Assembly (NCBI GenBank): GCA_964491875.1
Contig: CAZBIC010000004.1
Span: 132,878-196,877 of the forward strand
Source: an uncultured Bifidobacterium sp.
GTDB lineage: Bacteria > Verrucomicrobiota > Verrucomicrobiia > Limisphaerales > JADJPG01
Length of the DNA: 64,000 bases
Direction of reading: 5' to 3'
Both the position numbers and the translations under genes were made by a program. Of the stretch, positions 1 through 64,000 are shown one piece after another. Under the pieces are notes generated by a model. It saw only the letters and a program-made list of their open reading frames with translations, did no database searches and was not told where the DNA came from. How positions within the stretch are numbered: position 1 is the stretch's first letter; each line of letters begins with the position of its first letter.

Positions 1-69
1 ACCATCGAAAAGAGTTACCCCGACGATTTGCTGTCATGCGTCAATAACCACGAACCAAAGAAAAACATC

Positions 70-489
70 ATGCACTGTAGAAATTGCTCCAAAGAAATCA
101 GCGACAAAGCCATCGCCTGCCCCGGCTGTGGCGTGCCGCCTCACACCGAAAACAAATTCTGCCACCACTGCGGGAAGACCACGACTGCCGCTCAGATCGT
201 TTGCACCGCTTGTGGGGTCGGCCTCTCGACTCCGAAGCATAAGAGCAAAGTCACAGCGGGCTTGCTGGGCCTGTTTCTTGGTGCCTTCGGTGCCCACAAG
301 TTCTACCTCGGCTACACCGGCACCGCCGTCGTCATGCTCTGTGCCGCCATCATCGGTGGCATCGTGACGTTCGGGATCGCCGCCGTCGTCTTTGGCCTTA
401 TTGGTTTGGTTGAGGGAATCATCTATCTCACGAAATCCGACCAGGATTTTGCCGCCACTTATCTACGGAGCCGCCGGACATGGTTCTGA
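70..489 (+). CDS. TM2-domain membrane protein with N-terminal double zinc ribbon
   Basis: ORF 28..489. Cys pairs CRNC/CPGC and CHHC/CTAC are followed by a glycine-rich TM2-like hairpin (GLLGLFLGAFGAHKFYLGY). ATG at 70 is preferred over TTG at 28. Confidence 0.75.
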   Translation: MHCRNCSKEISDKAIACPGCGVPPHTENKFCHHCGKTTTAAQIVCTACGVGLSTPKHKSKVTAGLLGLFLGAFGAHKFYLGYTGTAVVMLCAAIIGGIVTFGIAAVVFGLIGLVEGIIYLTKSDQDFAATYLRSRRTWF

Positions 490-529
490 ATCATCGCAGG
501 CGCAGCCCACTACTCAACGCACGGCCACG

Positions 530-730
530 TCATGAGATGTTCAATTGCCGCAAAAACCTTTGTGCATTTTGCAGGACGGTCTCCAGACGGTGGTATGCCC
601 GATGATGTCGGATGCTGGATGGTTTGTATTCTCTTTGGATGGGATCAACGAGGGCAAATCTCCGCGAGGATTCTGGGGAGATTGGGGCCTCTTCATGTCG
701 GCTCCTGCTTTCGAATCCAAGGGAAGGCAA
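530..730 (-). CDS. Possible second, divergent XRE-like small protein (may be a decayed paralogue)
   Basis: The 66-aa ORF ends ...YHRLETVLQNAQRFLRQL. This echoes HRLETVLRKLKV of the adjacent HTH gene and lies directly downstream on the same strand. Confidence 0.25.
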   Translation of the reverse strand: MPSLGFESRSRHEEAPISPESSRRFALVDPIQREYKPSSIRHHRAYHRLETVLQNAQRFLRQLNIS

Positions 731-773
731 GTAGTGCAGATAGGGAGCTCGCCAAAGACACGAAAGAAGGATT

Positions 774-986
774 TCAGTATTCGTCGGGGAAGACGTCGCT
801 GAGGCGGACCTTAAGCTTTCGCAAGACGGTTTCCAGGCGGTGCAGGGTCAGGTGATGTTCGCCGTGCTCGATGCGGTGCAGCGTCATGTGGGAGAGCCCC
901 GTCTTTTTTGCGAAGGCGGCATAGGACAGCGCGCCTCTTTTCTTTTTCAAAAAGCCCGCCAACTGCCTGTCCAGGTTCCGCCGCAT
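774..986 (-). CDS. XRE-family helix-turn-helix transcriptional regulator
   Basis: 70 aa with LSYAAFAKKTGLSHMTLHRIEHGEHHLTLHRLETVLRKLKV, a typical HTH_XRE layout. It is divergent from the RHS gene. Confidence 0.8.
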   Translation of the reverse strand: MRRNLDRQLAGFLKKKRGALSYAAFAKKTGLSHMTLHRIEHGEHHLTLHRLETVLRKLKVRLSDVFPDEY

Positions 987-1031
987 GGGCGCACCGTCGC
1001 AAATCGGCCGTAACGCATGTGTGATGCCGTG

Positions 1032-1043
1032 GCATAATTATGC
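1032..1043. promoter_or_regulatory. Perfect 12-bp palindrome GCATAATTATGC in the divergent intergenic region (candidate operator / -10-like element)
   Basis: Read directly from the sequence, between the XRE gene start (986) and the RHS gene start (1294). Confidence 0.3.
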
Positions 1044-1293
1044 TTTACAGATTGAAGGGGGGCCGGTAGGGAAATGGGTGTCGCCCGGGCAAAAGGTGCC
1101 GTTGAAGCCGGGCGGCGGGCCGTGGAATGAAATCAATCGTCAAGCGCATGAACGCTCGTCCCCTGGCGCGGAGCATCTTTGGCAAATGGAGCAATTAGCA
1201 TAGTGGCCTTATCGAGCGTCCCCGTGGTTTTTCCCGAAAGGTTTGCTTCCCGGCTGCGTAATAACAGATGGAACCCTTGAATCAACATCAACT

Positions 1294-4200
1294 ATGGAGA
1301 GCAACGTGTGGAAAGCCTGCGCCGGGGCGGCGCGGGCGGTGGTGGCATTGGCAGTTGTAACGAGCCATTGGACGGCGGCAGCGCAGGAGCGCACGGCACA
1401 GGAGGAGACAAAAGCAGAACCGCGCATCATCGAGCGCGGGCCGCATCACCGGGTGATTGAGCGAACGGTGACGGAAACGCTGCCCGACGGGAGGACGATT
1501 CAGCGCAAGTCTTCCTACACGGAACTCGCCCAAGGCATGCACTATCTCAAGGACGGACAATGGGTGGAAAGCAAGGAGGAGATCGAGATTTTCAATGGTG
1601 CCGCCGTTGCACGACAGGGACAGATTCAGGTGATCTTCGCTGCGAATCTCAATTCTCCGGGGGCGATTGATCTGCTGGCGACCGATGGACAGCGGTTTGT
1701 TTCGCATGTTCTGGGACTCATTTACACCGACTACGTCAGCGGACGGTCGGTGATGATCGCGGAGGTGAAGGATTCGATTGGAGCACTGACCGCACCGAAT
1801 CAAGTCACGTATCCCGACGCGTTCGAGGGGGATTGCGCGGCGGACGTGCGTTACACCTACACCAGGGCGGGGTTTGAACAGGACATCATCTTGAGAACGG
1901 CTCCGCCCTCTCCGGCGGAATGGGGTCTCGATCCGGAGACGACGAGGCTGGAGGTGTTCACTGAGTTCCTTGCCATTCCAGAAGCGCGGGCGACTTCGGT
2001 GACGCTCAAGCGGGAGGAAGATGAAATCGCACGGCAGTCCATGAAGGAGCCGGACTTAATCGATCAGCGGCTGGATTTCGGCGGGCTGCACATCGGACAG
2101 GGCCAGGCGTTCCCGCTCGGCACGACGCCGGACCCGTTCGATGAATCGTCGGTGCCCACGGGCAAATCGCTCGAAGTCATCGACGGCAGAACGATCCTCA
2201 TCGAGAAGGTGGATTATCCGGCCATCCGGGAACAGTTGGGACACCTGCCGAAATCGGCATCGCTCAAGAAGGATCGCAAGATCGGTCTGCCCGATCCGGG
2301 CCGCACGATGCAGGCGCGGCTGCTGCCTTCGCGACCAGCGGGCGAGCCGGGCAAGTGGACTCGAAAACTGCAAGCCAGTGTCACGGCACCACGCGCGGGG
2401 TATGTGCTGGATTATGTCGCCCACTCTACCAGCTCGTTGACGAACTACCATTTCAAATCGGACACCACCTACTTCATCACCAACAGCGCAACGGTCAATT
2501 TCTATGGAACCACCGTGATCGAAGGCGGAGCGGTGATCAAGACAGGAGCCGGTTCATACATCCATTTTAACGGGCCGGTGGACTGCCGGACGGACACCTA
2601 TCGCCCAGCCTTCGTCACGGCCAAGGACGATGACAGTGTGGGCGAAATCATCGTGGGTTCCACTGGCACTCCATCCGGCTATTACGGCTACCAGCCCATC
2701 GGATTGAAGGACACCTCGGCGGTTTACAACCTCCATGATCTACGTGTGAGGCATTGCACCTATGCCTTCACGATGTATAGCAACGTGCGGGCGGACTTCA
2801 GCAATATCCAGATCGGCAATTGCGGTCGCGCTGTGGCGTGGATGAACGGCGGGGCCACCACCTGGCGAAACTTCCTTTTCCATGATCTCGCCACTTACGC
2901 GTTCCAACGCAACGGCTCGGCCACCAACCGCGCCGAGCACGGCACGCTGCACCGGGTGGGCACGCTGATCAGCTCCACCAACAGCACCACCTTCCTGTAT
3001 CTCACCAACAGCCTCGTCATTGCCGTTACGAATGCGTCCGTGAACTTCCAAGGCGCAAACAACGTGGTCAGCGCCAGTGATTCGGGGTTCTTCCAGACCG
3101 TCGGCGCGGCCACGTATTATCTGGCCAGTGGCAGCACCAACCGGGACGCCGGCACCACAAACATCAACGTGGATTTGCTCAAGGCGCTCAAGACGCGCAC
3201 CACCCATCCACCAGTGGTGCTGACCAACCGAATTACCGCCAGCACGAATCTGGCGGTGCAGGCCGCCCGCGACACGAACACTCCTGACCTGGGCTATTCC
3301 TATGAACCGCTGGACTACGTCGCCTCGCAGATCAGTGTCAGCAACGCCACGGTGACGCTGGCCGAAGGCGTCGTGCTGGGTGTTTACGGCGCAAGCAGTG
3401 CCCACGGGCTGAGACTGGAAGATGGAGCGACGTTGAACGCCACCGGGAGTCCGCTGAACCTCTGCCATATTGTTCGCTATAATCTGGTGCAAGAACAGGC
3501 CAACACCAACTGGTCGGCGTCGAGCGTGGGGCGTTCCATCGTGGATGCGTCGTGGGGAGGCTCGCCGAGACCCGGCGGGCAGTTCCGGTTCACGCAATGG
3601 AGCGCGCCGGCCGGAGGCGGGGCACACTTCGCAGGCGACTACACCAGCGGGCCGGACAGCGCCTACTTCGGCTTCACGGACTGCCAGTTCCACGGCGGCT
3701 CCCTGAGCACCCTCGCCGCCAACATCGCCTTCACCAACTGCCTGTTCGACCGGGTGACCGTCACCGACTACTCGGCTTACAGCGATTATTACCACAGCAC
3801 CTTCTTTGGCGGTTCACTCGATCTGGACGGCAGTTTCGGCGGGCACTGCGCCATCAACAATCTGTTCGATCAGACGGCCATCACGGCCAATTACGTGACG
3901 AACGATTTCAACGCCTATGTCACCAACGCCACGCGGATTTCGCCTACCGGCTCGAATGACATCGTGCTCACCGTCACGAACATCAGCTACCACAGCGGGC
4001 TCCTTGGCCGTTTCTACCTGCCAACGAATGTGACCAGTCACAACCCGCTCTTTGATGCCGGCAGCACCAATGCCGCCGCTGTGGGTCTTTATCATCACAC
4101 GACCACGACCAATCAGGTGAAGGAGACGAACTCGGTAGTCGATTTCGGATTTCACTATGTGGCATTGAACGGCTCAAAAGTGTCCGTGGACACTGACGGT

Positions 4201-7200
4201 GATGGGCTCGCCGATTACATCGAGGACACCAACGGCAATGGAGCAACCGACGGCAGCGAGGCCAGCCACGCCAATCCGGTGCTGAATCTGGTCAGCACGA
4301 TGACCTATATCAAGCGTGGTCCGGCACGGCGTTTTGATACCAATGGCATAGCCTACGATTCAGACTCCGCCCATCTCGGCGGAGCCTCGCTTACAGTATC
4401 GATCACCAGCGGTGGTGAAAGCGGTGACCGGCTGGCTGTGCGCAACCGGGGCACCAACGCCGGGCAAATCAGCGTGAGCGGATCACTGATCAGCTATGGC
4501 GGAACAATCATCGCGACCAATTCCGGCGGCACCGGCACCACTCCGCTGGTCGTTTCGTTCAACGCCAACGCGGTAAACGCCTCGCTACAAGCGCTGGTGC
4601 GCAACCTGACCTTTCAGAATCTCTCGAACAACCCCGCCAGCTCGAACCGGACGGTGAAGTTTGAACTCAGCGATGGACGGGGCGGGACGAACTCGCTCAC
4701 CACGCAGGCCATCCACATCGTCTGCCCGGATGCCATTGACGTGATGGTGCTGTTCGATGTGTCGGTGTCGATGGTCGGTCTCTATACCAATGGAGTTCTG
4801 TCCGGTTACGACACGAACCGTTTCTGGATGGCCAAGGCGGCGGCGAGCAATTTTGTCGGAACGTTGGAGTTCCCCGGAGACCGGGCCGGACTCATCTCCT
4901 TTGCGGGCGGGGCACAGATCCGGGTGCCGTTGACCAACAACGGTCCTGCGGTTCAGGCCAGCATCTACAGCCAGACCAACCAGAACGGGACCATTCTCGA
5001 TCCAGCCATCCACCTGGCGCGGACGAATTTCACCGGCAGCGGCAGCAACACGCTGCGCGTCATGCTCATTCTCTCCGATGGAGAGGAGGCCCCGTATTCC
5101 AACCTGACCAACACCATTGCCGCCGCCCACGACGCCAGGGACGCGGACATCCGCATCATCAGCATCGCCTTCTACAGCGGATGGGATGTTTTCACGAATT
5201 CCAACGACGGCGGAACGAACCTGATGAAGGCCATCGCCTCGTCGGAACGGGATTTCTACCTGGCCCCCTCCTTCAACGACATGCAGTCGAACTTCAATGC
5301 GGTGGCCCACTCGCTCTGCCGTGGAAATGCCTTTCCAACGGTGGCCATCACTTCACCGACCAACACGGCCGGCTTCAATGCGCCCGCGAACATCCCCATC
5401 ACGGTGAGCGCATCCGATGATGGCAGCGTGACGAACGTGGCGGTGTTCATCGGCGCGACAAATTATGCAAACCTGACCGCGCCTCCTTACACGGTTACCT
5501 GGAGCAATGCCCTGGGCGGAAGCTACGCGCTGAAGGCGGTAGCCACTGATGACGGCGGGCAGTCCTCCACTTCATCGGTGGTCAACATCACCGTGAACAT
5601 GCAGTTGCCGGAGATCGCCATCGTTGATCCTGAAGATTCCTCGCACTATGCCGCTGCGGTCAGCCTGTTGATTCGAGCTGCTGCCGTGGATGTGGACGGA
5701 TATATCACCAACGTCATCTTCTACACCAACGGGGTGCATGCCATGCAGTTGACGAATCCGCCCTACCAAATGCCTTGGACCAACCTGCCTGCGGGCAGCA
5801 ATCAAGTCCACGCCAAGGCGTGGGACAACGATGGGCAGACCCGAACTTCCATCACCAACTTGTTCGTTGTCGATCCATGTTCGCAAGTCGGGATCACCAA
5901 CCTCACGCTGAGCACAAATTCCGTGACAGCCGGTTCGGGACTGACCGCCACAGTGACTTTGACGAACAATGCCCCGGCAGGAGGGCAGATGGTCGAATTG
6001 AGCGTGAACAGTCCGAACGTGTCGATTCCGGCGTCGGTGTTGGTGCCGGCGGGAACCAACAAAGTGACGTTTCTGATCGATACCTTCAACACGGCCTTCG
6101 GTGATTCCGCCGCGATCATCGCCCGGACCCCTGTCTCTGGCCGGACCAACACCCTGACCATTGCGGGTCTCGAATTCTCGTCCACACAGTATCGGGGCGT
6201 CTGTGGTCCGATGGATGTGGCGATCCTGATTGATTTTAGTTCGAGCATGGGAAACGCCATTGTGAACATCAAAAATCACCTCCAAGATTTTCTGGATAAC
6301 ATCGAGATTGCTTCCGCCGGGGACTATCGCCTGTCTCTGGTTACGTTCGACAGCAATATCTACGTCAAGGAACCGTTCGCTTTCACCAACCGTGTAAGCT
6401 TCTCCAACAGCCTTGAGCTGGTAAATGCGCATCCTGACGGCGGCTTTACCGAACCGTCGGATGAAGCGTTGAACATGGTCATCAACAACCTGACGACCAA
6501 CGGCAGACCTCGACAGTATCAAGCATTCACCAATGGCTTCAGACATGAAGCAAAGAAGATCATCGTCTTGATTACCGACGAGCCTCCAGCGGGGTTCTCG
6601 GGGGACTACGAGGTGGGAACCGACGACGTCAACGCGCATCGTCGCGCCGTGGAAGCCGCTTTGAAAGGAATCACCATCTCGGCGATCAGAACCTGGCAGA
6701 GTGACTATAATTTCCCGGTGGCTGAACCCATCATGCAGGATTATGCAGAAGTCACAGGAGGCATTTACGCCCTCGGCGAAAACGGAAGCGCCGACCTGCA
6801 TGAGCTGCTCGACGCCGTGATTGCCCGATGCGGCGCGGATGTGGGTGAAGTGGTGACAACGCGTGACGACGCACGGCAGCAGAGTTTCACCGGGATCAGC
6901 CTCGGGCAGGATAACGCCTCGGTGGCGGCCGTTGAATCCTCAACGTTCGATCTGACCGGAATCGAGAAATCCGTGACGGCGGCGCATCTGCGCCGTTCCG
7001 GCCAGCTTCGCCTCAACTATGGCAGCCGGTTCGATCTCAGCCTCGGGGTGGCGTCCGTTCTCGACTCTGACCTCCAGTCATATGCTCCGCCCACTCGTTC
7101 CGCCCACCTCACCGCCATCGGAGCCGGTTACACCACCAACTGGCACCTTCCGTTCAGCTTTTTCAGTGACATCAACGGATATGCCGGCGGGTTGTATCCA

Positions 7201-10200
7201 TTGGCGCTGGTGGACCGAGTCAGTTCGCTATGCGGAAACAACTTTGGCGTCACCGACATTCCGCAGCATGATTCGCCGACCGGGAAGAACACGCTCACCG
7301 TCAAGTCACTGGCGGCATTTGAAGTGGCACAGGGACGCTGCCGGGATTTTGTTCTGACGGGTTCTTCGGCTCCGTGCAGCGGTTGCGGAGCCTCGTGGGA
7401 GATTCTTCGTTATGACGAAGTGATCGCCAGCGAGTGTGCTCCCAATGGATGGAGCGTGGAATCGGACCACGGCATCTATGGCGGCGTGAATGTTTGCGCG
7501 CCGTTGGATGCGACGACCGGCAACCGCTATGAAGTGAGATTCCTTGATGGTGCCAGTCCGCGCTCCGGTTACTTCTCGGTCCTGCCTGCGGCGGCTCAGA
7601 ACACGGCTCCCGTGTTGAAGCCGGTCGAGTTGTCGCATCCGCTGTGCTCGACGAATACGGCAGTCATCGTGACGGTTTCGCTTGATGCGCCAGCCCAGGG
7701 GGATGGTGCCTATGTCGCCGTATCCTGCACCGGGATCACGAATGCGCGAATTCCGGCCTACATTCACATCGCACCGGGGGGGAGCAGTGCCTCGTTCACT
7801 TTCCGTCCAGCGTACGTGAGTTCCAACACGCCGTTCACCGTGACTGCCAACTACAACGGCGAACGCCGGACCACCGGCACGGTAATCATCGAAACAACTC
7901 CCGTCGATGTTCCGCAGAATGTAGTCGCGCAAAGTGATTCCCGAAGAATTGCCGTGTCATGGGACGCCGTACCGCAGGCGACCAGTTACAATGTGTGGAG
8001 GGGCATTGATTCGTTCACCACTAATGCGGTTCTCATCCAAGTCGGCACCATGCGCCCTTGCTTCGTGGATACCAATCCTTTCTCTGGTGGTAATTGTTAC
8101 TTCATCGAGGCAGTTAATCTCAACGGGACGGCTATGTCCGCCCAAACCAACCTCAGCTACTGCCAGACGTTCACGCCCACGGCGGTTCTTCGTCCGCACA
8201 TCACTCCGCACGGCGGACGTTTCAACGACTTCGCCTGGTTCACGGTGAGTTGTGAGACGACGAATGCCGAGCTCTGGTGCAGCACCAATGGTGTGCTGCC
8301 GGTGCGCTATGGGTCCGGCTCCTTTGAGGTGACCAACGGTGTGCCGTTTCAACTGACGGCAAGCTGGCAGGTCATCGCCCAGGCGTTTGTGGGAAGCAGC
8401 ACCAGCCTCGTGGACAAGGCTGACTTTCACATCGCGCAACCGACACCACTCGGCTGTGGCAGCAACATCACCTCCATGCTGGCCGTCACCAACCAGCCGT
8501 CGGTCTTCAAAGGCTCTGGCCACTACGGCGCACGCTACAGCTTCACGGGGCGGCGGGGTGACGTGGTGACCATTTCGGTTTCCTCCACCGAGTTCACCCC
8601 CGATCTCAACCTGACCGATCCGAACGGAGAACTCGTGCTGCAATCCGGCTACCCGGCGTCGCTGTTAAACAGCTTCTCGCCAAAACTGGTTCACACGCTC
8701 AAGACCAACGGCACCTATTACGTCGAAGTTACCTCCGTGTACCAGTTCGAGACCGGTGACTTCACTCTCGGCATTGATTGCGACCCAACCGCAGAACTGG
8801 ATGTGTTCTTCGGCACCACCAATGTCGTCAGCGGCACTGCGTATGACCTCGGACTGGTCAACACCGGGGCCACGGCGCAACTGACCTTCTGGCTCACGAA
8901 CTCCGGGTCCGCTCCGCTGACGTTCAGCAGCATCAGCCTCGCACCCGCCGGACGGTTCACGTTCAGCCCGACCAACCTCACCATCCTGGCAACCAACAGC
9001 GCCACCAATCTCGCGGTGACGTTCCACGCCACGAACACGGGGCCGGTGACCGGCACGCTCACGTTGGTGAACAACGACGATCCCGATGACACAGCGGCAG
9101 GTTATGAGTTTGAAGATCCATTCGTCATCACCTTCGAAGCGTTCGTGAATCCACCCGGCGGCAGGCCGATTGTTTATCCCGCCGGCCTTACCAATGGGCA
9201 GGTGCTCACCACGCCGCCCACGCTGGCGCTCAACGCCACGGCCATTTCCACCAACGGCTCCAGCATCACACAGGCGCAGTTCCGCGTGACCGGCCCGGTC
9301 AGTTTCATGACCAATGGCTCGCTCGTCAGTGGTGTCGCCACCAGCGGCACCTGGCGTGTCGACTGGGCGAATGCTCCGGGCGGGAGCTATTCGTTGAAAG
9401 TGCTGGCGATGGATGCCGGCGGACGTGCCGCGTTTTCCACCAACGTGAGCTTCATCGTCAACACCCCGCCGGTGGCCGGGGACGACGCGTTCGACTTGTC
9501 CATGAACGTGACCAACGAGCTGGGCGTGCTGGCCAATGATTCCGATCCCGACGGTCAGGCCATCATGGTCACCAATATTGTCACGCAAGGTGCCAAGGGC
9601 ACGGCCAGCGTGGCCGATGGCGTCATTTACTATGTTCCCACCAACAACGCGTACGGCCGCGACACGTTCCGTTACGCCATCGCGGATAGTTACGGCGCGC
9701 GGGCCACGGGCACGGTGGCCGTGCTCATCCGGCCCTCCGGCCAGTTCTTCACCACGCTCTACTTCAACACCACGCAGATCACCAATCCGCCCAGCCACAC
9801 GCTGCTGACCGGCCCGACGAATGTCATCGGCACGGCATCCAGTGATTTCCTGGACTATTGGGTGCTCGACTATCGCCGCCGCACTCCGGGTGTCTCGGCC
9901 TGGACCAAGATCGCCACCGCCACCACCAACGTGACCCTGGGCTATCTCGGCACCTTCGATCCCACCACGCTGCCCAACGGCCAGTATGACCTGCGCGTGA
10001 CGTTGACGGATTTCTTCGGCAATTCGCAGGACAGCCAGACGCTCGTGCTGGTGACCGAGAACCAGAAGATCGGCCAGTTCACGCTTGCCTTCACCGACCT
10101 GCAAATCCCGGTGTCCGGCCTGCCCATCACGCTCACCCGCACGTATGACAGCCGGAACACCGAGTCCGGCGACTTCGGCATCGGCTGGAGCCTTGATGTC

Positions 10201-13200
10201 AATTCCGTGCGCCTGGAGAAGAGCGGGCTCATGGGGGAGGACTGGGCGGCAACCATCGGCACTTCGTTCAACGGCTCTCAGGCGCAAATCGACGAAACGG
10301 TGACCCACCTGGTCACCGTCACGTTCCCCGGTGGCAAGGTCTACCGGTTCTATCCGGTGCTGAGCCTGAACGACAGCGACACCCCGAGGACAGGATCGGT
10401 GGGACTGGATGCCGCCTGGGCGAGTTTTACATACGCACCGGTGCCAGGAACTTCCGGCAAATTGCGCGAGATCAATCGCACTCGGTTCCTGGATGTCAGC
10501 TACCCTTACATCGACGCTCCGATCACGTTCCACGATTCGCGTGGCACTCCGAATGATGTCTCGGAAAATGATGATGCCGGCCCGATCTACGACCCGAAGG
10601 AATTCGAGTTCGAGACGCTTGACGGGCGTATCTTTCAATTCAACGCCGCCGGCAAGGTGGTGAAGATGTGGGATCGCGTGGGAAATTCCCTGACGTTCAA
10701 CTCGGACGGCGTCATCCATAGCAGCGGCAAGAGCGTGAAGTTCGTGCGCGACGCGGCCGGACGTATCACGGAGATTTACGATCCCAATGGGCTCGATACG
10801 AACGGGGTGCCCACCGGCCCGGCGGCCTTGCGCTACACCTATGATTCCGCAGGCAACCTGGTGGCGGCGCATCAACTGGCCCGGCGCGATACGGTGAAGT
10901 ATTTCACCACCGGCTTTGGCTACACGAACACCTGGTATCCGCACTACCTGACCGACATCGATGACCCGCGCGGCATCCGGGCGATACGAAACGAATACGG
11001 CGACGATGGCCGACTCAAATCCACCACCGACGCCAACGGGAAGACCATCCATTATGTGCATGACCTGGACGGAAAGACCGAAACCATCGTGGACCGCCTC
11101 GGTCACACCAACCTCTTCAAGTATGACGCAAAGGGCAACGTGACTGAATCGGTGAATGCTCTCAACCACACCAACCGGTTCACTTTCGACGCGAACGGGA
11201 ATCAGCTCACGCATACCGATCCGCTCGGAAACACCACGACGAATGTCTTCGATGCGAACGACAATCTCCTGTCCGTCACGCTGCCGCACAAGCCGGGCGA
11301 AAACCCGGCGGCGTTCACCACCCGCTTCACTTACGATGATCACGGCAACCAGACGAGCATCACGCTGCCCACCGGCGCGGTCATCAGCAACACCGTGGAT
11401 GCGGCTACCGGCGATCTGCTTGCCGTGCGCGCGGGAACGAACTTGATCACCAGCTTCGCTTACGATTTGAACGGCAACGTGACGGCGGAGGGAGACAAGT
11501 TCGGCACGAACGGCTTTGCCTATGACGCCTTCGGCAACGCCACGCACATGACCAACACGCTCGGCCAGGTGATCGAGAGCGGTTACGATCTCAACGGCAA
11601 CCTGACGAATCTTGTCGATGGCGGCGTGACCTCGCGCTTTGATTACGACGGCATGAACCGGGAGGCGTTCTCGGATTACGGCAATGGCATCACGCTCAGC
11701 AACAGCTTCGAGTCGCACCTGGACTGGACGAGCGTGGACGCGCCGACCATTGGCCACATGGAACGGCGGTTTGATGACCAAGGCCGGCTCGCGGGCTGGA
11801 AGACGGTGAACGGCGCAACGCCGGGCTTCGCGTATAACGACAACGGCCAGCTTGAGTATGAGACCAATTCCATCGGCCAGGTGACGCGGCATTTTTACGA
11901 TGCCGCCGGACGGCAGACGGTGGTGCAGAATTTGACCACGGGCGCGACCAGCGGCAGCGGTTTCGACGCGGCGGGCCGGCGCATTGCGGAGACCAACGCG
12001 CTCGGCGGCTTTACGCTCTACACCTACAATCCGGACGGAAGCCTCGCCGCGATGACGAACGCGTTCCTGACCAACGGCTGGGTTTATTCTTACGAAACGG
12101 GTGGCGGTTGCTGCGGTGGCAGCGGCGCCACGGCCACGGTGAAAGATCCGCTCGCACGCGAGATCACGAGCGTCGCTTCATCCTACGGACTGCCGCTGCA
12201 AACCATCCGCCGCGCGAGCGCGGGAGCCACGGGCGCGAATGCGGCCACCAACTCCATCACCTACTTCTCGGGCATGGTCAGCCCGGAACAGGAGGCGGAG
12301 GATTATCCCACCGCGATCACCGATGAAGGCGGGCGCACGCGCAACCTCGAATACAATCCCAGCGGTCAGTTGCGCCGCGCCAGCGACCTGAGCGGATCGG
12401 CCTGGTGGACGAACTGGTTCGGCGGGCCGAACAACCAGATCAGCCGCATGGACAGCCCGACCCGCGAATTGACGAGCTACTATTACGACGCGCTGGAAAA
12501 CGTCAGCGCCATCAAGTTCCCGGACAACAACTCGCTGACGAATCATTATGACTCGGCGAACCGCCTCAACGGCGTGCGCCTGCCCAGCGGCACGTTGCTG
12601 ACGAACGTCTTCGACTCCGCCGGACGGCTGACGAACCGGCAGGCGCGCGTGAATGGAACCGTGACGGAGAGCGTGGGCTTGAACTACAATGCCAACGACG
12701 CTGTGACCATCATGACGGACAACACCGGTGCCACCACGAACGTCTTCGATGCCGCCGGGCGGCTTATCGGGATCGATTATCCCACCGGGGCAAGCGTGCG
12801 CTACGGGCACGACCTGTTGGGCCGCGTGACTTCCATCACGAACAAGGCATCGGGCGGCGGGTCGGCGTATGTGACGCGCTATGTGCATGACGCGTTGAGC
12901 CAGGTCACGCAGGTCATCGACCACTGGAATCGCACGAATCGTTTCGAGTATGATTCCGTAGGTCGGCGGTTCAAACGCACGCTGGCCAATGGCGTCGTCA
13001 GCGAGTGGAAATACAACTGGAAGGATCAGGTGACGAACCTCACGCACAAGACAAGCGGCGGCACCACGTTGGCCAGCATGGCGTATGAGCGTCTTGCCGG
13101 TGGTGAACCGTCGAAGATCACCCGCGAAGATGGCAGCTACGTGGAGTTGAAGTATGATTCTGCCCTGCGCCTGACCAATGAGGTTTATTTCACGAACAGT

Positions 13201-14736
13201 GTGGCGCAAACGACCAATGGCTACGCGTATGATGCTGCTGGAAGCCGCATACGGTTGGTGCAGGCAGGGACGACCCTGACCAACAATATCAGCGCCGGTT
13301 ACCGGATTGGCCCGGTGCGTAACGCGAGCACGGGTGCCACGAACGAAACCTACGAGTATGACAACGGCGGACGGGTCACGAACATCGTGCGAAGCGGCGT
13401 GACGCTGCGCTTGGGCTTCAATGCCGCCGATCAACTGGCAGCGGTCACGAACGGCGCGACCTGGGTGACCTACCGGCACGATGGCAGCGGACGCCGGACC
13501 GTTTCGACAAACTCGGCGGGCACCGTGCGACGTTTCGTGACCGCACCTACACCGGGCACAGACCTGGAAAGCCCGCACCTTGTCGCCAACGGCAGCGGGA
13601 CATTTCAGCAGGGCTATGTGTTCATGGGCGACGAACCCTTGCTGCGTTTCGATTCTGCCGGGAATCCCGTGTATTACCTCGAAGACGCGATGGGCAGTGT
13701 TGTTGGCTTGGTGAGCAACGGCACGAGCATCGCGACGTTCAGCTATGATGGTTTCGGAAACTTCCGCTCGGTGAGCGGAACCACGAACGCACCGAGCGGG
13801 ACAGGAGGCGACTTCCGCTTCCACGGAGCGTGGCTTGAGACTGACACCGGTCTGCTCCACATGCGGGCGCGGGAATATGACCAGAGGACGGGAAGGTTCC
13901 TGAGCAGAGATCCTCAGCCAGGTGACGGACGTGTGTCTGAAACGTTGCATCCGTATGTTTTTGCGAGCTGCAATCCGCACATCTATGGAGATCCGTCAGG
14001 TGAATTCACAATTGTCGGTCTCAGTTTTGCTGGGGCCATGAACAACGGAATGACGACGTTCAGAAGTGCTGCCGTGTCATACGCAAAGCGGCGAGTCACC
14101 GACAAGATCACAGAGAGTCTCGGCAATGTATTGCTTGAACAACTGAAAGGGTTCCTCGGATTCGATTTTTCTACAGCCGGGGATATTCTGAAGAACGTGA
14201 ACTCAACCTTTGCTGGCCGTGGTTTTGGCAATGCTGGCTGGGCAGCACTCTGCCTCACGTTAGGGAAACTCGAAGGAATGGATGACCAAATTCACCAACA
14301 AGTTGCGGTTCTTGATAAGGGGACTGACGCAGGAGATCCTGTCTCTAGCGGAAGCCATTGCGGAAACATTCGCAATGAACCTCGACTCATGGGAGTTGCA
14401 TTAGGTCGAAGCTTCAGTGTTCCTGATTTCATCATCGGAAACTCGCCTGTGGCCAGCGCTGGACCGATTAGCTACAACAAAACAATGCTGGTTGGGGATT
14501 TTAAGTTCACTGCTGGCACCATGTATCGTGACTATGTTGCCCCCGGTAGTCACAAGGAGCAATTGGATGCAATTAGAATGTATGCTTCTAAACACACATA
14601 CCTCCGAACGTCGGTCTTCGTGGTGCTTCAAAATGATTTGAGCCAGGGACAACTGAATTCCATACGAAATACTTTAGGCCGGCGAATGGTCAGCAAGGGA
14701 GTAATACCGCTTATGGTGGTCATTGTTGGAGACTGA
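1294..14736 (+). CDS. Giant secreted RHS/YD-repeat polymorphic toxin (about 4480 aa)
   Basis: Uninterrupted ORF 1243..14736. ATG at 1294 gives a signal-peptide-like N-terminus (MESNVWKACAGAARAVVALAVVTSHWTAAAQE). It has beta-helix-like and Ig/cadherin-like regions and two vWA MIDAS motifs. Dozens of YD repeats follow (YDxxGN..., e.g. FKYDAKGNVTE, FTFDANGNQLT). The RHS core ends with YDQRTGRFLSRDP...NPHIYGDPSGEF. Confidence 0.92.
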   Translation: MESNVWKACAGAARAVVALAVVTSHWTAAAQERTAQEETKAEPRIIERGPHHRVIERTVTETLPDGRTIQRKSSYTELAQGMHYLKDGQWVESKEEIEIFNGAAVARQGQIQVIFAANLNSPGAIDLLATDGQRFVSHVLGLIYTDYVSGRSVMIAEVKDSIGALTAPNQVTYPDAFEGDCAADVRYTYTRAGFEQDIILRTAPPSPAEWGLDPETTRLEVFTEFLAIPEARATSVTLKREEDEIARQSMKEPDLIDQRLDFGGLHIGQGQAFPLGTTPDPFDESSVPTGKSLEVIDGRTILIEKVDYPAIREQLGHLPKSASLKKDRKIGLPDPGRTMQARLLPSRPAGEPGKWTRKLQASVTAPRAGYVLDYVAHSTSSLTNYHFKSDTTYFITNSATVNFYGTTVIEGGAVIKTGAGSYIHFNGPVDCRTDTYRPAFVTAKDDDSVGEIIVGSTGTPSGYYGYQPIGLKDTSAVYNLHDLRVRHCTYAFTMYSNVRADFSNIQIGNCGRAVAWMNGGATTWRNFLFHDLATYAFQRNGSATNRAEHGTLHRVGTLISSTNSTTFLYLTNSLVIAVTNASVNFQGANNVVSASDSGFFQTVGAATYYLASGSTNRDAGTTNINVDLLKALKTRTTHPPVVLTNRITASTNLAVQAARDTNTPDLGYSYEPLDYVASQISVSNATVTLAEGVVLGVYGASSAHGLRLEDGATLNATGSPLNLCHIVRYNLVQEQANTNWSASSVGRSIVDASWGGSPRPGGQFRFTQWSAPAGGGAHFAGDYTSGPDSAYFGFTDCQFHGGSLSTLAANIAFTNCLFDRVTVTDYSAYSDYYHSTFFGGSLDLDGSFGGHCAINNLFDQTAITANYVTNDFNAYVTNATRISPTGSNDIVLTVTNISYHSGLLGRFYLPTNVTSHNPLFDAGSTNAAAVGLYHHTTTTNQVKETNSVVDFGFHYVALNGSKVSVDTDGDGLADYIEDTNGNGATDGSEASHANPVLNLVSTMTYIKRGPARRFDTNGIAYDSDSAHLGGASLTVSITSGGESGDRLAVRNRGTNAGQISVSGSLISYGGTIIATNSGGTGTTPLVVSFNANAVNASLQALVRNLTFQNLSNNPASSNRTVKFELSDGRGGTNSLTTQAIHIVCPDAIDVMVLFDVSVSMVGLYTNGVLSGYDTNRFWMAKAAASNFVGTLEFPGDRAGLISFAGGAQIRVPLTNNGPAVQASIYSQTNQNGTILDPAIHLARTNFTGSGSNTLRVMLILSDGEEAPYSNLTNTIAAAHDARDADIRIISIAFYSGWDVFTNSNDGGTNLMKAIASSERDFYLAPSFNDMQSNFNAVAHSLCRGNAFPTVAITSPTNTAGFNAPANIPITVSASDDGSVTNVAVFIGATNYANLTAPPYTVTWSNALGGSYALKAVATDDGGQSSTSSVVNITVNMQLPEIAIVDPEDSSHYAAAVSLLIRAAAVDVDGYITNVIFYTNGVHAMQLTNPPYQMPWTNLPAGSNQVHAKAWDNDGQTRTSITNLFVVDPCSQVGITNLTLSTNSVTAGSGLTATVTLTNNAPAGGQMVELSVNSPNVSIPASVLVPAGTNKVTFLIDTFNTAFGDSAAIIARTPVSGRTNTLTIAGLEFSSTQYRGVCGPMDVAILIDFSSSMGNAIVNIKNHLQDFLDNIEIASAGDYRLSLVTFDSNIYVKEPFAFTNRVSFSNSLELVNAHPDGGFTEPSDEALNMVINNLTTNGRPRQYQAFTNGFRHEAKKIIVLITDEPPAGFSGDYEVGTDDVNAHRRAVEAALKGITISAIRTWQSDYNFPVAEPIMQDYAEVTGGIYALGENGSADLHELLDAVIARCGADVGEVVTTRDDARQQSFTGISLGQDNASVAAVESSTFDLTGIEKSVTAAHLRRSGQLRLNYGSRFDLSLGVASVLDSDLQSYAPPTRSAHLTAIGAGYTTNWHLPFSFFSDINGYAGGLYPLALVDRVSSLCGNNFGVTDIPQHDSPTGKNTLTVKSLAAFEVAQGRCRDFVLTGSSAPCSGCGASWEILRYDEVIASECAPNGWSVESDHGIYGGVNVCAPLDATTGNRYEVRFLDGASPRSGYFSVLPAAAQNTAPVLKPVELSHPLCSTNTAVIVTVSLDAPAQGDGAYVAVSCTGITNARIPAYIHIAPGGSSASFTFRPAYVSSNTPFTVTANYNGERRTTGTVIIETTPVDVPQNVVAQSDSRRIAVSWDAVPQATSYNVWRGIDSFTTNAVLIQVGTMRPCFVDTNPFSGGNCYFIEAVNLNGTAMSAQTNLSYCQTFTPTAVLRPHITPHGGRFNDFAWFTVSCETTNAELWCSTNGVLPVRYGSGSFEVTNGVPFQLTASWQVIAQAFVGSSTSLVDKADFHIAQPTPLGCGSNITSMLAVTNQPSVFKGSGHYGARYSFTGRRGDVVTISVSSTEFTPDLNLTDPNGELVLQSGYPASLLNSFSPKLVHTLKTNGTYYVEVTSVYQFETGDFTLGIDCDPTAELDVFFGTTNVVSGTAYDLGLVNTGATAQLTFWLTNSGSAPLTFSSISLAPAGRFTFSPTNLTILATNSATNLAVTFHATNTGPVTGTLTLVNNDDPDDTAAGYEFEDPFVITFEAFVNPPGGRPIVYPAGLTNGQVLTTPPTLALNATAISTNGSSITQAQFRVTGPVSFMTNGSLVSGVATSGTWRVDWANAPGGSYSLKVLAMDAGGRAAFSTNVSFIVNTPPVAGDDAFDLSMNVTNELGVLANDSDPDGQAIMVTNIVTQGAKGTASVADGVIYYVPTNNAYGRDTFRYAIADSYGARATGTVAVLIRPSGQFFTTLYFNTTQITNPPSHTLLTGPTNVIGTASSDFLDYWVLDYRRRTPGVSAWTKIATATTNVTLGYLGTFDPTTLPNGQYDLRVTLTDFFGNSQDSQTLVLVTENQKIGQFTLAFTDLQIPVSGLPITLTRTYDSRNTESGDFGIGWSLDVNSVRLEKSGLMGEDWAATIGTSFNGSQAQIDETVTHLVTVTFPGGKVYRFYPVLSLNDSDTPRTGSVGLDAAWASFTYAPVPGTSGKLREINRTRFLDVSYPYIDAPITFHDSRGTPNDVSENDDAGPIYDPKEFEFETLDGRIFQFNAAGKVVKMWDRVGNSLTFNSDGVIHSSGKSVKFVRDAAGRITEIYDPNGLDTNGVPTGPAALRYTYDSAGNLVAAHQLARRDTVKYFTTGFGYTNTWYPHYLTDIDDPRGIRAIRNEYGDDGRLKSTTDANGKTIHYVHDLDGKTETIVDRLGHTNLFKYDAKGNVTESVNALNHTNRFTFDANGNQLTHTDPLGNTTTNVFDANDNLLSVTLPHKPGENPAAFTTRFTYDDHGNQTSITLPTGAVISNTVDAATGDLLAVRAGTNLITSFAYDLNGNVTAEGDKFGTNGFAYDAFGNATHMTNTLGQVIESGYDLNGNLTNLVDGGVTSRFDYDGMNREAFSDYGNGITLSNSFESHLDWTSVDAPTIGHMERRFDDQGRLAGWKTVNGATPGFAYNDNGQLEYETNSIGQVTRHFYDAAGRQTVVQNLTTGATSGSGFDAAGRRIAETNALGGFTLYTYNPDGSLAAMTNAFLTNGWVYSYETGGGCCGGSGATATVKDPLAREITSVASSYGLPLQTIRRASAGATGANAATNSITYFSGMVSPEQEAEDYPTAITDEGGRTRNLEYNPSGQLRRASDLSGSAWWTNWFGGPNNQISRMDSPTRELTSYYYDALENVSAIKFPDNNSLTNHYDSANRLNGVRLPSGTLLTNVFDSAGRLTNRQARVNGTVTESVGLNYNANDAVTIMTDNTGATTNVFDAAGRLIGIDYPTGASVRYGHDLLGRVTSITNKASGGGSAYVTRYVHDALSQVTQVIDHWNRTNRFEYDSVGRRFKRTLANGVVSEWKYNWKDQVTNLTHKTSGGTTLASMAYERLAGGEPSKITREDGSYVELKYDSALRLTNEVYFTNSVAQTTNGYAYDAAGSRIRLVQAGTTLTNNISAGYRIGPVRNASTGATNETYEYDNGGRVTNIVRSGVTLRLGFNAADQLAAVTNGATWVTYRHDGSGRRTVSTNSAGTVRRFVTAPTPGTDLESPHLVANGSGTFQQGYVFMGDEPLLRFDSAGNPVYYLEDAMGSVVGLVSNGTSIATFSYDGFGNFRSVSGTTNAPSGTGGDFRFHGAWLETDTGLLHMRAREYDQRTGRFLSRDPQPGDGRVSETLHPYVFASCNPHIYGDPSGEFTIVGLSFAGAMNNGMTTFRSAAVSYAKRRVTDKITESLGNVLLEQLKGFLGFDFSTAGDILKNVNSTFAGRGFGNAGWAALCLTLGKLEGMDDQIHQQVAVLDKGTDAGDPVSSGSHCGNIRNEPRLMGVALGRSFSVPDFIIGNSPVASAGPISYNKTMLVGDFKFTAGTMYRDYVAPGSHKEQLDAIRMYASKHTYLRTSVFVVLQNDLSQGQLNSIRNTLGRRMVSKGVIPLMVVIVGD
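4730..5310 (+). other. vWA domain 1 inside the RHS protein (approximate bounds)
   Basis: MIDAS-type DxSxS motif DVMVLFDVSVSM, with downstream ILSDGEE. Confidence 0.6.
6205..6830 (+). other. vWA domain 2 inside the RHS protein (approximate bounds)
   Basis: DVAILIDFSSSM MIDAS motif, with downstream VLITDEPP. Confidence 0.6.
10080..13989 (+). other. YD-repeat shell plus RHS-associated core region
   Basis: Starts near FTLAFTDLQIPVSGLPITLTRTYDSRN. Repeated YDxxG units continue up to the core motif. Confidence 0.8.
14008..14733 (+). other. C-terminal toxin tip (about 240 aa) with PD-(D/E)xK nuclease-like motif
   Basis: Lies after DPSGEF. Contains SVPDFIIG (D codon at 14425) and LVGDFKF (D 14497, K 14503). 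G+C drops visibly from about 14.0 kb. Confidence 0.5.
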
Positions 14737-14747
14737 AGTTGAATCAA

Positions 14748-15758
14748 ATGAAAACCCCGCAAAATAAGAAGTTAATTCAGGCAATCTTGAACGACGACAC
14801 AGCGAAAGTGAAGTCGATGGTGGAACGCGGGCTCGACCCGAGGAAACGAATTAAGTGGAGTTCGATCGAGAATTTCACGCCACTTGAGTCGGCGGTAGCC
14901 AACAACTCCGTGTCCGTCATCACATACCTGCTCAAAGCCGGAGTGCCAGCAGACGATCCTCATGACCATTCATCTCCCCTAATGCGTGCATGCGCTATTG
15001 GCAATGTGAAGGTTATCGAACTGTTGCTTGCAGCCGGTGCTGATGTGAACCGTGAACAACGCTCTCCTTCATCTGATCGCGGGACCACAGCTTTGATGAT
15101 CGCAGCTAGTCGTGGTTATTTGCCTATCGTCAGGATGCTGTTAGACACAGGAGCAGATCCTAAAAAGCATACTCGTCTTGGCGCGAATGCTATTTCGCAG
15201 GCTGTTCCAAAAGGTAACTTGCCGGTAGTTAAGGAATTGGTTCGGTCTGGATGTCCTGTAACCGGCAAAGCTGTTATCCTGTCCGCCGATACAGGGAATT
15301 TGGATTTGCTCAAACTACTGCTTAAAGAGGGCGGAGATCCAAACTTTGTTGACGACGGAGTCCCCCATAAACACCTAAAGGGAGAGACAGCGTTGAGCAT
15401 TGCCGCGCGAAATAAGAACATAGATTTGGCAAAGTGTTTGATTGAGAATCGAGCCGATCCAAACCTCCCAGCGAATAAACTTTATCCTTTGTCGGGTGCA
15501 GCTTTTCAAGGCGATTTCAGAATGGTGAAGCTTCTTTTGGACGCTGGAGCCAAAACGGAAGTGGTTAATTTGGCGGGATACACTCCTCTAGGTTCCGCTT
15601 GTGAGATGGGGCACACTGAAATTGTGAAGCTACTGCTTTCGCATAATGCGGACTCAAGGGGTAAGGGGCGCAATCAGCTTGGAAGAGACGGTGAAACGCC
15701 AATCGAATTGGCCCAGCGAAAAGGTCACACGATGTTGCTGCACCTACTTCAAAAATAA
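14748..15758 (+). CDS. Ankyrin-repeat protein, putative cognate immunity protein
   Basis: ORF 14739..15758 begins 3 nt after the toxin stop (TTG 14739, ATG 14748). It has multiple ANK repeats (TPLESAV..LLKAGV, SPLMRACAIGNVKVIELLLAAGADVN, TALMIAASRGYLPIVRMLLDTGADP). The gene is lower in G+C. Confidence 0.85.
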   Translation: MKTPQNKKLIQAILNDDTAKVKSMVERGLDPRKRIKWSSIENFTPLESAVANNSVSVITYLLKAGVPADDPHDHSSPLMRACAIGNVKVIELLLAAGADVNREQRSPSSDRGTTALMIAASRGYLPIVRMLLDTGADPKKHTRLGANAISQAVPKGNLPVVKELVRSGCPVTGKAVILSADTGNLDLLKLLLKEGGDPNFVDDGVPHKHLKGETALSIAARNKNIDLAKCLIENRADPNLPANKLYPLSGAAFQGDFRMVKLLLDAGAKTEVVNLAGYTPLGSACEMGHTEIVKLLLSHNADSRGKGRNQLGRDGETPIELAQRKGHTMLLHLLQK

Positions 15759-15766
15759 GTCGGCAC

Positions 15767-15812
15767 CCAACCGCACTGGCGTCGTAGTCGTATGACGCCA
15801 GCGGGCGGTTGG
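15767..15812. terminator. Strong hairpin between convergent genes (bidirectional terminator candidate)
   Basis: CCAACCGCACTGGCGTC (15767-15783) pairs with GACGCCAGCGGGCGGTTGG (15794-15812). Confidence 0.5.
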
Positions 15813-15820
15813 CATTCGGA

Positions 15821-16111
15821 TCAGGTGCCGGTGATCTGGCGCATGGCGTCGTGGAAGCTCATGCCATACACTTGCGTGAAGAAGTCGATGGCGTTGCCGG
15901 CCTGGTTGCGTTCCGGCCAGTGCCAGTAGCTGTCTTTGAGGATCTGTCCGGGATGCGAGGGCAGCTCGTAGTTGCCGGCTTCGCGTTCGACGGGGAGGAG
16001 GCCGCGCCGTTGGAGCAGCGCAACCAGCGGGGTGAGGCGGGCGGCGCGGATTTGTTCGCGGGTCCAGCGCGGAGCGGCGGCGTGCGCTGGTTTAGACGAG
16101 GGGTTGGTCAC
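15821..16111 (-). CDS. Short protein resembling the N-terminus of mobile-element primase/Toprim-type proteins (probable remnant)
   Basis: 96 aa. LTPLVALLQRRGL...WHWPERNQAGNAIDFFTQVYGMSFHDAMRQI resembles the N-terminal module of ICE/plasmid primase-like proteins. No Toprim part follows. Confidence 0.35.
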   Translation of the reverse strand: MTNPSSKPAHAAAPRWTREQIRAARLTPLVALLQRRGLLPVEREAGNYELPSHPGQILKDSYWHWPERNQAGNAIDFFTQVYGMSFHDAMRQITGT

Positions 16112-16406
16112 AGTCTCTCCTCCAGTGGGGTTGGATGACGACGCGGTTGACTTGCTTGAGATCGACGATGCGGGTCTGGTCGCGGATGGCTTCGATGAGC
16201 GAGCTCAGGCAGAGGTTGCGGGTGCGGCGCAAGTGTAGAGAGGAAGTGGCCACGTACGACACCGGTGAGCGGTTTCGGATGTCTATTCGGTACAAAGACG
16301 GCACATTGTACGACAGGAATTTGGAAAATAGCAGCGCGGGTCGTTGTTGATTCCGGCATTAAATCATGATGAGATGGAAATCTGATCCAGATTCATTCCA
16401 TCTACC

Positions 16407-18926
16407 ATGAGATCTAAAGCAATGCGATTCCTACAGGAGTGGAGGTGGTCCCAGATAGTGTGGGTGTTGGCTGTCTTTCATCTGCTGACAGTGGAAGACG
16501 GAGCCGCATCGATATTGGTGGTGAGTAACGCAAATGATGCGGGGCCGGGAACTCTCCGTCAGGCGATCATCGAAGCCAACGCCACCCCTGGCCCGGACGA
16601 GATTCATTTTGGACCGCGTTTTTTCCCGTGGATCATGTTGAGCAACGCCTTGCCGTCCATCACTGATCCGGTGGTCATTGATGGGACGACGTCTCCGTAT
16701 TGGTTTTTTGCGCCGATCGTCAAACTCGACGGGCAGTGGAGCGTTTATGGCAATGGCTTAACCATCCAAGCCAGCAACTGCGTCATCAAGGGCTTGGACA
16801 TTCGTCGATTTAACGGAGCGGGCCTTTGGATCGGCGGGATGAGCAATGTCGTTCAGCGGTGCTGGTTCGGAATAGACACGGATCGTTGGGCTTACAACGT
16901 GTGGGGAGTGGTGGTGCATGGCAGTTACAATCTCATCGGTGGCACAACCCGGTATGCGGGCAACTGGATCAGTGGAAACCGGTCGGCGAACATCTTGTTG
17001 CGAGATGTCGGCACGAGTTTCAATCAAATCTGCGGCAACATCATTGGGCCGGATCTCACCGGACAGCAACCGGCCCCCAACCAGTCGATTGGCGTCCAAA
17101 TCGAATCGGGAGCGACAGACAATATCATCGGAGGGACGGAATTTGGTGCGGGCAATATCATCAGCGGCCTGCCGGGCACGGGCTTGTATGTCAGTGGAGC
17201 GAACACAGTGATTCAAGGAAACTGGATCGGACTCAGTTACTATGGACAAGGGCCGTTGGGCAACGGGGTCGGGTGCAGGGTCGTCGGCTTTGGCGGTGGA
17301 ACGGTGATCGGAGGCGCTGATCCGGCCGGTCGCAATATCATCGCTTACAGCGCTTCGGCGGGGATCGTAGTCAAAGACGCCGCCAACGTCGCGCTGCTGG
17401 GCAATGCCATTTACGGCAATGGTGGACTCGGCATCGACCTGGGCGGCGATGGAGTGACAACGAATGACGTTGCCGACCGGGATGATGGCTCCAATCGCTT
17501 GCAGAATTATCCCACGATATTCTCGGCATCAGGAGATGGCTCAGTTACCGGGGTGGTGACCAGTGCTCCAAACGCCAGCTTCCGGATCGAGTTCTTCAGC
17601 AACTCCTCGTGCGATCCCAGCGGATACGGCGAGGGAGAGAGTTTTGCCGGCACAATCACGCTGCAAACGGGGACGAACGGGGTCGGGACATTCAGTGGAT
17701 TGGTCACGTTCGCTCCCGGTCAGTTTTTCGTTTCGGCAACGGCGACGGATGAGGCGGGGAACACGTCCGAATTCTCACCATGCCTGCCCATCGCCAATGC
17801 GGTGCCGCGCTTCGTGAAAGGACCGGACCAGATGGTCAACGCCGATGCCGGATTGCAATTTGTTTATGGTTGGGCGACGGGGATCGATCCCGGCGGTCCG
17901 GGCGAAATGTTCCAGGTGATCTCGTTTGTGGTGACGAACGACAATCCGGCGCTGTTCTTGGAACAACCCGTGGTTGATGAACTGGGCACGCTCCGGTTCA
18001 GTCCCGCGCCCGGTTCCAGCGGCACGGCAATTGTGACGGTGGTTTTGAAGGATGATGGTGGAACTGCCAATAACGGCCACGACACATCGGACCCGCAGCA
18101 GTTTTTAATCACCGTATTGCCAGTGAATCACCCGCCAGTGGCGGTCGCTCAATTTTTCGCTCGCGGGATTCTGGAATCGAACGAATTCCAGATGGCAATC
18201 ATCTCGGGCAATCGGACGAATGTGCAGGTGGTTTTCGACGGGGCGCAATCCTCGGACGTCGATGGCGACAGACTGGAGTACGAGTGGCTCGAAGAAGGAA
18301 TGACCGCCCCCTTCGCCATCGGCGCGCGGGCCACGAATTTTCTGACGGTTGGAACCCACGATGTTTCGTTGCGCGTATCCGATGGAATCCTTAGCGATAC
18401 CGATGCGCGAAGCATCATCGTCATCACGACATCAGAAGCCGTCAGGCGGTTAATTCAACAAGTCAGGGATTCCGGTCTCTCCGAATCGCGCAAACGCGCG
18501 TTGGTGTCCGTGATTCAAGCGGCGTTGGCGCAATTGGAACGCGGCCACACCCGAGCCGGGTTGGTTTTGTTGAGCGTTGTGGAGCGGTTTGTCCAGGTAG
18601 CCATTGTCCGGATCGATCCGGAGACCGCACAATCGTTGTTGTTCACCATCCGGCCCATCATCGACGCGGTGCGATCCGCAATCGTTCACAACCCACCGCG
18701 AGAGACGGAGAGCACGCGCTTGGATTGCACGCTCAGTAATAGATACATCACCATACGCTGGCCTGTCGCGGGTGCTGGGTTACGGCTTGAGGAAAAGGAT
18801 CTTCACAAGGCAACAACGGAACCTTGGATGCCGGTGGTTGGGCTATATGAATCCAATGCAACGCACTTCTTCATCTCGTTACCTGCCGGTTCCGGAAACA
18901 GGCTCTACAGGCTGAGTCAATGGTAG
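16407..18926 (+). CDS. Secreted parallel beta-helix protein (CSLREA / choice-of-anchor-Q-like N-terminus, Ig/PKD-like domains)
   Basis: Signal-like N-terminus, then NDAGPGTLRQAIIEANATPGPDEIHF. Repeated GN.I.G beta-helix rungs follow, then a NHPPVA...DGDRLEYEW PKD-like segment. Confidence 0.8.
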   Translation: MRSKAMRFLQEWRWSQIVWVLAVFHLLTVEDGAASILVVSNANDAGPGTLRQAIIEANATPGPDEIHFGPRFFPWIMLSNALPSITDPVVIDGTTSPYWFFAPIVKLDGQWSVYGNGLTIQASNCVIKGLDIRRFNGAGLWIGGMSNVVQRCWFGIDTDRWAYNVWGVVVHGSYNLIGGTTRYAGNWISGNRSANILLRDVGTSFNQICGNIIGPDLTGQQPAPNQSIGVQIESGATDNIIGGTEFGAGNIISGLPGTGLYVSGANTVIQGNWIGLSYYGQGPLGNGVGCRVVGFGGGTVIGGADPAGRNIIAYSASAGIVVKDAANVALLGNAIYGNGGLGIDLGGDGVTTNDVADRDDGSNRLQNYPTIFSASGDGSVTGVVTSAPNASFRIEFFSNSSCDPSGYGEGESFAGTITLQTGTNGVGTFSGLVTFAPGQFFVSATATDEAGNTSEFSPCLPIANAVPRFVKGPDQMVNADAGLQFVYGWATGIDPGGPGEMFQVISFVVTNDNPALFLEQPVVDELGTLRFSPAPGSSGTAIVTVVLKDDGGTANNGHDTSDPQQFLITVLPVNHPPVAVAQFFARGILESNEFQMAIISGNRTNVQVVFDGAQSSDVDGDRLEYEWLEEGMTAPFAIGARATNFLTVGTHDVSLRVSDGILSDTDARSIIVITTSEAVRRLIQQVRDSGLSESRKRALVSVIQAALAQLERGHTRAGLVLLSVVERFVQVAIVRIDPETAQSLLFTIRPIIDAVRSAIVHNPPRETESTRLDCTLSNRYITIRWPVAGAGLRLEEKDLHKATTEPWMPVVGLYESNATHFFISLPAGSGNRLYRLSQW

Positions 18927-19287
18927 CAGCATCTCAGAAGACTTCAGTATTGTTCCCCCTATAGTTGGCTAAAGCGAGATATGGCCTATTGTTATGGAGA
19001 TTCTTCGCGAGTTGTAGATCTCGTAGATCGAGAACAGCTTTTCCGTTTTGACGCACAGCAAGCGTTGCTGTCCAAAACTCGACCGACCAGCGTCATGGCT
19101 ATCCGCCACGACGTGACTGGCGCATGCCTGCCGCCCGTTGTCGCGTTCCGAATCTCTAGGTTGCAGCAGTAACTTCCCGAATACGTTCACGATTCAGCAA
19201 GCCCAAATTCGACTGACGCGGCTCCCTCACTTTGGCCGGGTTGCTGAACTTGAGCCGTTGGTGGAGTCCGCGTATCGACAAATTATT

Positions 19288-19582
19288 ATGCTCTTTATCA
19301 ATCTCGTCGGACTGGTTCTGAATCTCATCGGTACTATTGTCGTGTGCTTTTCCGCGGGTAGTTTATTGACGCAGATTCATACAGCCTTGATGGCGCATCA
19401 GACGACCTTGGAAGCATATTTGGGAGGTGCCGAGTATTCCGCTATTCACCGGCCTCGATGATGGCCGGGAGAAAGCGTTGAAGCTGGCGGATACACGTTT
19501 ACGTGCCGGCCTGTGGATTGTTGTCGCAGGCTTCATTTTGCAGGCGGTCGCAGCCGTCGCACCATTGTTTGCGAAGAGTTGA
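19288..19582 (+). pseudogene. Possible frameshifted small two-TM membrane protein
   Basis: MLFINLVGLVLNLIGTIVVCF...EAYLGGAEYS stops at 19459-19461. The next frame continues with LFTGLDDGREKALKLADTRLRAGLWIVVAGFILQAVAAVAPLFAKS to a stop at 19580. Confidence 0.25.
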
Positions 19583-19918
19583 TTTGATGTCCGTGCGGCG
19601 GGCCGGTATTGTTCGTTTATCAGAGTGGCAGGCGAGGTTCACGTATGGCCACGCCTACGTCGTGTCCGACGTGCGGCACAGAGTATTTTCTCGATCCGCC
19701 GTTCGACTCGCTACCAGAACCTCCGCCGGGTGAATCACTCGCACCGGCAGAAGTCATTCAGATACGCAAACGATGACAACTAATGCGCCTTCGCAAACTC
19801 GACCAGCGGGCTCTGGTTGCAATCCACGCGTAATCCCGGACGCGCTCCAATGAATACTTCGTCAGCCTGTCCCTGCAAGTCACCGTGGTGTGCTCGCATT
19901 TCAGGAGAAGCTTGATTC

Positions 19919-20134
19919 GTGAATTGTCCAATTTGTAACAACAAGATGCCGTTTGGACTCCAAATCCACATGACGGCGGCACATGGCTCCGAGAGCGTCA
20001 AAAAGCAGCTCCGCTTCGCACAGGAAGGGAATGGAATCTCGCCAAAGAGCAGGAAAGGCGGACATGCCAAACGGAGACAGGGAAAGCCATTCGGCAAGAA
20101 GCCACCAAAGCCCCCTCGCCCCAATCGCTATTGA
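19919..20134 (+). CDS. Small basic protein with C2H2-like motif (hypothetical)
   Basis: CPICNNKMPFGLQIHMTAAH followed by a Lys/Arg/Pro-rich tail. GTG start and no other support. Confidence 0.25.
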   Translation: MNCPICNNKMPFGLQIHMTAAHGSESVKKQLRFAQEGNGISPKSRKGGHAKRRQGKPFGKKPPKPPRPNRY

Positions 20135-20260
20135 CCGGAAACAGGCTTCTCGACCATGCAAGAAGCTGGGGGGGCTTAACGGGGGGGAGAGATCGAACAG
20201 AGCCTGAAGGATGACCAAGACATGCCGAGCTAACAGCTCAGTTGTTCGTACGAACTCCGC

Positions 20261-21136
20261 TCACAAAGTCTCCGTCGCGCCAATCGATTCAAACTCCGCG
20301 AGGATGTCGGCATGGTTGGCGTTCAGGAAGCGGACGACCTTGGCGTTGTTCAGCAGTCTTTTGATGTAGCCGCTCGCAAACGTCAGGTTCAGCGTGTTTT
20401 CGCCGTAACACTTGTCCACTGTCTTCAAGTCCTGCTCCAGGGTTTCCATCTCCTCCTCCATGCGTGCGATGTCCTCTGCTGACAGTCCTTCTTTTTTCTT
20501 TGGTTCCTCCGGGCGCATCAGTTGGTCCTTGCGCGTCCCCATGAGGAGCGCCTCCGCGTAGATGTGGGAGTAATTGTTGCCGCTCACCATCAGCTCGGCC
20601 ATTTCGATCTGGCGCATGCCGGTAACCTTCTTCAACAGCCGGATGGTTTTTGGAGAAATGCCCTTGTCCTTGAGCAGATCCGCCGCCTCCTCGTGGATGC
20701 CGTCCAGGAGCGACATCGATGCCCGCACGATGCGGACGGGGATGTTGAGTGCCGCCGCGATTCGTTCTGGCCGGACACCGTTCTGCACCGCCTTCACGAT
20801 CATTTTGTGTTCCTGGACGGGGTTCAGCCGGTTGACCCGCGCGTTGTAGGTGAATGCCTCGTCATCCGTGGAAACGATGCAGTCGGCTTCGACTTCGCCG
20901 AGTTCTTTCAAGGCAAAATACCGGAAATGGCCGTCTAGCAGCAGATACTTTCCTGTCCCGTCCTTGTGTGGGTGGACCACGAGCGGCTCGATCAGCCCGG
21001 CTTCCTTGATGGTTGTCAGGATGGTCTTGTACCGCACACCGCAGTTCTGCAGGTCTTTGACCTGTCGCACCGGCAGGATGGCGTCGAGCGGAAGCCGCAG
21101 CTTCCGCATCTCAAATCCAAGTTTGGGCTCACTCAT
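20261..21136 (-). CDS. ParB/RepB-family protein (ParB N-terminal domain plus RepB-C-like region)
   Basis: LPLDAILPVRQV...EAGLIEPLVVHP...YLLLDGHFRYFALKELG is a ParB-box-like motif. A 4-nt overlap links it to the upstream gene. Confidence 0.8.
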   Translation of the reverse strand: MSEPKLGFEMRKLRLPLDAILPVRQVKDLQNCGVRYKTILTTIKEAGLIEPLVVHPHKDGTGKYLLLDGHFRYFALKELGEVEADCIVSTDDEAFTYNARVNRLNPVQEHKMIVKAVQNGVRPERIAAALNIPVRIVRASMSLLDGIHEEAADLLKDKGISPKTIRLLKKVTGMRQIEMAELMVSGNNYSHIYAEALLMGTRKDQLMRPEEPKKKEGLSAEDIARMEEEMETLEQDLKTVDKCYGENTLNLTFASGYIKRLLNNAKVVRFLNANHADILAEFESIGATETL

Positions 21137-22025
21137 TCTGCCTCCTTCGGTTTACTGCCTGATTTTTCCCATAGACGTCTCGGCATTGTGACCAGTGATT
21201 CAGCGCGAAGCAGGGTCATGAAATTTTCGTCACTCAACAGCCTGCTGAACGCAGTGACGATGAAGACCAGCTTTGCCTCGCAAAATTTCGCCTTCCGAAT
21301 CAGCAGCTTCTGCCGCTGGCGTTCACGTTTGTAGGTGTTCACCAGATTCTCGGCCCCGGTGCGGCTCTTGCGCGGGTTGCGTGCGACTTCGCCGCGCCGC
21401 TTGCCAAAGAAGCGCCGTCGTTCGATGAGTCGTTTCACGGTGCGGATGGACACTTGATTCAGTTGATTCGCCTCGTACGCCTTGAGCAGTTCCCGCTGTG
21501 CTTGCATGTCTTCCGTCCTGGCAATGTCCATCGCTACGCCCAGTGGAATCTGTCCGGTCACGGCTGCTTCGAGCAGACGCTCCTCGCCGGCGTTCTTCAA
21601 GGCGAGCAGGCCGCTGACCATAGTGTCGTAGATGTCACCAGCTTCCGGGCGATGTCGCCATTGCTGTGACCCCGCTCCTTGAGACGTTCGATTTCCCGCA
21701 TCAGTTCCAGCGGCGCGGTAGGGCGGCGGGCCATGTTCTCAATCAGGCTGCGCAGCAATCGTTCCTCCTTCGAAACCTCGACGACCATCGCTGGAATCTC
21801 CTTGTGGCCGAGCACGAGGAACGCCTCGATGCGGCCCTGGCCGCAAACCAAATCATAGCCCGGCCCCTCCGCCTCATCCGCCGAACGTAGGCTCACCTGA
21901 ATTGGCTTCTTCAGGCCGAGGTTTCGGATGCTCTGGACAATGGTTTCAAATTTTTTCCGGTCGCGGAGTCGAGGGTTCAGGATACGAATCCGGTCGATGG
22001 GAATCATTTGTATTTCGTCGTTCAC
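21133..22025 (-). pseudogene. ParB N-terminal-domain protein, split by a 1-nt frameshift near 21638-21640
   Basis: ORF 21597..22025 (IPIDRIRILNPR...PIQVS...YDLVCGQGRIEAF) ends ...GDIARKLVTSTT*. The other frame reads EAGDIYDTMVSGLLALKNAGEERLL and continues as ORF 21133..21621. Restoring one G (ctggtgac to ctgggtgac) fuses the two. Confidence 0.75.
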
Positions 22026-23570
22026 GCCGCCTCCTGAAGGTTGATGCGCTCCGCCATGTCAAAGAAACGGTCCAGAGTCTCGAATCGGTAGGTGTCCAGA
22101 TAAATGCTGTTTTCTTCCGCGACGCGGAGATTTTCCCACGTCATGTCGAGGGCAGGAAGCAGGTAGTAGTCGCGAACGCCCTCATTGGCCGCATCCATGC
22201 GAACCGCGATGGTGATGTCCGGCTTGAGGCCCGCATCCAACCGGATGACCCATCGCGACACCCCGGTGTTCGTCGTGGTGTGACGACACAGCACGATGGA
22301 GATTCGCAGTTCGTCGTTGAGATGGAGCAACTGGGTTTCGTCATCCCATCGTACGACCGCTCCCAACTTCTCAATCCGGCCAATGACCGCCGCCACGATT
22401 GCCGAGTGTTCATTGCGCAACCGGCGATTGATTTCGATGAACTTGTAATCAATTTCCGGGTCGTAGCCGATCAACCGATAGGCCGACACCAGGCTTCCAA
22501 ACCGGTGCCGGAAGGCTGCGCTGGATGGCAGGTTCTCCGCTTCATCAATGAGGATACCGCTGATGCGACCGTGCTGAATCAGCAGGCCACGGAGTTTTTC
22601 GATCATCTCTTCGTCGGTGAACTTTTGATTGCGGGCCAGAATAAGTTTCCGCGCCCGCTGAAATATATCGGGTTCGATAATACCTGCGAAAACGCCCTCC
22701 GCTCGAATCCACTTGTCCGGTGGATTGGTCACATGCTTGCGCTTCAGCTTGAAAGACGTGCGGTGATAGACATTGTTTCCGATGTATTTTTCATTGGTAA
22801 GCACCTGATGGATGGTGGCCCGCGTCCAAACCCGTTCAAGATCCGTGACGATTCCTTGTTCGTTTAGCACAGCCGCGATTTCCGACTCCATCTTCCCATC
22901 GTCGAGAAACGCCTTATAGATCCCCCCGCACGATCTTTACTTCTTCCTCCGGCCCCGGAACCAGCACCACTCGATCTGTCTGGAGGCACTTGTGCTCTCC
23001 CCGCTTGAGCAGGGCTTTGTGCTGTCCACTCTGATCGATCAACATCCGCCGCAGACCAAACCCGGCTGAGCCGCCCTGTTTGTAGCCGAGTTGAATCAGG
23101 CGGCACGCGCCCTTGAACACTTTCGACGAAAGCTCCCGGCTGTACTCGCCTGCCATCGCGCGCTTGACGCTCTTGACGATGGTGGATACCGGGCTGCCGT
23201 CGTTCTCGAACTGTTCCGCACAGTAATGGACTGCGACTCCGGCCTGGCGGCAGATGTACTCATGGTACGCGCTTTCGTCGGCATCCTGGAATCGTCCCCA
23301 CCGGCTCACGTCGTAAACAAGAATGCAGGAAAACTTCGCCTCACCGCTTTGCACGTCGCGAATCATCTGTGTCAGCGAGTCGCGCCCCTGGATGTTCAAG
23401 CCGCTTTTCCCCTCGTCTGAATACGTCCGCACAATCTCCAGGCCGCGACGCTTGGCGTCTTCCCGGATGACATCCATCTGGTTGCTCGTCGAGTACTGTT
23501 GATGCTCCGTGGACATCCGAACGTATGCCGCAGCCAGATTAGGTTTGAGATCCGCGCCGTCCGTGCTCAT
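22022..23570 (-). pseudogene. Large serine recombinase, split by a 1-nt insertion in a G6 tract (C6 at 22922-22927 on +)
   Basis: The N-terminal resolvase domain is AAAYVRMSTEHQ..S..NQ (catalytic Ser region) in ORF 22914..23570, ending EEVKIVRGDL*. The adjacent frame reads GIYKAFLDDGKMESEIAAVLNEQGI... (ORF 22022..22891, recombinase domain). Removing one G restores IVRGIYKAFLDDGK. Confidence 0.85.
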
Positions 23571-23576
23571 GTGCTT

Positions 23577-24092
23577 TCAAGTCCGGGTGATTGGTTTGCC
23601 TGCGGATGCAACCGCTTCTGCCGAAGATTTTCGGCGGAGAATCTCATGTCCCTTGGTTACCAGATGACGGCATGTCGCGGCGATGTCCTCTTGCAGCGTA
23701 CTGCCCGTCAATATGGAGACCAGCCCAAGTACCAAAGGGTCTTGAGGCAGACAGTCATCTTGTAGCGGTGAAAGCGCCGATCTTGGTTTGGAGCCTTTCG
23801 GCTGAATTGTTTCGACGAGACAGTCCTCTTGTAGCGCAATCCTCCACGGCGACGGTGATCGTTTCCAGTACTGAGGGTGGGCTTTGCGCCAGATACGCAC
23901 CCGTTCGACCTGCGCCGGCCCGCGCCAGTGATCTTTGTTCTCCGGCTTTTCTCGACACCGTCGCTGACTTGCCGCCTTGCTGGCCTTGCGGCACCTGGGT
24001 TGAGAACAAAACTCCTGGCGATCTCGGTTCCGGGCGTCGGGAACAAACACTCGCTGGCAACACGAACATCGGCGACGCGCTTTGGGTTTCAT
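23577..24092 (-). CDS. Hypothetical protein with N-terminal CxxC...C...C zinc-ribbon-like motif
   Basis: RRCSCCQRVFVPDARNRDRQEFCSQPRCRK. Internal LQEDC/LQDDC/LQEDI repeats. First gene of the recombinase cassette. Confidence 0.55.
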   Translation of the reverse strand: MKPKARRRCSCCQRVFVPDARNRDRQEFCSQPRCRKASKAASQRRCREKPENKDHWRGPAQVERVRIWRKAHPQYWKRSPSPWRIALQEDCLVETIQPKGSKPRSALSPLQDDCLPQDPLVLGLVSILTGSTLQEDIAATCRHLVTKGHEILRRKSSAEAVASAGKPITRT

Positions 24093-24295
24093 ACAAACCC
24101 TGACGCTGGCTTCAGCGCTCCATGACCAGTCTGAATGTTCTGCTGATTATGCCGGTCCAGCTTTTTGTTTGCCTTCGAACTCTCATCGTTGCGCATCACC
24201 CCTGTGCGTTTGGCTGGCCGCCTCCGCGATTCGCCAATCGCACCAACACGAATCCTTGACAGTTGACGGTGTGGGATTCCAATCCATCTCTTCCT

Positions 24296-24550
24296 ATGAT
24301 GAAATTACTCATTACAGACATACACGAAATCGTCCAGAAACCCGTGGAGCCTTCCTCGGTGGCGGTGCCAGCCTCGGCACTCACCGACACATGGCCTGCA
24401 GGCTGTTGGTCCAAAGAGCAACAAGAGATTATAGAACGATACGGGTACACGGCGCGCGTTCAAATCCGTGGTGGTAAGACTGAAAGTGGTGAGATGGTCT
24501 TGCTGGTTGGTAACTTCAGAGAGCCTTCGATGTCGCCAAACGAGACCTGA
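24296..24550 (+). CDS. Hypothetical 84-aa protein, the only plus-strand ORF in the island
   Basis: ORF 24263..24550 with tandem ATGs at 24296 and 24299. Sits in a lower-G+C gap. No recognisable motif. Confidence 0.25.
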   Translation: MMKLLITDIHEIVQKPVEPSSVAVPASALTDTWPAGCWSKEQQEIIERYGYTARVQIRGGKTESGEMVLLVGNFREPSMSPNET

Positions 24551-24602
24551 TGGCTAAAAAAGAGCCGAGCTTGAGGCGCGACTCCTTGTGGAACCGTCGC
24601 GG

Positions 24603-26216
24603 CTACTGCACCGCCAGCTTCCTGAGTTTCGAGTCAGGAACCGGAGTGGTGGCGGGACGGGCGCGGCCTTTGGCCCATTGGCGCAGGCCGGTGATTTGTT
24701 CAGCCATGAGTTTCGACAGTGGCATGAACGTAGTGAGAACTTGGGCAATGTCGAGGTCGGTTGGTTCGGTGTTGCGTTCAAACGCGGAGTACATCGCCTC
24801 CACGAAGGCGGTCTCGATTTCGGCTCCGGTGAAGCCATCGGTGGCCTTGGCGAGCGCGGCGATGTCATAGTCGCGCGGGTTACGGTCGTGGCGGGTGATC
24901 TGGAGTGTCCAGATGGTCTGGCGTTCTTCAGTGGTCGGGAGATCGACGAAGAACAGTTCATCGAAACGGCCCTTGCGCAACAACTCCGGTGGCAACTGGG
25001 CAACGTCGTTCGCGGTCGCAACGACAAAGACCGGCGACTGCTTTTCCTGCATCCAGTTCAGGAAGGTGCCGAACACGCGGGCACTGGTGCCACCGTCGCT
25101 TGACCCGGAGCTTTTAGCGCCACTGAACCCTTTCTCAATCTCGTCGATCCACAGGACAGCCGGGGCGATGGCTTCGGCGGTTTGCAGGACGGCCCGAAGG
25201 TTTCCCTCGGATTGACCCACCAGACTTCCGAACAGCCGCCCGGCATCCAGCCGAAGCAACGGAACGCCGAATACTCTGGCGGTGGCTTTCGCCGTGAGGG
25301 ATTTGCCAGTGCCGGGAAGCCCGAGGATGAGCAGTCCCTTGGGCAGCGGCAGTCCGTATTGCCGGGCGCGTTCGCCAAAGGCATCCTTCCTTGTCAGCAA
25401 CCAACGCTTGAGTTGATCGAGACCGCCGATGTCGTCGAGTGATTCCGTGGCTTCGATGATTTCGAGCAGACCGCTTTTCTTCACCGCCTGGGCTTTCTCG
25501 CGTGCGACGATGGCGGGTTCGATGGCGCGAGCCTGAACGAAGGACAGCGCGAACGCATTCTCGGCTTCGATGGTGGTGAGACCCGAAGCCGCCTCGATTG
25601 CCTTCTCCTGTTGCCCGGACTCCATTCTCTCAAGCCGAGCCGATTGCAGGATGCCGTGGAGGACGTGTCGCAGTGCGTCCTTGCCCGGCAACGCGAACTC
25701 TACGACAACCAGTTCCCGTTCCAGTTCCGGCGGCAGCACCAGCCGGCACCCAACAATGATGAGCGTCTTTTGCTTCGTCTTGCCCTCCAGCAGCGCGTCC
25801 TTGAGTTTGCGGAGCAACAGCGGGTTGGGGTCTTGAAGGAACAGGTGGTAGTCCTTGAGCAGAAACACCGCCCGGTCCTGGTGCTCGGTGATGGCCTGCA
25901 ACACGTCGAGCGGATCAGCGGCCTGATGGACCCGGTTGGTCTGTGTGTTCACCAGACCATCGGCCACTGACCAGTAGCAGAGTTGGTAACGTTCCTCCTC
26001 CTTGCGACTTCGGTTGAAGCATTCCATGACGGTTTTCAACTCTGCTTCGACGCGCTGTTCTTCCGGCGAAACGATATAGAGGCCGGGATAGCCGGCCTCG
26101 ATGTAGTGGGTGATTTTCGTGCCCGCTTCAGACGGCAAACTTGCGTTGTCCGAGCCTGGGCGGGGTGGGGATTTTTCTTTGGGCATGTTGGGATGGGGTT
26201 GGTTGCGCCGTGCCAT
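24603..26216 (-). CDS. AAA+ ATPase, Ycf46-like
   Basis: N-terminal [15 protein letters not shown] (Ycf46-type motif). Walker A GLPGTGKS, Walker [10 protein letters not shown]. Alternative start at 26186. Confidence 0.88.
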
Positions 26217-26427
26217 AGTCGTATGAGGCGGTGCAGTGGCGGCCGGCCGTGCCCAAGTCCACCCAGCGGGTGTGCTTGCAGGAACGGCTACCGTTGGCGG
26301 CCACGCGACGAGTCCAGCCCGCGCAGTTGCAGGACGTGGAGCCGTCGGCGTATTGCAACGTCTGGTATTCCACGTCCGGGTTGGAGTCGGAACGAAACGT
26401 CCAGACCCGCTGAATGGGCTTGTTCAT
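26128..26427 (-). CDS. SWIM zinc-finger protein
   Basis: CNCAGWTRRVAANGSRSCKH fits the CxCxnCxH SWIM signature. The 3' end overlaps the ATPase start. Confidence 0.65.
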   Translation of the reverse strand: MNKPIQRVWTFRSDSNPDVEYQTLQYADGSTSCNCAGWTRRVAANGSRSCKHTRWVDLGTAGRHCTASYDYGTAQPTPSQHAQRKIPTPPRLGQRKFAV

Positions 26428-26439
26428 GGCGTCATGGAA

Positions 26440-26667
26440 TTAGCGGTTGAAGTATTGGTGTTCCCACGCCAGGCAGGCCGTGCGGAGCGAATGCTGATAC
26501 ATCAGTTCGCCCTGCGCGTCCCTGACCTCCCATTGCTGGGTGGAGTGGTTGTGTTCGATGGCGGAGGCTCGGGTGATTTCGAGCGGGCCGAGGGCGGCAA
26601 GGTCCAATGCCTCTGTGTAGAGACAATGGACCTGACCATGAGGGTCGAAGGTGAGGACATGGTGCAT
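26440..26667 (-). CDS. Hypothetical 75-aa protein
   Basis: ATG at 26667 with GGAGG 11 nt upstream. Tightly packed in the operon. Confidence 0.5.
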   Translation of the reverse strand: MHHVLTFDPHGQVHCLYTEALDLAALGPLEITRASAIEHNHSTQQWEVRDAQGELMYQHSLRTACLAWEHQYFNR

Positions 26668-26674
26668 GAGTTGT

Positions 26675-26869
26675 TCAACCTCCAACCTGTTGCTGACGTT
26701 GAGTGATGCGACGCTGCTGGAACTCTGGCTTGCGCTGGCGGACCTGAACGGCGCCCAACGCTTCTTCGAGGAAGCGGGTGGCTTGTTCACAGTCCGGGCC
26801 TTTGAACCCGATGGCGTCGATTTGGATCTCGCCCGAGGGAGAGATGAGGATTTCGAGAGTGCGTTTCAT
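26675..26869 (-). CDS. DUF2997-like small protein
   Basis: MKRTLEILISPSGEIQIDAIGFKGPDCEQATRFLEEALG matches the remembered DUF2997 pattern. Confidence 0.7.
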   Translation of the reverse strand: MKRTLEILISPSGEIQIDAIGFKGPDCEQATRFLEEALGAVQVRQRKPEFQQRRITQRQQQVGG

Positions 26870-26871
26870 GA

Positions 26872-27249
26872 TTAAACTCCGGCGAGGATGAGTTTGATGG
26901 AACCGTTGCGTTGAGGCTGGCGCAGCACCGACAGTCCCTTGCGGCGGGCTTCCTTGCTGGCCTTGTGGATGCCGTAGAGTTGAAGCAGCCGGCCATACTC
27001 CTTGCCGACTTCCTGTTCGACATGGCCGTTCCACCAGTCGGTGGTGAGACCGAAGGTGCCGTCCGGCTGTTGGTTCACGGCGATGTCGAACGGGCCTTTC
27101 AGGCGCACAACATAATCGCCATGCCTTTGAGTGGTGCCGTAACCGCGAGCGTCAGCGTTTTGGAGGAGCGCGAGATCCAGCTCCGCACTGGCGGCCCGCA
27201 AGGATTCAATGTCTTTGATTTGCGTGTTGATGGTGGTGAAGTGTGACAT
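26872..27249 (-). CDS. DUF1257 (Ycf35-like) protein
   Basis: MSHFTTINTQIKDIESLRAA... is a typical DUF1257 N-terminus. The stop lies 2 nt before the DUF2997 start. Confidence 0.75.
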   Translation of the reverse strand: MSHFTTINTQIKDIESLRAASAELDLALLQNADARGYGTTQRHGDYVVRLKGPFDIAVNQQPDGTFGLTTDWWNGHVEQEVGKEYGRLLQLYGIHKASKEARRKGLSVLRQPQRNGSIKLILAGV

Positions 27250-27323
27250 GATGTTAGGGTTCATGGTTGAGGGTTGGAGGTGATGATCGGGCGAAGCGGC
27301 GGAGCAGGCCATCGCCCGGTGAT

Positions 27324-27512
27324 TTACCGGCTGGACTCGATCTCGATTTCATCCAGGTGAACGATGAGTTGAGCGCCGAGGCCGTATGGTTCCCGCTGCA
27401 AGACGAGGTTGATGAGGTCCACGGCTTCACGAACCTGCTGCTCGTTGTTACCGTGGGTGGTTTGGCTGGCGTCGAACCGCAGGGACAGCCGATGGACGGT
27501 GATGATTTTCAT
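27324..27512 (-). CDS. Hypothetical 62-aa protein
   Basis: 4-nt start/stop overlap with the upstream gene. Confidence 0.45.
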   Translation of the reverse strand: MKIITVHRLSLRFDASQTTHGNNEQQVREAVDLINLVLQREPYGLGAQLIVHLDEIEIESSR

Positions 27513-27832
27513 GGCGACTTGAGTGACCGGCGAGTTTTGGTTTCGCGTCGTCTGCGGGCTGGTCGCGACGCAGGTGGACGCTGAACCGGCGGCTCACCGA
27601 TGAGTTCGGTCAGCGTCATTTCCAGTGAAGGCAGAGAGGCGCGGCCCTGAACAAAGACGCGCTCATTGGTGGAACCGTTTTCCCAGCACGGGCTGGCGTC
27701 CACGTTCTTGAATTTCCCCTCGCGCAGAGCCTTCCTGATGATCCGCAGCGCGGCCTTCTCATTCCTGGCCGTCACGACGAAGTCGGCGAAGCAGGCGATG
27801 TCGTGGGCGTAGGAACAGGTGTATTTTGGCAT
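27509..27832 (-). CDS. Hypothetical 107-aa protein with basic C-terminal tail
   Basis: MPKYTCSYAHDIACFADFVVTARNEKAALRIIRKAL... with ATG at 27832. Confidence 0.5.
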   Translation of the reverse strand: MPKYTCSYAHDIACFADFVVTARNEKAALRIIRKALREGKFKNVDASPCWENGSTNERVFVQGRASLPSLEMTLTELIGEPPVQRPPASRPARRRRETKTRRSLKSP

Positions 27833-27858
27833 GGTGATTTCGGGTTGGGAGCGGGGGC

Positions 27859-28281
27859 TCAGGTCGTGTGTTGGTTCAACCACTCGCTGGTGCTCATGGC
27901 TTTGATCTCAGTGGCGGTGACGATGGCCGCGCCTCCTCCGTAGGCATCCGTGCGCGGCTTGGAACAGTCGTGCGACCACTCGAACGTCACCCGTCCCTGC
28001 GGATCAAACCGCTGGAGCAGGTGCTGGATGAAGAGGCAGACGGCATCAATGCCACCGTTGCTGGAGTGCAGCCACAGCGCCGGTTTGTCCCCAGCGGTGT
28101 CGGGCTCGATGTCGAAGCGCCAGTCCTCGATGAGGTCGGCGAGTTCCTTGGGGAAGTCGGCGGGCGGTTCATCGCCTTGCTGGATGCGGCTGGTTTGCGT
28201 GGCTAGTTCGAGCGCGTAACTCTGGGCTTCTGCACTGGGCAGGGTGAGGATGAGACTGAAGTGAGTAAAATAATCGGCCAT
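27859..28281 (-). CDS. Hypothetical 140-aa acidic protein
   Basis: Clean ORF within the operon. No motif recognised. Confidence 0.6.
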   Translation of the reverse strand: MADYFTHFSLILTLPSAEAQSYALELATQTSRIQQGDEPPADFPKELADLIEDWRFDIEPDTAGDKPALWLHSSNGGIDAVCLFIQHLLQRFDPQGRVTFEWSHDCSKPRTDAYGGGAAIVTATEIKAMSTSEWLNQHTT

Positions 28282-28352
28282 GATGGGTTCTTTCTGATGG
28301 TTAAAAAGGGAGCTACGCCGGGCCTGGCGGCCCGACGCAGCCGTGATGCGGT

Positions 28353-29369
28353 CTAGGCGGCCGCCAGGTTGAATCTGCGCCGGCCGAGTTCACCGAAGCG
28401 GTTGACCAGTTCGGTGGTGTCTTGTTGAGCCAGACGACGGGCTTCCTGCGAGAGCCGGGACAAGCCCTGTGTGAGCTGCGTTCGGGCCGTCGCGCTGTCG
28501 CGGTATTGTTCGGCGGTGCGACCGAGCAATTCCCGGCGGACTTGTTCCAGCCGCTGTTCCATCTCGGTGTCGTTGGCGAAGTTCAACTGCTTGAACTCGT
28601 CGATGAACCGGACCAGCCGGTTGAGCGTGCGCTGATGCACGCCGGTCTCACCGGTCTGGATGCTGTGCAGCATGTCGTCGCACAGTTGGGCGGTCTGTTC
28701 GCGCAACGCCGCCACGCAATCCGACACGAACGTCTCCACGTCCGCCCGGATCTTTGCACCGGCCGAAGCCGCTGCTGTCTGCCGGGCCGTGATGAGCTGC
28801 TGTTGGTCCGTCGCGTTCACAAGGTCCACCCCGAGACGTTCCGGGACGGCGATTTGAAACAACTGCTGGTCGAACCCGAAGGATCGTTCCAACCGTTGGA
28901 CCGGCGGGAACGATGCTTCGATGGTGGCGACGAGCCGTGCCGGATCGTTCACCAGCTTGCGGGCCATCGTAAGCCATTCCCTGGCGGCACTGTCCCGCAG
29001 ACCGCCATAGCGTTCGATGAACCGTTGCTTGGCCTGCCAGAACTCGGCTTCGAGTTCCCGGAGTTTCGCTGTCACTTCCGCCAGCCGGGCGTTGGGAAGG
29101 AAGTGTGCCAGCCCGTTGAGGAACGGGAAGGTGTTGGCCTCCACGAACGCATGGGCACGGCTTTCGACCAGCGTGAGGGCGGCCGTCGCCTCCTTGGGCA
29201 ACAGCCGTTTGTGCCCGAGCGAAATCAACCGCTCGGACAACGCCGAAGCGTCCAGCCCGATGTCTTCGGGCCGGAGCTTCTTTTGTCCACGCCAGTAGCG
29301 CACCGACACGCTCAGGAGCACGCCCTCGCGGGTGAGCACTTCGAGCAGATGAGGATGTGGAGTGGTCAT
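28353..29369 (-). CDS. DUF3150-like protein
   Basis: VSVRYWRGQKKLRPEDIGL...LISLGHKRLLPKEA...FPFLNGLAHFLP...ELEAEFWQAKQRFIERY matches the remembered DUF3150 pattern. ATG at 29369. Confidence 0.7.
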   Translation of the reverse strand: MTTPHPHLLEVLTREGVLLSVSVRYWRGQKKLRPEDIGLDASALSERLISLGHKRLLPKEATAALTLVESRAHAFVEANTFPFLNGLAHFLPNARLAEVTAKLRELEAEFWQAKQRFIERYGGLRDSAAREWLTMARKLVNDPARLVATIEASFPPVQRLERSFGFDQQLFQIAVPERLGVDLVNATDQQQLITARQTAAASAGAKIRADVETFVSDCVAALREQTAQLCDDMLHSIQTGETGVHQRTLNRLVRFIDEFKQLNFANDTEMEQRLEQVRRELLGRTAEQYRDSATARTQLTQGLSRLSQEARRLAQQDTTELVNRFGELGRRRFNLAAA

Positions 29370-29373
29370 GGCA

Positions 29374-29556
29374 TCAGGCGGTGGGTGGAACAGGGTTCGT
29401 CCGGGCCGGGCCGCCAAACCATTCCTTGAACTGCGGATAGCTGTGGATGGCACCCAGGATGGCCAGGGCGATGATGAGGTAGGGCAGTCCATACCAGACG
29501 GCGAAGAGGACGGCGATGATGAGTCCGGAGTAAATGAGGGCGTCGATTGTATTCAT
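29374..29556 (-). CDS. Small (60 aa) two-TM membrane protein
   Basis: Hydrophobic LIYSGLIIAVLFAVWYGLPYLIIALAILGAI. Confidence 0.5.
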   Translation of the reverse strand: MNTIDALIYSGLIIAVLFAVWYGLPYLIIALAILGAIHSYPQFKEWFGGPARTNPVPPTA

Positions 29557-29580
29557 GATGGATTCCTTTCGAGGGTTGAA

Positions 29581-29608
29581 GGGCCGAACACCCTGCGGTG
29601 TCCGGCCC
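29581..29608 (-). other. 12-bp-stem GC-rich hairpin inside the operon (RNA processing or attenuation candidate)
   Basis: GGGCCGAACACC ctgc GGTGTCCGGCCC with one mismatch. No U-tract follows. Confidence 0.35.
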
Positions 29609-29624
29609 GGTTGTTTGGTTCGAG

Positions 29625-31139
29625 TTACAACTGCACGCGCTGCAGGCTGCGGAGCGTGCGACGCACGGACTCGGTTTCCTGGGTGATGGTCCGGCTTTCC
29701 TTCTCGGCCGCCTTGAGCAGGCCGCCGGCATTGTTCACCTGTGCGGCAAGTTCGCGCAGGGTGCTCCGGATGGTTTCGAGATGCTCCACGGCGGCGCGAA
29801 GCGCGGACGGGCTGGCTTCCGTCTCACCGTTGACGGGTTGAGGTCTTGGAGCGGATGGATTGGGTGCTGGCATGGTATTCCTTTCTTGTTCCGTCGGATT
29901 TTCAGACGGCGGCACGGACGGGGGCGTGGCCGCCGTTGTCTCAGGAGGAGAAGGGGAGGCCACCGCTGGAGACCTGGGTGGTAGTGAGCTGGGTGGTTCG
30001 GTGGTGGAGGAACCTTCTCGCATGACCGCCACCACGAGGCGGCGCCCGCCCTGACGAAACACCAGCGGGATGTTGGGATCGCGCAGTTCGATTTCGTTCA
30101 AACCCCACCGCAGGGCTTTGGCGAGATAGATGCGGTTGAAACGGACGCACCTTGATTTGCCCTGCACGCTGGTCGTGGCGATTTCGACGGTGGCCCAGGC
30201 ATCACGTTCGTTGGCCCGGCCTTTGAGCCAGAGTTTTCCTTCGCGCACTTCGAGCATGACCACCTGATTGGCTTCATCGCTGACCGGGAGGCGCGGAGAG
30301 GATTCCAGCAATTGCGCCACGCTCCGTTCATTCAGGACAACGTGGGTGAACTCTTCCTTTTCTGACGGTGGCACCGTGCGCCAGTCGGGATAATTGCCTT
30401 CGATGGCCCGGGTGAGGAACGTCCATCGGGCCGAGGCAACCTGCACCCACGTGCGTTCTTTCCCGGCGGCCGGCCGCAGTCCGAGCGTCCAGCCGCCGTC
30501 CTCCGCGAACGCCGGCCAGAGCAGGAACTTCCGGCTCGGGACGATGAAGGACGCGCGAAGATCCAGCGTGAACGAGTTGGCGCAGTAGAGATGCTGGCCG
30601 TCGGTGCCGACCAGATAACTGCCGCTGCGCCGTCCGACATCCACGTAGGCGCCGTTGATGACCGGCCGGGATGATTCGCTGCCCGCGCAGTCGAGTGCTT
30701 CCCGCAGTGACCGTTTGAACGCACCGTCCACCGCCGAGGCGGACTCGATGACGGGCGGCTCCTTGGGCCAGTCGTCGCCGTAAGGCACCTCGAAGCATTT
30801 CTCGATCGAGCTGGGGCCGATGAAGTAACGCAGCTTCACGCGATCCTTCTCGTCACGCGTCAGGTGAAGCCGTTCCTGCGTCGGGCAGGTTTTGACGAGT
30901 TGTTTGAGCGCGTCCAACGGGACCACCAGAGTGGTGGCCGGCCCCGCCTGCGCCTCCGGCGTCCGGTAGGTGAGGAACGAGTCCAGGTCTGTGGTTTGCA
31001 GTGTGACCGCGCCGCTCTTGCTGCGGGCCACTCGCACGGCTTGCAGCACCGGCAGATGACTTGATTTGCTGACGACTTTGTTCAGGCCGGCGAGCGCAGT
31101 CTTTAACTCGTCCACCGGCAGTTCGATTGCTTGGTTCAT
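29625..31139 (-). CDS. DnaN-like beta sliding clamp with Pro/Ser linker and C-terminal coiled-coil extension
   Basis: The N-terminus ELKTALAGLNKVVSKSSHLPVLQAVRVARSKSGAVTLQTTDLDSF mirrors the DnaN start (PILsnvll...ltaTDle). About 370 aa of clamp-like sequence is followed by a PPSSLPPRSP...PSVPPSENP linker and a helical tail. Confidence 0.7.
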   Translation of the reverse strand: MNQAIELPVDELKTALAGLNKVVSKSSHLPVLQAVRVARSKSGAVTLQTTDLDSFLTYRTPEAQAGPATTLVVPLDALKQLVKTCPTQERLHLTRDEKDRVKLRYFIGPSSIEKCFEVPYGDDWPKEPPVIESASAVDGAFKRSLREALDCAGSESSRPVINGAYVDVGRRSGSYLVGTDGQHLYCANSFTLDLRASFIVPSRKFLLWPAFAEDGGWTLGLRPAAGKERTWVQVASARWTFLTRAIEGNYPDWRTVPPSEKEEFTHVVLNERSVAQLLESSPRLPVSDEANQVVMLEVREGKLWLKGRANERDAWATVEIATTSVQGKSRCVRFNRIYLAKALRWGLNEIELRDPNIPLVFRQGGRRLVVAVMREGSSTTEPPSSLPPRSPAVASPSPPETTAATPPSVPPSENPTEQERNTMPAPNPSAPRPQPVNGETEASPSALRAAVEHLETIRSTLRELAAQVNNAGGLLKAAEKESRTITQETESVRRTLRSLQRVQL

Positions 31140-31170
31140 TTGTTTTGTTGGGTTGTTGTGGAAACGGAAC

Positions 31171-31201
31171 GGCCAGCCACGTCGCTTGAACGTGGCTGGC
31201 C
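31171..31201 (-). other. Perfect 11-bp-stem hairpin upstream of the clamp gene
   Basis: GGCCAGCCACG tcgcttgaa CGTGGCTGGCC. Confidence 0.4.
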
Positions 31202-31231
31202 GGGGTGGAATGGCTGACCGGATGGCCAGCC

Positions 31232-31264
31232 GGGATGGTGGATGGGATGGTGGATGGGATGGGA
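31232..31264. repeat. Short tandem repeat (GGGATGGTGGAT x2 plus a partial unit)
   Basis: Read directly from the sequence. Intergenic, between the 64-aa ORF and the clamp gene. Confidence 0.6.
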
Positions 31265-31288
31265 CGAGCAGGGGCTCATCTCCGAGGG

Positions 31289-31483
31289 CTACATGATGGT
31301 CCGGCCCTTGGAGGGCATCCGCCGCGTGTGGCTGCGAATGAACTCTTTCAACTGCGCTTCGCAGGCGAAGAGGAACTGACTGGAGACGCGGGTGAAGCGG
31401 TGCGCCCTCACCTTGGAGGATTCGAGCGCGAACTGCCGGACCCGGCTGCGATTGATCAGGATGGTCTTGAGTTCGGCGCTCAC
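31289..31483 (-). CDS. Hypothetical 64-aa protein (GTG start overlapping the ligase stop as GTGA)
   Basis: VSAELKTILINRSRVRQFALESSKVRAHRFTRVSSQFLFACEAQLKEFIRSH... Possibly histone-fold-like, but that is unverified. Confidence 0.35.
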   Translation of the reverse strand: MSAELKTILINRSRVRQFALESSKVRAHRFTRVSSQFLFACEAQLKEFIRSHTRRMPSKGRTIM

Positions 31484-32568
31484 GGTTCGTTCTCCTCGTC
31501 GGCCGGTTTGTATTTGAGTTGACCGACCGTGCATTCGCGCTCGCTCACATCCGACCGGGGGCCGAGATACGTCGGCTGATAGAGACAGCCGCTCTCCGGG
31601 AACGCATACAGGTAACGAACCTCGACCACGCTCCCGATGACGGGCACCCGATGATTGGGTGGAATGGTGACGTTGCCCGCCACAGTCCACTGCCTACCGT
31701 CGCGCAGTTTGAGTTCGACGCTTCGCTGGGCGTTCTGTTTTCCAACGACCGCCGACAGTGTCGCGTAGAACTTGTGTTTTAATTGAGAGCCTCCGCTGCT
31801 GGGTCGCCCAGATGTGTAGGGCGCATCCAGCCGCTTGAACACCACGCCCTCCCGTTTCTGGAAACGCAGGTGTTCCAGCAGGCTGTTCTTCTCGGTCAAC
31901 CGATAGGTCGTGTTGACGTAGTGGATGTGCCGCTGTTGCCCGGACATCAGCAGATTGAGCAACGCGGTGAGGCGCTGGCGATACGGCATCGGCCGCTGGT
32001 CCTCACCATTGAGTTCCAGCAGATCGAAACAGTGGAGCGTTTCGCCCACGGCTTCTCCATCCAGGATGAAGTCGCCGGGGATCGCGTGCGCCGCCACAAG
32101 GATCGGCGAGGGCAGTCCGACGTGCAGTCCCTTGCGGTTGATCCCGTGAATGGCTGCTCCCTGCTTGCGCACCAGCATCCGCCGGCCATCAAACTTTTCC
32201 TGCATGGCCCAGGCGTCGTCCGTGACGAGCCGTTCGATTTCACCTTCGTCGATTGCATTGAGCAACTGCGGCACAACGTCCGTCTGCCGTTGCTCCTTGT
32301 CGCTCTGCTGATAAGAAATTCCGTCCGGACCGGGCGTGTAACCCTTGGCTTGCTTCTCTTTCACCAGCTTTTCGAAGATGCGCCGGGCATCCTGATAGTC
32401 CACCGGCACGTTGGTCTTGGTCCCGGTGTTGAAGGTCGCGCCTCGTCGCCCATAGGCGAAGTTCACGACGAATCGTTCACCCGCCGGTTCAATGCCGCAC
32501 TGATACACTTTGTCGGACGCGCCCTCCCGGTAGTAGAGCGTGATGCTGTCTGGTTCTGTCGTGGTCAT
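31480..32568 (-). CDS. WGR-domain / ATP-dependent DNA ligase fusion
   Basis: WGR-like N-terminus (LYYREGASDKVYQCGIEP..FVVNFAYGRRG...KLVKEKQAKGY). Ligase motif I EKFDGRR, FILDGEAV, EGVVFKRLDAPY and LKHKF are present. ATG at 32568 is preceded by a GGAAA RBS-like sequence. Confidence 0.85.
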   Translation of the reverse strand: MTTTEPDSITLYYREGASDKVYQCGIEPAGERFVVNFAYGRRGATFNTGTKTNVPVDYQDARRIFEKLVKEKQAKGYTPGPDGISYQQSDKEQRQTDVVPQLLNAIDEGEIERLVTDDAWAMQEKFDGRRMLVRKQGAAIHGINRKGLHVGLPSPILVAAHAIPGDFILDGEAVGETLHCFDLLELNGEDQRPMPYRQRLTALLNLLMSGQQRHIHYVNTTYRLTEKNSLLEHLRFQKREGVVFKRLDAPYTSGRPSSGGSQLKHKFYATLSAVVGKQNAQRSVELKLRDGRQWTVAGNVTIPPNHRVPVIGSVVEVRYLYAFPESGCLYQPTYLGPRSDVSERECTVGQLKYKPADEENEP

Positions 32569-32612
32569 GATTTTCCTTTCTGGTTGGTGAAGACAGGCCA
32601 GCCTGCGCGTCA

Positions 32613-32888
32613 TCAGCGCCCGGCCTGCGTTCTGGTTTTGGTGGTTGATTCCTCGTCGAGGCATTGTGTGGCGTCGTTGGGAACAAGGGCCACGCGCTCC
32701 CATTCAAAGACGCCAATCTCTCCGTAGTTGTGATGGCGGACTTTGAAGTCGATTTCGGGTGCTTCAGGATCGGGCGCGAGTTCCGTCACGGTCGCGATGC
32801 CGCCGGGATATTCTCCGATGGCCTCGGTCTCGACCCGTCGCCCGATGAGTGATGGGCCGTGAATGATAGTAAGTTGCTTCGCTGTCAT
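32613..32888 (-). CDS. Hypothetical 91-aa protein
   Basis: MTAKQLTIIHGPSLIGRRVETEAIGEYPGG... with ATG at 32888. Confidence 0.45.
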   Translation of the reverse strand: MTAKQLTIIHGPSLIGRRVETEAIGEYPGGIATVTELAPDPEAPEIDFKVRHHNYGEIGVFEWERVALVPNDATQCLDEESTTKTRTQAGR

Positions 32889-32973
32889 GGTGGAAATGAA
32901 ACGAGCCGGAGATGCACAGGGCATTCTCCGGCTCGCTTCGAGGTTGGGTTGGTTCAGTGGGACGTATCCCGTT

Positions 32974-33831
32974 CTAACGTGGACTTGATCGAGGTGGTCG
33001 TTCCGCTCCCGTCCAAGCGCGGCATTCGTTGAAGTATTCGCAGAACGAACAATTGAAACCCGGCGAGGGCACGAAGTCCTTTCGCGCCACTCCATCCAGG
33101 TACGACTCGATGCCGCGAAACAACCGGCTCCGTTGCATCTCGGTCATCGGGCCGAGCGGCGTGATGATGACCTTCGGGGTCTTGAGCTTCACCAGATGGT
33201 GCAGTTCCACGCCGCCCTCCCGTCGCCCGGTTGTTTCGCGATACAGGATCGAGTAGCAGGAGGTCTGGCCTTCGTGCAGATGTGCGGCCTTCCCGGCATC
33301 AGGCGTTTTGCCCGACGTTTTGAAGTCCACGATGCGGCCACCGGCCCGCACTAGGTCTATGACGCCAATCAGCGTCGGCAGCCCGTGCCGGGACAAGTCG
33401 GCCTCGACCCGGGCCTCGACTGCCTCGGGCCGCTCGTCGGCTTTGATGGGGGTTTCAATCCAGTAGCTCTCCAAGACGGCCCACGCGGTCTTGCGTTCGG
33501 CTTCTTCTTCACCGTCCCAGCGGATCAAGACTCCTTTCTGCAACTCCGGCCATTGCTGGTCGAACACCTTCCGAAACCGTTCGGTGCTGAACGTCTCCTT
33601 CCGCCACCGAGCCAAGTTCCACGCCTGCAGGACCGCGTGGACCACGCTGCCGACGTGTAGCGATGGGGTCGGTCGCTTTGACAATCGCAGCACGTAGCGG
33701 AAATAGAACTTCAACCGGCATTGCTGCCAGCAACCCAGCCGTGACGCCGAGATGGTACGTTGAAGTTCCACGATGGGGTCAACCGGCGGTGGCATCAGCT
33801 TCAGAGCCGGACGTTCTCCAAGGGCGTTCAT
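32974..33831 (-). CDS. PD-(D/E)xK nuclease, Cas4/RecB-like with Cys cluster
   Basis: GVIDLV...RIVDFKTS (D...DxK), QTSCY (QxxxY), N-terminal CWQQC and C-terminal CSFCEYFNEC (CxxCx5C, typical of the Cas4 Fe-S ligand pattern). Confidence 0.8.
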   Translation of the reverse strand: MNALGERPALKLMPPPVDPIVELQRTISASRLGCWQQCRLKFYFRYVLRLSKRPTPSLHVGSVVHAVLQAWNLARWRKETFSTERFRKVFDQQWPELQKGVLIRWDGEEEAERKTAWAVLESYWIETPIKADERPEAVEARVEADLSRHGLPTLIGVIDLVRAGGRIVDFKTSGKTPDAGKAAHLHEGQTSCYSILYRETTGRREGGVELHHLVKLKTPKVIITPLGPMTEMQRSRLFRGIESYLDGVARKDFVPSPGFNCSFCEYFNECRAWTGAERPPRSSPR

Positions 33832-34337
33832 CGCGCCCTCCCGGCCGGTTGATAGCGGCCGTTCGTGCGACGCTGGTCGGGACCGGGCCGTCCGTTACCA
33901 CCATGCTGGGCCAGCAGTTCGTCGATGAGGCCCGACATCTGCAATCGATTCAGTTGCCGCACGCCTTGCCCGAAACGGTCCATCGCCAGCCGCTCGACCA
34001 CGTTTTTGTCCAGCCGGTGTTCGTCCACGACTTTCAGGATGAGGTCGCGTTGTTTATCCGAACAGTGCCACGCATCCGCATCACCGTTCGGGGCCGGGTG
34101 TGCCGGGCGTGATGTTCCGTTGCCATTCGCGCCGTCCTGGCCGGGCTGCGGCAGATAACCCGTCTGCTGAATCTCCCGGTCCACACTGGATTGCAGGAGT
34201 GCGTAGAGCCGCTGGCTCTCTTGGTCCACTTGATTGAGGTCCGCCAGTTCCGTCCTGACCGTCACCGCATACTGATGTGACGAGTAGCCGGGCAGCCCCA
34301 GCTTCTTCGAGTAGTTGGCTTCAAGGATGATTGCCAT
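33828..34337 (-). CDS. Hypothetical 169-aa protein
   Basis: MAIILEANYSKKLGLPGYSSHQY... with ATG at 34337. 4-nt overlap with the nuclease start. Confidence 0.55.
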   Translation of the reverse strand: MAIILEANYSKKLGLPGYSSHQYAVTVRTELADLNQVDQESQRLYALLQSSVDREIQQTGYLPQPGQDGANGNGTSRPAHPAPNGDADAWHCSDKQRDLILKVVDEHRLDKNVVERLAMDRFGQGVRQLNRLQMSGLIDELLAQHGGNGRPGPDQRRTNGRYQPAGRAR

Positions 34338-34435
34338 CTTGGTTCCTTTTGGTTTGAGGGTTTGGGTTGAAAACAAAACGCTCCCGGTGGATTCACCGGG
34401 AGCGTTGCGGGTTGCGGAAGGATGATACGGTCGGA

Positions 34436-34678
34436 TTACGTCGCAGGGGCTTTGTCGGTCTGTTGATCATCACCCGTGCTTTGCGGCGGCCTGGTCCGAT
34501 AGGGCGCCGGAGCTTCCGCCAGCGCCGCCGCCTCCCATCCTTGCGACCCGGCCAGCGCCGACTCCAACAGCCCGTTGGCCAGCCGCGTCATCGGCACCTT
34601 CCGCCGCCGGGCCTCGTGATACAGCGCGCTGACCAAGAAACGATCCAACTGCGGGGAATACCATCTTGCTCGTGCCAT
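34436..34678 (-). CDS. Hypothetical 80-aa protein, first gene of the operon (possible small DNA-binding protein)
   Basis: MARARWYSPQLDRFLVSALYHEARRRKVPMTRLANGLLESAL. Preceded by a 355-nt intergenic region. Confidence 0.5.
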   Translation of the reverse strand: MARARWYSPQLDRFLVSALYHEARRRKVPMTRLANGLLESALAGSQGWEAAALAEAPAPYRTRPPQSTGDDQQTDKAPAT

Positions 34679-35034
34679 GCCGCCTCCTTCGTGAGTGAAT
34701 GTGAAGACTGTTCCCGGTCCATGATCAAGACGATGGAAAACCGCCCCATCCAGGCCGGAACAACAAAGGGCCGAAGCCCTCTGTCAAAACCTTATAGCAC
34801 GGAATCGGGGGCTATTGCGGGGGGCGATTTCCACACGCTCGCGGTCAGTCACGTTACGTTCTTGAGCGTTGATCCAATCGACGTGGCCATCCTTAGATTC
34901 TCTGATTTGCTAAACGCCCCATTCATTTCATTCGACGACATGGGTTTGAAACAGTTGTCCGAACGATCCGTCGAGTGTTTGCTGGAAGCGGTGATTCGCC
35001 GCTACGGATAGCGAGCACACGGTTACGGGATCGC

Positions 35035-36279
35035 TCATTGGACATTTCCTTTCGCCAAGTCGCCGATCAAAACATCGACTGTCTGTTCTTCGTGGACGGC
35101 ACCGCCAGCCGCGTGCATGGCCGGCATCAATTCACTGTCCCAACTTGCCGCGACCGGGACGCCTGCAAGTGCTAGGAAGTACTTCCGGGCCGCCAGATAA
35201 TCATCCGCGCCCATTCGCCACGGTTCGGCGTTGTGACGGGCTACAATGGTGTTTGCAATCTGGATACCGGGCCAGTCGAAATCCCCGTGATATGCAAGCC
35301 GGACGCCGGTGCCTTGCAGCCGATTAAGCAGGAGGCGGGTTGCTGTGCGCGGCTGGCCTTCGATGCACACGAGCGGCCGGCAATTTGAACCGAGCCGGTT
35401 CGCGGCGGCGGCGACCACGCTAGGGTTTTCGCAGACGAAAACGACTGGCCCAACGCTTTCGCGCGTGAATTCAGGCGGCGCTCGCAGGAGTTGGCGAATC
35501 GACAAATAGGTTGGCTCCCCAGCATCCGCATAAGCTCGGAGCACTCGGCCCGTCGGGCGGTCGTCCAGAGCGCGTAAATTCAAGACCAGGACCGGCGCGC
35601 TCAACTCGTCGCAAATGATCCCCACACTGGCCCAGGCGTCACGGCGCGATTGCGCGTCGTCGCATTTCTCGCATTTTCCCAGCGCGGCAATGGCGCGAAC
35701 GGTGAGCGAGCCAAGGGGAGTATCCGGGTCGAGGGCATGAGCGTCGCCGAAAACACTCGCCGCCAGTTCGGCAAGAGTGACATCACGGGCCGGCAAAACG
35801 GCCAGAACATCGAGCGTTTTGGACAGTAGCATTTCCGCCAACGTGATTCCGTGCCGTCGCAGCGAACCGTTGGCGCGCAGTTGCAACAGCCAATTCTCCA
35901 ATTCTGGCCGACCAGCAACCTGCTTCGAGGCGGAGGTGAAGATGTGGTTCCATTGGTTTTCGACCTCATTACGTTCGGCGCGGCGGTCCATCACTGGACC
36001 AATGAGTTCTTCAATGGCTTCTCGGAGGGTTGGGGAAATACCAGCCGTGCGGAGTTTTTCGTCCAGCCGGTCGAGCGAAACAGCAACGGTACTTCCTCGC
36101 GTGGGAGTTCTTCCAAGAAGCCGATTGATGGCGTCGCGTTCCGCTGCGGTTGCGTCGGGGAGGGCCAATGTCCCCTGGAGAGCCATGCCGCGTTCAAGCC
36201 GTGTGCGCAATCGTTGCACCAGCCTTTGCAGTTCAGGGCGGCCCAGAGCCTCCTGAAGTCGTACGCGGTCGCCGGTCAT
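35035..36279 (-). CDS. jetD: Wadjet JetD-like Toprim nuclease (TIGR02679/DUF2399-type)
   Basis: C-terminal Toprim signature VFVCENPS (Glu) and YHGDFDWPG (DxD). 4-nt overlap with jetC. Confidence 0.8.
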   Translation of the reverse strand: MTGDRVRLQEALGRPELQRLVQRLRTRLERGMALQGTLALPDATAAERDAINRLLGRTPTRGSTVAVSLDRLDEKLRTAGISPTLREAIEELIGPVMDRRAERNEVENQWNHIFTSASKQVAGRPELENWLLQLRANGSLRRHGITLAEMLLSKTLDVLAVLPARDVTLAELAASVFGDAHALDPDTPLGSLTVRAIAALGKCEKCDDAQSRRDAWASVGIICDELSAPVLVLNLRALDDRPTGRVLRAYADAGEPTYLSIRQLLRAPPEFTRESVGPVVFVCENPSVVAAAANRLGSNCRPLVCIEGQPRTATRLLLNRLQGTGVRLAYHGDFDWPGIQIANTIVARHNAEPWRMGADDYLAARKYFLALAGVPVAASWDSELMPAMHAAGGAVHEEQTVDVLIGDLAKGNVQ

Positions 36280-39200
36280 AAAGTCTCCGTGAGCGTCGTC
36301 GCGCTGTCGCTGGTGGGTGGCCGTGCTTCTGGAAGCGGCGAGTCATCGCGAACACGTTGCTTGCCATTCCACACCCAGCGGGTCGCATGGACGGCATCAA
36401 TTCCTTCGCGCGCGGAGAGCTGGTAAATGGCGATGGCTGGAACGGTCGGGTAGCAACCCCACTCGCTTTCGCTCGTCATCACAACGTCGAGATCGAAGAC
36501 GCGTAGCAAATCCATACACTTGGCTCGCATGTTTTTGTCCACACCCACGAAGGCTTCATCAAGGAGAATCAGCCGTGGCGCAGTCTTGCACGCGCTCCGA
36601 TAATGCGCCGCGGCTGCGGCAAGCTGGGGCAGTGTCAGCGCAATGGCCTTTTCGCCACCTGAGCCTGTCCCATGTGTGCGGCGGGTGAGGCGCTTCCACA
36701 CACCGTCCTGTTTCCGTTCCACGCCGAACTGATGCCATTTTCGGTAGTCAAATGCCTGGCGAAGATGGTCCTGCCATGTGCCTGTATCATTCGCGGCGCG
36801 CACGGCCTTGATTTGCTGCTGCAAAAACTCACCGACCGCCGCGCGTTCAGAAGGCGACCATGTGCCGCGCGCTCCGAGCAAAAGCCGGCGTGCCTCGGCG
36901 AAGGCGGGAGGAAGCTCGGGAACCGCTTCCCAAATAAACTTGAGCATCATGCCCGTGCTCATCGGGCGACTCGCCAGCTCCTCGTTTATCTCGTCCTTCC
37001 AGTTCAATGCACGATGCAGCAGGTCGTGCAAATGTTCAGCCACTTCATCAATGAGGTAGTTTTCCAGCACCTCGCGTTCGCGCGAGTCGAGCAACTGCTG
37101 CCGCTCCTGAATGATGGCGACTACGCTGTCGCGCAGCTCGGCAATCGTGCATGACCGGCCTTGGAATTGGATGCTGACCACGAAGATGCCATCACTCATG
37201 GAAGCTTCAGGCATGTAGCCGTGCGTCCGCAGGCTGCCCTGCAAGGTTTCAAAGTGACCGTGAATTTCGCGCTGATTGCGATTCCATGCGTCATCACCGT
37301 GATCGATGCTGCTGAGCGCCATTTCGACATGCCGCGCCAAATCGACGGCGCGGGCGACCGACCAGGCACCCGGCTCCAATTCGGAAAAGTCGCTGTGAGC
37401 GACGGCAAGCTGCCGTGTGCCCACGAAGGCAACGAGGCCGGTAATGGCACCGCCGCGTTCCAACTCTTTCGTCTGTAACTCGCCAGTCGTCTCGGTGATT
37501 TTGGTCTGAGCAACCGCCCGCTCCACCTTCTTCTCTGACTGCTGCTGCTCCGCCGCGCTCTTTTTCCCTCGGACTGCGATGACTTTCTTACTGGCAAGTT
37601 CCAGTTGTTGCTGCACCTCGCGCACGGCGACCCCCACGGTGCTTTCCAACGTCTTAAATTTCTCCACTGCCGCTGCCGCTCTACCTTTCGCCTCTACAAG
37701 CTGGGTGCTTCGCAAATCCCGACTGGTGGTCGCTCCGGTAACTCGCTCGATGGCGAGAGAGAGTTGGTTCTGCGCTTCGGACTGCGCGCGAATGGCCGGC
37801 CACAATTCCGCGAGGGCTTGACCGTAAGCGTGAGTGGCCTCGTCCAGCTCCGGGAGCTTGTCGATCCATTCGGTGATTCCAAGATCAGCAGCAGTCTGAT
37901 CGCGTTCCTGAGTTGAGGCTGTCAGCTTTTGCCGCTTCTCGGTGGCACGAGCTTCAGCTTCCGTCAGGCGCAATCGCATTGCAGAAACATGCTGTCGGGC
38001 CACTTCCAGTTGAGCCAAAGCCCGCCGCACATTTCCATCGTTTGGTGCAACGGCGACTTCGCGCTGCAACTGCGCCGCACGCTGGGTCAACGCCTCTATT
38101 TCGTTGTTGATGACGTTGATTTTCTCGTTCGTGCCGTCAATCAGGGTCTGCAATTCCGTCATGCGCCGACGGCGTGCCGCCTCGCGTGAAGCATGGCCGA
38201 TATGTTGAGCGGCTGGTTTGCTCCACGCGCCGTGGAGCGGCCCCAATTGCCAACGGCCCGCATTGTCCACCCACGCCACGCCCGTCCCTTTGCCAAAACC
38301 AATGTGACGAAGCACTGCACGCACTGTGGCTTCGCTCACCGTGCTTGCCCTCTGATCTTGCGGATCAATACTGGGCGTGAGAACGGCATCGAGTCCTTGA
38401 TCCATCGGGGCTGACTCGCAAATGCCTGCCGCGAGAATCGTGTCGTGCTCGTCTTTAACCAGCAACTGGCCATCGGGCGTGACCCAGGCGTCGAGCAGCC
38501 CACTCGCTTCCAATGCGGCTTCGATATTCGCACGATCTGGTTCGGGAACGGAGGGCAGGAAATCACAAAGCGCCCACAGCGGTGCGCCGGGGCGGCTCGC
38601 CCGCACATCGACGCCTCGTGTATGAGGCGCTGGAGGCGGCTCGTGGTAACCATCGCGGAGCCGGTTGAACTCGGCTTGAAATCCAACACGCTCCTGATTT
38701 GCGGTATTGAGTCGCGCTTGTGTCTCGACCCGCTGTGACTCAATTCGGTGCGTGGCGCTCCGTTCAGCGTCCCTGAGCATCTTCACCAACGGGCTGTCGC
38801 CGACCGGCGCTTCGCACCAACCGGCAAAAGCCAGGTCGATCTCATCGCTGTCGGCGGCCTTCAACTCAGTGACATCGGTTGCCCAGGTCCGATAGCCGAT
38901 CAACAGCGCCCCCCTTTCGGTTTCCAACGCTGTGAAAGACTTGCGCTCGGCTTCGATGCTTTCGTTCAGATGTCCCTCGGATTGGGTGAATCCCTGCTGG
39001 GCCATGACAAGCTGCTGGCGGGCCGATTCCACCTGTTGGTTCAACTTCGCGACATGCTTCGACGCTTCAAGCCGGTGCTTCACCGCCTCGCGGACGTTGG
39101 CAGCGATGGAATCAATTTTGGTCACGTCTGGCTCAGGCCAGCCGAGACGATCCATTGCTTCTTGATGCCGCTTCACCAGGCCGGATGTCTGAGCGCACTC

Positions 39201-40436
39201 CAACGATTTCCCGGCAACGTTTTGTGCGGCTTTGGAAGCTGTTTCTGCTTTCTGCGCTGCGAATTGCTGTTGCTGCTCTTCTCTTTCGAGCGCAGTGCCG
39301 GCCTGCTGGAACTCTGTCTGCGCTGCTTTCCCAACTGCCTTCGCTTCCTCCGCCATGATGCGCGCACTGTCGAGTGCCTTCGCATCCTTCATCTCCGGGC
39401 TGTCACGCAGCGTGCTCTCAGCGGACATCGCACGTTGTTCTTCAATGGAGAGCTGTCCGATTTGTTCTGCCAGTTCAACCAAGTCCGTCTTTGCCGTCTC
39501 GAAGGCGCTCTCGGCGGCGCGCAAGCGCCGCATCGTCGCCTCGTATGCGGAATTGGTTTTTCGCACTTCTTCGGCGCGGCGCCGCGCCGCAATTTGGACG
39601 TATCGCTGATACTCCCTGAGAAACAGGCTCGCGCTATCCCGCGCTGCTTTGAAATCGTTTAATTCCTGGCGGTCGGTTTCCAAACTGCGGAATGCCTCGG
39701 CCACGTCAGCAAGCACCGACTCTGGTAACGGTGGAAGCGCCTGGCTCAATGCGGTCGAGAGCCGCTCTTCGTTCAACGTCCGGGAGAGTTGCGGCTGGCG
39801 CAATTGGATGAGCAGATTGAGCAACGCCTCGTAGCGATCTCCGAGTCCGAACAGGGCTTTATCGACCGCGCTTCGATACTCGCGGCGATCATCCTCGACC
39901 TTGCCACTCCCGAAAACCCTGCCCTTGTCGCCAATGACAGCCTCCAGCTTCGTTCGGGAAAGCGGCTGTCCTGCTTCGTTTTCAAGGAACAGGTCGCGAC
40001 CGACGCGCTGCGAAGTGATGAAGAACCACTGTTGAGCAATGCCGCGTCCCTGAACCGCGCGGAGCGCACAGCCGAGCGTCGTGTATTCAGCATCGCCACT
40101 TTCGCCGATACGACCAAACTCGATCCAGGTGTAGCCCAGTCGGTCGTCATGCTTGCCGCCGAGCAAAAGGTTCCATTCCATCCGCTTCGCCGAATCCTGA
40201 TCCGGCTCGACGCGTTGCGGAACAATCTCGCCATCGAGCAAGAATGGAAGCTGAAGAGCCAGGACGCGCGATTTGCCGGTGCCGTTGTTGCCGCGGAGGA
40301 GCAGTCGACCGTCTTTGTAGCGGAACTCCTGATAGTCGTAGCGATACACGTTGAGCAACCCGCCACGAACCGGCTGCCATCGCGGCCGGCACGCCGCTGG
40401 CAACGATACGTCTCCATTGTGTTTCGGGTCGCTCAT
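36276..40436 (-). CDS. jetC: Wadjet JetC-like SMC/ABC-type ATPase (TIGR02680-type, 1386 aa)
   Basis: Walker A GNNGTGKS near the N-terminus, then a long coiled-coil. Signature GSGGEKA and Walker B LILLDEAFVGVD lie near the C-terminus. Confidence 0.88.
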   Translation of the reverse strand: MSDPKHNGDVSLPAACRPRWQPVRGGLLNVYRYDYQEFRYKDGRLLLRGNNGTGKSRVLALQLPFLLDGEIVPQRVEPDQDSAKRMEWNLLLGGKHDDRLGYTWIEFGRIGESGDAEYTTLGCALRAVQGRGIAQQWFFITSQRVGRDLFLENEAGQPLSRTKLEAVIGDKGRVFGSGKVEDDRREYRSAVDKALFGLGDRYEALLNLLIQLRQPQLSRTLNEERLSTALSQALPPLPESVLADVAEAFRSLETDRQELNDFKAARDSASLFLREYQRYVQIAARRRAEEVRKTNSAYEATMRRLRAAESAFETAKTDLVELAEQIGQLSIEEQRAMSAESTLRDSPEMKDAKALDSARIMAEEAKAVGKAAQTEFQQAGTALEREEQQQQFAAQKAETASKAAQNVAGKSLECAQTSGLVKRHQEAMDRLGWPEPDVTKIDSIAANVREAVKHRLEASKHVAKLNQQVESARQQLVMAQQGFTQSEGHLNESIEAERKSFTALETERGALLIGYRTWATDVTELKAADSDEIDLAFAGWCEAPVGDSPLVKMLRDAERSATHRIESQRVETQARLNTANQERVGFQAEFNRLRDGYHEPPPAPHTRGVDVRASRPGAPLWALCDFLPSVPEPDRANIEAALEASGLLDAWVTPDGQLLVKDEHDTILAAGICESAPMDQGLDAVLTPSIDPQDQRASTVSEATVRAVLRHIGFGKGTGVAWVDNAGRWQLGPLHGAWSKPAAQHIGHASREAARRRRMTELQTLIDGTNEKINVINNEIEALTQRAAQLQREVAVAPNDGNVRRALAQLEVARQHVSAMRLRLTEAEARATEKRQKLTASTQERDQTAADLGITEWIDKLPELDEATHAYGQALAELWPAIRAQSEAQNQLSLAIERVTGATTSRDLRSTQLVEAKGRAAAAVEKFKTLESTVGVAVREVQQQLELASKKVIAVRGKKSAAEQQQSEKKVERAVAQTKITETTGELQTKELERGGAITGLVAFVGTRQLAVAHSDFSELEPGAWSVARAVDLARHVEMALSSIDHGDDAWNRNQREIHGHFETLQGSLRTHGYMPEASMSDGIFVVSIQFQGRSCTIAELRDSVVAIIQERQQLLDSREREVLENYLIDEVAEHLHDLLHRALNWKDEINEELASRPMSTGMMLKFIWEAVPELPPAFAEARRLLLGARGTWSPSERAAVGEFLQQQIKAVRAANDTGTWQDHLRQAFDYRKWHQFGVERKQDGVWKRLTRRTHGTGSGGEKAIALTLPQLAAAAAHYRSACKTAPRLILLDEAFVGVDKNMRAKCMDLLRVFDLDVVMTSESEWGCYPTVPAIAIYQLSAREGIDAVHATRWVWNGKQRVRDDSPLPEARPPTSDSATTLTETL

Positions 40437-40438
40437 GT

Positions 40439-41704
40439 TCAGAAAAGAGACGGCTCCTTGATTGTAGTCTCCTCCGGCTCATCGGCGAGGCCATAGCGAG
40501 CGATGGCCGGAAGCGGTTTCACACCTTCCGCCACGCGACGTACGAGCCGCAATGCCTCAAGTCTGTCGATGGTGGTTTCCGTCAGAACACGGTTGGCTCC
40601 CGGCTCCGCCACATCTTTGCGCCAGTGCGACCGATGTTCGGCGATTAGCTCCGCCGTCTCCCCACAGAGTTCAGCGAAGCCCACTGCCGCATCGGGCCTC
40701 TCGCGAAGCCGGTTCGCCAGAAATTCGGAGAGCAACAGCGTGAGATGCCCTTCCGTGCCTTCTTCGGGAAACGCTACATCCGCGAAATCGCCGTGAGGGT
40801 CCACCAGTGCGATTCCTTCCGCGCGAATCTCCGGCACGAGTCCTGTTGCCTCGACAATGTGCGGCAGTATGAAACCGCGTTGCCGGTCGAGATATGTGCG
40901 CTCGCGGTCGTTGAGCGTGTCGTAATACAAAACTGGATCGTCCAACAATCGGCGCATTAGGCGCACGCGAATTTGGCGGTTCTGCCCATCTTCCGTATCC
41001 GGCATCGATTCCTCAACGACGGCGGCCAGCCGCTCTTCAAAGCTCGTGCTGCTGACCGTTGACGGCCCGCGTTGCACACAGAGCATGGCCGTCAGCAAAG
41101 GTCTGTTCACGTTGTAGAGCACATCACTACGCTCGTCCCTGACGAACTGATCCTCGTCACCTTGCCTGCGCCAGAGCACATGTCGCTCGCACAAGAACCG
41201 GATGACCTGCACTAAATCACGTCGCTGATCCATCGACTTGAGGTCAAATGAAAGGCCACATCCGGCCAGTGCGGAGTCTCCGGCGAAGAACCCAACCATC
41301 GCATCGGCCAGCCTGCCGAGGGTCGTCTGGCGTTCGCTCCGTTCCAAGGCGGCGAGCGCCAGACAGAGCAACACATAGCGGGTCCGCCCAAATGGTACGT
41401 TCGTACGCTCATCGCGTGCGGCTCGGGTCCTGTCAGCCACGTCCGGCGGAGTTTTGCGCAGGCGCGCAAACTCGCTGGTCACATGCAACGTCCAGTTGGC
41501 GTGATGAGCGAGCCACTCTTTCAGTTGGTCAGCGTGACGGCGAACCAAGCCGAACTCACGGGCATCCGGGCCGTCGGCAGTAAGCAGGGGATTTTTCAGC
41601 AGTGCTCGCAGCGCCCGTTGTCGCTCCTCACGTGATGCTTCGCTCAATTTTTCGTCAAGCGGAACTGAGGCTTTGTCCGGTTCGTGAGACGGCCTGGTAT
41701 TCAT
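40439..41704 (-). CDS. jetB: Wadjet JetB-like protein (TIGR02678/DUF2398-type)
   Basis: RALRALLKNPLLTADGPDAREFGLVRRHADQLKEWLAHHANWTLHVTSEFARLRK matches the remembered DUF2398 pattern. Position in the operon is consistent. Confidence 0.75.
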   Translation of the reverse strand: MNTRPSHEPDKASVPLDEKLSEASREERQRALRALLKNPLLTADGPDAREFGLVRRHADQLKEWLAHHANWTLHVTSEFARLRKTPPDVADRTRAARDERTNVPFGRTRYVLLCLALAALERSERQTTLGRLADAMVGFFAGDSALAGCGLSFDLKSMDQRRDLVQVIRFLCERHVLWRRQGDEDQFVRDERSDVLYNVNRPLLTAMLCVQRGPSTVSSTSFEERLAAVVEESMPDTEDGQNRQIRVRLMRRLLDDPVLYYDTLNDRERTYLDRQRGFILPHIVEATGLVPEIRAEGIALVDPHGDFADVAFPEEGTEGHLTLLLSEFLANRLRERPDAAVGFAELCGETAELIAEHRSHWRKDVAEPGANRVLTETTIDRLEALRLVRRVAEGVKPLPAIARYGLADEPEETTIKEPSLF

Positions 41705-43281
41705 GTTGCCGATGAGGTGGCGATCTCCAACTCCGGTTCGGTGAAAGCGTTTGTGATTCTCACATAGTAATCCTGCCCGCGCAGAATACCATCGGCAGTT
41801 GTGATTGTCGCTTCGCTGTCGTCAGCAATCGGCTCCAGTTCGATGCGCAAGCTTCCATCCGTAGAATGAGCAACAATGATGTCAGTCGGATGAATTTTGG
41901 ACGCGAGCGATTCCCCTAAAAGATCGAGAAACAAATCTAGCTCCGCCGTTGTTTCAAGTGCGCCAAAGTCAGATAATCTCGTGCGGATACCCTGCGCGAG
42001 TCGGCGCTGAGCGGTGGCCACCTGCAGCGCTTCGTCATGGGCGAGTCGGGCGAGCAGTTCCTTTTCTTTGCTACGATCCACGACACTCTTCGCCGGACCC
42101 TTCGGCACATGCCGTCCTGACTGCTTCACGCGGGGTGAGAGACGCAACGGTTCGGTGTCCAACCAGCTTGTTTGCGGGGCGACCGGGTCTTGGTCGCGGC
42201 GCTCAAGCGTATCTTCATCAATCCGGAGGTGTCGTGCGCCGGCAAGTCCGAACGCAGCGCGCCAGAGCCGATGAGCGTCGCCATCGGTCGGAGCCTCGGC
42301 AAACCAGCGGGCCAAAGCTTGAAGATCGGCCACACGGTCACTGCGCGAGATACGCTGATCGTTGATTCGCGCCACCGCAGTGAGCAACGCGGGAATCGCG
42401 GATCGCGCCCGGCTCCGCAGCACTTCAGCTTGTGATTGTCGGCCCGTGTCGCTGATGAACCAGCCGCGCAATCCAACCCAGCGCGCCCTCCACAGTTCGC
42501 GTGCTTCGCGCAGACGTGAGTCCTTCTCGTGATCGAGAGCATCAACAACGTCGCGCTGCGCAGCTGCTTCAAGCAGCCGTTCGATTCCGTGTTTTTCGAT
42601 TTCACGCAGACGTCCGGCAATTTCGTGCGTGGCGATCACCAGTTCGCCGATGAACCGCTCCAGATAATCGATCAGCGTCTGCTTGTAGGAGAGAAATGTC
42701 TCCACGGTGATGCCGTGGAGATCGATGGTTCGTTGCAAGCTGCGGAGAAACGTCTGCGCCCGGGCAGTCAATTGCTCGAACCGGCTGCTGAGCGAATGCA
42801 GCACGCGATGAGCGACACTTTCGTCTGGCGTTTGACTTTCGCTCAGCTTGGAAAGTTCACCGAGATATTGGCGAATATCCACCAGGGCCGAGGCTTGAAG
42901 TTCACCGGGCTGCACCAACGTCTCGAAAAACAACGTCAACGCGCGCTCCGCCGCCTCGCCTTCCATTGTAAGCTGGTATAGGAAGCGCGGACGGTAGAAT
43001 TCCTCAATCGTGGAGACATCAGCCGTGTCTCGATGAGCCTCAAGATTGCGCCATTCGCACAACTGGATCAGGGCTGCATCAATTGCTCCCGCGTCGCTTT
43101 CTTGGAGCAAACCTTCGGCCTGTAAGGCCACGCGCACATCACTGGGACGCAAGTGGAGGGCAAATCCCGTTTTGGCCTGCACGAAGGCCCGAAGAACCGC
43201 ACGGTAAAGCGTCGCTTTATCCGCATTCAGATGCGAAAAGACGGAGACAGAACTCAGGCTTGGATCAGTCCTATCCGGCAT
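41701..43281 (-). CDS. jetA: Wadjet JetA-like protein (TIGR02677/DUF2397-type)
   Basis: VFSHLNADKATLYRAVLRAFVQAKTGFALHLRPSDV matches the DUF2397 N-terminal pattern. First gene of the operon, with a 4-nt overlap with jetB. Confidence 0.75.
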   Translation of the reverse strand: MPDRTDPSLSSVSVFSHLNADKATLYRAVLRAFVQAKTGFALHLRPSDVRVALQAEGLLQESDAGAIDAALIQLCEWRNLEAHRDTADVSTIEEFYRPRFLYQLTMEGEAAERALTLFFETLVQPGELQASALVDIRQYLGELSKLSESQTPDESVAHRVLHSLSSRFEQLTARAQTFLRSLQRTIDLHGITVETFLSYKQTLIDYLERFIGELVIATHEIAGRLREIEKHGIERLLEAAAQRDVVDALDHEKDSRLREARELWRARWVGLRGWFISDTGRQSQAEVLRSRARSAIPALLTAVARINDQRISRSDRVADLQALARWFAEAPTDGDAHRLWRAAFGLAGARHLRIDEDTLERRDQDPVAPQTSWLDTEPLRLSPRVKQSGRHVPKGPAKSVVDRSKEKELLARLAHDEALQVATAQRRLAQGIRTRLSDFGALETTAELDLFLDLLGESLASKIHPTDIIVAHSTDGSLRIELEPIADDSEATITTADGILRGQDYYVRITNAFTEPELEIATSSAT

Positions 43282-43668
43282 TTAATGACAGGGTTGAGAA
43301 TCCCCGCGCAAACGTCAACATCGAGTGTGTGCGACGGAAGGATTCGCCCGCTCGGCCCCGCCGGCTGACCCAATCTCAATTGGTTTGTCTAACGCTCGTC
43401 TGGATATGCTCCGTGGCCATCGCGGTGACCGCCACACAGCAGATACCGGCGGAGCAGGAATCCTTCGCTCAGGCTCCGAGTACGCGAGCACGAAGCCATT
43501 AACTCTCAAATAGCTTCCTGACCGTGTGCCACTTTTTGTGCCACTCCTCTGACTTTCTGGAGAGACTTGAATTGATGGGGTAGACGTGAATACTTACTAA
43601 TGTTTATGGGACTTAACACCACTTCTCGTGAAACGAATTGAAAAGTCGGGAAATCGCCAAGGAGTGAA

Positions 43669-43707
43669 TTTTGAGTCTAGCGCGTCTGCCAATTCCGCCA
43701 CATCGGC
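43669..43707 (-). pseudogene. tRNA-Leu(CAA) 5' half, truncated just after the anticodon loop
   Basis: The minus strand reads GCCGATGTGGCGGAATTGGCAGACGCGCTAGACTCAAAA: acceptor 5' strand, D-arm, 5' anticodon stem and loop CTCAAAA. The next bases, TTCAC, cannot pair with CTAGA. No variable arm or T-arm follows. Confidence 0.7.
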
Positions 43708-43870
43708 CACCAAGCTGCGTAAACGCAGGACCTCTTTCCTACACCATTGATCGCCGGTGCCGCAAGCACCCAATTCACATGCATCGTCGATGTGGTAAGT
43801 TCCTCGCGCGTGCCCAGCGTAGCCATTGCCCGCTTTACTCCTCCTTGGTGCGGGCCCATGCTGGTGCAGA

Positions 43871-44479
43871 ATGTCAACGCACTCTGAGTCTCCGCTCGAT
43901 CGTCTTTGGAAGGAATATGGCGCGGCTTTCCGCGACTTCGATGACATCACGCTCGGGCGCTGGCTTTCCCAGACCCTTTCGCAGCTGGCGGGTCGTTCCT
44001 GGCGCCTTTCGCATCCGCTGCTGGGTGCCTACCGGCTGGCGGCGCAGCTGGCGCATGAACGCCAGATCTGGCTCAAGCGCATGGCGACTCCGCCTTCAGC
44101 GTATCGTGAGTCGACCTGCTGCCGGGCGCCGTTGTTGCCGCTGTTCACTCGCGACGTCCTCGATGCCGGGTTGATCTGCCAGCATTGCGGGGATACCTGC
44201 GTGCCTTTCGATGACATCCCGCCGGAGCTGCAGTCGGAAGCGCGGGACTGGGCCCAGAAGTATGCCCCGTTACACGCCGTGGCCCACTGGGATGACGTCC
44301 AACGCAAGAAGTGCGGGAGTTACGACGGCGCGTTGGACGATGCGGCCGATGACGTGGAGGAATTGCTCGCCACGGCAGGCCGGGACATCGTGCCGAAGTT
44401 CCTCGAGGCGTATCCTGCCATTGTCTGGGAAGATCAGGATGAATGCCTCGAAGTTCGTCCCGAAGACATCGAGCTGTGA
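43871..44479 (+). CDS. Hypothetical protein (Cys-containing, acidic C-terminus)
   Basis: ORF 43826..44479 with ATG at 43871 (MSTHSESPLDRLWKEYG...). Confidence 0.55.
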   Translation: MSTHSESPLDRLWKEYGAAFRDFDDITLGRWLSQTLSQLAGRSWRLSHPLLGAYRLAAQLAHERQIWLKRMATPPSAYRESTCCRAPLLPLFTRDVLDAGLICQHCGDTCVPFDDIPPELQSEARDWAQKYAPLHAVAHWDDVQRKKCGSYDGALDDAADDVEELLATAGRDIVPKFLEAYPAIVWEDQDECLEVRPEDIEL

Positions 44480-44495
44480 GTCGCTCGCCCTGCCT

Positions 44496-45191
44496 ATGAA
44501 GAAACGATTCCTGCGCTGGTTGATTGTGCTGCTGGGAATTGTGATCGTGCTCTTTGTCGCGGTGTTGTTGTCGCGGGATCTAGTTCTGAAATCACTCGCG
44601 GCGCGGGGCATCGAAGAAGAGACAGGGCTTCGCGCGGTCATCGGGGAACTTTCCACGGAACTCGGCTCGGGCGCGCTGCATGTGCGGAATCTGAAGCTCT
44701 ACAATCCTCCGGAGTTTGGCGGCCAGCTCATGGCGGATGTGCCGGAGCTTTACGTCGACGTGGATGCGGAGAAGGCGGCGAATGGGAAGCTGCACTTCCG
44801 CAGTCTCAAGTTGATCCTCACCGAGCTGAACATCGTGAAGAATGCCGCCGGCCGGCTGAACCTCGACGGAGTCGAGAAACGCGTCCGCGAACGCATCCGC
44901 CAGCGTCGTGAACGGAACAAGGGAGAGAAATTCGAGTTCGAATTCGCCGGACTTGAGCACATGCAGCTGACGTTGCGCAAGGTGCTTTACACTGATCTGA
45001 AGCTGCCAGCTCAAACTCGCGCACTGGATTTGGCAATTCAGGACGAAGTCGTGCGGGGCTTAAAGACGGAGGACGAGCTGGGGCGATGGGCGGGCGGAAT
45101 GATGTTTCGCCTGCTGATGCAGGTTTCGCTCAGTCAGCTGGGGGCGCCCGGGCTCGAAGCCACTCCGGCTTCGCCCCCGGCGTCACCCTGA
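44496..45191 (+). CDS. Membrane-anchored hypothetical protein (AsmA/DUF748-like?)
   Basis: ATG at 44496 gives MKKRFLRWLIVLLGIVIVLFVAVLL, an N-terminal TM anchor. Confidence 0.55.
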   Translation: MKKRFLRWLIVLLGIVIVLFVAVLLSRDLVLKSLAARGIEEETGLRAVIGELSTELGSGALHVRNLKLYNPPEFGGQLMADVPELYVDVDAEKAANGKLHFRSLKLILTELNIVKNAAGRLNLDGVEKRVRERIRQRRERNKGEKFEFEFAGLEHMQLTLRKVLYTDLKLPAQTRALDLAIQDEVVRGLKTEDELGRWAGGMMFRLLMQVSLSQLGAPGLEATPASPPASP

Positions 45192-45258
45192 ACTGGATGG
45201 CGAGTCAGCCAGCGCCAAATGGTTTGTCTGCGGCCGGGAATCACGTTACACCTTCGCC

Positions 45259-45891
45259 ATGGAAACCTTGGAACAGATCAAGGCTCGCATTGAAGCAGCG
45301 GTCCCCGGCGCGCAATTACAGATCATCCCGAATGATTCGCCGTCCGCCCAAACCTCTTTGCTGGTGGATTCTCCTCACGCCGTTGCGGTGGCGAAGTTTC
45401 TCCGGGACGACCCCGCGCTCTGCCTTGATTACGCCTCCAATGTGACGGGCATCGACTGGCCGGAACGGGTCGATAAGATCAAAACCAAGGTGAAGAAGCT
45501 GGTCGACGGCGTGGAAAAGGAAGTGGAAGAGATTGCTGAAAAGAAAACGCCGGCTTACCTGGAAGTTGTTTACCATCTTTACTCCATCGCGAAGAAGCAC
45601 GGGCCGGTCATCCTGCGGCTGCGAACGGCCGATCGTGGTGAGAACGTCACCGTGCCTTCCCTGACCGGGCTGTGGCGCGGCTGCGAATTGCAGGAGCGGG
45701 AGGTGTTTGATCTCTACGGGGTGCGTTTCGAAGGACATCCGGACCTGCGGCGCATCCTGATGTGGGATGGCTTCAAGGATTTCCCGATGCGCAAAGATTA
45801 TGTGGAACCCGGCGACTACGAATACGAGCCCACACCGCACGATGAAGTTCTCGAAAAAGTGAAGGCGGCGCAGGCGCCCGCGGCGAGCTGA
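45259..45891 (+). CDS. nuoC: NADH-quinone oxidoreductase subunit C
   Basis: SLTGLWRGCELQEREVFDLYGVRFEGHPDLRRILMWDGF is the NuoC/30-kDa subunit signature. Confidence 0.85.
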   Translation: METLEQIKARIEAAVPGAQLQIIPNDSPSAQTSLLVDSPHAVAVAKFLRDDPALCLDYASNVTGIDWPERVDKIKTKVKKLVDGVEKEVEEIAEKKTPAYLEVVYHLYSIAKKHGPVILRLRTADRGENVTVPSLTGLWRGCELQEREVFDLYGVRFEGHPDLRRILMWDGFKDFPMRKDYVEPGDYEYEPTPHDEVLEKVKAAQAPAAS

Positions 45892-46016
45892 ATGGCTGGT
45901 GGCCCCGGCGGGGCAGGGCGATGCAACGGTTGCAGCGAAACAAAAAACGCAGTCGTTGACACCGCCATGAACCGCATCTAGGCTGATCAAGAATTTAACT
46001 CGATACATCGGAACAC

Positions 46017-46772
46017 ATGTTACTTCGAATCTGTTTAATCTTGGCGATTTTGACCGGCGTGGGCGTCATCGGTGTGAGCCAGTTCATGTTGAAGCCCCAA
46101 ATCGAGGAGATCATCACCAACCGGAATACCTTCGAGCAGGAACGGAACAGCGCGAGGACTGAGCTCTCCAAGACGAAGACCACCCTCAAGAACACCAACG
46201 AAAAACTCGCCAAGACTGAGTCGACGCTCGAGGAAACCAAGACCCAGTTAACTGCGACGACCGCCAAGTTCGAAGGCGAGCAGAAACGGGCGAACGGGCT
46301 GCAGGACGGCCTTAATAAGTCCAACAGCGAACTTAAGGCGGCGAAGGACGAGTTGTTTGCCTACACGTCAACAAGTGTTAAGCCGGAGGAAATCAAGAGT
46401 CTCGTAGCTTCGGTGAAGAGTTTGACGGTGGAGAGTCAGGCGCTGAAGGTTGAAAGCCAGATGCTGGCTAGAAAAGTAACCCAGCAGGAGAACACTATCA
46501 AAACGCTAACCGGTGGCGCGGAAGATCCGCCGTTGCCCCGCGACATCCGTGGCAAAGTCGTCGTCGTGGATCCGAAATGGGATTTCTTGGTTCTCGATAT
46601 CGGTGCCAAGAACAGCTTGGTTCAAAATGGTGTTCTTCTCGTCAGTCGCAATGGTGAGTTGGTGGCGAAAGTTCGCGTGATGGAAGTTCAGGAGAATCGT
46701 TCCATTGCGAACATCATGCCTGGTTGGAAGATTAAGGACGTCACCGAAGGCGACATGGTCCTTCCTTACTGA
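46017..46772 (+). CDS. Membrane-anchored coiled-coil protein
   Basis: N-terminal TM segment, then a long heptad-like Thr/Lys/Glu-rich region and a beta-rich C-terminus. Confidence 0.65.
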   Translation: MLLRICLILAILTGVGVIGVSQFMLKPQIEEIITNRNTFEQERNSARTELSKTKTTLKNTNEKLAKTESTLEETKTQLTATTAKFEGEQKRANGLQDGLNKSNSELKAAKDELFAYTSTSVKPEEIKSLVASVKSLTVESQALKVESQMLARKVTQQENTIKTLTGGAEDPPLPRDIRGKVVVVDPKWDFLVLDIGAKNSLVQNGVLLVSRNGELVAKVRVMEVQENRSIANIMPGWKIKDVTEGDMVLPY

Positions 46773-46782
46773 GGCTCCCCCG

Positions 46783-46953
46783 ATGAAGTTCAAACGACAA
46801 ACAGCGCTGGCTCTGTTGGTCGTTTTTGTTGCTGGATTCGTTTTCTCCGGGTGCAAGACCCCTGACGATATCGACAACGAGACCTCCCGTCCTTGGAATG
46901 CTCCCCGTTCGTGGGAAACTGGGCTTCCCGGATTTCAGCAGGAACGGCGCTAA
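46783..46953 (+). CDS. Small lipoprotein (56 aa)
   Basis: MKFKRQTALALLVVFVAGFVFSGC carries a lipobox. Confidence 0.55.
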   Translation: MKFKRQTALALLVVFVAGFVFSGCKTPDDIDNETSRPWNAPRSWETGLPGFQQERR

Positions 46954-46990
46954 GTCGTTCTTTGCAGCGGGCTAAATTCGTCTCCTTCGG

Positions 46991-48577
46991 TTACTTCGCG
47001 AACTCCACGCAACGCGTCTCGCGCATCACCGTCACACGAATTTGTCCGGGATACTGGAGCTCCGACTCAATCTTGCGGGAAAGGCTGCGGGCCAGCGCGT
47101 AAGCTTGTTCGTCCGTCACATCCTCGGGCTTCACCACCACGCGTAATTCGCGGCCGGCTTGCACGGCGAAACATTTCTCGACTCCGGAGAACGACAATCC
47201 GATGCGTTCCAAATCCTCCACGCGCTTGATGTAGGTCGTCATCGTTTCCGAGCGCGCGCCAGGACGGGACGCGCTGATGGCGTCAGCCGCACTGACGAGA
47301 ATTCCCAGCGGTCCGTGATGCGGTGCTTCGTCGTGATGGGAGGCGACGGCGTTGACCACTTCCTCGGATTCACCAAGCCGTCGCAATACATCCGCGCCGA
47401 CCAATGCGTGCGGTCCTTCCACCTCGTGACTGACGGCTTTTCCGATGTCGTGCAGCAATCCGCAGCGGCGCGCCGCTGCGGCGTCGAGCCCGAGTTCGGA
47501 GGCCAGTAGGCCGGTGAGATGCGCCACCTCGATGCAGTGATCGAGGACGTTCTGGGAGAAGCTGTGGCGGAAACGGAGGCGACCGAGAAGTTTCGCGACC
47601 TCTGGATGAATCGAGGCGATGCCGGCTTTCAGGATGGCCTCGTCGCCATAGCGGGCGATGGTTTCGTCCATCTCCTGGCTGACCTTCGTAACGACTTCCT
47701 CGATGCGCGTCGGGTGAATGCGGCCGTCGAGAATCAAACGTTGCATCGATTCACGGGCGATCTCGCGTCGGACCGGATCGAAACCGGACAGCACGACGGC
47801 ATTCGGCGTGTCGTCGATCAATACCGTGACGCCAGTGGCGGCTTCGAAGGCGCGAATGTTCCGGCCTTCGCGACCGATGATGCGGCCCTTCAATTCCTCG
47901 CTCGGGAGCGCCACGGTGGCGCTGGAAATTTCGTAGGTCTGCCCGCCTGCGTAGCGTTGGATGGCGAGGCTGATGATGCGACGCGCCTTTTCTTCAGCCT
48001 TCGATTTGGCCTCGTCGAGAATGCGCCGCGTCAACTGGCTGGCGTCCTGCAACGATTCCATTTCGATCTCGCGGAGCAACTGGGTTCGCGCCTCGGCTTC
48101 GTTGAGGCGGGCGACCGCCTGAAGCTGTTCCCGGCGCTGCTTGGCGATCTCTGCGGCGGCGCACCTGAGCTTTTCCAGTTCGTCCGCCTTCACCTTGCAC
48201 GTTTCTTCCTGATCGCGAAGCCGGCGTTCCTCCTCCACGAGGCTCTGAAGCTGTTTGTTGATCAGGGACTCGCGCTCGACGAGGCGGCGTTCCGCTTCGC
48301 CGAGTTCCTGCTTGCGGGAAGTGAAGGAATTCTCGGTGTCCTGACGGATCTTCAGCGACTCCTCATTGGCCTTGAGGCGGGCTTCGCGGGTGATGGTTTC
48401 GGCCTGACGGCGTGCGTCTTCGAAGGCGGTCTTCTCCCTGAGCTCAAGCGCAGCCCGGAGATTTCGCTCCTTCCATCTCCACAGCCAGTAGCCCGTTGCC
48501 GAGCCGGCAACAAAGCACACGGGCCCCCAAACGACAGGATTTTCCAGCAAACTCATTTCAAAACCGGGCGCGGGCAC
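46991..48577 (-). CDS. rny: Ribonuclease Y
   Basis: N-terminal TM segment, coiled-coil, KH region (GRIIGREGRNIRAFE) and HD domain (LLHDIGK). Start may be 48556. Confidence 0.9.
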   Translation of the reverse strand: MPAPGFEMSLLENPVVWGPVCFVAGSATGYWLWRWKERNLRAALELREKTAFEDARRQAETITREARLKANEESLKIRQDTENSFTSRKQELGEAERRLVERESLINKQLQSLVEEERRLRDQEETCKVKADELEKLRCAAAEIAKQRREQLQAVARLNEAEARTQLLREIEMESLQDASQLTRRILDEAKSKAEEKARRIISLAIQRYAGGQTYEISSATVALPSEELKGRIIGREGRNIRAFEAATGVTVLIDDTPNAVVLSGFDPVRREIARESMQRLILDGRIHPTRIEEVVTKVSQEMDETIARYGDEAILKAGIASIHPEVAKLLGRLRFRHSFSQNVLDHCIEVAHLTGLLASELGLDAAAARRCGLLHDIGKAVSHEVEGPHALVGADVLRRLGESEEVVNAVASHHDEAPHHGPLGILVSAADAISASRPGARSETMTTYIKRVEDLERIGLSFSGVEKCFAVQAGRELRVVVKPEDVTDEQAYALARSLSRKIESELQYPGQIRVTVMRETRCVEFAK

Positions 48578-49154
48578 CTACCAATTGCCAGCGCGTCGGT
48601 GTCAGGATGCAATTCAATTGGATGTCATGAGGCTCCAGCGGGAACTCACTTTCGATCTGGCAATCAAACGCCACACCGCACTTCAGCGCTGGAACCCCGG
48701 CGAGCAGCCGGTCGTAATACCCTTTTCCCCGACCCAGCCGACCACCGTTGAGGGTGAATCCTATCCCCGGCACCAAGACCAAGTCCAGCCGCATTAAATC
48801 AAAAATGGGACAGTGAGCCTTGGGTTCCAGGATTCCGAACTGTCCGGCCTGCAAATCCCGATCCCGATCCTGCACCAGGCAGGGAACATATTGATCCGCC
48901 TCGGGCGAATGCCGGAGCAGCGCGATTTGCTTTCCTGCATCCCACGCCTGTACGAGCGATGGCCAGAGGTTGGGCTCCTGCTGCACCGGAACGAACGCGA
49001 GGATTGCGCGCGCTGACTTCCAGACGGGTTGCTCTTCCAGTCTCCTTCGAATCGCAGCGGACCCGCTCTCGTGCTCCTCCGCCGTCAGAGCCTTCAGCCG
49101 TCCGCGAATCTCCCGGCGCAGTTCGGCTTTTCGCAATCGATCTGCCTCGTTCAT
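48558..49154 (-). CDS. 5-formyltetrahydrofolate cyclo-ligase
   Basis: GIGFTLNGGRLGRGKGYYDRLL motif. ATG at 49154 (MNEADRLRKAELR). Confidence 0.8.
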   Translation of the reverse strand: MNEADRLRKAELRREIRGRLKALTAEEHESGSAAIRRRLEEQPVWKSARAILAFVPVQQEPNLWPSLVQAWDAGKQIALLRHSPEADQYVPCLVQDRDRDLQAGQFGILEPKAHCPIFDLMRLDLVLVPGIGFTLNGGRLGRGKGYYDRLLAGVPALKCGVAFDCQIESEFPLEPHDIQLNCILTPTRWQLVGARARF

Positions 49155-50563
49155 TTGCCCCCGGCTTTGCGCCGTTCTTCCATCATCAACGCCCGCCATC
49201 GCTCCACGCGTTCCTTAATCTTCTTTTCCGTGCCCTGCTCGGAAGGTTCGTAGTAACGCTTCTCTGCTCCGAGGTAATCCTGCGCCACAAAATGATCCGG
49301 ATGATCGTGAGCGTACTGATACCCGACTCCGTGCCCGAGCCGTTTTGAACCTGCGTAATGTCCGTCGCGCAAATGTTCCGGCACCGGGAGCGTCCGCCCG
49401 GATCGAACATCCTCCAGCGCGGCGTCGATCGATTTGATCACCGAGTTGCTCTTGTTCGCGGTGGCGATGTAGATGGTCGCCTCCGCGATGGGGATGCGTG
49501 CTTCCGGCCACCCGATGAACTCCGCCGCCTGATGCGCGGCGTTCGCGAGCACGAGAGCCATCGGATCCGCCAGTCCCACGTCCTCCGCCGCGTGAATGAC
49601 GATGCGGCGCGTGATGAAGCGTGGGTCTTCGCCGGCGTGAATCATCTTCGCCAGCCAGTAGAGCGCGGCGTCCGGATCGCTGCCGCGCATCGATTTGATG
49701 AAAGCCGAAATCGTGTCGTAGTGCGCGTCGCCGTCGCCATCATACACCACCGCCTTCTTCTGAATGCTCTGTTCGGCGGCGGCGAGGTCGATGTGGCGCG
49801 AACCGTCTGCTCCCGGCGATGTGGTCAGCACGGCGATTTCGAGCGCGTTCAATGTCTTGCGCGCATCGCCGTCGCCGACGCGGGCGAGGTGTTTCAAGGC
49901 ATCTTCATCCACCCGAACCTTGAGGTGTCCGAGACCGCGTTCTTCGTCAGCAATGGCGCGGCGGAGCAAGCCCAGCAAATCCTCCTCGGTGAGCGGCCGC
50001 AACTCGAAGACTTGCGAGCGGGAAACGAGCGGGGAATTGACGAAGAAAAACGGGTTGTGCGTGGTCGCGCCAATCAGCCGCACCGTGCCGGCTTCCACGT
50101 CCGGGAGCAGAACGTCCTGCTGCGATTTGCTGAAGCGATGGATCTCGTCAATGAACAGGATGGTCGGCTGGCCTGTGTTTGCAAGACGGTTGGCGGCGCC
50201 CGCCAGAACGCGGCGCATGTCGGCGACGTTGGATTCCACGCCGCTCAGGCGCTCGAACTTGTTCTTCGTGTGATGCGCGATGATTTGCGCGAGTGACGTT
50301 TTGCCCGTGCCAGGAGGTCCATAGAAAATGAGGGACTGAATACGATCGGCTTCAATCGCGCGACGTAGGAGTTGGCCGGGCGCGAGGATGTGCGATTGCC
50401 CGACGTATTCGGTGATCGACCGGGGCCGCATCCGCGCCGCCAGCGGCGCCGACGATTGCGTCGGCTCCTGCGGTGTTGGGGCAGGGGGCGCCTCCAGTGG
50501 CGGATTCGGAGCGAATAGGTCATCCCGAGACATGCCTGTGAAATATGAACCTGCGTCCGCCAA
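49151..50563 (-). CDS. rarA: Replication-associated recombination protein A (AAA ATPase RarA/MgsA)
   Basis: GPPGTGKTSLAQIIA, ILFIDEIHRF and the C-terminal MgsA region (DAALYWLAKMIHAGEDPRFI). Confidence 0.9.
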   Translation of the reverse strand: MADAGSYFTGMSRDDLFAPNPPLEAPPAPTPQEPTQSSAPLAARMRPRSITEYVGQSHILAPGQLLRRAIEADRIQSLIFYGPPGTGKTSLAQIIAHHTKNKFERLSGVESNVADMRRVLAGAANRLANTGQPTILFIDEIHRFSKSQQDVLLPDVEAGTVRLIGATTHNPFFFVNSPLVSRSQVFELRPLTEEDLLGLLRRAIADEERGLGHLKVRVDEDALKHLARVGDGDARKTLNALEIAVLTTSPGADGSRHIDLAAAEQSIQKKAVVYDGDGDAHYDTISAFIKSMRGSDPDAALYWLAKMIHAGEDPRFITRRIVIHAAEDVGLADPMALVLANAAHQAAEFIGWPEARIPIAEATIYIATANKSNSVIKSIDAALEDVRSGRTLPVPEHLRDGHYAGSKRLGHGVGYQYAHDHPDHFVAQDYLGAEKRYYEPSEQGTEKKIKERVERWRALMMEERRKAGGK

Positions 50564-50689
50564 ACCAAAATCAAAATTTGCGGCGGGCTCGAGCCCTCTT
50601 TACGAAACTTTGCCGGGCGACGGCGGTTTCACTGTGGTCGGCGGCGAAAGGATCGTCCGCCGACTCAACACCAACCCATTCCCTGATGC

Positions 50690-51028
50690 ATGAAACCAAA
50701 TCACCGACGCGCGTTCACCCTCATCGAAATCATGATCGTCGTGGCCATCATTGGCATCCTCGCCGCGATATCCATTCCCGCCATCCAGTCATCCGTCGAG
50801 AAAGCCCAGCGCCAGGCGTGCGCGATGAATCGTCGAAACATCGATTCCGCCAAGCTGCAGTGGAGCGTGGAGAACAAGCGTCCGTCCTCGGCGACGCCGT
50901 CCGATGACGAATTGTTCGGCAAGGCTGCTTACATCGAACACAAGCCCGATTGTCCGACGGGAGGCAGCTATGCGTTGAACCCGGTCGAAGAGAAATGCAC
51001 GTGCAGCGTGCCGAAGCACGGCCCGTGA
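50690..51028 (+). CDS. Prepilin-type N-terminal cleavage/methylation domain protein (pseudopilin-like)
   Basis: RRAFTLIEIMIVVAIIGILAAISIP. Confidence 0.85.
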   Translation: MKPNHRRAFTLIEIMIVVAIIGILAAISIPAIQSSVEKAQRQACAMNRRNIDSAKLQWSVENKRPSSATPSDDELFGKAAYIEHKPDCPTGGSYALNPVEEKCTCSVPKHGP

Positions 51029-51035
51029 AGCTCGT

Positions 51036-51809
51036 TCACGAAAGCTGGCGGTAGAGCTTCTTCGCGCGCTTAATCCAGACGCGATCGCGGCGGCGCTGGA
51101 AGCCCGGCGCGTGCGGGTCGTCATCAATGACTTCCTGAATCTCCGCGCGCGCCTCGGCTTTCTGGCCCTTGGCGAGGAGCAATTCCGCGAGCTGCACCTT
51201 GGCGCGCGGATACGAGTGATTGCTGGTGACCCATTGCCACGTCGAGATGGCAGCGTCTGTTTCGCCCAGGGCACCGAGCGTTTCGGCAAACGCCATCATG
51301 CTATGACCGTAGTCGTGTTTCGGATTTTCGGTGACGACCTTTTCCAACAGCGGCCGCGCTTCCTGTGGACGATTTTGCCGGAGCAAACATTGGCCGAGGT
51401 GCGCGCGGGTGTCGATGTCTTCGCCGTCGCGCTCCATGGCGGCGCGGTAACTGGCTTCCGCCTTGGCGAGCTTGCCTTGCTGGAAGTAAACGTCGCCGAG
51501 CTGCGAGTGATGGTGTGCCTTGTCGAGGTGATGGATTTGCGCCTGCAGCTCCTTGATGCGTTTGCGACTGGCGGCACCGGGCAGTTCGAACCCGCTCGTT
51601 GAGGAAGACCGGCCCCGGTAGATGAAGAAGAAATACCAGAACGCGGAGAAGCCCGGGAGGATGATGAAGAATGCGACCCACATCCATTCCTGATGGCGAA
51701 TGGCGTCGACGAGCATCCAGATCTTGAACGCGAGCAACAACAGCGCTCCTGGAGAAGACAACAGGTTCCAGAGAATGTCGCCGACCGAAGCGATGAGCGG
51801 ATTGATCAC
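51036..51809 (-). CDS. Membrane-anchored TPR-repeat protein
   Basis: Two N-terminal TM segments followed by TPR-like repeats (LGDVYFQQGKLAKAEASYRAAME...). Confidence 0.75.
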   Translation of the reverse strand: MINPLIASVGDILWNLLSSPGALLLLAFKIWMLVDAIRHQEWMWVAFFIILPGFSAFWYFFFIYRGRSSSTSGFELPGAASRKRIKELQAQIHHLDKAHHHSQLGDVYFQQGKLAKAEASYRAAMERDGEDIDTRAHLGQCLLRQNRPQEARPLLEKVVTENPKHDYGHSMMAFAETLGALGETDAAISTWQWVTSNHSYPRAKVQLAELLLAKGQKAEARAEIQEVIDDDPHAPGFQRRRDRVWIKRAKKLYRQLS

Positions 51810-51925
51810 CGGCGGAGGGTAGCGAGCGCTCCTGCCCGCGCCAACGGAGAAACCGTCGGGACCGAACGGCTTGTCTTGGGGCTTGGCAGCGGGGATCGGA
51901 GCGCTAGAGTTTCCCGGACTTCACC

Positions 51926-52651
51926 ATGAAAAAACGATTCGCGCTGACTCTTGCGACGGGCTTCGTCGCTGCCTTGCTTGCCACTCAAACTCTCCACGCT
52001 GCCGACGCGGTCAACGAGCTTTCTGCGGACGAGAAGGCGCAGGGCTGGCGGTTGCTGTTCGACGGCAAATCGCTGACCGGCTGGCATCTCTATGCGAAAA
52101 AGAGTCCGCCGGAAGCGGGTTGGAAGGTCGAGGACGGTTTGCTGAAGAAATTCGCCAAACAACGCGGCGGCGACATCGTGACCGACCAGACGTTTGGTGA
52201 TTTCGATCTGCGCTGGGAATGGCGGGTGGGGGCGGGCGGGAACAATGGCGTGAAGTATCTCGTGACGGAGCAACGCACCTCGGCGCCCGGTCATGAGTAT
52301 CAAATGATCGACGACGTGGGGCATCCCGACGGCAAGCTCGGCGCGAAGCGTCAGACGGCGGCGTTCTATGACGTCCTGCCGCCAGCGGCTGACAAGCAGC
52401 TCAAGCCAGTCGGCGAATGGAATTCATCGCGCATTCTCGTTCAGGGCAATCACGTCGAGCACTGGTTGAACGGAAAGAAGGTGCTGGAGTACGACCTTGG
52501 CAGTGACGCGGTAAAAGCGGCGGTGGCTGCCAGCAAGTTCAAGAACTCGGCGGGCTTCGGCACGAAGATCAACGGCCACATCATGCTCACCGATCACCAG
52601 GACGAATGCTGGTTCCGGAACCTCAAGATTCGCGAGTTGCCAGCCAAGTGA
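51926..52651 (+). CDS. DUF1080 (3-keto-disaccharide hydrolase-like) secreted protein
   Basis: Signal peptide, LFDGKSLTGWH...WKVEDGLL...GNNGVKY...HWLNGKKVLEY...FRNLKIREL. Confidence 0.8.
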   Translation: MKKRFALTLATGFVAALLATQTLHAADAVNELSADEKAQGWRLLFDGKSLTGWHLYAKKSPPEAGWKVEDGLLKKFAKQRGGDIVTDQTFGDFDLRWEWRVGAGGNNGVKYLVTEQRTSAPGHEYQMIDDVGHPDGKLGAKRQTAAFYDVLPPAADKQLKPVGEWNSSRILVQGNHVEHWLNGKKVLEYDLGSDAVKAAVAASKFKNSAGFGTKINGHIMLTDHQDECWFRNLKIRELPAK

Positions 52652-52764
52652 TTCGTGACCGCCGACGGTGTTTCGTTACGATGGAAGGGGTGGGTTTCCG
52701 CTGGCCGGTGGACGCCCACTTTTTTGTTCCCTTCCCGAAATCACCTGAATAACGTCACCGCCTC

Positions 52765-54516
52765 ATGCCGACTATTCCATTGGAAGACAGCTTTAGGGAC
52801 ATCGTGGGTAAAACCCAGCGCGGGCTGAAACTCTCGGACGATCAACTCGCGGCGCAGGCGGGAATTTCCGTCGCCGAACTCTCGCGCGTCAAAGGTGGCG
52901 AGGCCAACGAACCGCTGCTGCGCAAGCTCGCCGCCGTGTTGAAGCTTGGCGCGGACACGCTCGTGGATAGCGCGAACAAGGCATGGTTTCCGGAACCGGT
53001 CGCGGTCGCAGGATTGAAACAGTTCAACACCGTCTACGAGGACATGACGGTGAATTACTATCTCGCCTGGGACGCCAAATCGAAGCAGGCCGTGGTGTTC
53101 GACACTGGCGCGGACTGCGGTCCGGCGCTCCAATTCGCCAAGGCGAACGGGCTGACCATCAAACTCATTCTCATCACGCACACGCACATTGATCACATCG
53201 TCGATCTCGCGCGGCTCAAGGCGGAGACGGGCGCGCCCGCGTGGGTGGGCCAGGGCGAGAATTTCGCGGATGCGCAGCCCTTCGCAGAAGGCAAGACCTT
53301 CACCGTCGGCGCGCTGAAGATCGAAACGCGGCAGACGTCGGGTCACGCGGCGGGCGGAATCACCTTTGTCATTCGCGGACTGGAACGGCCGGTCGCGGTG
53401 GTGGGTGACGCGGTCTTCGCCGGCTCGATGGGCGGCGGGATGATTTCCTTCGCAGAAGCGCTGGAGAACAATCGGAAGAAGCTCTTCACGCTGCCGGACA
53501 ACACGGTGCTTTGCTCCGGCCACGGTCCGCTCACCACGGTGGGCGAGGAGAAGACGCACAATCCTTTTTACCCTGAATTCCAAACCTCATTAACCAAGAA
53601 AGAAAAATCTATGGCAGAACGAATCGGAGTCGTTGGCGTCGGACGCATGGGAGCGAACATGGCCCGTCGCCTCAAGGAATGCGGTTACCCGGTGACCGCG
53701 GTTTACGATGTGCGCGCGCAGTCCGCGAATGAGATCGCGAAGGAAATTGGCGCCGAAGCCTGCACTGCTCTCTCTCGCGTGACGGAGCTTTCGGATGTGA
53801 TCATCACGGTCGTCACCGACGACAAGGCGATGGACGCCATCTTCACCGGCAAGAAGGACAGCCTGCTCAAAGGCGCAAAAGGCCGCGTGTTCATCAATTG
53901 CGCGACCGTTTCGCCCAAGACGCACATTGCCGTCGAGAAGCTCGCGAAGAAAGCTGGCGCGGCGTCGCTCGAAGCCTGCATGGCATCGAGCATCAATCAG
54001 GCGCGCGCGGGCACTCTCTACTTGATGGTCGGTGGCGATGAAGCGGTCTTCAAGAAGGTGAAACCGCTGCTCACCAAGCTGAGTGACGAAGGCAAGCTGC
54101 TGCGTTACATCGGCAAAGCTGGTCAGGCGGGTGTCGTGAAGGCGCTCGTCAACATGGTGATGAACATCAACACCGCCGGTCTCGCGGAAGGCCTCGCGGT
54201 CGGCCAGGCGTATGGCATCGATTTGAAGATGCTCATGGAAGTCTTCTCGCAGACGGGCGCGAACAGCCGCGTGCTCGTCACCGACGGCGAAGACATGATG
54301 AACCGCGATCACTCCTGCTTCTTCAGCGCGAGCCACGCGGCGAAGGATTCCGGCATCGCACTCAAGCTCGGCGTTGAGAAGAAAATGAATCTCCCGCTAG
54401 GCACCGCCACCTTCAAGCAATACACCAAGATGGTGAAGGAAGGTCTCGGCGAACTCGACAAGTCCGGCATCGCGGAGCTGACCTTCAAAGGCCGTCACAA
54501 GTCCAAGAAGAAGTAA
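52765..54516 (+). CDS. In-frame fusion: HTH-like N-terminus, MBL-fold hydrolase and NAD(P)-dependent 3-hydroxyisobutyrate-dehydrogenase-like oxidoreductase
   Basis: MBL motif THTHIDH. After ...HNPFYPEFQTSLTKKEKS the frame continues MAERIGVVGVGRMGANMARRL (Rossmann GxGxxG), with no in-frame stop. Confidence 0.7.
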   Translation: MPTIPLEDSFRDIVGKTQRGLKLSDDQLAAQAGISVAELSRVKGGEANEPLLRKLAAVLKLGADTLVDSANKAWFPEPVAVAGLKQFNTVYEDMTVNYYLAWDAKSKQAVVFDTGADCGPALQFAKANGLTIKLILITHTHIDHIVDLARLKAETGAPAWVGQGENFADAQPFAEGKTFTVGALKIETRQTSGHAAGGITFVIRGLERPVAVVGDAVFAGSMGGGMISFAEALENNRKKLFTLPDNTVLCSGHGPLTTVGEEKTHNPFYPEFQTSLTKKEKSMAERIGVVGVGRMGANMARRLKECGYPVTAVYDVRAQSANEIAKEIGAEACTALSRVTELSDVIITVVTDDKAMDAIFTGKKDSLLKGAKGRVFINCATVSPKTHIAVEKLAKKAGAASLEACMASSINQARAGTLYLMVGGDEAVFKKVKPLLTKLSDEGKLLRYIGKAGQAGVVKALVNMVMNINTAGLAEGLAVGQAYGIDLKMLMEVFSQTGANSRVLVTDGEDMMNRDHSCFFSASHAAKDSGIALKLGVEKKMNLPLGTATFKQYTKMVKEGLGELDKSGIAELTFKGRHKSKKK

Positions 54517-54540
54517 GCGGCGAGCCGCATCGGCTTTCGA

Positions 54541-54579
54541 AAGGCACTGCGATCTCGGTCGCCGTGCCTTTGTGTTTTT
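54541..54579 (+). terminator. Rho-independent terminator
   Basis: AAGGCAC...GTGCCTT stem followed by TGTGTTTTT. Confidence 0.7.
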
Positions 54580-54593
54580 AGGGATGAGGACGT

Positions 54594-54708
54594 CCGCGAA
54601 ACACGCTAAACGACGCGAAAGGGGGAGGAGGACTTTGATGTTGCGGCGAGCATCATGAGAAGCTTTTCAGCCATTTACCATTTTCGCGTCGTTTAGCGTG
54701 TTTCGCGG
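54594..54708. repeat. Perfect 27-bp inverted repeat with 61-nt spacer (MITE/REP-like or structured RNA)
   Basis: CCGCGAAACACGCTAAACGACGCGAAA (54594-54620) is the exact reverse complement of 54682-54708. Confidence 0.85.
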
Positions 54709-54822
54709 GCAATCCTTCCCCTTGAAGGCCGCCCCAATTCGCCGATGTCACAGGCAAGTTTGCTGATACCTTTTTACACGAGGTTCCGTCTGAGAAAGGC
54801 AGCAAGACATGCTGTTGTGCCT

Positions 54823-56256
54823 ATGACGAACGACCCGAAATACCTCGCGGACCATTCGTTGCGGATCGAAGACCTGTTTCAGACCCGCCGCCAGTTCCTG
54901 AACCGCTTTGGCCTGGGCTTGGGCGCGCTCGGTCTGGCCACGCTGCTGGGCGAGGGTGCTGGGTTTGGCGCAGAGGCGGTCTCTGCGGACCTGTCGAACC
55001 ATCCGCTGACGCCCCAGAAAGCGCCGCTGCCGGCCAAGGCGAAGCATGTTGTTCACATCTTCGCCCAAGGTGCGCCGTCGCAGGTGGACACCTGGGATCC
55101 GAAGCCGATGCTCGCGCAGTATGACGGCAAGTCCATCGCCGGCTCGAATGGCGTTGGCTACGCGTCGCCGTTCAAGTTCGCGAAATACGGCAAGGCGGGC
55201 GTCGAGGTGAGCGAAGTGTTCGCGAAGACGGCGCAGCACGTGGACGACCTCGCGATCATCCGCTCGATGTACACGGACATCCCGTCGCACGACGTTGCGA
55301 CGGTCTTCATGAACACCGGTTCGCTACGACTCTCGAAGCCGAGCCTCGGTGCGTGGACGCTCTACGGCCTCGGCACGGAGAACCAGAACATGCCGGGTTT
55401 CATCTCGCTGCGACCGGGCAATGTGCCGCCGGGCGGTGCGTCGAACTGGCAGGCCGCGTTTCTGCCAGGCATCTATCAGGGCACGAGCGTGAACACGAAG
55501 TCGCCGAACGTGGACCAGATGCTGGAGAACATCCGCAATCCGTTCCTCGGCCCGAAGGAGCAGCGGCATCAGCTCGACCTCGTCGCGAAGCTGAACGCGA
55601 TGCACAGTCAGAATCTCCAGAAGGAAGCGCAACTCGAAGCGCGCATCGAGGCGTTCGAGATGGCGTATCGCATGCAGATGGAAGCGACTGATGCGTTCGA
55701 TATCAGCAAGGAGCCGCAAAGCATTCGCGAGATGTACGGAAACTCGCCGCAAGGTCGCCAGTTACTGATCGCGCGGCGGCTCATCGAGCGCGGCGTGCGC
55801 TTTGTGCAGGTTTGGGCCGGTGGCTGGGATCATCACCAGGACCTGGCGGATCGCCTGCGCCAGAGCGCGTCGGAGATTGACGGACCTTGCGCGGCATTCC
55901 TCACGGATTTGAAACAGCGTGGGCTGCTCGACAGCACGCTGGTGATGTGGGGCGGCGAGTTCGGTCGCAAGCCAGTGCGCGATCGCAATGGCGGCGAGAA
56001 TCCGGGCCGTGACCACAACAACAAGGCGTTCACGACTTGGCTCGCTGGCGGCGGCGTGAAAGGTGGGACGGTTTACGGCGCGACGGACGAGTTCGGCGGC
56101 GCGGCGGTCGAGAACAAGGTGCATGTCCACGATCTGCACGCGACGATTCTGCGCCTGCTGGGTTTCGATCATGAAAAGCTGACGTATCGCTACAACGGTC
56201 GGGATTTCCGGCTGACCGATGTTTACGGGAACGTGGTCAAAGGGGTGATCGCGTGA
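54823..56256 (+). CDS. DUF1501 (sulfatase-like) protein with Tat-type signal
   Basis: TRRQFLNRFGLGLGALGLA twin-arginine motif. C-terminal GGEFGR...RDHN. ATG at 54823. Confidence 0.85.
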   Translation: MTNDPKYLADHSLRIEDLFQTRRQFLNRFGLGLGALGLATLLGEGAGFGAEAVSADLSNHPLTPQKAPLPAKAKHVVHIFAQGAPSQVDTWDPKPMLAQYDGKSIAGSNGVGYASPFKFAKYGKAGVEVSEVFAKTAQHVDDLAIIRSMYTDIPSHDVATVFMNTGSLRLSKPSLGAWTLYGLGTENQNMPGFISLRPGNVPPGGASNWQAAFLPGIYQGTSVNTKSPNVDQMLENIRNPFLGPKEQRHQLDLVAKLNAMHSQNLQKEAQLEARIEAFEMAYRMQMEATDAFDISKEPQSIREMYGNSPQGRQLLIARRLIERGVRFVQVWAGGWDHHQDLADRLRQSASEIDGPCAAFLTDLKQRGLLDSTLVMWGGEFGRKPVRDRNGGENPGRDHNNKAFTTWLAGGGVKGGTVYGATDEFGGAAVENKVHVHDLHATILRLLGFDHEKLTYRYNGRDFRLTDVYGNVVKGVIA

Positions 56257-58796
56257 AGGCGCCAAACCCATTTGTAGCATTCGGCATCGGAACATTGGTG
56301 CTTAGTGTTCTGTCGGCTGCCGGAGCCGATGCACCAAAAATTACCGCGTCTCAATCCGAGTTCTTCGAGAACAAAGTCCGGCCCGTGCTCGTGAAACATT
56401 GCTACAAGTGTCACAGCGCGGAGGCGACAAAGGTGAAGGGCGGGTTGTATCTCGATACGCGCGATGGCGCGCTCAAAGGTGGCGACTCCGGTCCGGCGAT
56501 TGTTCCCGGCGATCCTGAGAAGAGCCTGCTAGTGAAGTCGATTCGCTACGCCGATCCGGATCTTCAGATGCCGCCCAAGGGCGAGAAACTGTCCGACGCG
56601 CAGATTGCTGACCTCGTTGCATGGGTGAAGATGGGTGCGCCCGATCCGCGCGTCGGTACAGTGACGGCGAAGAAATCGACCGGCAAAGATCACTGGGCGT
56701 TTCAACCGGTGAAGAAGCCGGTAGTTCCAGTAATCAGTAAGTCAGTAAACAGTAATCAGCCAGCGACAGCCGGGCGACCACTGAAAACTGATTCACTGAT
56801 TACTGATTACTCAAATCCGATAGACGCCTTCATCAACGAAAAGCTTACCGAGAAAGGCATGACGCTTTCGTCGCCGACGGACAAACGCACGCTCATCCGC
56901 CGCGTTTACTACGACTTGATCGGCCTTCCGCCGACGCCGGAAGAGGTGCAGGCGTTCATCGACGACGCGTCGTCGGATGCGTTCGCGAAGGTCGTCGACC
57001 GCCTGCTCGCGATGCCGCAATACGGTGAGCGCTGGGGCCGGCACTGGCTCGACGTGGCGCGTTACTCCGATACGAAGGGGGAAATCAAGCGCCTGCGGGA
57101 CACGCCGCTGTATCCGTTCGCGTGGACGTATCGCGATTACGTCATCAAGTCCTTCAACGACGACAAGCCCTACGACCGATTCATCATCGAACAGATCGCT
57201 GCGGACAAACTGCCGCTGGCGAAAGGGGACCCGACGCTGGCCGCGCTGGGCTTTCTCACGCTCGGCGAACGTTTTCAGAACAACGAGAACGACATCATCA
57301 ACGACCGCATCGATGTGATGACGAAGGGGCTGCAGGGATTGACTGTGAGCTGTGCGCGGTGTCACGACCACATGTTCGATCCGATCTCGATGAAGGATTA
57401 CTACGCGTTGCGCGGTGTCTTCGCGAGCAGCCACGAGCCTAAGGTCGCGCCACTCATCGGTGGAGATCCGACGCGCGACCCGGATTACGCGGATTACTAC
57501 ACGCAGCGGACGAATCTCCAGCAGCAGCTCGATGCTAAGGTGGTGAAGTTTCGGCAGGGAAACCAGCAGGCGAACCGGGAGATTCTCCGTGAGCGCATCG
57601 AACTCCAGAACAAGATCGACGCGCTGGAATTGACGCATCCCGGCGCTCCGGCGCGGGCCCATGTGTTGCTGGACAATGAGAAGCCAAAGGACTCGCCCAT
57701 CTTCCTGCGCGGTGAAGCGGAGAACAAAGGCCCGACGGTCCCGCGCCGTTATCTAGAATGTGTCTCAGGACCGAATGCGAAACCGTTCACGATTGGCAGC
57801 GGACGAATCGAGCTGGCGAACGCCATCGCGAGCAAAAACAATCCGCTCACGGCGCGGGTGATGGTAAACCGCATTTGGCAGCATCATTTCGGCGAGGGAA
57901 TAGTTTCCACGCCCGATGACTTCGGGACAATGGGATCCGCCGCGAGCCATCCGGAGTTGCTCGATTACCTCGCGAGTTACTTCATGGAGCACGGCTGGTC
58001 GGTGAAGCAGATGCACCGGCTGATTCTCACCTCGGCCGCGTGGCAGCAGGGCAGCGACAACAATCCACGGTTCGCCCAGATTGATCCGTTCAACCGCCTG
58101 CTCTGGCGGCAGAACTTGCGCCGGTTGGAGTTCGAGCCAATCCGCGATTCGCTCCTCGCCATCGGCGGGAAGCTCGACACGAACGTCTATGGCAAACCTG
58201 TGCCGCTCGCGATGGCGAAGGGACGCAACTTTCGCGCGGCGTTGATTCTGGAGCCGAGCGGTCGCGCGATGGATATCGGATACACGACCCGCCGGACGGT
58301 CTACGGCTATATTGACCGTTCTGATCTGCCCGAGGTGTTCAACAGCTTCGATTTCGCGAATCCCGACATGTCGAACGGGCGCCGGCACGAGACAACGGTG
58401 CCGCAGCAAGCGTTGTATCTGATGAACAGCCCGCTCGTGGTGGAGCAGGCGCGGAACGTTGTGGAACGAAGCGATGTGAAATCGTGCAAGACGGATGAGG
58501 GCAAGATTCGGCGCCTCTACGAAATCATTTATCAACGCCCGCCGCGCCCGGAGGAACTGAAGCTTGGAATGGAATTCCTCGAAGACGCTTCGACGCCGGC
58601 GGACTCTGCCCCGCTCGCGCCCGCGGCGGAACCGGTGCGTCCGGGCAAAGGCCGGATGCGCGAGCAATTCAAAGCGAAGCAGGAAGCGCGGCAAGCTGCA
58701 CGCAAGGCGGGCGTTCGCGATGCCCGCCCGCTGGGTGCGCTCGCCGAGTACGCGCATGCGCTGTTGCTGGCGAACGAAGCAGGGTTTGTGAACTAA
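56253..58796 (+). CDS. PSCyt1 / DUF1549 / DUF1553 (planctomycete cytochrome-c-domain) protein
   Basis: CYKCHS haem-binding-like motif. WLDVARYSDT (DUF1549) and CARCHDHMFDP (DUF1553) are present. GTGA overlap with the DUF1501 gene. Confidence 0.85.
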   Translation: MKAPNPFVAFGIGTLVLSVLSAAGADAPKITASQSEFFENKVRPVLVKHCYKCHSAEATKVKGGLYLDTRDGALKGGDSGPAIVPGDPEKSLLVKSIRYADPDLQMPPKGEKLSDAQIADLVAWVKMGAPDPRVGTVTAKKSTGKDHWAFQPVKKPVVPVISKSVNSNQPATAGRPLKTDSLITDYSNPIDAFINEKLTEKGMTLSSPTDKRTLIRRVYYDLIGLPPTPEEVQAFIDDASSDAFAKVVDRLLAMPQYGERWGRHWLDVARYSDTKGEIKRLRDTPLYPFAWTYRDYVIKSFNDDKPYDRFIIEQIAADKLPLAKGDPTLAALGFLTLGERFQNNENDIINDRIDVMTKGLQGLTVSCARCHDHMFDPISMKDYYALRGVFASSHEPKVAPLIGGDPTRDPDYADYYTQRTNLQQQLDAKVVKFRQGNQQANREILRERIELQNKIDALELTHPGAPARAHVLLDNEKPKDSPIFLRGEAENKGPTVPRRYLECVSGPNAKPFTIGSGRIELANAIASKNNPLTARVMVNRIWQHHFGEGIVSTPDDFGTMGSAASHPELLDYLASYFMEHGWSVKQMHRLILTSAAWQQGSDNNPRFAQIDPFNRLLWRQNLRRLEFEPIRDSLLAIGGKLDTNVYGKPVPLAMAKGRNFRAALILEPSGRAMDIGYTTRRTVYGYIDRSDLPEVFNSFDFANPDMSNGRRHETTVPQQALYLMNSPLVVEQARNVVERSDVKSCKTDEGKIRRLYEIIYQRPPRPEELKLGMEFLEDASTPADSAPLAPAAEPVRPGKGRMREQFKAKQEARQAARKAGVRDARPLGALAEYAHALLLANEAGFVN
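56729..56811. repeat. Imperfect 31-nt inverted repeat (AGTAATCAG-type units) embedded in-frame in the coding sequence
   Basis: Left arm agtaatcagtaagtcagtaaacagtaatcag and right arm ctgaaaactgattcactgattactgattact, with a 21-nt GC-rich spacer. It encodes VISKSVNSNQPATAGRPLKTDSLITDYS. Confidence 0.7.
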
Positions 58797-58808
58797 GTCA
58801 GGGAAACC

Positions 58809-59918
58809 TCACTGCATCCGGCTGAACCACCAGGTAACGAGGCGGTGGCCGCCGAAAATCCAGACGGTGGCAGCCATGGCGATGTAGGGTCCGTAGGGCA
58901 GTCGACTTGACCATTCTTGTTTCCGAATCGCGATCAAGAAGACTCCGACCAGTGCTCCGAGAACGGAACTGAACATCAGCGAGAACAACGCGGCTTTCCA
59001 GCCAAGGAACGCGCCGATGGCTCCCATGAACTTCACGTCGCCGAACCCCATCGCCTCTCGCGGGATGACGAGGCGGTCGGTGACGACTTCCATCCGGGGC
59101 ACGGTTTCGGGATCGAGCACTTCGTCGCCGAGATGGAGTTTCTCCGGCATTAAACGAACTTCGATGTCCTTGTAGCTGCGGTCAGGAAGTTCAACGATCT
59201 TGGCCTGGAACTTGATCACGTCGGACTTGCGATAGAAGAGCTCTTCAAACGGGATTTCTTTATCGGGTAGGATGACACCGGTCTCGGTGAAGATGACACG
59301 CGTGTCTGGCGGCAATTGAATGTCCTGCTTGCCGAACATCAGCTTACCGACACGAAGAACGAGATAGACCACACCCCACCCGACAGCGAGTCCGAGGAAA
59401 CTTTGGAGGAGGGAGACCGCGTGGGAGGAGGTTCCGTGAAGGGCCGGAATCGCTGCGGAAAATGCAACGCCGGCGACCATTCCGCCGATCGTGATTTCAT
59501 CCGGGATGATGAAGTGCTCGAAGTCGATGAATGTGGCGACGACGAATCCCGCCATGATCACGCCGTAGGCAAGCGCGAGCAGAACGGATTGTTTTCCGAC
59601 AAGAAGCCAGCATCCGAGAAAGAGGAGGCCTGTGAGCAGTTCCACCAGAAAGTAGCGCACAGCAATGGGCGCGCGGCAGTTGGCGCATTTGCCGCGAAGC
59701 GTCAGCCATGTGACCAGTGGCACATTGAGAAACCACGGTATGGAATAACCACAGTGCGGACAGTGGGATGGTGGTGAAACGACGCTGAGCCCTCGCGGCA
59801 TCCGATGGATGCAAACGTTGAGGAAGCTTCCGACCATGCTGCCGAAAACGAAGAATACGACCGACCAGAAGTGGAACGGTACCGCGGCCCAGACTTCGGG
59901 ATCAAACGTGCGCGCCAT
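58809..59918 (-). CDS. Prepilin peptidase (A24 family) with about 90-aa insertion
   Basis: CPHCGYSI...CANC zinc motif. Catalytic Asp contexts FIIPDE and GFGDVKF. Confidence 0.85.
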   Translation of the reverse strand: MARTFDPEVWAAVPFHFWSVVFFVFGSMVGSFLNVCIHRMPRGLSVVSPPSHCPHCGYSIPWFLNVPLVTWLTLRGKCANCRAPIAVRYFLVELLTGLLFLGCWLLVGKQSVLLALAYGVIMAGFVVATFIDFEHFIIPDEITIGGMVAGVAFSAAIPALHGTSSHAVSLLQSFLGLAVGWGVVYLVLRVGKLMFGKQDIQLPPDTRVIFTETGVILPDKEIPFEELFYRKSDVIKFQAKIVELPDRSYKDIEVRLMPEKLHLGDEVLDPETVPRMEVVTDRLVIPREAMGFGDVKFMGAIGAFLGWKAALFSLMFSSVLGALVGVFLIAIRKQEWSSRLPYGPYIAMAATVWIFGGHRLVTWWFSRMQ

Positions 59919-59935
59919 GCTGGATGCCTGATCGG

Positions 59936-60865
59936 TTATCGACCATAAACGTTTTTGGTGAGTGCTTCACGCATCACCTCTATCGGCGGATTGAACCCGC
60001 TCCAAAGCTCCAGCGCCTTCGCTCCTTGATAAAGCAACATACCGATACCGTTAGCGGTCCGACAGCCAGCAGCCCGGGCTGTTTTGAGCCACAGCGTCTC
60101 GGCGGGGCGATAGATCATGTCATACGCGGCGCCAGCCTTGGAAAGGGAGTATTGAGCGGTGTCGAACGGGGATGGATCATCTGCTTTCAGGCCGAGGGAA
60201 GTAGCGTTTACGACCAGATCAATCGTTTGGTTCGGCGCCGGATATCCGGAGTGAGCTCTGACGTTCGGAAAGCGCTGGGCGATTTCGGCGATTAAACCGG
60301 CGACCTTGCTTTGCGTGCGATTGACGAGAAACAGTTCTGCTACGCCCTCGGCGGCGAGTTTGAGTGCTGCTGTGCGGCCCGCGCCGCCGGCGCCGAGGAG
60401 GAGGATCTTGGCGTCCCGAATTGTCACTCCGAGATCTTCCTGGATTGATCGAGTCACGGCATCCGCGTCGGTGTTGAAACCGTGGGACCTTGTCTTTTGT
60501 GGCGTCGCGTCGTTGAAGTCTGCGATTGAGCGCCAAGTGCCATCGGCGGCGAGGCCTTCGAAGCAGATCGTGTTCACGGCGCCCCACGTGCGAGCGGTAT
60601 CGTCGAGGACATCGACGATGTCCACGGCGAGCAGTTTGTGAGGGACGGTCAGGTTGAGGCCGACGAAGCCCATCGCCTGGGCTCCGACGACGGCGGTGCG
60701 TAGTTCGTCTGGCTGAACATCAAACGCGAGATAGCGCCAGTTCAGTTTCAACGCGGCCATGCCCGCGTTCTGCATGGCGGGCGACGCGGAGTGCTTGATG
60801 GGATGTCCATAGACCGCGCAGCAGCGCGTGGTCGCGCTGATCGATGTGGAAAACAGTTCAGGCAC
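59936..60865 (-). CDS. aroE: Shikimate dehydrogenase
   Basis: YGHPIKHSASPAMQNA, NLTVPHK and LLGAGGAGR. Confidence 0.88.
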   Translation of the reverse strand: MPELFSTSISATTRCCAVYGHPIKHSASPAMQNAGMAALKLNWRYLAFDVQPDELRTAVVGAQAMGFVGLNLTVPHKLLAVDIVDVLDDTARTWGAVNTICFEGLAADGTWRSIADFNDATPQKTRSHGFNTDADAVTRSIQEDLGVTIRDAKILLLGAGGAGRTAALKLAAEGVAELFLVNRTQSKVAGLIAEIAQRFPNVRAHSGYPAPNQTIDLVVNATSLGLKADDPSPFDTAQYSLSKAGAAYDMIYRPAETLWLKTARAAGCRTANGIGMLLYQGAKALELWSGFNPPIEVMREALTKNVYGR

Positions 60866-61215
60866 GCGTGGCTTTTAGCAGCCTTTCTCCGGCTGTCCAA
60901 CCTTCAAGCGCTCGACGGAAGGCGGGAGCGTTCGTCGCCGACGGCGATTGTGCCCAAGGTTGAGACACGGTGATGGATTTCGAGACGGTGAAAACCGATC
61001 GATTGGCTTCAGGGGAGTTTCGGGGGGGCGAAATCTGCCAGGTTTTCGGCGTTTTCGAGGTCCTGATGGACGGGGAGGCGGGGCGAACACCTCTGGCATT
61101 CACACTGCTAAAAGCACGGTGCGGTCGGCAGTAGGCAATCTGTGAACGATGTGCAGCAATAAAATATAACCCGCCTACTGTCTGCGTTCACGCCGCATGT
61201 GAAAGGTAACGAGTA

Positions 61216-61566
61216 ATGAAGATCAATACGCTCCGCAAGTCGGGCTTCACGCTGGTTGAAATCATGATCGTGGTGGCCATCATCGGCCTCCTCGCCGCGA
61301 TCGCGATTCCGAACTTCGTAAGAGCGCGCACCGCCAGCCAGACCAATGCCTGCATCGCCAATCTCAAGCAGATTGAAGGTGCCAAGGCCAACTGGGCTCT
61401 GGAAAACAAGAAGACCAGCGCGGATACGCCGACGGCTGCGATGCTCTACGGTGGCAACCTCTACATCGCGCGCACTCCGGTGTGCCCTGGTGGTGGTACC
61501 TACACGATTGGCGCTGTGGATACGGCTCCTGCGTGCAGCTTGTCCGCCAGCGGTCACGCGCTTTAA
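61216..61566 (+). CDS. Prepilin-type N-terminal cleavage/methylation domain protein (paralogue of 50690..51028)
   Basis: SGFTLVEIMIVVAIIGLLAAIAIP. Shares the C..N...I..AK..W..ENK and CPGGG.Y layout with the other copy. Confidence 0.85.
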   Translation: MKINTLRKSGFTLVEIMIVVAIIGLLAAIAIPNFVRARTASQTNACIANLKQIEGAKANWALENKKTSADTPTAAMLYGGNLYIARTPVCPGGGTYTIGAVDTAPACSLSASGHAL

Positions 61567-61593
61567 GCGGTTCTGCTGACAGTCAGTCTCGAC

Positions 61594-61628
61594 GGGCCTG
61601 AGGTTTGCGCCTCGGGCCCTTTTGTTTT
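61594..61628 (+). terminator. Rho-independent terminator
   Basis: GGGCCTGAGG tttgcg CCTCGGGCCC followed by TTTTGTTTT. Confidence 0.75.
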
Positions 61629-61747
61629 CCAGCCACCCGGCCGTCTCGAAATTCACTCGTCAAACGTTTGCGCGTGACTAGAGTCCCCACCACGTTCCTT
61701 GGGGAGAATCGCCGTGGCAGCGATTCTTCAGGAAGCCCGGTTTGTTT

Positions 61748-63277
61748 ATGAAACCTTCTCTGCGCGTCTTGGTGGTCGAAGATTCAGAGTTCGACACTCA
61801 GATCATGGTTACTCTCCTCCGGAAGGGGGGATATGACGTGACCTACCATCGTGTGGAGGACGGCGAGTCATTGCGGGCTGCGCTCAAGGAGCAGGAGTGG
61901 CACCTCATTCTCGCGGATTACAATCTCCCTGCTTTCAGCGCTCCTGCGGCGTTGGAGGTGTTGAAGGAAACGGGTCTCGATCTACCGTTCATTATTGTTT
62001 CCGGCGGCATCGGCGAAGACATCGCCGTGGCTTCCATGAAAGCGGGAGCCCATGATTACCTGATGAAGGGCAACCTTCACCGTCTGGCGCCGGCGGTGGA
62101 TCGCGAGCTTCGCGAGGCTGCCAATCGCGCGAGCCAGCGTCAGGCGAAGAAGGCGGTCATCGAAAGCGAACTGCGTTATCGTCTGTTGTGGGAGACGTGT
62201 CCGGATTCGGTGGTGTTGATCGATCCTGATGGTTGCATTCGTTTCGCCAATCCTGCGGTGAAGGATGTTTTCGGCTACACCGTCGAGGAGGTTATCGGTC
62301 AGCAACTGGGTATGCTGCTTCCCGAGCGCATGCGAAGCGGGCCGCTCGCGGGTTTCGAGAGATTCTTTCAAGCTGGCAATGCTCGCGTCCGGCTTCGTGC
62401 CGTGGAGACCGTTGGCAAGCGCAAGGATGGAACGGAAATCCCGATTGAAGTCAGTTTCAGTGACATGATGCTTCACGACCAGCCGCGTCTCGTGGGATTC
62501 ATCCGCGATATCGCGGAACGCAAGCGCGCAGAACGTGAGTTGAGGGAGAATCAGGAACAGTTTCGCGTGGCGCGGGAGATTCAGCAGCGCCTGTTCCCAA
62601 AGAGCGCGCCGGCGTGTGCCGGGTTTGATATCGCCGGAGCATCGTTCCCGGCCGAGGCCACGGGGGGTGATTACTTCGACTATCTTCCGATGCCGAATGG
62701 CAAAGTGGGCATTGTCGTTGGTGATGTGACGGGGCATGGAGTGGGGCCGGCGTTGCTGATGGCGGAGACGCGCGCTTATCTCCGGGTTTTGGCGGGCAGG
62801 CGCGAGGATCCGGGTGAGATCCTGACCCGGGCCAACGGAGTGCTGGCGGAAGACGTCGGCACGGAACGCTTCATTACTCTGTTTCTTGGCTGCATTGATC
62901 CAGGCACGCGGGGGTTTGTTTACGCGAGTGCCGGGCATCCGCCCGGTTACATCTTGGGTGCGGATGGCAAGGTGAAGACGGCGTTGAAGAGAACGGGCAT
63001 TCCACTCGGTATGCGGCCGGACAATGTCTTTGCCGCGGCGCCAGAAATCATTCTGTCTTCCGGCGATATCGTGCTGCTGTTGACGGATGGAATTGAAGAA
63101 GCCTCCGCGCCGGACGATTCGTTGTTCGGGATCGATCGTATCATCGAGACCGTGCGCGCCAATCGCGACGCTTCAGCGCACGACATTCTGCAATTGCTCT
63201 ACGAATCGGTCCGAAGCTTCGCGAATCACGGCCCTCAGCTCGATGACATCACGGCCATCATCATCAAAGTGCAGTAG
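61748..63277 (+). CDS. Response regulator receiver / PAS / PP2C (SpoIIE-type) phosphatase
   Basis: VLVVEDSEFD...ILADYNLP receiver, PAS region (VVLIDPDGCIRFANPA), then GGDYFDY...VGDVTGHG...LLLTDGIEE. Confidence 0.85.
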   Translation: MKPSLRVLVVEDSEFDTQIMVTLLRKGGYDVTYHRVEDGESLRAALKEQEWHLILADYNLPAFSAPAALEVLKETGLDLPFIIVSGGIGEDIAVASMKAGAHDYLMKGNLHRLAPAVDRELREAANRASQRQAKKAVIESELRYRLLWETCPDSVVLIDPDGCIRFANPAVKDVFGYTVEEVIGQQLGMLLPERMRSGPLAGFERFFQAGNARVRLRAVETVGKRKDGTEIPIEVSFSDMMLHDQPRLVGFIRDIAERKRAERELRENQEQFRVAREIQQRLFPKSAPACAGFDIAGASFPAEATGGDYFDYLPMPNGKVGIVVGDVTGHGVGPALLMAETRAYLRVLAGRREDPGEILTRANGVLAEDVGTERFITLFLGCIDPGTRGFVYASAGHPPGYILGADGKVKTALKRTGIPLGMRPDNVFAAAPEIILSSGDIVLLLTDGIEEASAPDDSLFGIDRIIETVRANRDASAHDILQLLYESVRSFANHGPQLDDITAIIIKVQ

Positions 63278-63300
63278 CTTCCCCAAAAAACCGACCCGTC

Positions 63301-64000
63301 TCATACGTAGAATTTTTCGAAGGCGCCTCCAAGAAGATCCTCTGCGTCGCGTTTCACTTCCGACTCCGTCACGTGCCAGCCAGTGCGAGCGAGGTCCGCG
63401 TATTTGCCCACGAGCACCTTGGTGATTAGTTGCCGGGAATGCCGCCACTTGTAGATCAACTGGTCGAGGACACGGGCGTCCGAGTGCTGGGGTGTCATGC
63501 TCAGGCCGATCAATTCGATCCGCATCCGGGCGATCTCTTCAATCAAGCTCGGGACGTTGGTGAACCACCAGCATCCGAAAACGTGCAAGTTGCGGAACTT
63601 TCTCGCCAGCACGCAAAGCTCGTGTTGATTCTCGCGGGCGAGGACAGTGACTACAAACTTGTTCTGCGGGAACCGCGCACACAACTCCTGCAACGCGGTC
63701 AGTTTGCTCAGCCCGACGCCATCGCCGGCGAGACTGAGTTGGGGATTGACCTGGCGTTTCACTCCCATCATCAGGGCCATAGGAAGTCCGTGTTCCTCGC
63801 AGTGCGGCAGGACGGCTTGGGCGAGAAGCTGCGAGCAGATGTCGTTGGAAGGAAAATCGAAGTCTGGTGACAGCGATACCATGAGGTAGCGTGCTCCGAT
63901 TCGCTTCGTCCAATCACGAAGGAACCGGCGCACTTCCGAGATGGTCTTGTCATCGAGAGTGGCGGTGACGTCGTATCCCCATTTGGCCAGAGTAGGCGCG
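63301..64000 (-). CDS. uxaC: Glucuronate isomerase (C-terminal part; gene continues past the window end)
   Basis: VFGCWWFTNVPSLIEEIARMRIELIGLSMTPQHSDARVLDQLIYKW is a typical UxaC C-terminus. The frame stays open up to 64000. Confidence 0.8.
   Translation of the reverse strand, partial: APTLAKWGYDVTATLDDKTISEVRRFLRDWTKRIGARYLMVSLSPDFDFPSNDICSQLLAQAVLPHCEEHGLPMALMMGVKRQVNPQLSLAGDGVGLSKLTALQELCARFPQNKFVVTVLARENQHELCVLARKFRNLHVFGCWWFTNVPSLIEEIARMRIELIGLSMTPQHSDARVLDQLIYKWRHSRQLITKVLVGKYADLARTGWHVTESEVKRDAEDLLGGAFEKFYV

Follow-up and report, generated by a model that had tools for sequence, protein, structure and literature searches.

Which function might be served by a run of seventeen genes that unites a nuclease, a ligase and a sliding clamp with a series of small proteins? 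Two readings had been put forward in the original prediction: maintenance and repair of an episome, or a defence or counter-defence system built around DNA ends. We analysed the block within its window (the whole stretch of 64,000 nucleotides) and in related loci (L numbers), and propose, at about even confidence, that it is a mobile-element-borne module which processes and repairs DNA breaks and aids establishment, analogous but not homologous to hde and lambda Red loci, rather than a replicon or a known defence system. The core shared by the two earlier readings, mobile-element-borne processing and repair of DNA ends, is thereby retained, while the episome and a firm link to defence islands are not supported.

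The block covers positions 24603–34678 and consists, as predicted, of 17 co-directional minus-strand genes. All have a coding-type GC3 of 0.70–0.77, and an independent gene caller yielded identical models for the same locus in other assemblies. The start/stop overlaps described at 33828/33831, 31480/31483 and 27509/27512 are present and of the ATGA or GTGA type. The proposal of one translationally coupled operon had to be given up: the three largest gaps are filled by three GC-rich, terminator-like hairpins of 13–14 bp with T-rich tails, which divide the block and whose positions are kept in relatives:

34377–34406, minus strand: hairpin between g01 and g02, 13-bp perfect stem, then TTTTGTTTT
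31170–31202, minus strand: hairpin in the g06–g07 gap, 14-bp stem, then a C/A-rich leader
28311–28342, minus strand: hairpin just 3' of the DUF3150 gene, 14-bp stem

An equivalent of the hairpin ahead of g02 is also found in both Ruficoccus copies of the block (one other genome examined); those in the g06–g07 gap and behind the DUF3150 gene keep their positions in 11 and about 14 related loci, respectively, with differing sequences. Therefore, the block is composed of four co-directional units. Eleven of its genes form the core. At the upstream end, it contains the following genes:

34436–34678, minus strand: g01, 80 aa, small basic protein, variable member
33828–34337, minus strand: g02, 169 aa, core member, ATGA overlap with g03
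32974–33831, minus strand: g03, 285 aa, core, predicted Cas4/RecB-type PD-(D/E)XK nuclease with a four-Cys signature of the Fe-S type
32613–32888, minus strand: g04, 91 aa, variable small protein (phrog_22479, 6e-18)
31480–32568, minus strand: g05, 362 aa, core, N-terminal WGR domain and ATP-dependent DNA ligase nucleotidyltransferase core
31289–31483, minus strand: g06, 64 aa, small basic core protein, GTGA overlap with the ligase gene

Both the Cas4-like nuclease and the WGR-ligase had been recognised correctly. g03 matches PDDEXK_1 (6.8e-30) and the PADLOC Cas4 models (4.4e-9), with the D, DxK and QxxxY motifs and the four cysteines (C...CxxCx5C) conserved. g05 carries WGR and DNA_ligase_A_M domains and conserved ligase motifs I, III, IV and V (KxDG, LDGE, EGVVFK and LKHKF); relatives of 52% identity are found on Mycobacterium plasmids, and on an Acidisarcina plasmid a WGR-ligase of this type adjoins ArdC and ParB. 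The type of ligase would be common to the block and bacterial non-homologous end joining (Ku and LigD): in both, breaks would be sealed by an ATP-dependent enzyme with a LigD-related nucleotidyltransferase (TIGR02779, 8.7e-20, below the cut-off). However, it is devoid of Ku, polymerase and phosphoesterase domains, has a WGR domain instead and includes a clamp and the Cas4-like nuclease. Among the small proteins, g01 follows a strong Shine-Dalgarno sequence (GAAGGAGG), has homologues upstream of g02 in L006 and L014 and no Pfam, PHROG or PADLOC match, and is possibly, judged by eye only, a ribbon-helix-helix-like regulator. The slot of g04 is occupied by RadC/JAB in relatives (RadC in L005, L021 and the P0014 contig), and g06 has a conserved C-terminus (PSKG[KR]TI) and neither a family nor a PDB match.

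For g02, 2463 homologues were found (957 clusters at 50% identity). Its AF2 model comprises an N-terminal domain of a beta-hairpin and a long helix, a disordered G/N-rich linker and a C-terminal three-helix bundle; a significant sequence or fold match was not found. The only structural lead on its role is the non-significant superposition (E > 1) of the bundle on the Exo/SSB-binding C-terminal domain of lambda Red-beta, its best fit (6m9k_F; TM 0.76 over 59 residues, rmsd 1.7 Å). Like SynExo systems (lambda Red beta/Exo, RecET), the block couples the nuclease gene to a small upstream partner by an ATGA overlap, and the g02–PDDEXK pair stands alone in the predicted viral contigs L114 and L115 (it lies beside helicases in L114–L116). 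Unlike in SynExo, the order in the block is partner then nuclease, and the N-terminal domain of g02 comprises only about 60 residues, without detectable relationship to the annealing domains of Rad52, RecT or ERF. We suggest that g02 is a partner of the adjacent nuclease, perhaps an annealing or adaptor protein.

The clamp and the DUF3150 gene follow downstream:

29625–31139, minus strand: g07, 504 aa, core, three-domain DnaN-like sliding clamp homologue
29374–29556, minus strand: g08, 60 aa, small ORF
28353–29369, minus strand: g09, 338 aa, DUF3150, best-conserved protein of the block

Both assignments of the original prediction stood up to inspection. g07 matches TIGR00663 (3.3e-21), phrog_947 (4.6e-30) and PDB beta clamps (1e-10), has full-length homologues of 27–87% identity and carries a conserved extension of about 130 aa, made up of a Pro/Ser-rich linker and a helical tail. 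The slot of g08 holds an ORF of 57–64 aa in relatives, the sequence of which is not conserved. g09, with its true start at M41 of the long ORF, matches Pfam DUF3150 (1.1e-24) and has more than 1298 homologues (64–93% identity for the best 120). It is modelled mostly as long helices with a small sheet (AF2, pLDDT 72), and neither a PDB match nor a solved relative was found. Eight phage proteins in BFVD are related to it (E ≤ 6e-6), and DUF3150 also occurs on plasmids and an ICE.

The remaining genes encode an AAA protein and small accessory proteins:

27859–28281, minus strand: g10, 140 aa, variable accessory protein
27509–27832, minus strand: g11, 107 aa, variable accessory protein, homologues in L015–L017
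27324–27512, minus strand: g12, 62 aa, variable accessory protein with homologues in L013, L015 and L016; its gene overlaps that of g11 (ATGA)
26872–27264, minus strand: g13, about 125–130 aa, DUF1257, core member
26675–26869, minus strand: g14, 64 aa, DUF2997, core, one conserved Cys
26440–26667, minus strand: g15, 75 aa, small core protein, true start MHHVLTF
26128–26427, minus strand: g16, 99 aa, core, SWIM-type zinc signature, overlaps the AAA start
24603–26186, minus strand: g17, 527 aa, core, N-terminal domain of about 240 aa, then one classical Cdc48/FtsH-type AAA module with lid

g10 has homologues of 53–67% identity in L013 and L015–L017 and no family match; those of g15 occur in 16 loci, with a weak one on plasmid L001. 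DUF1257 (Pfam 9e-9; phrog_20456, 6e-6) was confirmed for g13, which is 55–79% identical in relatives and 28% on a Nitrospirota plasmid, and DUF2997 for g14 (Pfam 3.9e-15 with the correct ORF). The SWIM assignment of g16 stands as a signature, CxC-x16-CxH, kept in five homologues, and not as a Pfam match, of which there is none. The predicted AAA ATPase turned out to be of the Cdc48 type (PDB Cdc48/p97 D2, 3e-57), with Walker A, Walker B, sensor 1 and arginine fingers conserved; for the putative Ycf46-like affiliation, full-length matches (36–42%) to cyanobacterial plasmid AAA proteins were obtained. Numerous plasmids, an eCIS locus and phage Corndog encode further full-length relatives. As had been noted, at least nine products are without a recognisable motif: g01, g02, g04, g06, g08, g10, g11, g12 and g15 have no Pfam family.

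But does a clamp of its own make the block a replicon? It might serve the replication of an integrated plasmid or of a cryptic episome capable of excision: the clamp would recruit the host polymerase III, g02, DUF3150 or the AAA protein would act as initiator or helicase loader, and ligase and nuclease would process replication intermediates. The dedicated clamp matches phage processivity factors, relatives of g02 are neighbours of DnaB-like and other helicases in the replication regions of phages, RepB/ParB-like genes are located 3 kb from the block in the window, and the permuted gene orders of L017 and L066 could reflect circular molecules. Also in its favour, phage Corndog (cluster O mycobacteriophages) unites an AAA ATPase (gp96, a full-length homologue of g17 with 32–34% identity over 93%), ParB (gp90), Ku (gp87) and a clamp (gp84), so that AAA protein, phage-encoded sliding clamp and end-joining factor share one genome arm. 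Corndog, however, is a true virion-forming phage that employs Ku together with the host LigD, and tblastn detected neither a ligase or Cas4-like gene nor DUF3150, DUF1257 or DUF2997 in its genome. In the block, no Rep, primase, helicase or polymerase family was matched, nor, in line with the original prediction, any capsid, terminase, T4SS or relaxase family, and its gaps contain neither iterons nor an AT-rich origin-like region. At E ≤ 1e-8, the clamp is without plasmid homologues, neither the RepB genes nor the recombinase of the window are conserved with the block elsewhere, and in all long contigs the block is chromosomally integrated. With replicon functions not found, the episome is not supported, and we regard a replication module as quite improbable.

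The flanks in the window bear on another explanation:

35035–43281, minus strand: JetA-B-C-D (Wadjet) operon (DUF2397, DUF2398, SbcC_Walker_B, DUF3323+DUF2399)
22022–23570, minus strand: large serine recombinase, Resolvase and Recombinase domains in two frames

A frameshift in a G6 run interrupts the recombinase gene, of which no related locus contains a homologue. The Wadjet operon lies directly upstream of the block, as predicted, and is not part of the conserved block. Such a neighbourhood would suit a novel defence system of several genes, directed against phages or plasmids and carried as cargo of defence islands, with WGR domain and clamp sensing foreign ends, the Cas4-like nuclease and the AAA protein as effectors and the ligase guarding self DNA. 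Further defence genes adjoin the block elsewhere, namely pAgo and SIR2 in L003, Wadjet (JetA and JetB seen, on the opposite strand), BREX and GmrSD in L005, and MmeI-type restriction-modification, AbiEii and NucS-like genes in the P0014 contig; one pooled locus contains an AIPR protein. The integrase context varies as with defence cargo, and among the PADLOC models, those for retron type XIII accessory proteins match the ligase. Nevertheless, we consider a defence system unlikely: recognised systems are adjacent in only about 4 of some 18 loci, most flanks being ordinary chromosomal genes, and a firm link to defence islands is not supported. Similarity to PADLOC system models does not go beyond generic AAA, Cas4 and WGR matches, a clamp combined with a ligase is not known from defence systems, for which tandem arrays and the presence of two or more copies in a genome would also be unusual, and homologous sub-modules are carried by plasmids, ICEs and phages, i.e. 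by the attackers.

The gene set is not confined to this genome but co-occurs widely: the same gene order, with 11 core genes, is found in one isolate and many MAGs of Verrucomicrobiota, DUF3150 being about 70% identical across the genomes that carry the block. In the isolate, Ruficoccus amylovorans, the block is present twice, at different sites (91% DNA identity); the identity of the two copies sets in abruptly, some 155 nt upstream of g02, and each of the two contigs breaks within the block. Two other MAGs contain at least two copies, and L017 and L066 hold tandem or permuted arrays. Recombinases of differing types adjoin the block in this window, L006, L010 and two further loci. The block comes without a conserved integrase, att site or terminal repeat, and it could be cargo rather than core; conjugation or packaging genes were not found within 10 kb in any locus. 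That the block is an ordinary, vertically inherited and non-mobile DNA-repair operon of Verrucomicrobiota chromosomes, serving alternative end joining, appears very improbable to us. Housekeeping genes surround it in several genomes, its base composition equals that of the surroundings and WGR-ligases have been noted as an uncharacterised group of bacterial ligases (PMC7470946), but the chromosomal contexts are unrelated and differ in each genome, integrases and IS elements lie nearby in some loci, variable cargo is inserted within the block in L006 and L007, and the diverged Ruficoccus copies as well as relatives of its parts on plasmids, ICEs and phages speak against this explanation.

On annotated phages, ICEs and plasmids, the whole block was not found; its sub-modules were (plasmids, an SXT/R391 ICE and predicted phages). 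The five genes AAA, DUF1257, DUF2997, DUF3150 and g15 occur with an adjoining RadC/JAB gene beside ParB and a PRTRC system on the 199-kb Nitrospirota plasmid CP114559 of Candidatus Manganitrophus (36%, 28%, 48%, 23% and 30% identity, respectively), and the same five on IMG/VR contig L112. In contrast to the block, the plasmid cluster differs in gene order, has no clamp, ligase, g02 or nuclease and lies near a toprim protein and a helicase. In Proteobacteria, DUF3150 belongs to recT/bet-exo-AAA_5/CbbQ_C-small-DUF3150-VWA-radC loci (ICE R997, pQBR55, pALVIN02 and pGSUB1); in pGSUB1, the small protein ahead of DUF3150 is a WGR domain.

The closest known counterparts are the ssb-bet-exo / AAA-(WGR)-DUF3150-VWA / radC loci, with the hde genes, on SXT/R391 ICEs and plasmids related to them (PMC7498323; Garriss et al. 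2009, PMC2786100). Their documented role is evasion of restriction and repair of nuclease-made breaks, not replication: vcrx089 (AAA_5+CbbQ_C)-vcrx090 mediates evasion of type I restriction-modification, and ssb-bet-exo repairs CRISPR-Cas breaks upon entry (PMC7498323). Like the block, they place DNA-transaction genes without a transfer or replication role on a mobile element and combine an exonuclease and a small partner protein with an AAA+ ATPase and small accessory proteins. Only DUF3150, WGR and RadC, which occur in SXT-type and related plasmid versions, are homologous. The block has no SSB, RecT/Bet (Red-beta/ERF family) or YqaJ/lambda-exo homologue; its nuclease is of the Cas4/RecB type, its ATPase of the Cdc48 type with DUF1257 and DUF2997 instead of the MoxR type (AAA_5/CbbQ_C) with VWA, and it has an additional ATP-dependent ligase and sliding clamp. 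Its host element is not conjugative as far as visible and belongs to a different phylum. The functional analogy to hde-type loci, drawn from gene neighbourhoods in distant phyla, would fit a repair module.

How could such a module work? Catalytic motifs are kept in the block enzymes; we infer the order of events at the break and the roles of g02, clamp, DUF3150 and the AAA set. Element DNA with ends or nicks, arising upon excision, entry or cleavage by host nucleases, would be recognised by the WGR domain of the ligase. The Cas4-like Fe-S nuclease g03 would resect the end, its tightly coupled partner g02 may help with annealing or recruitment, and g05 would seal the break. Via its helical tail, the clamp, with DUF3150, might tether the block enzymes to DNA, and the Cdc48-type AAA protein, together with DUF1257, DUF2997, g15 and the SWIM protein, may remodel or remove protein–DNA complexes. 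As part of this favoured reading, the block would be built from three separately mobile sub-modules laid out as four co-directional transcription units, and would form the conserved core shared by a family of chromosomal elements in Verrucomicrobiota that are mobile and, in some cases, multi-copy.

The block comprises 17 co-directional genes on the minus strand (24603-34678), transcribed from g01 at the high-coordinate end towards g17, with a coding-type GC3 of 0.70-0.77. Gene starts were adjusted by homology, and an independent gene caller arrived at the same gene models on three other assemblies of this locus. The 4-nt start/stop overlaps quoted in the original prediction are present and its domain calls (Cas4-like nuclease, WGR-ligase, clamp, DUF3150, DUF1257, DUF2997 and AAA) stand, with SWIM being a signature only. 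DUF3150 was matched in g09 by the Pfam profile at 1.1e-24, and 9 of the 17 products are without any Pfam family. As had been claimed, hallmarks of phages, conjugation and replication are absent: none of the genes codes for a replication initiator, a helicase, a polymerase, or virion or conjugation functions. The Wadjet operon JetABCD (35035-43281, minus strand) lies directly upstream.

Table. Genes of the block in order of transcription (all on the minus strand).
g01, 80 aa, variable
g02, 169 aa, proposed nuclease partner, core
g03, 285 aa, Cas4-like nuclease, core
g04, 91 aa, variable
g05, 362 aa, WGR-ligase, core
g06, 64 aa, core
g07, 504 aa, clamp, core
g08, 60 aa, variable
g09, 338 aa, DUF3150, core
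g10, 140 aa, variable
g11, 107 aa, variable
g12, 62 aa, variable
g13, about 130 aa, DUF1257, core
g14, 64 aa, DUF2997 (26675-26869), core
g15, 75 aa, core
g16, 99 aa, SWIM-type signature, core
g17, 527 aa, AAA ATPase, core

Judged by its sequence, g05 has the features of an ATP-dependent DNA ligase: nucleotidyltransferase motifs I (KxDG), III, IV and V are all kept in 13 sequences (EKFDGRR, LDGEAV, EGVVFKR, LKHKF) and the core matches PF01068 at 3.7e-13. The PADLOC model PDLC02920 ‘HEAT-ARM_XIII’, a retron type XIII accessory, also matches g05 (31480-32568, minus strand) over model positions 2-359 of 370 (E 5e-14); either the retron accessory is itself ligase-like or the model is mislabelled. 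The product of g07 is a predicted divergent three-domain beta-clamp homologue, distinct from housekeeping DnaN, which covers positions 8-330 of 367 of TIGR00663, matches all three Pfam clamp domains (each below the gathering score), aligns with PDB clamps over residues 19-344 and carries a tail of 130 aa beyond the clamp domains. The PDDEXK_1/Cas4-like g03 has the PD-(D/E)XK catalytic residues and four cysteines, one N-terminal and three C-terminal, the pattern of Cas4/RecB-type Fe-S nucleases, while g17 is of the classical AAA type (PF00004) with AAA_lid_3, a Cdc48-type module. The CxC-x16-CxH signature of g16 is kept in 6 sequences, with no Pfam match even at E<=0.5.

The original prediction had treated the genes as one coupled operon, a view that was not borne out. 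Each of the three largest intergenic gaps holds one 13-14 bp GC-rich hairpin with a T-rich tract. The hairpins 5' of the clamp gene and 3' of DUF3150 recur in more than ten related loci, unchanged in position but with differing sequences, and the one 5' of g02 is found in both copies of Ruficoccus amylovorans too. Because hairpins occur in these gaps and recur in relatives, the block is composed of four co-directional units (g01, g02-g06, g07-g09 and g10-g17), which, as far as can be read from the DNA, are probably set apart by terminators or attenuators. No sigma-70-type promoters were detected by a consensus scan, whose consensus may not suit this phylum, and no Rfam families across 14-47.5 kb of the window. 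Past the conserved hairpin, directly 5' of the clamp gene (31140-31170), lies a C/A-rich leader without Shine-Dalgarno sequence. Leaders of this kind (CAACAACCCAACAAAACAA, in up to 5 repeats in the related locus L008) are present at the same position in L008, L003, L007 and L011; they may be a translation enhancer typical of the phylum.

DUF3150 has more than 1298 homologues, the best 120 of them at 64-93% identity, and the g02 family comprises 2463 members in 957 clusters at 50% identity, all of them stand-alone proteins of ~100-260 aa. The genome matches were all from Verrucomicrobiota (Chthoniobacter, 91%; Limisphaerales; Pedosphaera; Verrucomicrobiales), and the isolate R. amylovorans is a carrier too. 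Gene order was constant across the fetched loci in tblastn searches with all 17 proteins, revealing a core of 11 genes (g02, g03, g05, g06, g07, g09 and g13-g17) and the variable members g01, g04, g08 and g10-g12. A RadC/JAB gene is absent from the block of this window and present in several relatives, including RadC in L003, L005, L007, L021 and L024; cargo genes are inserted within the block in L006 and L007. Permuted or tandem orders were observed in L017 (1-5449; DUF3150-g10-g11-g02-nuclease-ligase) and L066 (1-10563; AAA, then ligase-clamp), which suggests tandem insertions or circular forms.

Flanking genes are different in every genome, and no gene family of the flanks accompanies the block across the compared loci; heme, polysaccharide, T2SS or surface-protein genes directly adjoin g02 in four of them. 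R. amylovorans has two copies in separate places on the chromosome. Starting ~155 nt upstream of g02, the two are 91% identical in DNA, and the sequences preceding that point are unrelated; both contigs stop within the block, fitting a repeat. Two MAGs harbour at least two copies each. Varied insertion sites and multiple copies, as looked for in an integrative element, were thus both found. Because of the varied flanks, the two Ruficoccus sites, the multi-copy MAGs and the arrangements in L017 and L066, our observations indicate that the block is a mobile, sometimes multi-copy unit with its left end just upstream of g02. That it is instead a vertically inherited repair operon appears highly improbable.

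No cognate integrase bounding the block is common to the ~18 loci: recombinases of differing families and positions occur near it in about 5 of 18, and an IS element lies beside it in one. Bounding att sites, terminal repeats or conserved termini were not found. Across 14-47.5 kb of the window no direct or inverted repeat was convincing, the search for element boundaries turned up no tRNA genes, and the DNA upstream of g02 is not conserved from one genome's locus to another's. When an empty site was sought by exact-protein look-ups of housekeeping genes in the flanks, no match was returned. The surroundings of the block in this window contain the following features:

1243-15758, plus strand: 4497-aa Rhs/VWA/Ig-repeat protein, then an ankyrin-repeat protein
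16407-18926, plus strand: 839-aa ORF without Pfam or PADLOC match, in the variable region that separates the RepB genes from the Rhs locus
20261-21621, minus strand: RepB/ParB-like genes of 291 and 162 aa, side by side and adjoining the serine recombinase
22022-23570, minus strand: large serine recombinase, whose Resolvase and Recombinase domains lie in two ORFs owing to a frameshift in a run of six G (G6) near 22915
23577-24092: Cys-rich basic ORF (171 aa) near the RepB/ParB-like genes and the serine recombinase
34721-35011, plus strand: 96-aa ORF from the gene caller, opposite in strand, between jetD and g01, with no recognisable features

The serine recombinase, whose split reflects a pseudogene, a sequencing error or a slippery site, is not conserved beside the block elsewhere. 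The RepB/ParB-like pair and the Cys-rich ORF may be the remnant of another plasmid-like element, and the 96-aa ORF may be spurious. The Rhs/VWA/Ig-repeat and ankyrin-repeat proteins look like a toxin and immunity pair; giant Rhs or Big_7 proteins occur near the block in L020 and L021 as well. Two independent assemblies of this locus (L103 and L104) both start ~416 bp upstream of jetA (window ~43700), a common break that hints at a strain-variable junction, possibly an island boundary, near 43.5-43.7 kb.

Defence systems adjoin the block in four loci: this window with its Wadjet operon, the P0014 contig (R-M, AbiEii, NucS) and two further relatives, L003 and L005, in which the corresponding position relative to the block is taken by defence cargo of differing kinds:

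L003, 16788-19783: long pAgo (Piwi) and SIR2 pair, flanking the block relative
L005, 15507-21002: BrxL, PglZ and GmrSD (BREX and GmrSD), flanking the block relative, with Wadjet also there

The 79 flank ORFs pooled from 11 further loci belong mostly to chromosomal families, with 3 tyrosine integrases and 1 AIPR, so the association of the block with defence islands is weak. The same distribution speaks against the block being a new defence system in its own right, which we consider doubtful, as does a search of PADLOC-DB 2.0 that returned generic matches only (IetA AAA core, Cas4, and WGR_XIII/HEAT-ARM_XIII on the ligase) and not more than one system-specific component. Several known identities were rejected: the Iet defence system (the AAA core alone matches, with no IetS protease), a CRISPR Cas4 for g03 (no CRISPR array or cas genes nearby), NHEJ (no Ku) and PRTRC (none of its proteins in the window).

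Other mobile elements carry parts of the block. RadC/JAB, AAA, DUF1257, DUF2997, DUF3150 and a g15-like gene lie on a Nitrospirota plasmid next to ParB and a PRTRC system, and one IMG/VR contig has the compact run DUF3150-DUF1257-DUF2997-g15-AAA. An alignment-based scan for DUF3150 picked out one IMG/VR contig, whereas exact-word patterns gave no match in IMG/VR and tblastn none in GenBank phages; DUF3150-like folds occur in uncultured phages. The pair of g02 and nuclease stands on its own beside helicases in predicted viral contigs. The ligase is 52% identical to Mycobacterium plasmid proteins and its counterpart on an Acidisarcina plasmid comes after ArdC and ParB; published work mentions WGR-ligases only as a group yet to be characterised (PMC7470946). 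No plasmid homologue of the clamp was detected at 1e-8. The AAA ATPase by itself was rejected as a diagnostic marker because its family is also found in an eCIS locus on a Treponema plasmid and in phage Corndog, there alongside ParB, Ku and a clamp.

The closest thematic parallel is hde, the operon of SXT/R391 and IncC elements. In Proteobacteria and Desulfuromonadia, DUF3150 resides in the neighbourhood (ssb)-recT/bet-exo-AAA_5/CbbQ_C ATPase-small protein-DUF3150-VWA-radC, as seen in the SXT/R391 ICE R997, pALVIN02 and pQBR55 (ATPase AAA_5+CbbQ_C), while pGSUB1 has the AAA-WGR-DUF3150-VWA core only; the small protein 5' of DUF3150 has a WGR domain in pGSUB1 and a WGR-like N-terminus in pALVIN02. 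Roy et al. reported for IncC plasmids and R391 that the AAA_5/CbbQ_C ATPase and its small partner (vcrx089-090) confer evasion of type I restriction and that ssb-bet-exo repairs CRISPR-Cas double-strand breaks on entry (PMC7498323). Common to both is the theme of a nuclease with coupled partner, WGR, DUF3150, an AAA ATPase with small accessory proteins and, in relatives of the block, RadC; DUF3150 and RadC are features shared with SXT/R391-type loci. The proteins of the Verrucomicrobial block are, however, mostly different. Its nuclease is PDDEXK_1/Cas4-like instead of YqaJ/lambda-exonuclease, its ATPase classical AAA instead of MoxR-type AAA_5 and CbbQ_C (vcrx089) with a small partner, its WGR is fused to a ligase, and the clamp is an addition. 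Neither Pfam nor PHROG profiles for SSB, RecT/Red-beta or YqaJ/lambda-exo matched any of the 17 products. Hence the block is not a member of the hde locus, though the theme is alike.

The block is conserved and bears signatures of mobility, its catalytic motifs are intact, and its parts have affinities to plasmids, ICEs and phages. As the best-supported reading we propose, with moderate confidence, that it would serve the mobile element that carries it as a module for DNA-break processing, repair and establishment, a functional analogue of hde/bet-exo loci. The division of labour would comprise sensing by WGR, resection, annealing, sealing, tethering by the clamp and remodelling by the AAA ATPase. 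That the block is the replicon of a cryptic episome, centred on the clamp, appears rather unlikely, with no initiator, helicase or primase among the products and no iterons or origin-like repeats in the intergenic gaps of the block. Mixed or unforeseen roles take up the remaining probability.

For annealing, g02 provides a lead rather than a finding. Its AF2 model (pLDDT 65) consists of a beta-hairpin-plus-helix N-domain, a disordered linker and a 3-helix bundle that may resemble the lambda Red-beta C-terminal domain, its best local superposition (TM 0.76, rmsd 1.7 A, 59 residues, E > 1). The DUF3150 model (pLDDT 72) shows long helices and a small sheet. Neither model has a significant PDB fold match, and profile and sequence searches of PDB sequences yielded nothing significant for g02, DUF3150, DUF1257, g06 and g16. 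By eye, g06 gives the idea of a histone fold and g01 that of a ribbon-helix-helix protein. In the literature, DUF3150 appears in one unrelated preprint only and DUF1257 and DUF2997 in cyanobacterial contexts only; no published description of the block or its unnamed core families was found.

A bolder reading, which we regard as improbable at present, is that the core of 11 genes encodes a single self-contained machine not described before, in which the helical-tailed clamp, DUF3150 and the Cdc48-type unfoldase would organise the WGR-ligase and Cas4-like nuclease on DNA ends. Such a machine could serve in immunity or in counter-immunity, in either case as a system of a new kind, or it could drive a new class of mobile elements, neither conjugative nor viral, that dispense with a conventional integrase and move by cut, resection and ligation.

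Mobile elements are already known to carry accessory modules for recombination and repair or evasion, and the likeliest role of the block is the one expected for a mobile element. What stands out is the unusual combination of clamp, WGR-ligase, Cas4-like nuclease and Cdc48-type ATPase in a block that is real, widespread and entirely uncharacterised. It is a compact candidate set for biochemistry and tools, with a clamp-associated ligase and nuclease and possibly a minimal annealing or adaptor protein. Furthermore, through it five domain families without known function, namely DUF3150, DUF1257, DUF2997, the g02 family (~960 clusters at 50% identity) and the WGR-ligases, are tied to the biology of DNA ends on mobile elements. 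An element with its own break-repair kit can survive cleavage by restriction, CRISPR or Wadjet systems and thus gain a wider host range. To our knowledge, such survival has so far been demonstrated only in IncC/SXT elements of Proteobacteria; the block would add a second solution, for the most part not homologous to the first, from a phylum that has been little studied.

Follow-up and report, generated by a model that had tools for sequence, protein, structure and literature searches.

The window is the whole 64,000-nucleotide stretch of DNA that we analyzed, from a Verrucomicrobiota-like genome that is not photosynthetic. Five minus-strand genes occupy positions 24603-27249, with gene calls that are identical in public assemblies of the same element. 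They are listed here with the ORFs that precede them on the minus strand.

24603-26186, minus strand: AAA+ ATPase, 527 aa
26128-26427, minus strand: SWIM-type protein, 99 aa, with a CxC-x16-CxH motif
26440-26667, minus strand: ORF for a 75-aa protein (U75), matching phrog_38408
26675-26869, minus strand: DUF2997 protein, 64 aa, PF11211
26872-27249, minus strand: DUF1257 protein (Ycf35 family), 125 aa, PF06868
27324-28281, minus strand: three small ORFs separating DUF3150 from DUF1257, of 62, 124/107, and 140 aa
28353-29369, minus strand: DUF3150 protein, 338 aa, PF11348

The contiguity of the AAA, SWIM-type, 75-aa, DUF2997, and DUF1257 genes, proposed in an initial annotation, is confirmed: they are packed on the same strand, with spacings of 2, 7, and 12 nt between packed genes and a 59-nt overlap between the SWIM-type gene and the start of the AAA gene. 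The full order is DUF3150>DUF1257>DUF2997>U75>SWIM>AAA. For DUF1257, gene callers also place the start at 27264 or 27312; most homologues have 125 aa and begin with MSHF, and the window protein is 125 aa when counted from the conserved MSHF. A strong stem-loop sits at 28342-28311, 3' of the DUF3150 stop, and a search for a sigma-70-like promoter for the operon found none. The three small ORFs are clade-specific fillers, having no match in Pfam, NCBIfam, PADLOC, or PHROG searches and homologues confined to the closely related metagenomic clade. When compared with metagenomic relatives, the five genes and DUF3150 have median dN/dS values of 0.19 to 0.42 (0.32 for the SWIM-type protein), which are rough, with dS near saturation; all six appear to be under purifying selection.

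The surroundings are mobile, defense-adjacent, and noncyanobacterial, as previously described. The genes lie on a mobile island, an Rhs toxin gene is in the window, and PADLOC recognizes all four components of a Wadjet type II system on the same strand at 35035-43281.

1243-14736: Rhs toxin
35035-36279, minus strand: JetD2 (PADLOC E = 7e-141)
36276-40436, minus strand: JetC2 (PADLOC E = 0)
40439-41704, minus strand: JetB2 (PADLOC E = 5e-133)
41701-43281, minus strand: JetA2 (PADLOC E = 9e-171)

The island shows signs of decay, its serine recombinase and its ParB both being split. We looked for a tRNA and a flanking direct repeat of the island and found neither.

The families assigned earlier to AAA, DUF2997, and DUF1257 hold up in HMM searches, with all three above the Pfam cut-offs. 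The ATPase matches both AAA (PF00004; E = 7e-30, 104.6 bits against a cut-off of 21.2) and AAA_lid_3 (E = 3e-8, 33.4 bits) over threshold, and phrog_8638 over its full length (E = 6e-137). Walker A (GLPGTGKS) and Walker B (LWIDEIEK) and the arginines of the SRH are intact in the translation, with the double Arg finger conserved, all of which marks a classical AAA+ protein. An N-terminal, family-specific domain of ~240 aa precedes a single AAA domain of the classical (Cdc48/FtsH) clade and its lid. This N-domain is probably a degenerate AAA fold; hhalign aligns it with the AAA domain at an E value of 2e-4 across 67 columns. The N-domain search matched 2587 cluster representatives (50%-identity clusters), and the N-domain alone gave 973 representatives at E <= 1e-10, mostly of ~500-550 aa and with the domain at the N terminus.

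The solved AAA domains closest to the ATPase are those of Cdc48/p97/VAT (family profile E ~1e-84), with both Walker motifs and the double Arg finger conserved. In contrast to these proteins, the window ATPase has one active AAA ring, an N-domain unrelated to the Cdc48 N domain, and, in the pore-loop-1 equivalent (GSLVGQSE), Leu where an aromatic residue is typical. Because this Leu replaces the aromatic pore-loop residue of translocating AAA unfoldases, threading by the ATPase is not assured. IetA of the IetAS (IteAS) system is also a classical AAA ATPase whose core is matched, but the N-terminal domain and partners differ; with a partial, core-only match and no IetS protease, membership in IetAS was rejected.

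Ycf46 proteins combine a specific N-terminal domain with one classical AAA domain, and Synpcc7942_0417 and slr0374 are similar in size to the window ATPase, at ~500 aa. Pfam and NCBIfam hold no Ycf46-specific model. The ATPase has this same architecture and full-length homology to cyanobacterial members, the reference being cyanobacterial plasmid proteins: identity to a Geminocystis plasmid AAA is 42% over residues 38-523 and is similar for AAA proteins on Pseudanabaena, Planktothrix, and Microcystis plasmids. At the level of sequence, the label "Ycf46-like" rests on these plasmid homologues and not on plastid or chromosomal Ycf46. Ycf46 itself has been reported to interact with KaiC, to be stress induced, and to affect carbon concentration (bioRxiv 10.1101/2025.07.21.665879). 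Unlike Ycf46, the window ATPase is found on a mobile island, in an operon with DUF1257 and DUF2997. Full-length homologues are also present in 34 phage genomes, Corndog gp96 among them, and inteins with homing endonucleases split the AAA domain in at least six family members. Inteins tend to occupy conserved, important genes, such as those of replication and repair.

DUF1257 matches PF06868 at model positions 4-103 of 103 (E = 9e-9, 35.9 bits against 22.2) as well as phrog_20456, and alignments place it in the family by the blocks common to other members, namely, an MSH[FY]T start, ...DWW.., and ...DG.I.L.... Cyanophage members have the same N-terminal start, and membrane-anchored variants lack MSH. 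An AF2 model of good quality scores (pLDDT 88.5, pTM 0.80) predicts a b-a-b4-long a-b2 topology; Foldseek finds no neighbor for it in the PDB (best E = 0.035, TM <= 0.46) and only two unnamed viral homologues in BFVD. DUF2997 matches the full PF11211 model, positions 1-47 (E = 1.8e-14, 53.8 bits against 24.1), and phrog_23133. Across 45 aligned homologues, Gly13 is invariant and Gly24 and Cys27 are at least 90% conserved, and the window protein has all three. Profiles of the two DUF families return only noise against the PDB. Phage protein families (PHROG) are thus matched by AAA, U75, DUF2997, and DUF1257.

DUF1257 and DUF2997 are essentially always together, forming a near-invariant, obligate pair that is adjacent in all 57 metagenome loci and all 10 viral loci. 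A narrow DUF-family alignment search of metagenomes returned only the window's own clade, and the frequency of AAA given DUF1257 refers to that clade plus the 10 viral loci; within the clade, DUF2997 is found in 57/57 loci, U75 in 16/16, AAA in 15/16, and DUF3150 in 22/22. The same two Pfam families are adjacent in the cyanobacterial "cluster g" (PMC4284462), where DUF1257 has the same MSHF start. The window differs from that cluster in its reversed order (DUF1257, then DUF2997), in having no ferredoxin, and in the attached AAA, DUF3150, U75, and SWIM-type genes.

The remaining members are less widely shared. The SWIM zinc finger assigned earlier is only partly confirmed, by its motif and not by Pfam: SWIM PF04434 gives no match to the 99-aa protein at E <= 0.01, nor at E <= 1, whereas C-x-C-x16-C-x-H is conserved at 90% or more in 32 distinct homologues. 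The C terminus of the 99-aa protein, ...LGQRKFAV, is conserved too. Nine of 16 close relatives have the SWIM-type protein, as do loci L092-L094 and L119, but it occurs in only 4/160 AAA-anchored loci (genomes and viral contigs) and is a lineage-specific accessory. The 75-aa ORF, initially described as an unknown, indeed has no Pfam family; its phrog_38408 match has an E value of 9.5e-7. U75 homologues, found in all close relatives with enough flank, share the core ...CLYTEAI.L..LG.L...RA..IEF....Q.W.V...SR..CL.WE and adjoin DUF2997, DUF1257, and AAA in Verrucomicrobiota, Victivallales, a Nitrospirota plasmid, and IMG/VR contigs. DUF3150 (PF11348, E = 1e-24), made up mostly of long helices, is a conserved member of the module that lies outside 24603-27249 and was omitted by the initial annotation: it is upstream of DUF1257 in each of the 22 close relatives and occurs in 18/89 AAA clusters, every time with the DUF pair. 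Its AF2 model is mediocre (pLDDT 71.9, pTM 0.43), and a fold search with it gave no match, all E values being >1. Comparisons by hhalign between partner families, U75 versus DUF2997 included, were negative or weak (C3_289 versus DUF3150, 22% probability).

To establish how often the genes recur together, we used 119 AAA-anchored loci with adequate flanks from GTDB genomes, IMG/VR contigs, plasmids, and phages. Because each collection contributed its 80 best matches, the percentages should be read as sample estimates, and the counts derive from stop-to-stop ORFs and HMMs iterated on the same loci. DUF1257 and/or DUF2997 lies within 6 kb of AAA in 61/119 loci, and both do in 53/119 (43/89 clusters after collapsing at >=70% AAA identity), so the adjacency is not unique to the window. 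Every DUF match within 3 kb is co-oriented with AAA. AAA nearest neighbors share their set of partners in 90 of 119 cases, where 26 +/- 5 would be expected, a figure to which shared ancestry contributes. The loci come from Verrucomicrobiota, Lentisphaerota, Armatimonadota, Myxococcota, Chloroflexota, Nitrospirota, Bacillota, Actinomycetota, cyanobacteria/Melainabacteria, archaea, and IMG/VR viral contigs, and annotated plasmids of four phyla carry AAA with DUF1257 and/or DUF2997. With single window proteins as phmmer queries, no DUF partner turned up in the loci of Treponema, Arthrobacter, and Corndog; the iterated HMMs later found DUF2997 and an FeS protein in the Arthrobacter locus and an FeS protein in that of Treponema.

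Such recurrence could reflect co-inheritance on one element without joint function. Many of the sampled loci are related, so that their counts are nonindependent (119 loci reduce to 89 clusters at 70% AAA identity), and the island is decaying, as its split recombinase and ParB indicate. However, the co-occurrence holds at 20-45% protein identity across more than 10 phyla, archaea, and viruses; the association survives different flanking genes and rearranged order, the same gene set appearing shuffled in L010, L120, and L166; co-orientation is constant; and purifying selection seems to act on all the genes. Mere co-inheritance is, in our judgment, barely credible, and the AAA, DUF1257, and DUF2997 ("ycf") proteins probably work together and may form a physical complex. 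A link between Ycf35 and Ycf46 is independently supported, because their presence and absence are correlated in 127 red-algal plastid genomes (PMC5940233) and a duf2997-ycf35-fed7 cluster exists in cyanobacteria (PMC4284462).

The partnership is not strict. About a third of the AAA loci (41/119) have none of these partners and 15 have a different, Corndog gp95-like neighbor, and the ATPase can therefore work without the DUF pair; conversely, in T4-like cyanophage fragments the pair occurs and the ATPase does not. AAA is thus a frequent, nonobligate partner of DUF1257 and DUF2997. Two flavors of the module are seen, one with an NrdG-like radical-SAM protein and one with DUF3150 and U75, sometimes with SWIM. 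The window is of the second, with DUF3150, DUF1257, DUF2997, U75, and AAA co-oriented within ~6 kb, a set also found in its metagenomic clade and in L010, L013, L014, L027, L034, L095, L096, L108, L120, and L166; in L012 no DUF3150 was detected, and L038 gave no confident match to DUF2997. U75 is confined to this flavor. The NrdG-like FeS HMM, with 36 matches in other loci, has none in the window. Of the single five-part machine first envisaged, then, the linkage of AAA, DUF1257, and DUF2997 survives as a recurrent feature, while SWIM is an accessory, U75 is bound to one flavor, AAA is not obligate, and DUF3150 had been left out. Nor is the window a PRTRC cassette: ThiF and JAB HMMs built from related loci have no match in it, ThiF/JAB accompany the module only in IMG/VR loci L099-L105, L114, and L171, and a literature search on PRTRC gave no relevant result.

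The NrdG-like partner raises a different reading, in which the DUF pair serves an Fe-S, radical, or metal center as scaffold, carrier, or client, and the ATPase is an "activase" that would load, repair, or reset it, like Rubisco activase/CbbQO, NorQD, or CobST. DUF2997 Cys27 and the DUF1257 N-terminal Met-Ser-His would be its features, and an NrdG-like activase, Fed7, zinc ribbon, or SWIM protein the metal-binding partner. The pair is present in 24/25 loci with the NrdG-like protein, its commonest extra partner elsewhere, often interleaved as DUF2997>FeS>DUF1257. That partner resembles the glycyl-radical activases NrdG and PflA in matching Fer4_12 and Radical_SAM; its best match is NrdG, at 99-119 bits, just under the 126-bit cut-off, and it has no NrdD-sized gene alongside. 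Together with the ferredoxin of the cyanobacterial cluster (PMC4284462), the CxxC...CxxC zinc-ribbon ORF that follows cyanophage copies of the pair, and the CxC..CxH protein inside the window operon, this makes a strong association with Fe-S and metal-binding proteins that a simple adaptor role leaves unexplained. DUF3150 points the same way: in SXT/R391-type ICEs and pQBR55 it lies between a MoxR/CobS-like AAA and a VWA protein, a pairing typical of metalloenzyme activases. That block, in the ssb-bet/recT-exo...radC recombination/repair region of SXT/R391 ICEs and MOBH plasmids, differs from the window in its MoxR-like ATPase clade, its VWA partner, and its lack of DUF1257 and DUF2997. The authors of the red-algal study tied the retention of ycf35 and ycf46 in plastids to iron availability (PMC5940233). 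Set against these points, neither a radical-SAM nor a ferredoxin gene is present in the window; in 16 loci the pair and AAA occur together and no metal-binding partner was detected; a cluster would need more than one conserved Cys and one His, unless the proteins oligomerize; membrane-anchored DUF1257 variants do not begin with MSH; and inspection by eye saw the glycyl-radical motif RVxG[FWY] in neither DUF protein. We regard a metal-center role as somewhat unlikely. Its fuller form, that DUF1257/DUF2997 is an unrecognized small redox/metal cofactor module serviced by the Ycf46 ATPase with NrdG-like, ferredoxin, or zinc-finger partners, is quite unlikely; if true, one redox machine would explain both the orphan plastid/cyanobacterial ycf35 and ycf46 and a mobile-element operon used in replication or establishment.

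The genes around the module bear on its purpose. Recurrent neighbors are ParB, a DnaN-like clamp, ligase, a RecA-like protein, SF1 helicase, DnaB, primase, and SbcCD-like proteins; the module sits with genes for replication, partition, and recombination on mobile elements and not in defense islands. An antiphage or antiplasmid role, with the ATPase as an IetA-related sensor/effector or a Wadjet accessory, could draw on the PADLOC IetA models that match the ATPase (best E = 1e-23), on NCBIfam IteA, which does so too, and on the complete Wadjet type II set and Rhs toxin in the window. Yet the IetA matches are limited to the generic AAA core (model positions 113-315 of 374) and score below Cdc48, FtsH, and PAN, no subtilisin-like IetS protease is found among the neighbors, and the small proteins match no PADLOC model. 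The module sits among replication genes in phages and large IMG/VR contigs and next to ParB on plasmids, and Wadjet genes are unrecognized among its 30 largest recurrent neighbor families, only some of which are annotated. A defense function is very unlikely, and the Wadjet system and Rhs toxin just happen to be nearby in the window.

We tentatively favor, at a probability of about 0.45, the view that phages, plasmids, and integrated elements share a widespread and so far undescribed accessory operon, in which a remodeling ATPase and the DUF pair serve the element; we found no description of the module in the full-text literature searched. The ATPase would be a hexameric, ATP-driven protein remodeler or unfoldase of the Cdc48 kind, and DUF1257 and DUF2997 would form a 1:1 heterodimer acting as its cofactor/adaptor or as a dedicated client. 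Lineage-specific extras may direct the ATPase to its target: DUF3150, U75, and SWIM in the window, and elsewhere the NrdG-like radical-SAM and a helix-hairpin-helix protein, a RecA-like protein, or an SF1 helicase. The work would benefit the mobile element itself, in the replication, partition, or establishment of its DNA, and not host defense; taking apart a DNA-bound protein complex would be one example. It counts against this proposal that no structural homology of DUF1257, DUF2997, U75, or DUF3150 to any activity was found.

The genes ycf35 and ycf46 have been catalogued for decades in plastid and cyanobacterial genomes without a mechanism. Heterotrophic bacteria, archaea, plasmids, and phages are shown here to carry their families, with DUF2997, as a co-oriented operon, which yields a concrete hypothesis of one ATPase with a two-protein cofactor. 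Potentially more tractable systems than plastids are offered by Paenibacillus, Bacillus, and actinobacterial plasmids for the pair and by mycobacteriophage Corndog for the ATPase alone. For the biology of mobile elements, the module is a recurrent, unannotated component beside ParB, clamp, ligase, and RecA-type genes.

The module lies on the minus strand as five tightly spaced ORFs (24603-27312 by ORF reading), and products matching all five are called by gene callers in public assemblies of the same element:

26872-27249, minus: DUF1257 (Ycf35 family), Pfam match; conserved MSHF start, alternative starts at 27264 and 27312
26675-26869, minus: DUF2997, 64 aa, Pfam match
26440-26667, minus: U75, 75 aa, PHROGs family
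26128-26427, minus: SWIM-type ORF, 99 aa, by motif only
24603-26186, minus: Ycf46-like AAA ATPase, 527 aa; Pfam AAA and AAA_lid_3, PHROGs family

Gaps of 2, 7, and 12 nt separate the genes, except that the 99-aa gene runs 59 nt into the start of the ATPase gene in a different frame (26128-26186). Three of the five proteins score above Pfam gathering thresholds (AAA with AAA_lid_3, DUF2997, and DUF1257), which bears out these three family calls of the initial annotation. The ATPase is a full-length match to phrog_8638 (E 6e-137), and PHROGs families also exist for DUF2997, DUF1257, and U75; NCBIfam and PADLOC yield nothing beyond generic AAA similarities. The SWIM zinc finger proposed for the 99-aa protein stands at the level of the motif: its C-x-C-x16-C-x-H signature is at least 90% conserved among 32 distinct homologues, but Pfam gives no SWIM match even at E<=1, and we therefore call it SWIM-type. 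This protein also has a conserved C-terminal tail, P[RK]LG[QH]RKF.V, which could be a recognition tag; alternatively, the overlap with the ATPase gene could be a translational coupling device. Compared with metagenomic relatives, the five genes and the upstream DUF3150 gene have median dN/dS values of 0.19-0.42, with dS near saturation; both ORFs without a family thus evolve as genuine genes do.

The surroundings contain the following features:

1243-14736, plus: 4497-aa protein with VWA, several bacterial Ig/cadherin-like domains, DUF6531, and RHS repeats
14739-15758, plus: ankyrin-repeat protein, directly after the 4497-aa ORF
20261-21136, minus: intact ParB/RepB gene
21133-21621, minus: RepB ORF
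21597-22025, minus: ParB_N ORF
22022-22891, minus: Recombinase ORF of a split large serine recombinase
22914-23570, minus: Resolvase ORF of the same recombinase, in a different frame
23577-24092, minus: 171-aa Arg/Cys-rich ORF (CSCC...C...C motifs), between ATPase and recombinase
28353-29369, minus: DUF3150
29625-31139, minus: DnaN-like sliding clamp with an extra ~130-residue Pro/Ser-rich and coiled-coil tail
31480-32613, minus: WGR-domain ATP-dependent ligase
32974-33831, minus: Cas4-like PD-(D/E)XK nuclease
35035-43281, minus: Wadjet type II (JetA2, JetB2, JetC2, JetD2), PADLOC E 7e-141 down to 0

Downstream of the module, the ParB_N and RepB ORFs adjoin the intact ParB/RepB gene and resemble a split copy of it. 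Because both this split and that of the recombinase are also present in other samples (loci L004 and L006), the island may be decaying or no longer mobile. The 171-aa ORF, likewise a gene call in other samples, has no match in Pfam or PADLOC. Upstream, on the module's strand, lie three small ORFs, whose homologues are clade-specific, followed by DUF3150, the clamp, the ligase, and the nuclease; related loci, too, repeatedly have DnaN-like genes upstream. The minus strand has two strong GC-rich stem-loops of 14 bp, each with a T-rich tail, one directly after the DUF3150 stop (28342-28311) and one before the DnaN-like gene (31202-31170); they may be terminators or attenuators that separate DUF3150 transcription from the DUF1257-to-AAA genes. 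No promoter that would define the operon was found, nor any tRNA or att-like repeat that would define the island. GC content drops to 0.51-0.54 at 13-16 kb, and housekeeping genes (RNase Y, a RarA/MgsA-type ATPase, shikimate dehydrogenase) are found from ~47 kb on.

The closest homologues of the ATPase, DUF1257, and DUF3150 come from Verrucomicrobiota or Limisphaerales MAGs. Together with the neighbouring recombinase, ParB/RepB, Wadjet, and Rhs genes, they show that the module had correctly been described as mobile, defence-adjacent, and non-cyanobacterial in context. The anti-plasmid Wadjet type II set, which shares strand and island with the module, is complete, with TIGR02677 and TIGR02679 above cut-off; the 4497-aa ORF looks like an Rhs-type polymorphic toxin, for which the ankyrin-repeat protein might be the immunity or partner protein. 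This neighbourhood, and a partial similarity of the ATPase to IetA, would fit a defence role for the module itself, which we regard as improbable in view of its phage-borne and replication-module contexts elsewhere.

The adjacency is not unique to the window. Annotated plasmids carry AAA, DUF1257, DUF2997, and a 4Fe-4S protein together (Paenibacillus polymyxa pPPM1a, PPM_RS27220-27235), AAA, DUF1257, DUF2997, and DUF3150 together (Ca. Manganitrophus), the same association (Geminocystis), or AAA with DUF2997 (Bacillus cereus). We also sampled GTDB genomes and IMG/VR, taking as loci the 80 best ATPase matches of each collection (38-64% identity; some IMG/VR loci are near-duplicates), and searched their stop-to-stop ORFs with HMMs built up iteratively from these seeds on the same loci. 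Flanks of 3 kb or more on either side were available for 119 loci. In 61 of them DUF1257 and/or DUF2997 lies no more than 6 kb away on the strand of the ATPase, and in 53 both do; clustered at >=70% ATPase identity, the 119 loci form 89 clusters, 51 with at least one DUF and 43 with both. All DUF matches within 3 kb of the ATPase are on its strand. We infer that a once-per-genome family would fall inside a 12-kb window of a given gene by chance well under 1% of the time. The bacterial hosts comprise Verrucomicrobiota, Victivallales, Armatimonadota, Chloroflexota, Myxococcota, Planctomycetota, Nitrospirota, Bacillota, Actinomycetota, and Melainabacteria and cyanobacteria, alongside several archaea, and the viral contigs reach ~0.5 Mb. 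ATPase relatedness and partner set agree in 90 of the 119 loci (26 expected), an agreement that partly reflects common descent. The share of DUF1257 genes with this ATPase nearby was assessed for the window's clade and ten viral loci only.

De novo clustering of neighbouring ORFs and family HMMs separate several flavours of the module. In the first, the DUF1257/DUF2997 pair occurs with an NrdG-like radical-SAM protein (Fer4_12 match, E 2e-31; NrdG at 99-119 bits, below the 126-bit cut-off), and 24 of the 25 loci with this protein have the pair; none has an NrdD-sized gene beside it. With HhH for a helix-hairpin-helix protein and FeS for the NrdG-like protein, gut Clostridiales and Melainabacteria typically show HhH > FeS > AAA > DUF1257 > DUF2997; the order JAB > ThiF > ... 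> ParB > AAA > RecA-like > DUF2997 > FeS > DUF1257 is typical of 155-181-kb IMG/VR contigs, and AAA > SF1 helicase > ... > DUF2997 > DUF1257 > FeS of archaeal loci and of viral loci from IMG/VR. In the 155-181-kb contigs (IMG/VR loci L099-L105, L114, and L171), the module directly follows a PRTRC-like cassette (JAB, ThiF/E1-like, two unknowns, ParB). The window's flavour runs DUF3150 > DUF1257 > DUF2997 > U75 > (SWIM) > AAA, and its set appears in shuffled order in one Nitrospirota plasmid and two viral contigs. Of the other loci, 16 have the pair and ATPase alone, 15 have a Corndog-gp95-like neighbour in place of the pair, and 41 have neither the pair nor these partners.

Within the window's own clade (80 metagenome contigs, 62-82% DUF1257 identity), the operon is essentially fixed: DUF2997 is present in 57/57, U75 in 16/16, AAA in 15/16, upstream DUF3150 in 22/22, and SWIM in 9/16. 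A DUF1257-anchored IMG/VR search recovered eight T4-like cyanophage fragments (L176-L183, e.g., L177:1769-2614) that carry psbA, gp25/gp6-like baseplate genes, and transaldolase. Their DUF2997 and DUF1257 genes overlap, in that order, with an 80-90-aa CxxC...CxxC zinc-ribbon ORF next in six of the eight and no Ycf46-like ATPase within 8 kb. The flavour counts, the clade counts, and the cyanophage pair without ATPase therefore establish a hierarchy: DUF1257 and DUF2997 are an invariant pair; the ATPase is their commonest partner, though neither needs the other; what sets the window's flavour apart is DUF3150 with U75; and SWIM is an optional extra. The initial proposal that all five work as one machine is thus partly supported: the pair and its usual ATPase recur together and may well act jointly, but the ATPase is separable and SWIM dispensable.

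DUF3150 is elsewhere a typical mobile-element protein. In ICE R997 (locus L172, 5200-10205; SXT/R391 family) and the MOBH plasmid pQBR55 (L173, 5402-9943), a MoxR/CobS-like AAA, DUF3150, and a VWA protein stand in that arrangement inside the ssb-bet/recT-exo...radC block, a second AAA ATPase-DUF3150 pairing on mobile elements, different from that of the window. The DUF3150 model consists mostly of long helices at moderate confidence and has no fold match. The DUF1257 AF2 model is confident (pLDDT 88.5, pTM 0.80) and has the topology beta-alpha-beta4-long alpha-beta2, with no neighbour in the PDB (best E 0.035, TM <= 0.46) and only two unnamed viral homologues in BFVD. Among the conserved DUF1257 positions are an N-terminal Met-Ser-His, Arg35, Asp55, Asp71-Trp-Trp, Gln90, and Tyr92; in the ~47-residue DUF2997 domain, Gly13 is invariant and Gly24 and Cys27 nearly so.

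Read from the translation, the ATPase has intact Walker A, Walker B, and double arginine finger motifs, with Leu replacing the aromatic residue of pore loop 1, and of the AAA domains with solved structures, those of Cdc48/p97/VAT come nearest to its family profile; the AAA module is of classical type and, from its motifs, catalytically competent. The N-terminal 240 residues align locally to the sensor-1-to-lid region of the AAA domain of the family itself (hhalign E 2e-4 over 67 columns, at a probability of 47%), which suggests a degenerate AAA fold. Searched by itself, this N-domain retrieves 2587 representatives of 50%-identity clusters, 973 of them at E<=1e-10; most are ~500-550 aa long. 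Of the seven unusually long family members, six (P0448, P0455, P0471, P0482, P0494, and P0505) have an intein within the AAA domain, close to the P-loop or at about model position 60, that contains a LAGLIDADG or HNH endonuclease. Thirty-four phage genomes, for the most part those of Corndog-like mycobacteriophages, encode full-length homologues; Corndog gp96 (L003, 5914-8503) is one, at 32% identity. The adjacent gp95 belongs to a ~290-aa helical family, the one that stands in for the DUF pair in 15 loci, and compares with DUF3150 at an hhalign probability of 22%.

The gene set is conserved, co-oriented, and under purifying selection, and phages, plasmids, and islands carry it amid their genes for replication, partition, and recombination; pure hitch-hiking of the genes is very unlikely. 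We tentatively favour, at a probability of about 0.45, a model in which the ATPase would be a hexameric remodeller, DUF1257 and DUF2997 would form a 1:1 complex that is its cofactor, its adaptor, or a client dedicated to it, targeting would come from the variable extra proteins, and the element would benefit. The main rival would make the pair a redox or metal module that the ATPase services. This reading, which we consider less likely, best accounts for the near-exclusive link of the pair to the NrdG-like protein, for its neighbours of the zinc-ribbon and SWIM kinds, and for the duf2997-ycf35-fed7 cluster of cyanobacteria (PMC4284462), but the window has no Fe-S gene.

An AAA+ remodeller with dedicated small partners, as favoured here, we rate as a known kind of arrangement. 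A Ycf35-Ycf46 partnership would fit the cyanobacterial cluster, and also a survey of 127 red-algal plastid genomes in which ycf35 and ycf46 were kept or lost in a correlated way (PMC5940233). In one account (bioRxiv 10.1101/2025.07.21.665879), cyanobacterial Ycf46 is presented as a stress-induced AAA ATPase that interacts with KaiC and whose mechanism is unclear; it is a curious parallel that the viral loci linked to PRTRC place a RecA/KaiC-superfamily gene after the ATPase, ahead of DUF2997. No description of the module was found among full-text papers mentioning DUF1257, DUF2997, or DUF3150. The module is of interest because it ties two old orphan families, ycf35 and Ycf46-like, to one testable operon.
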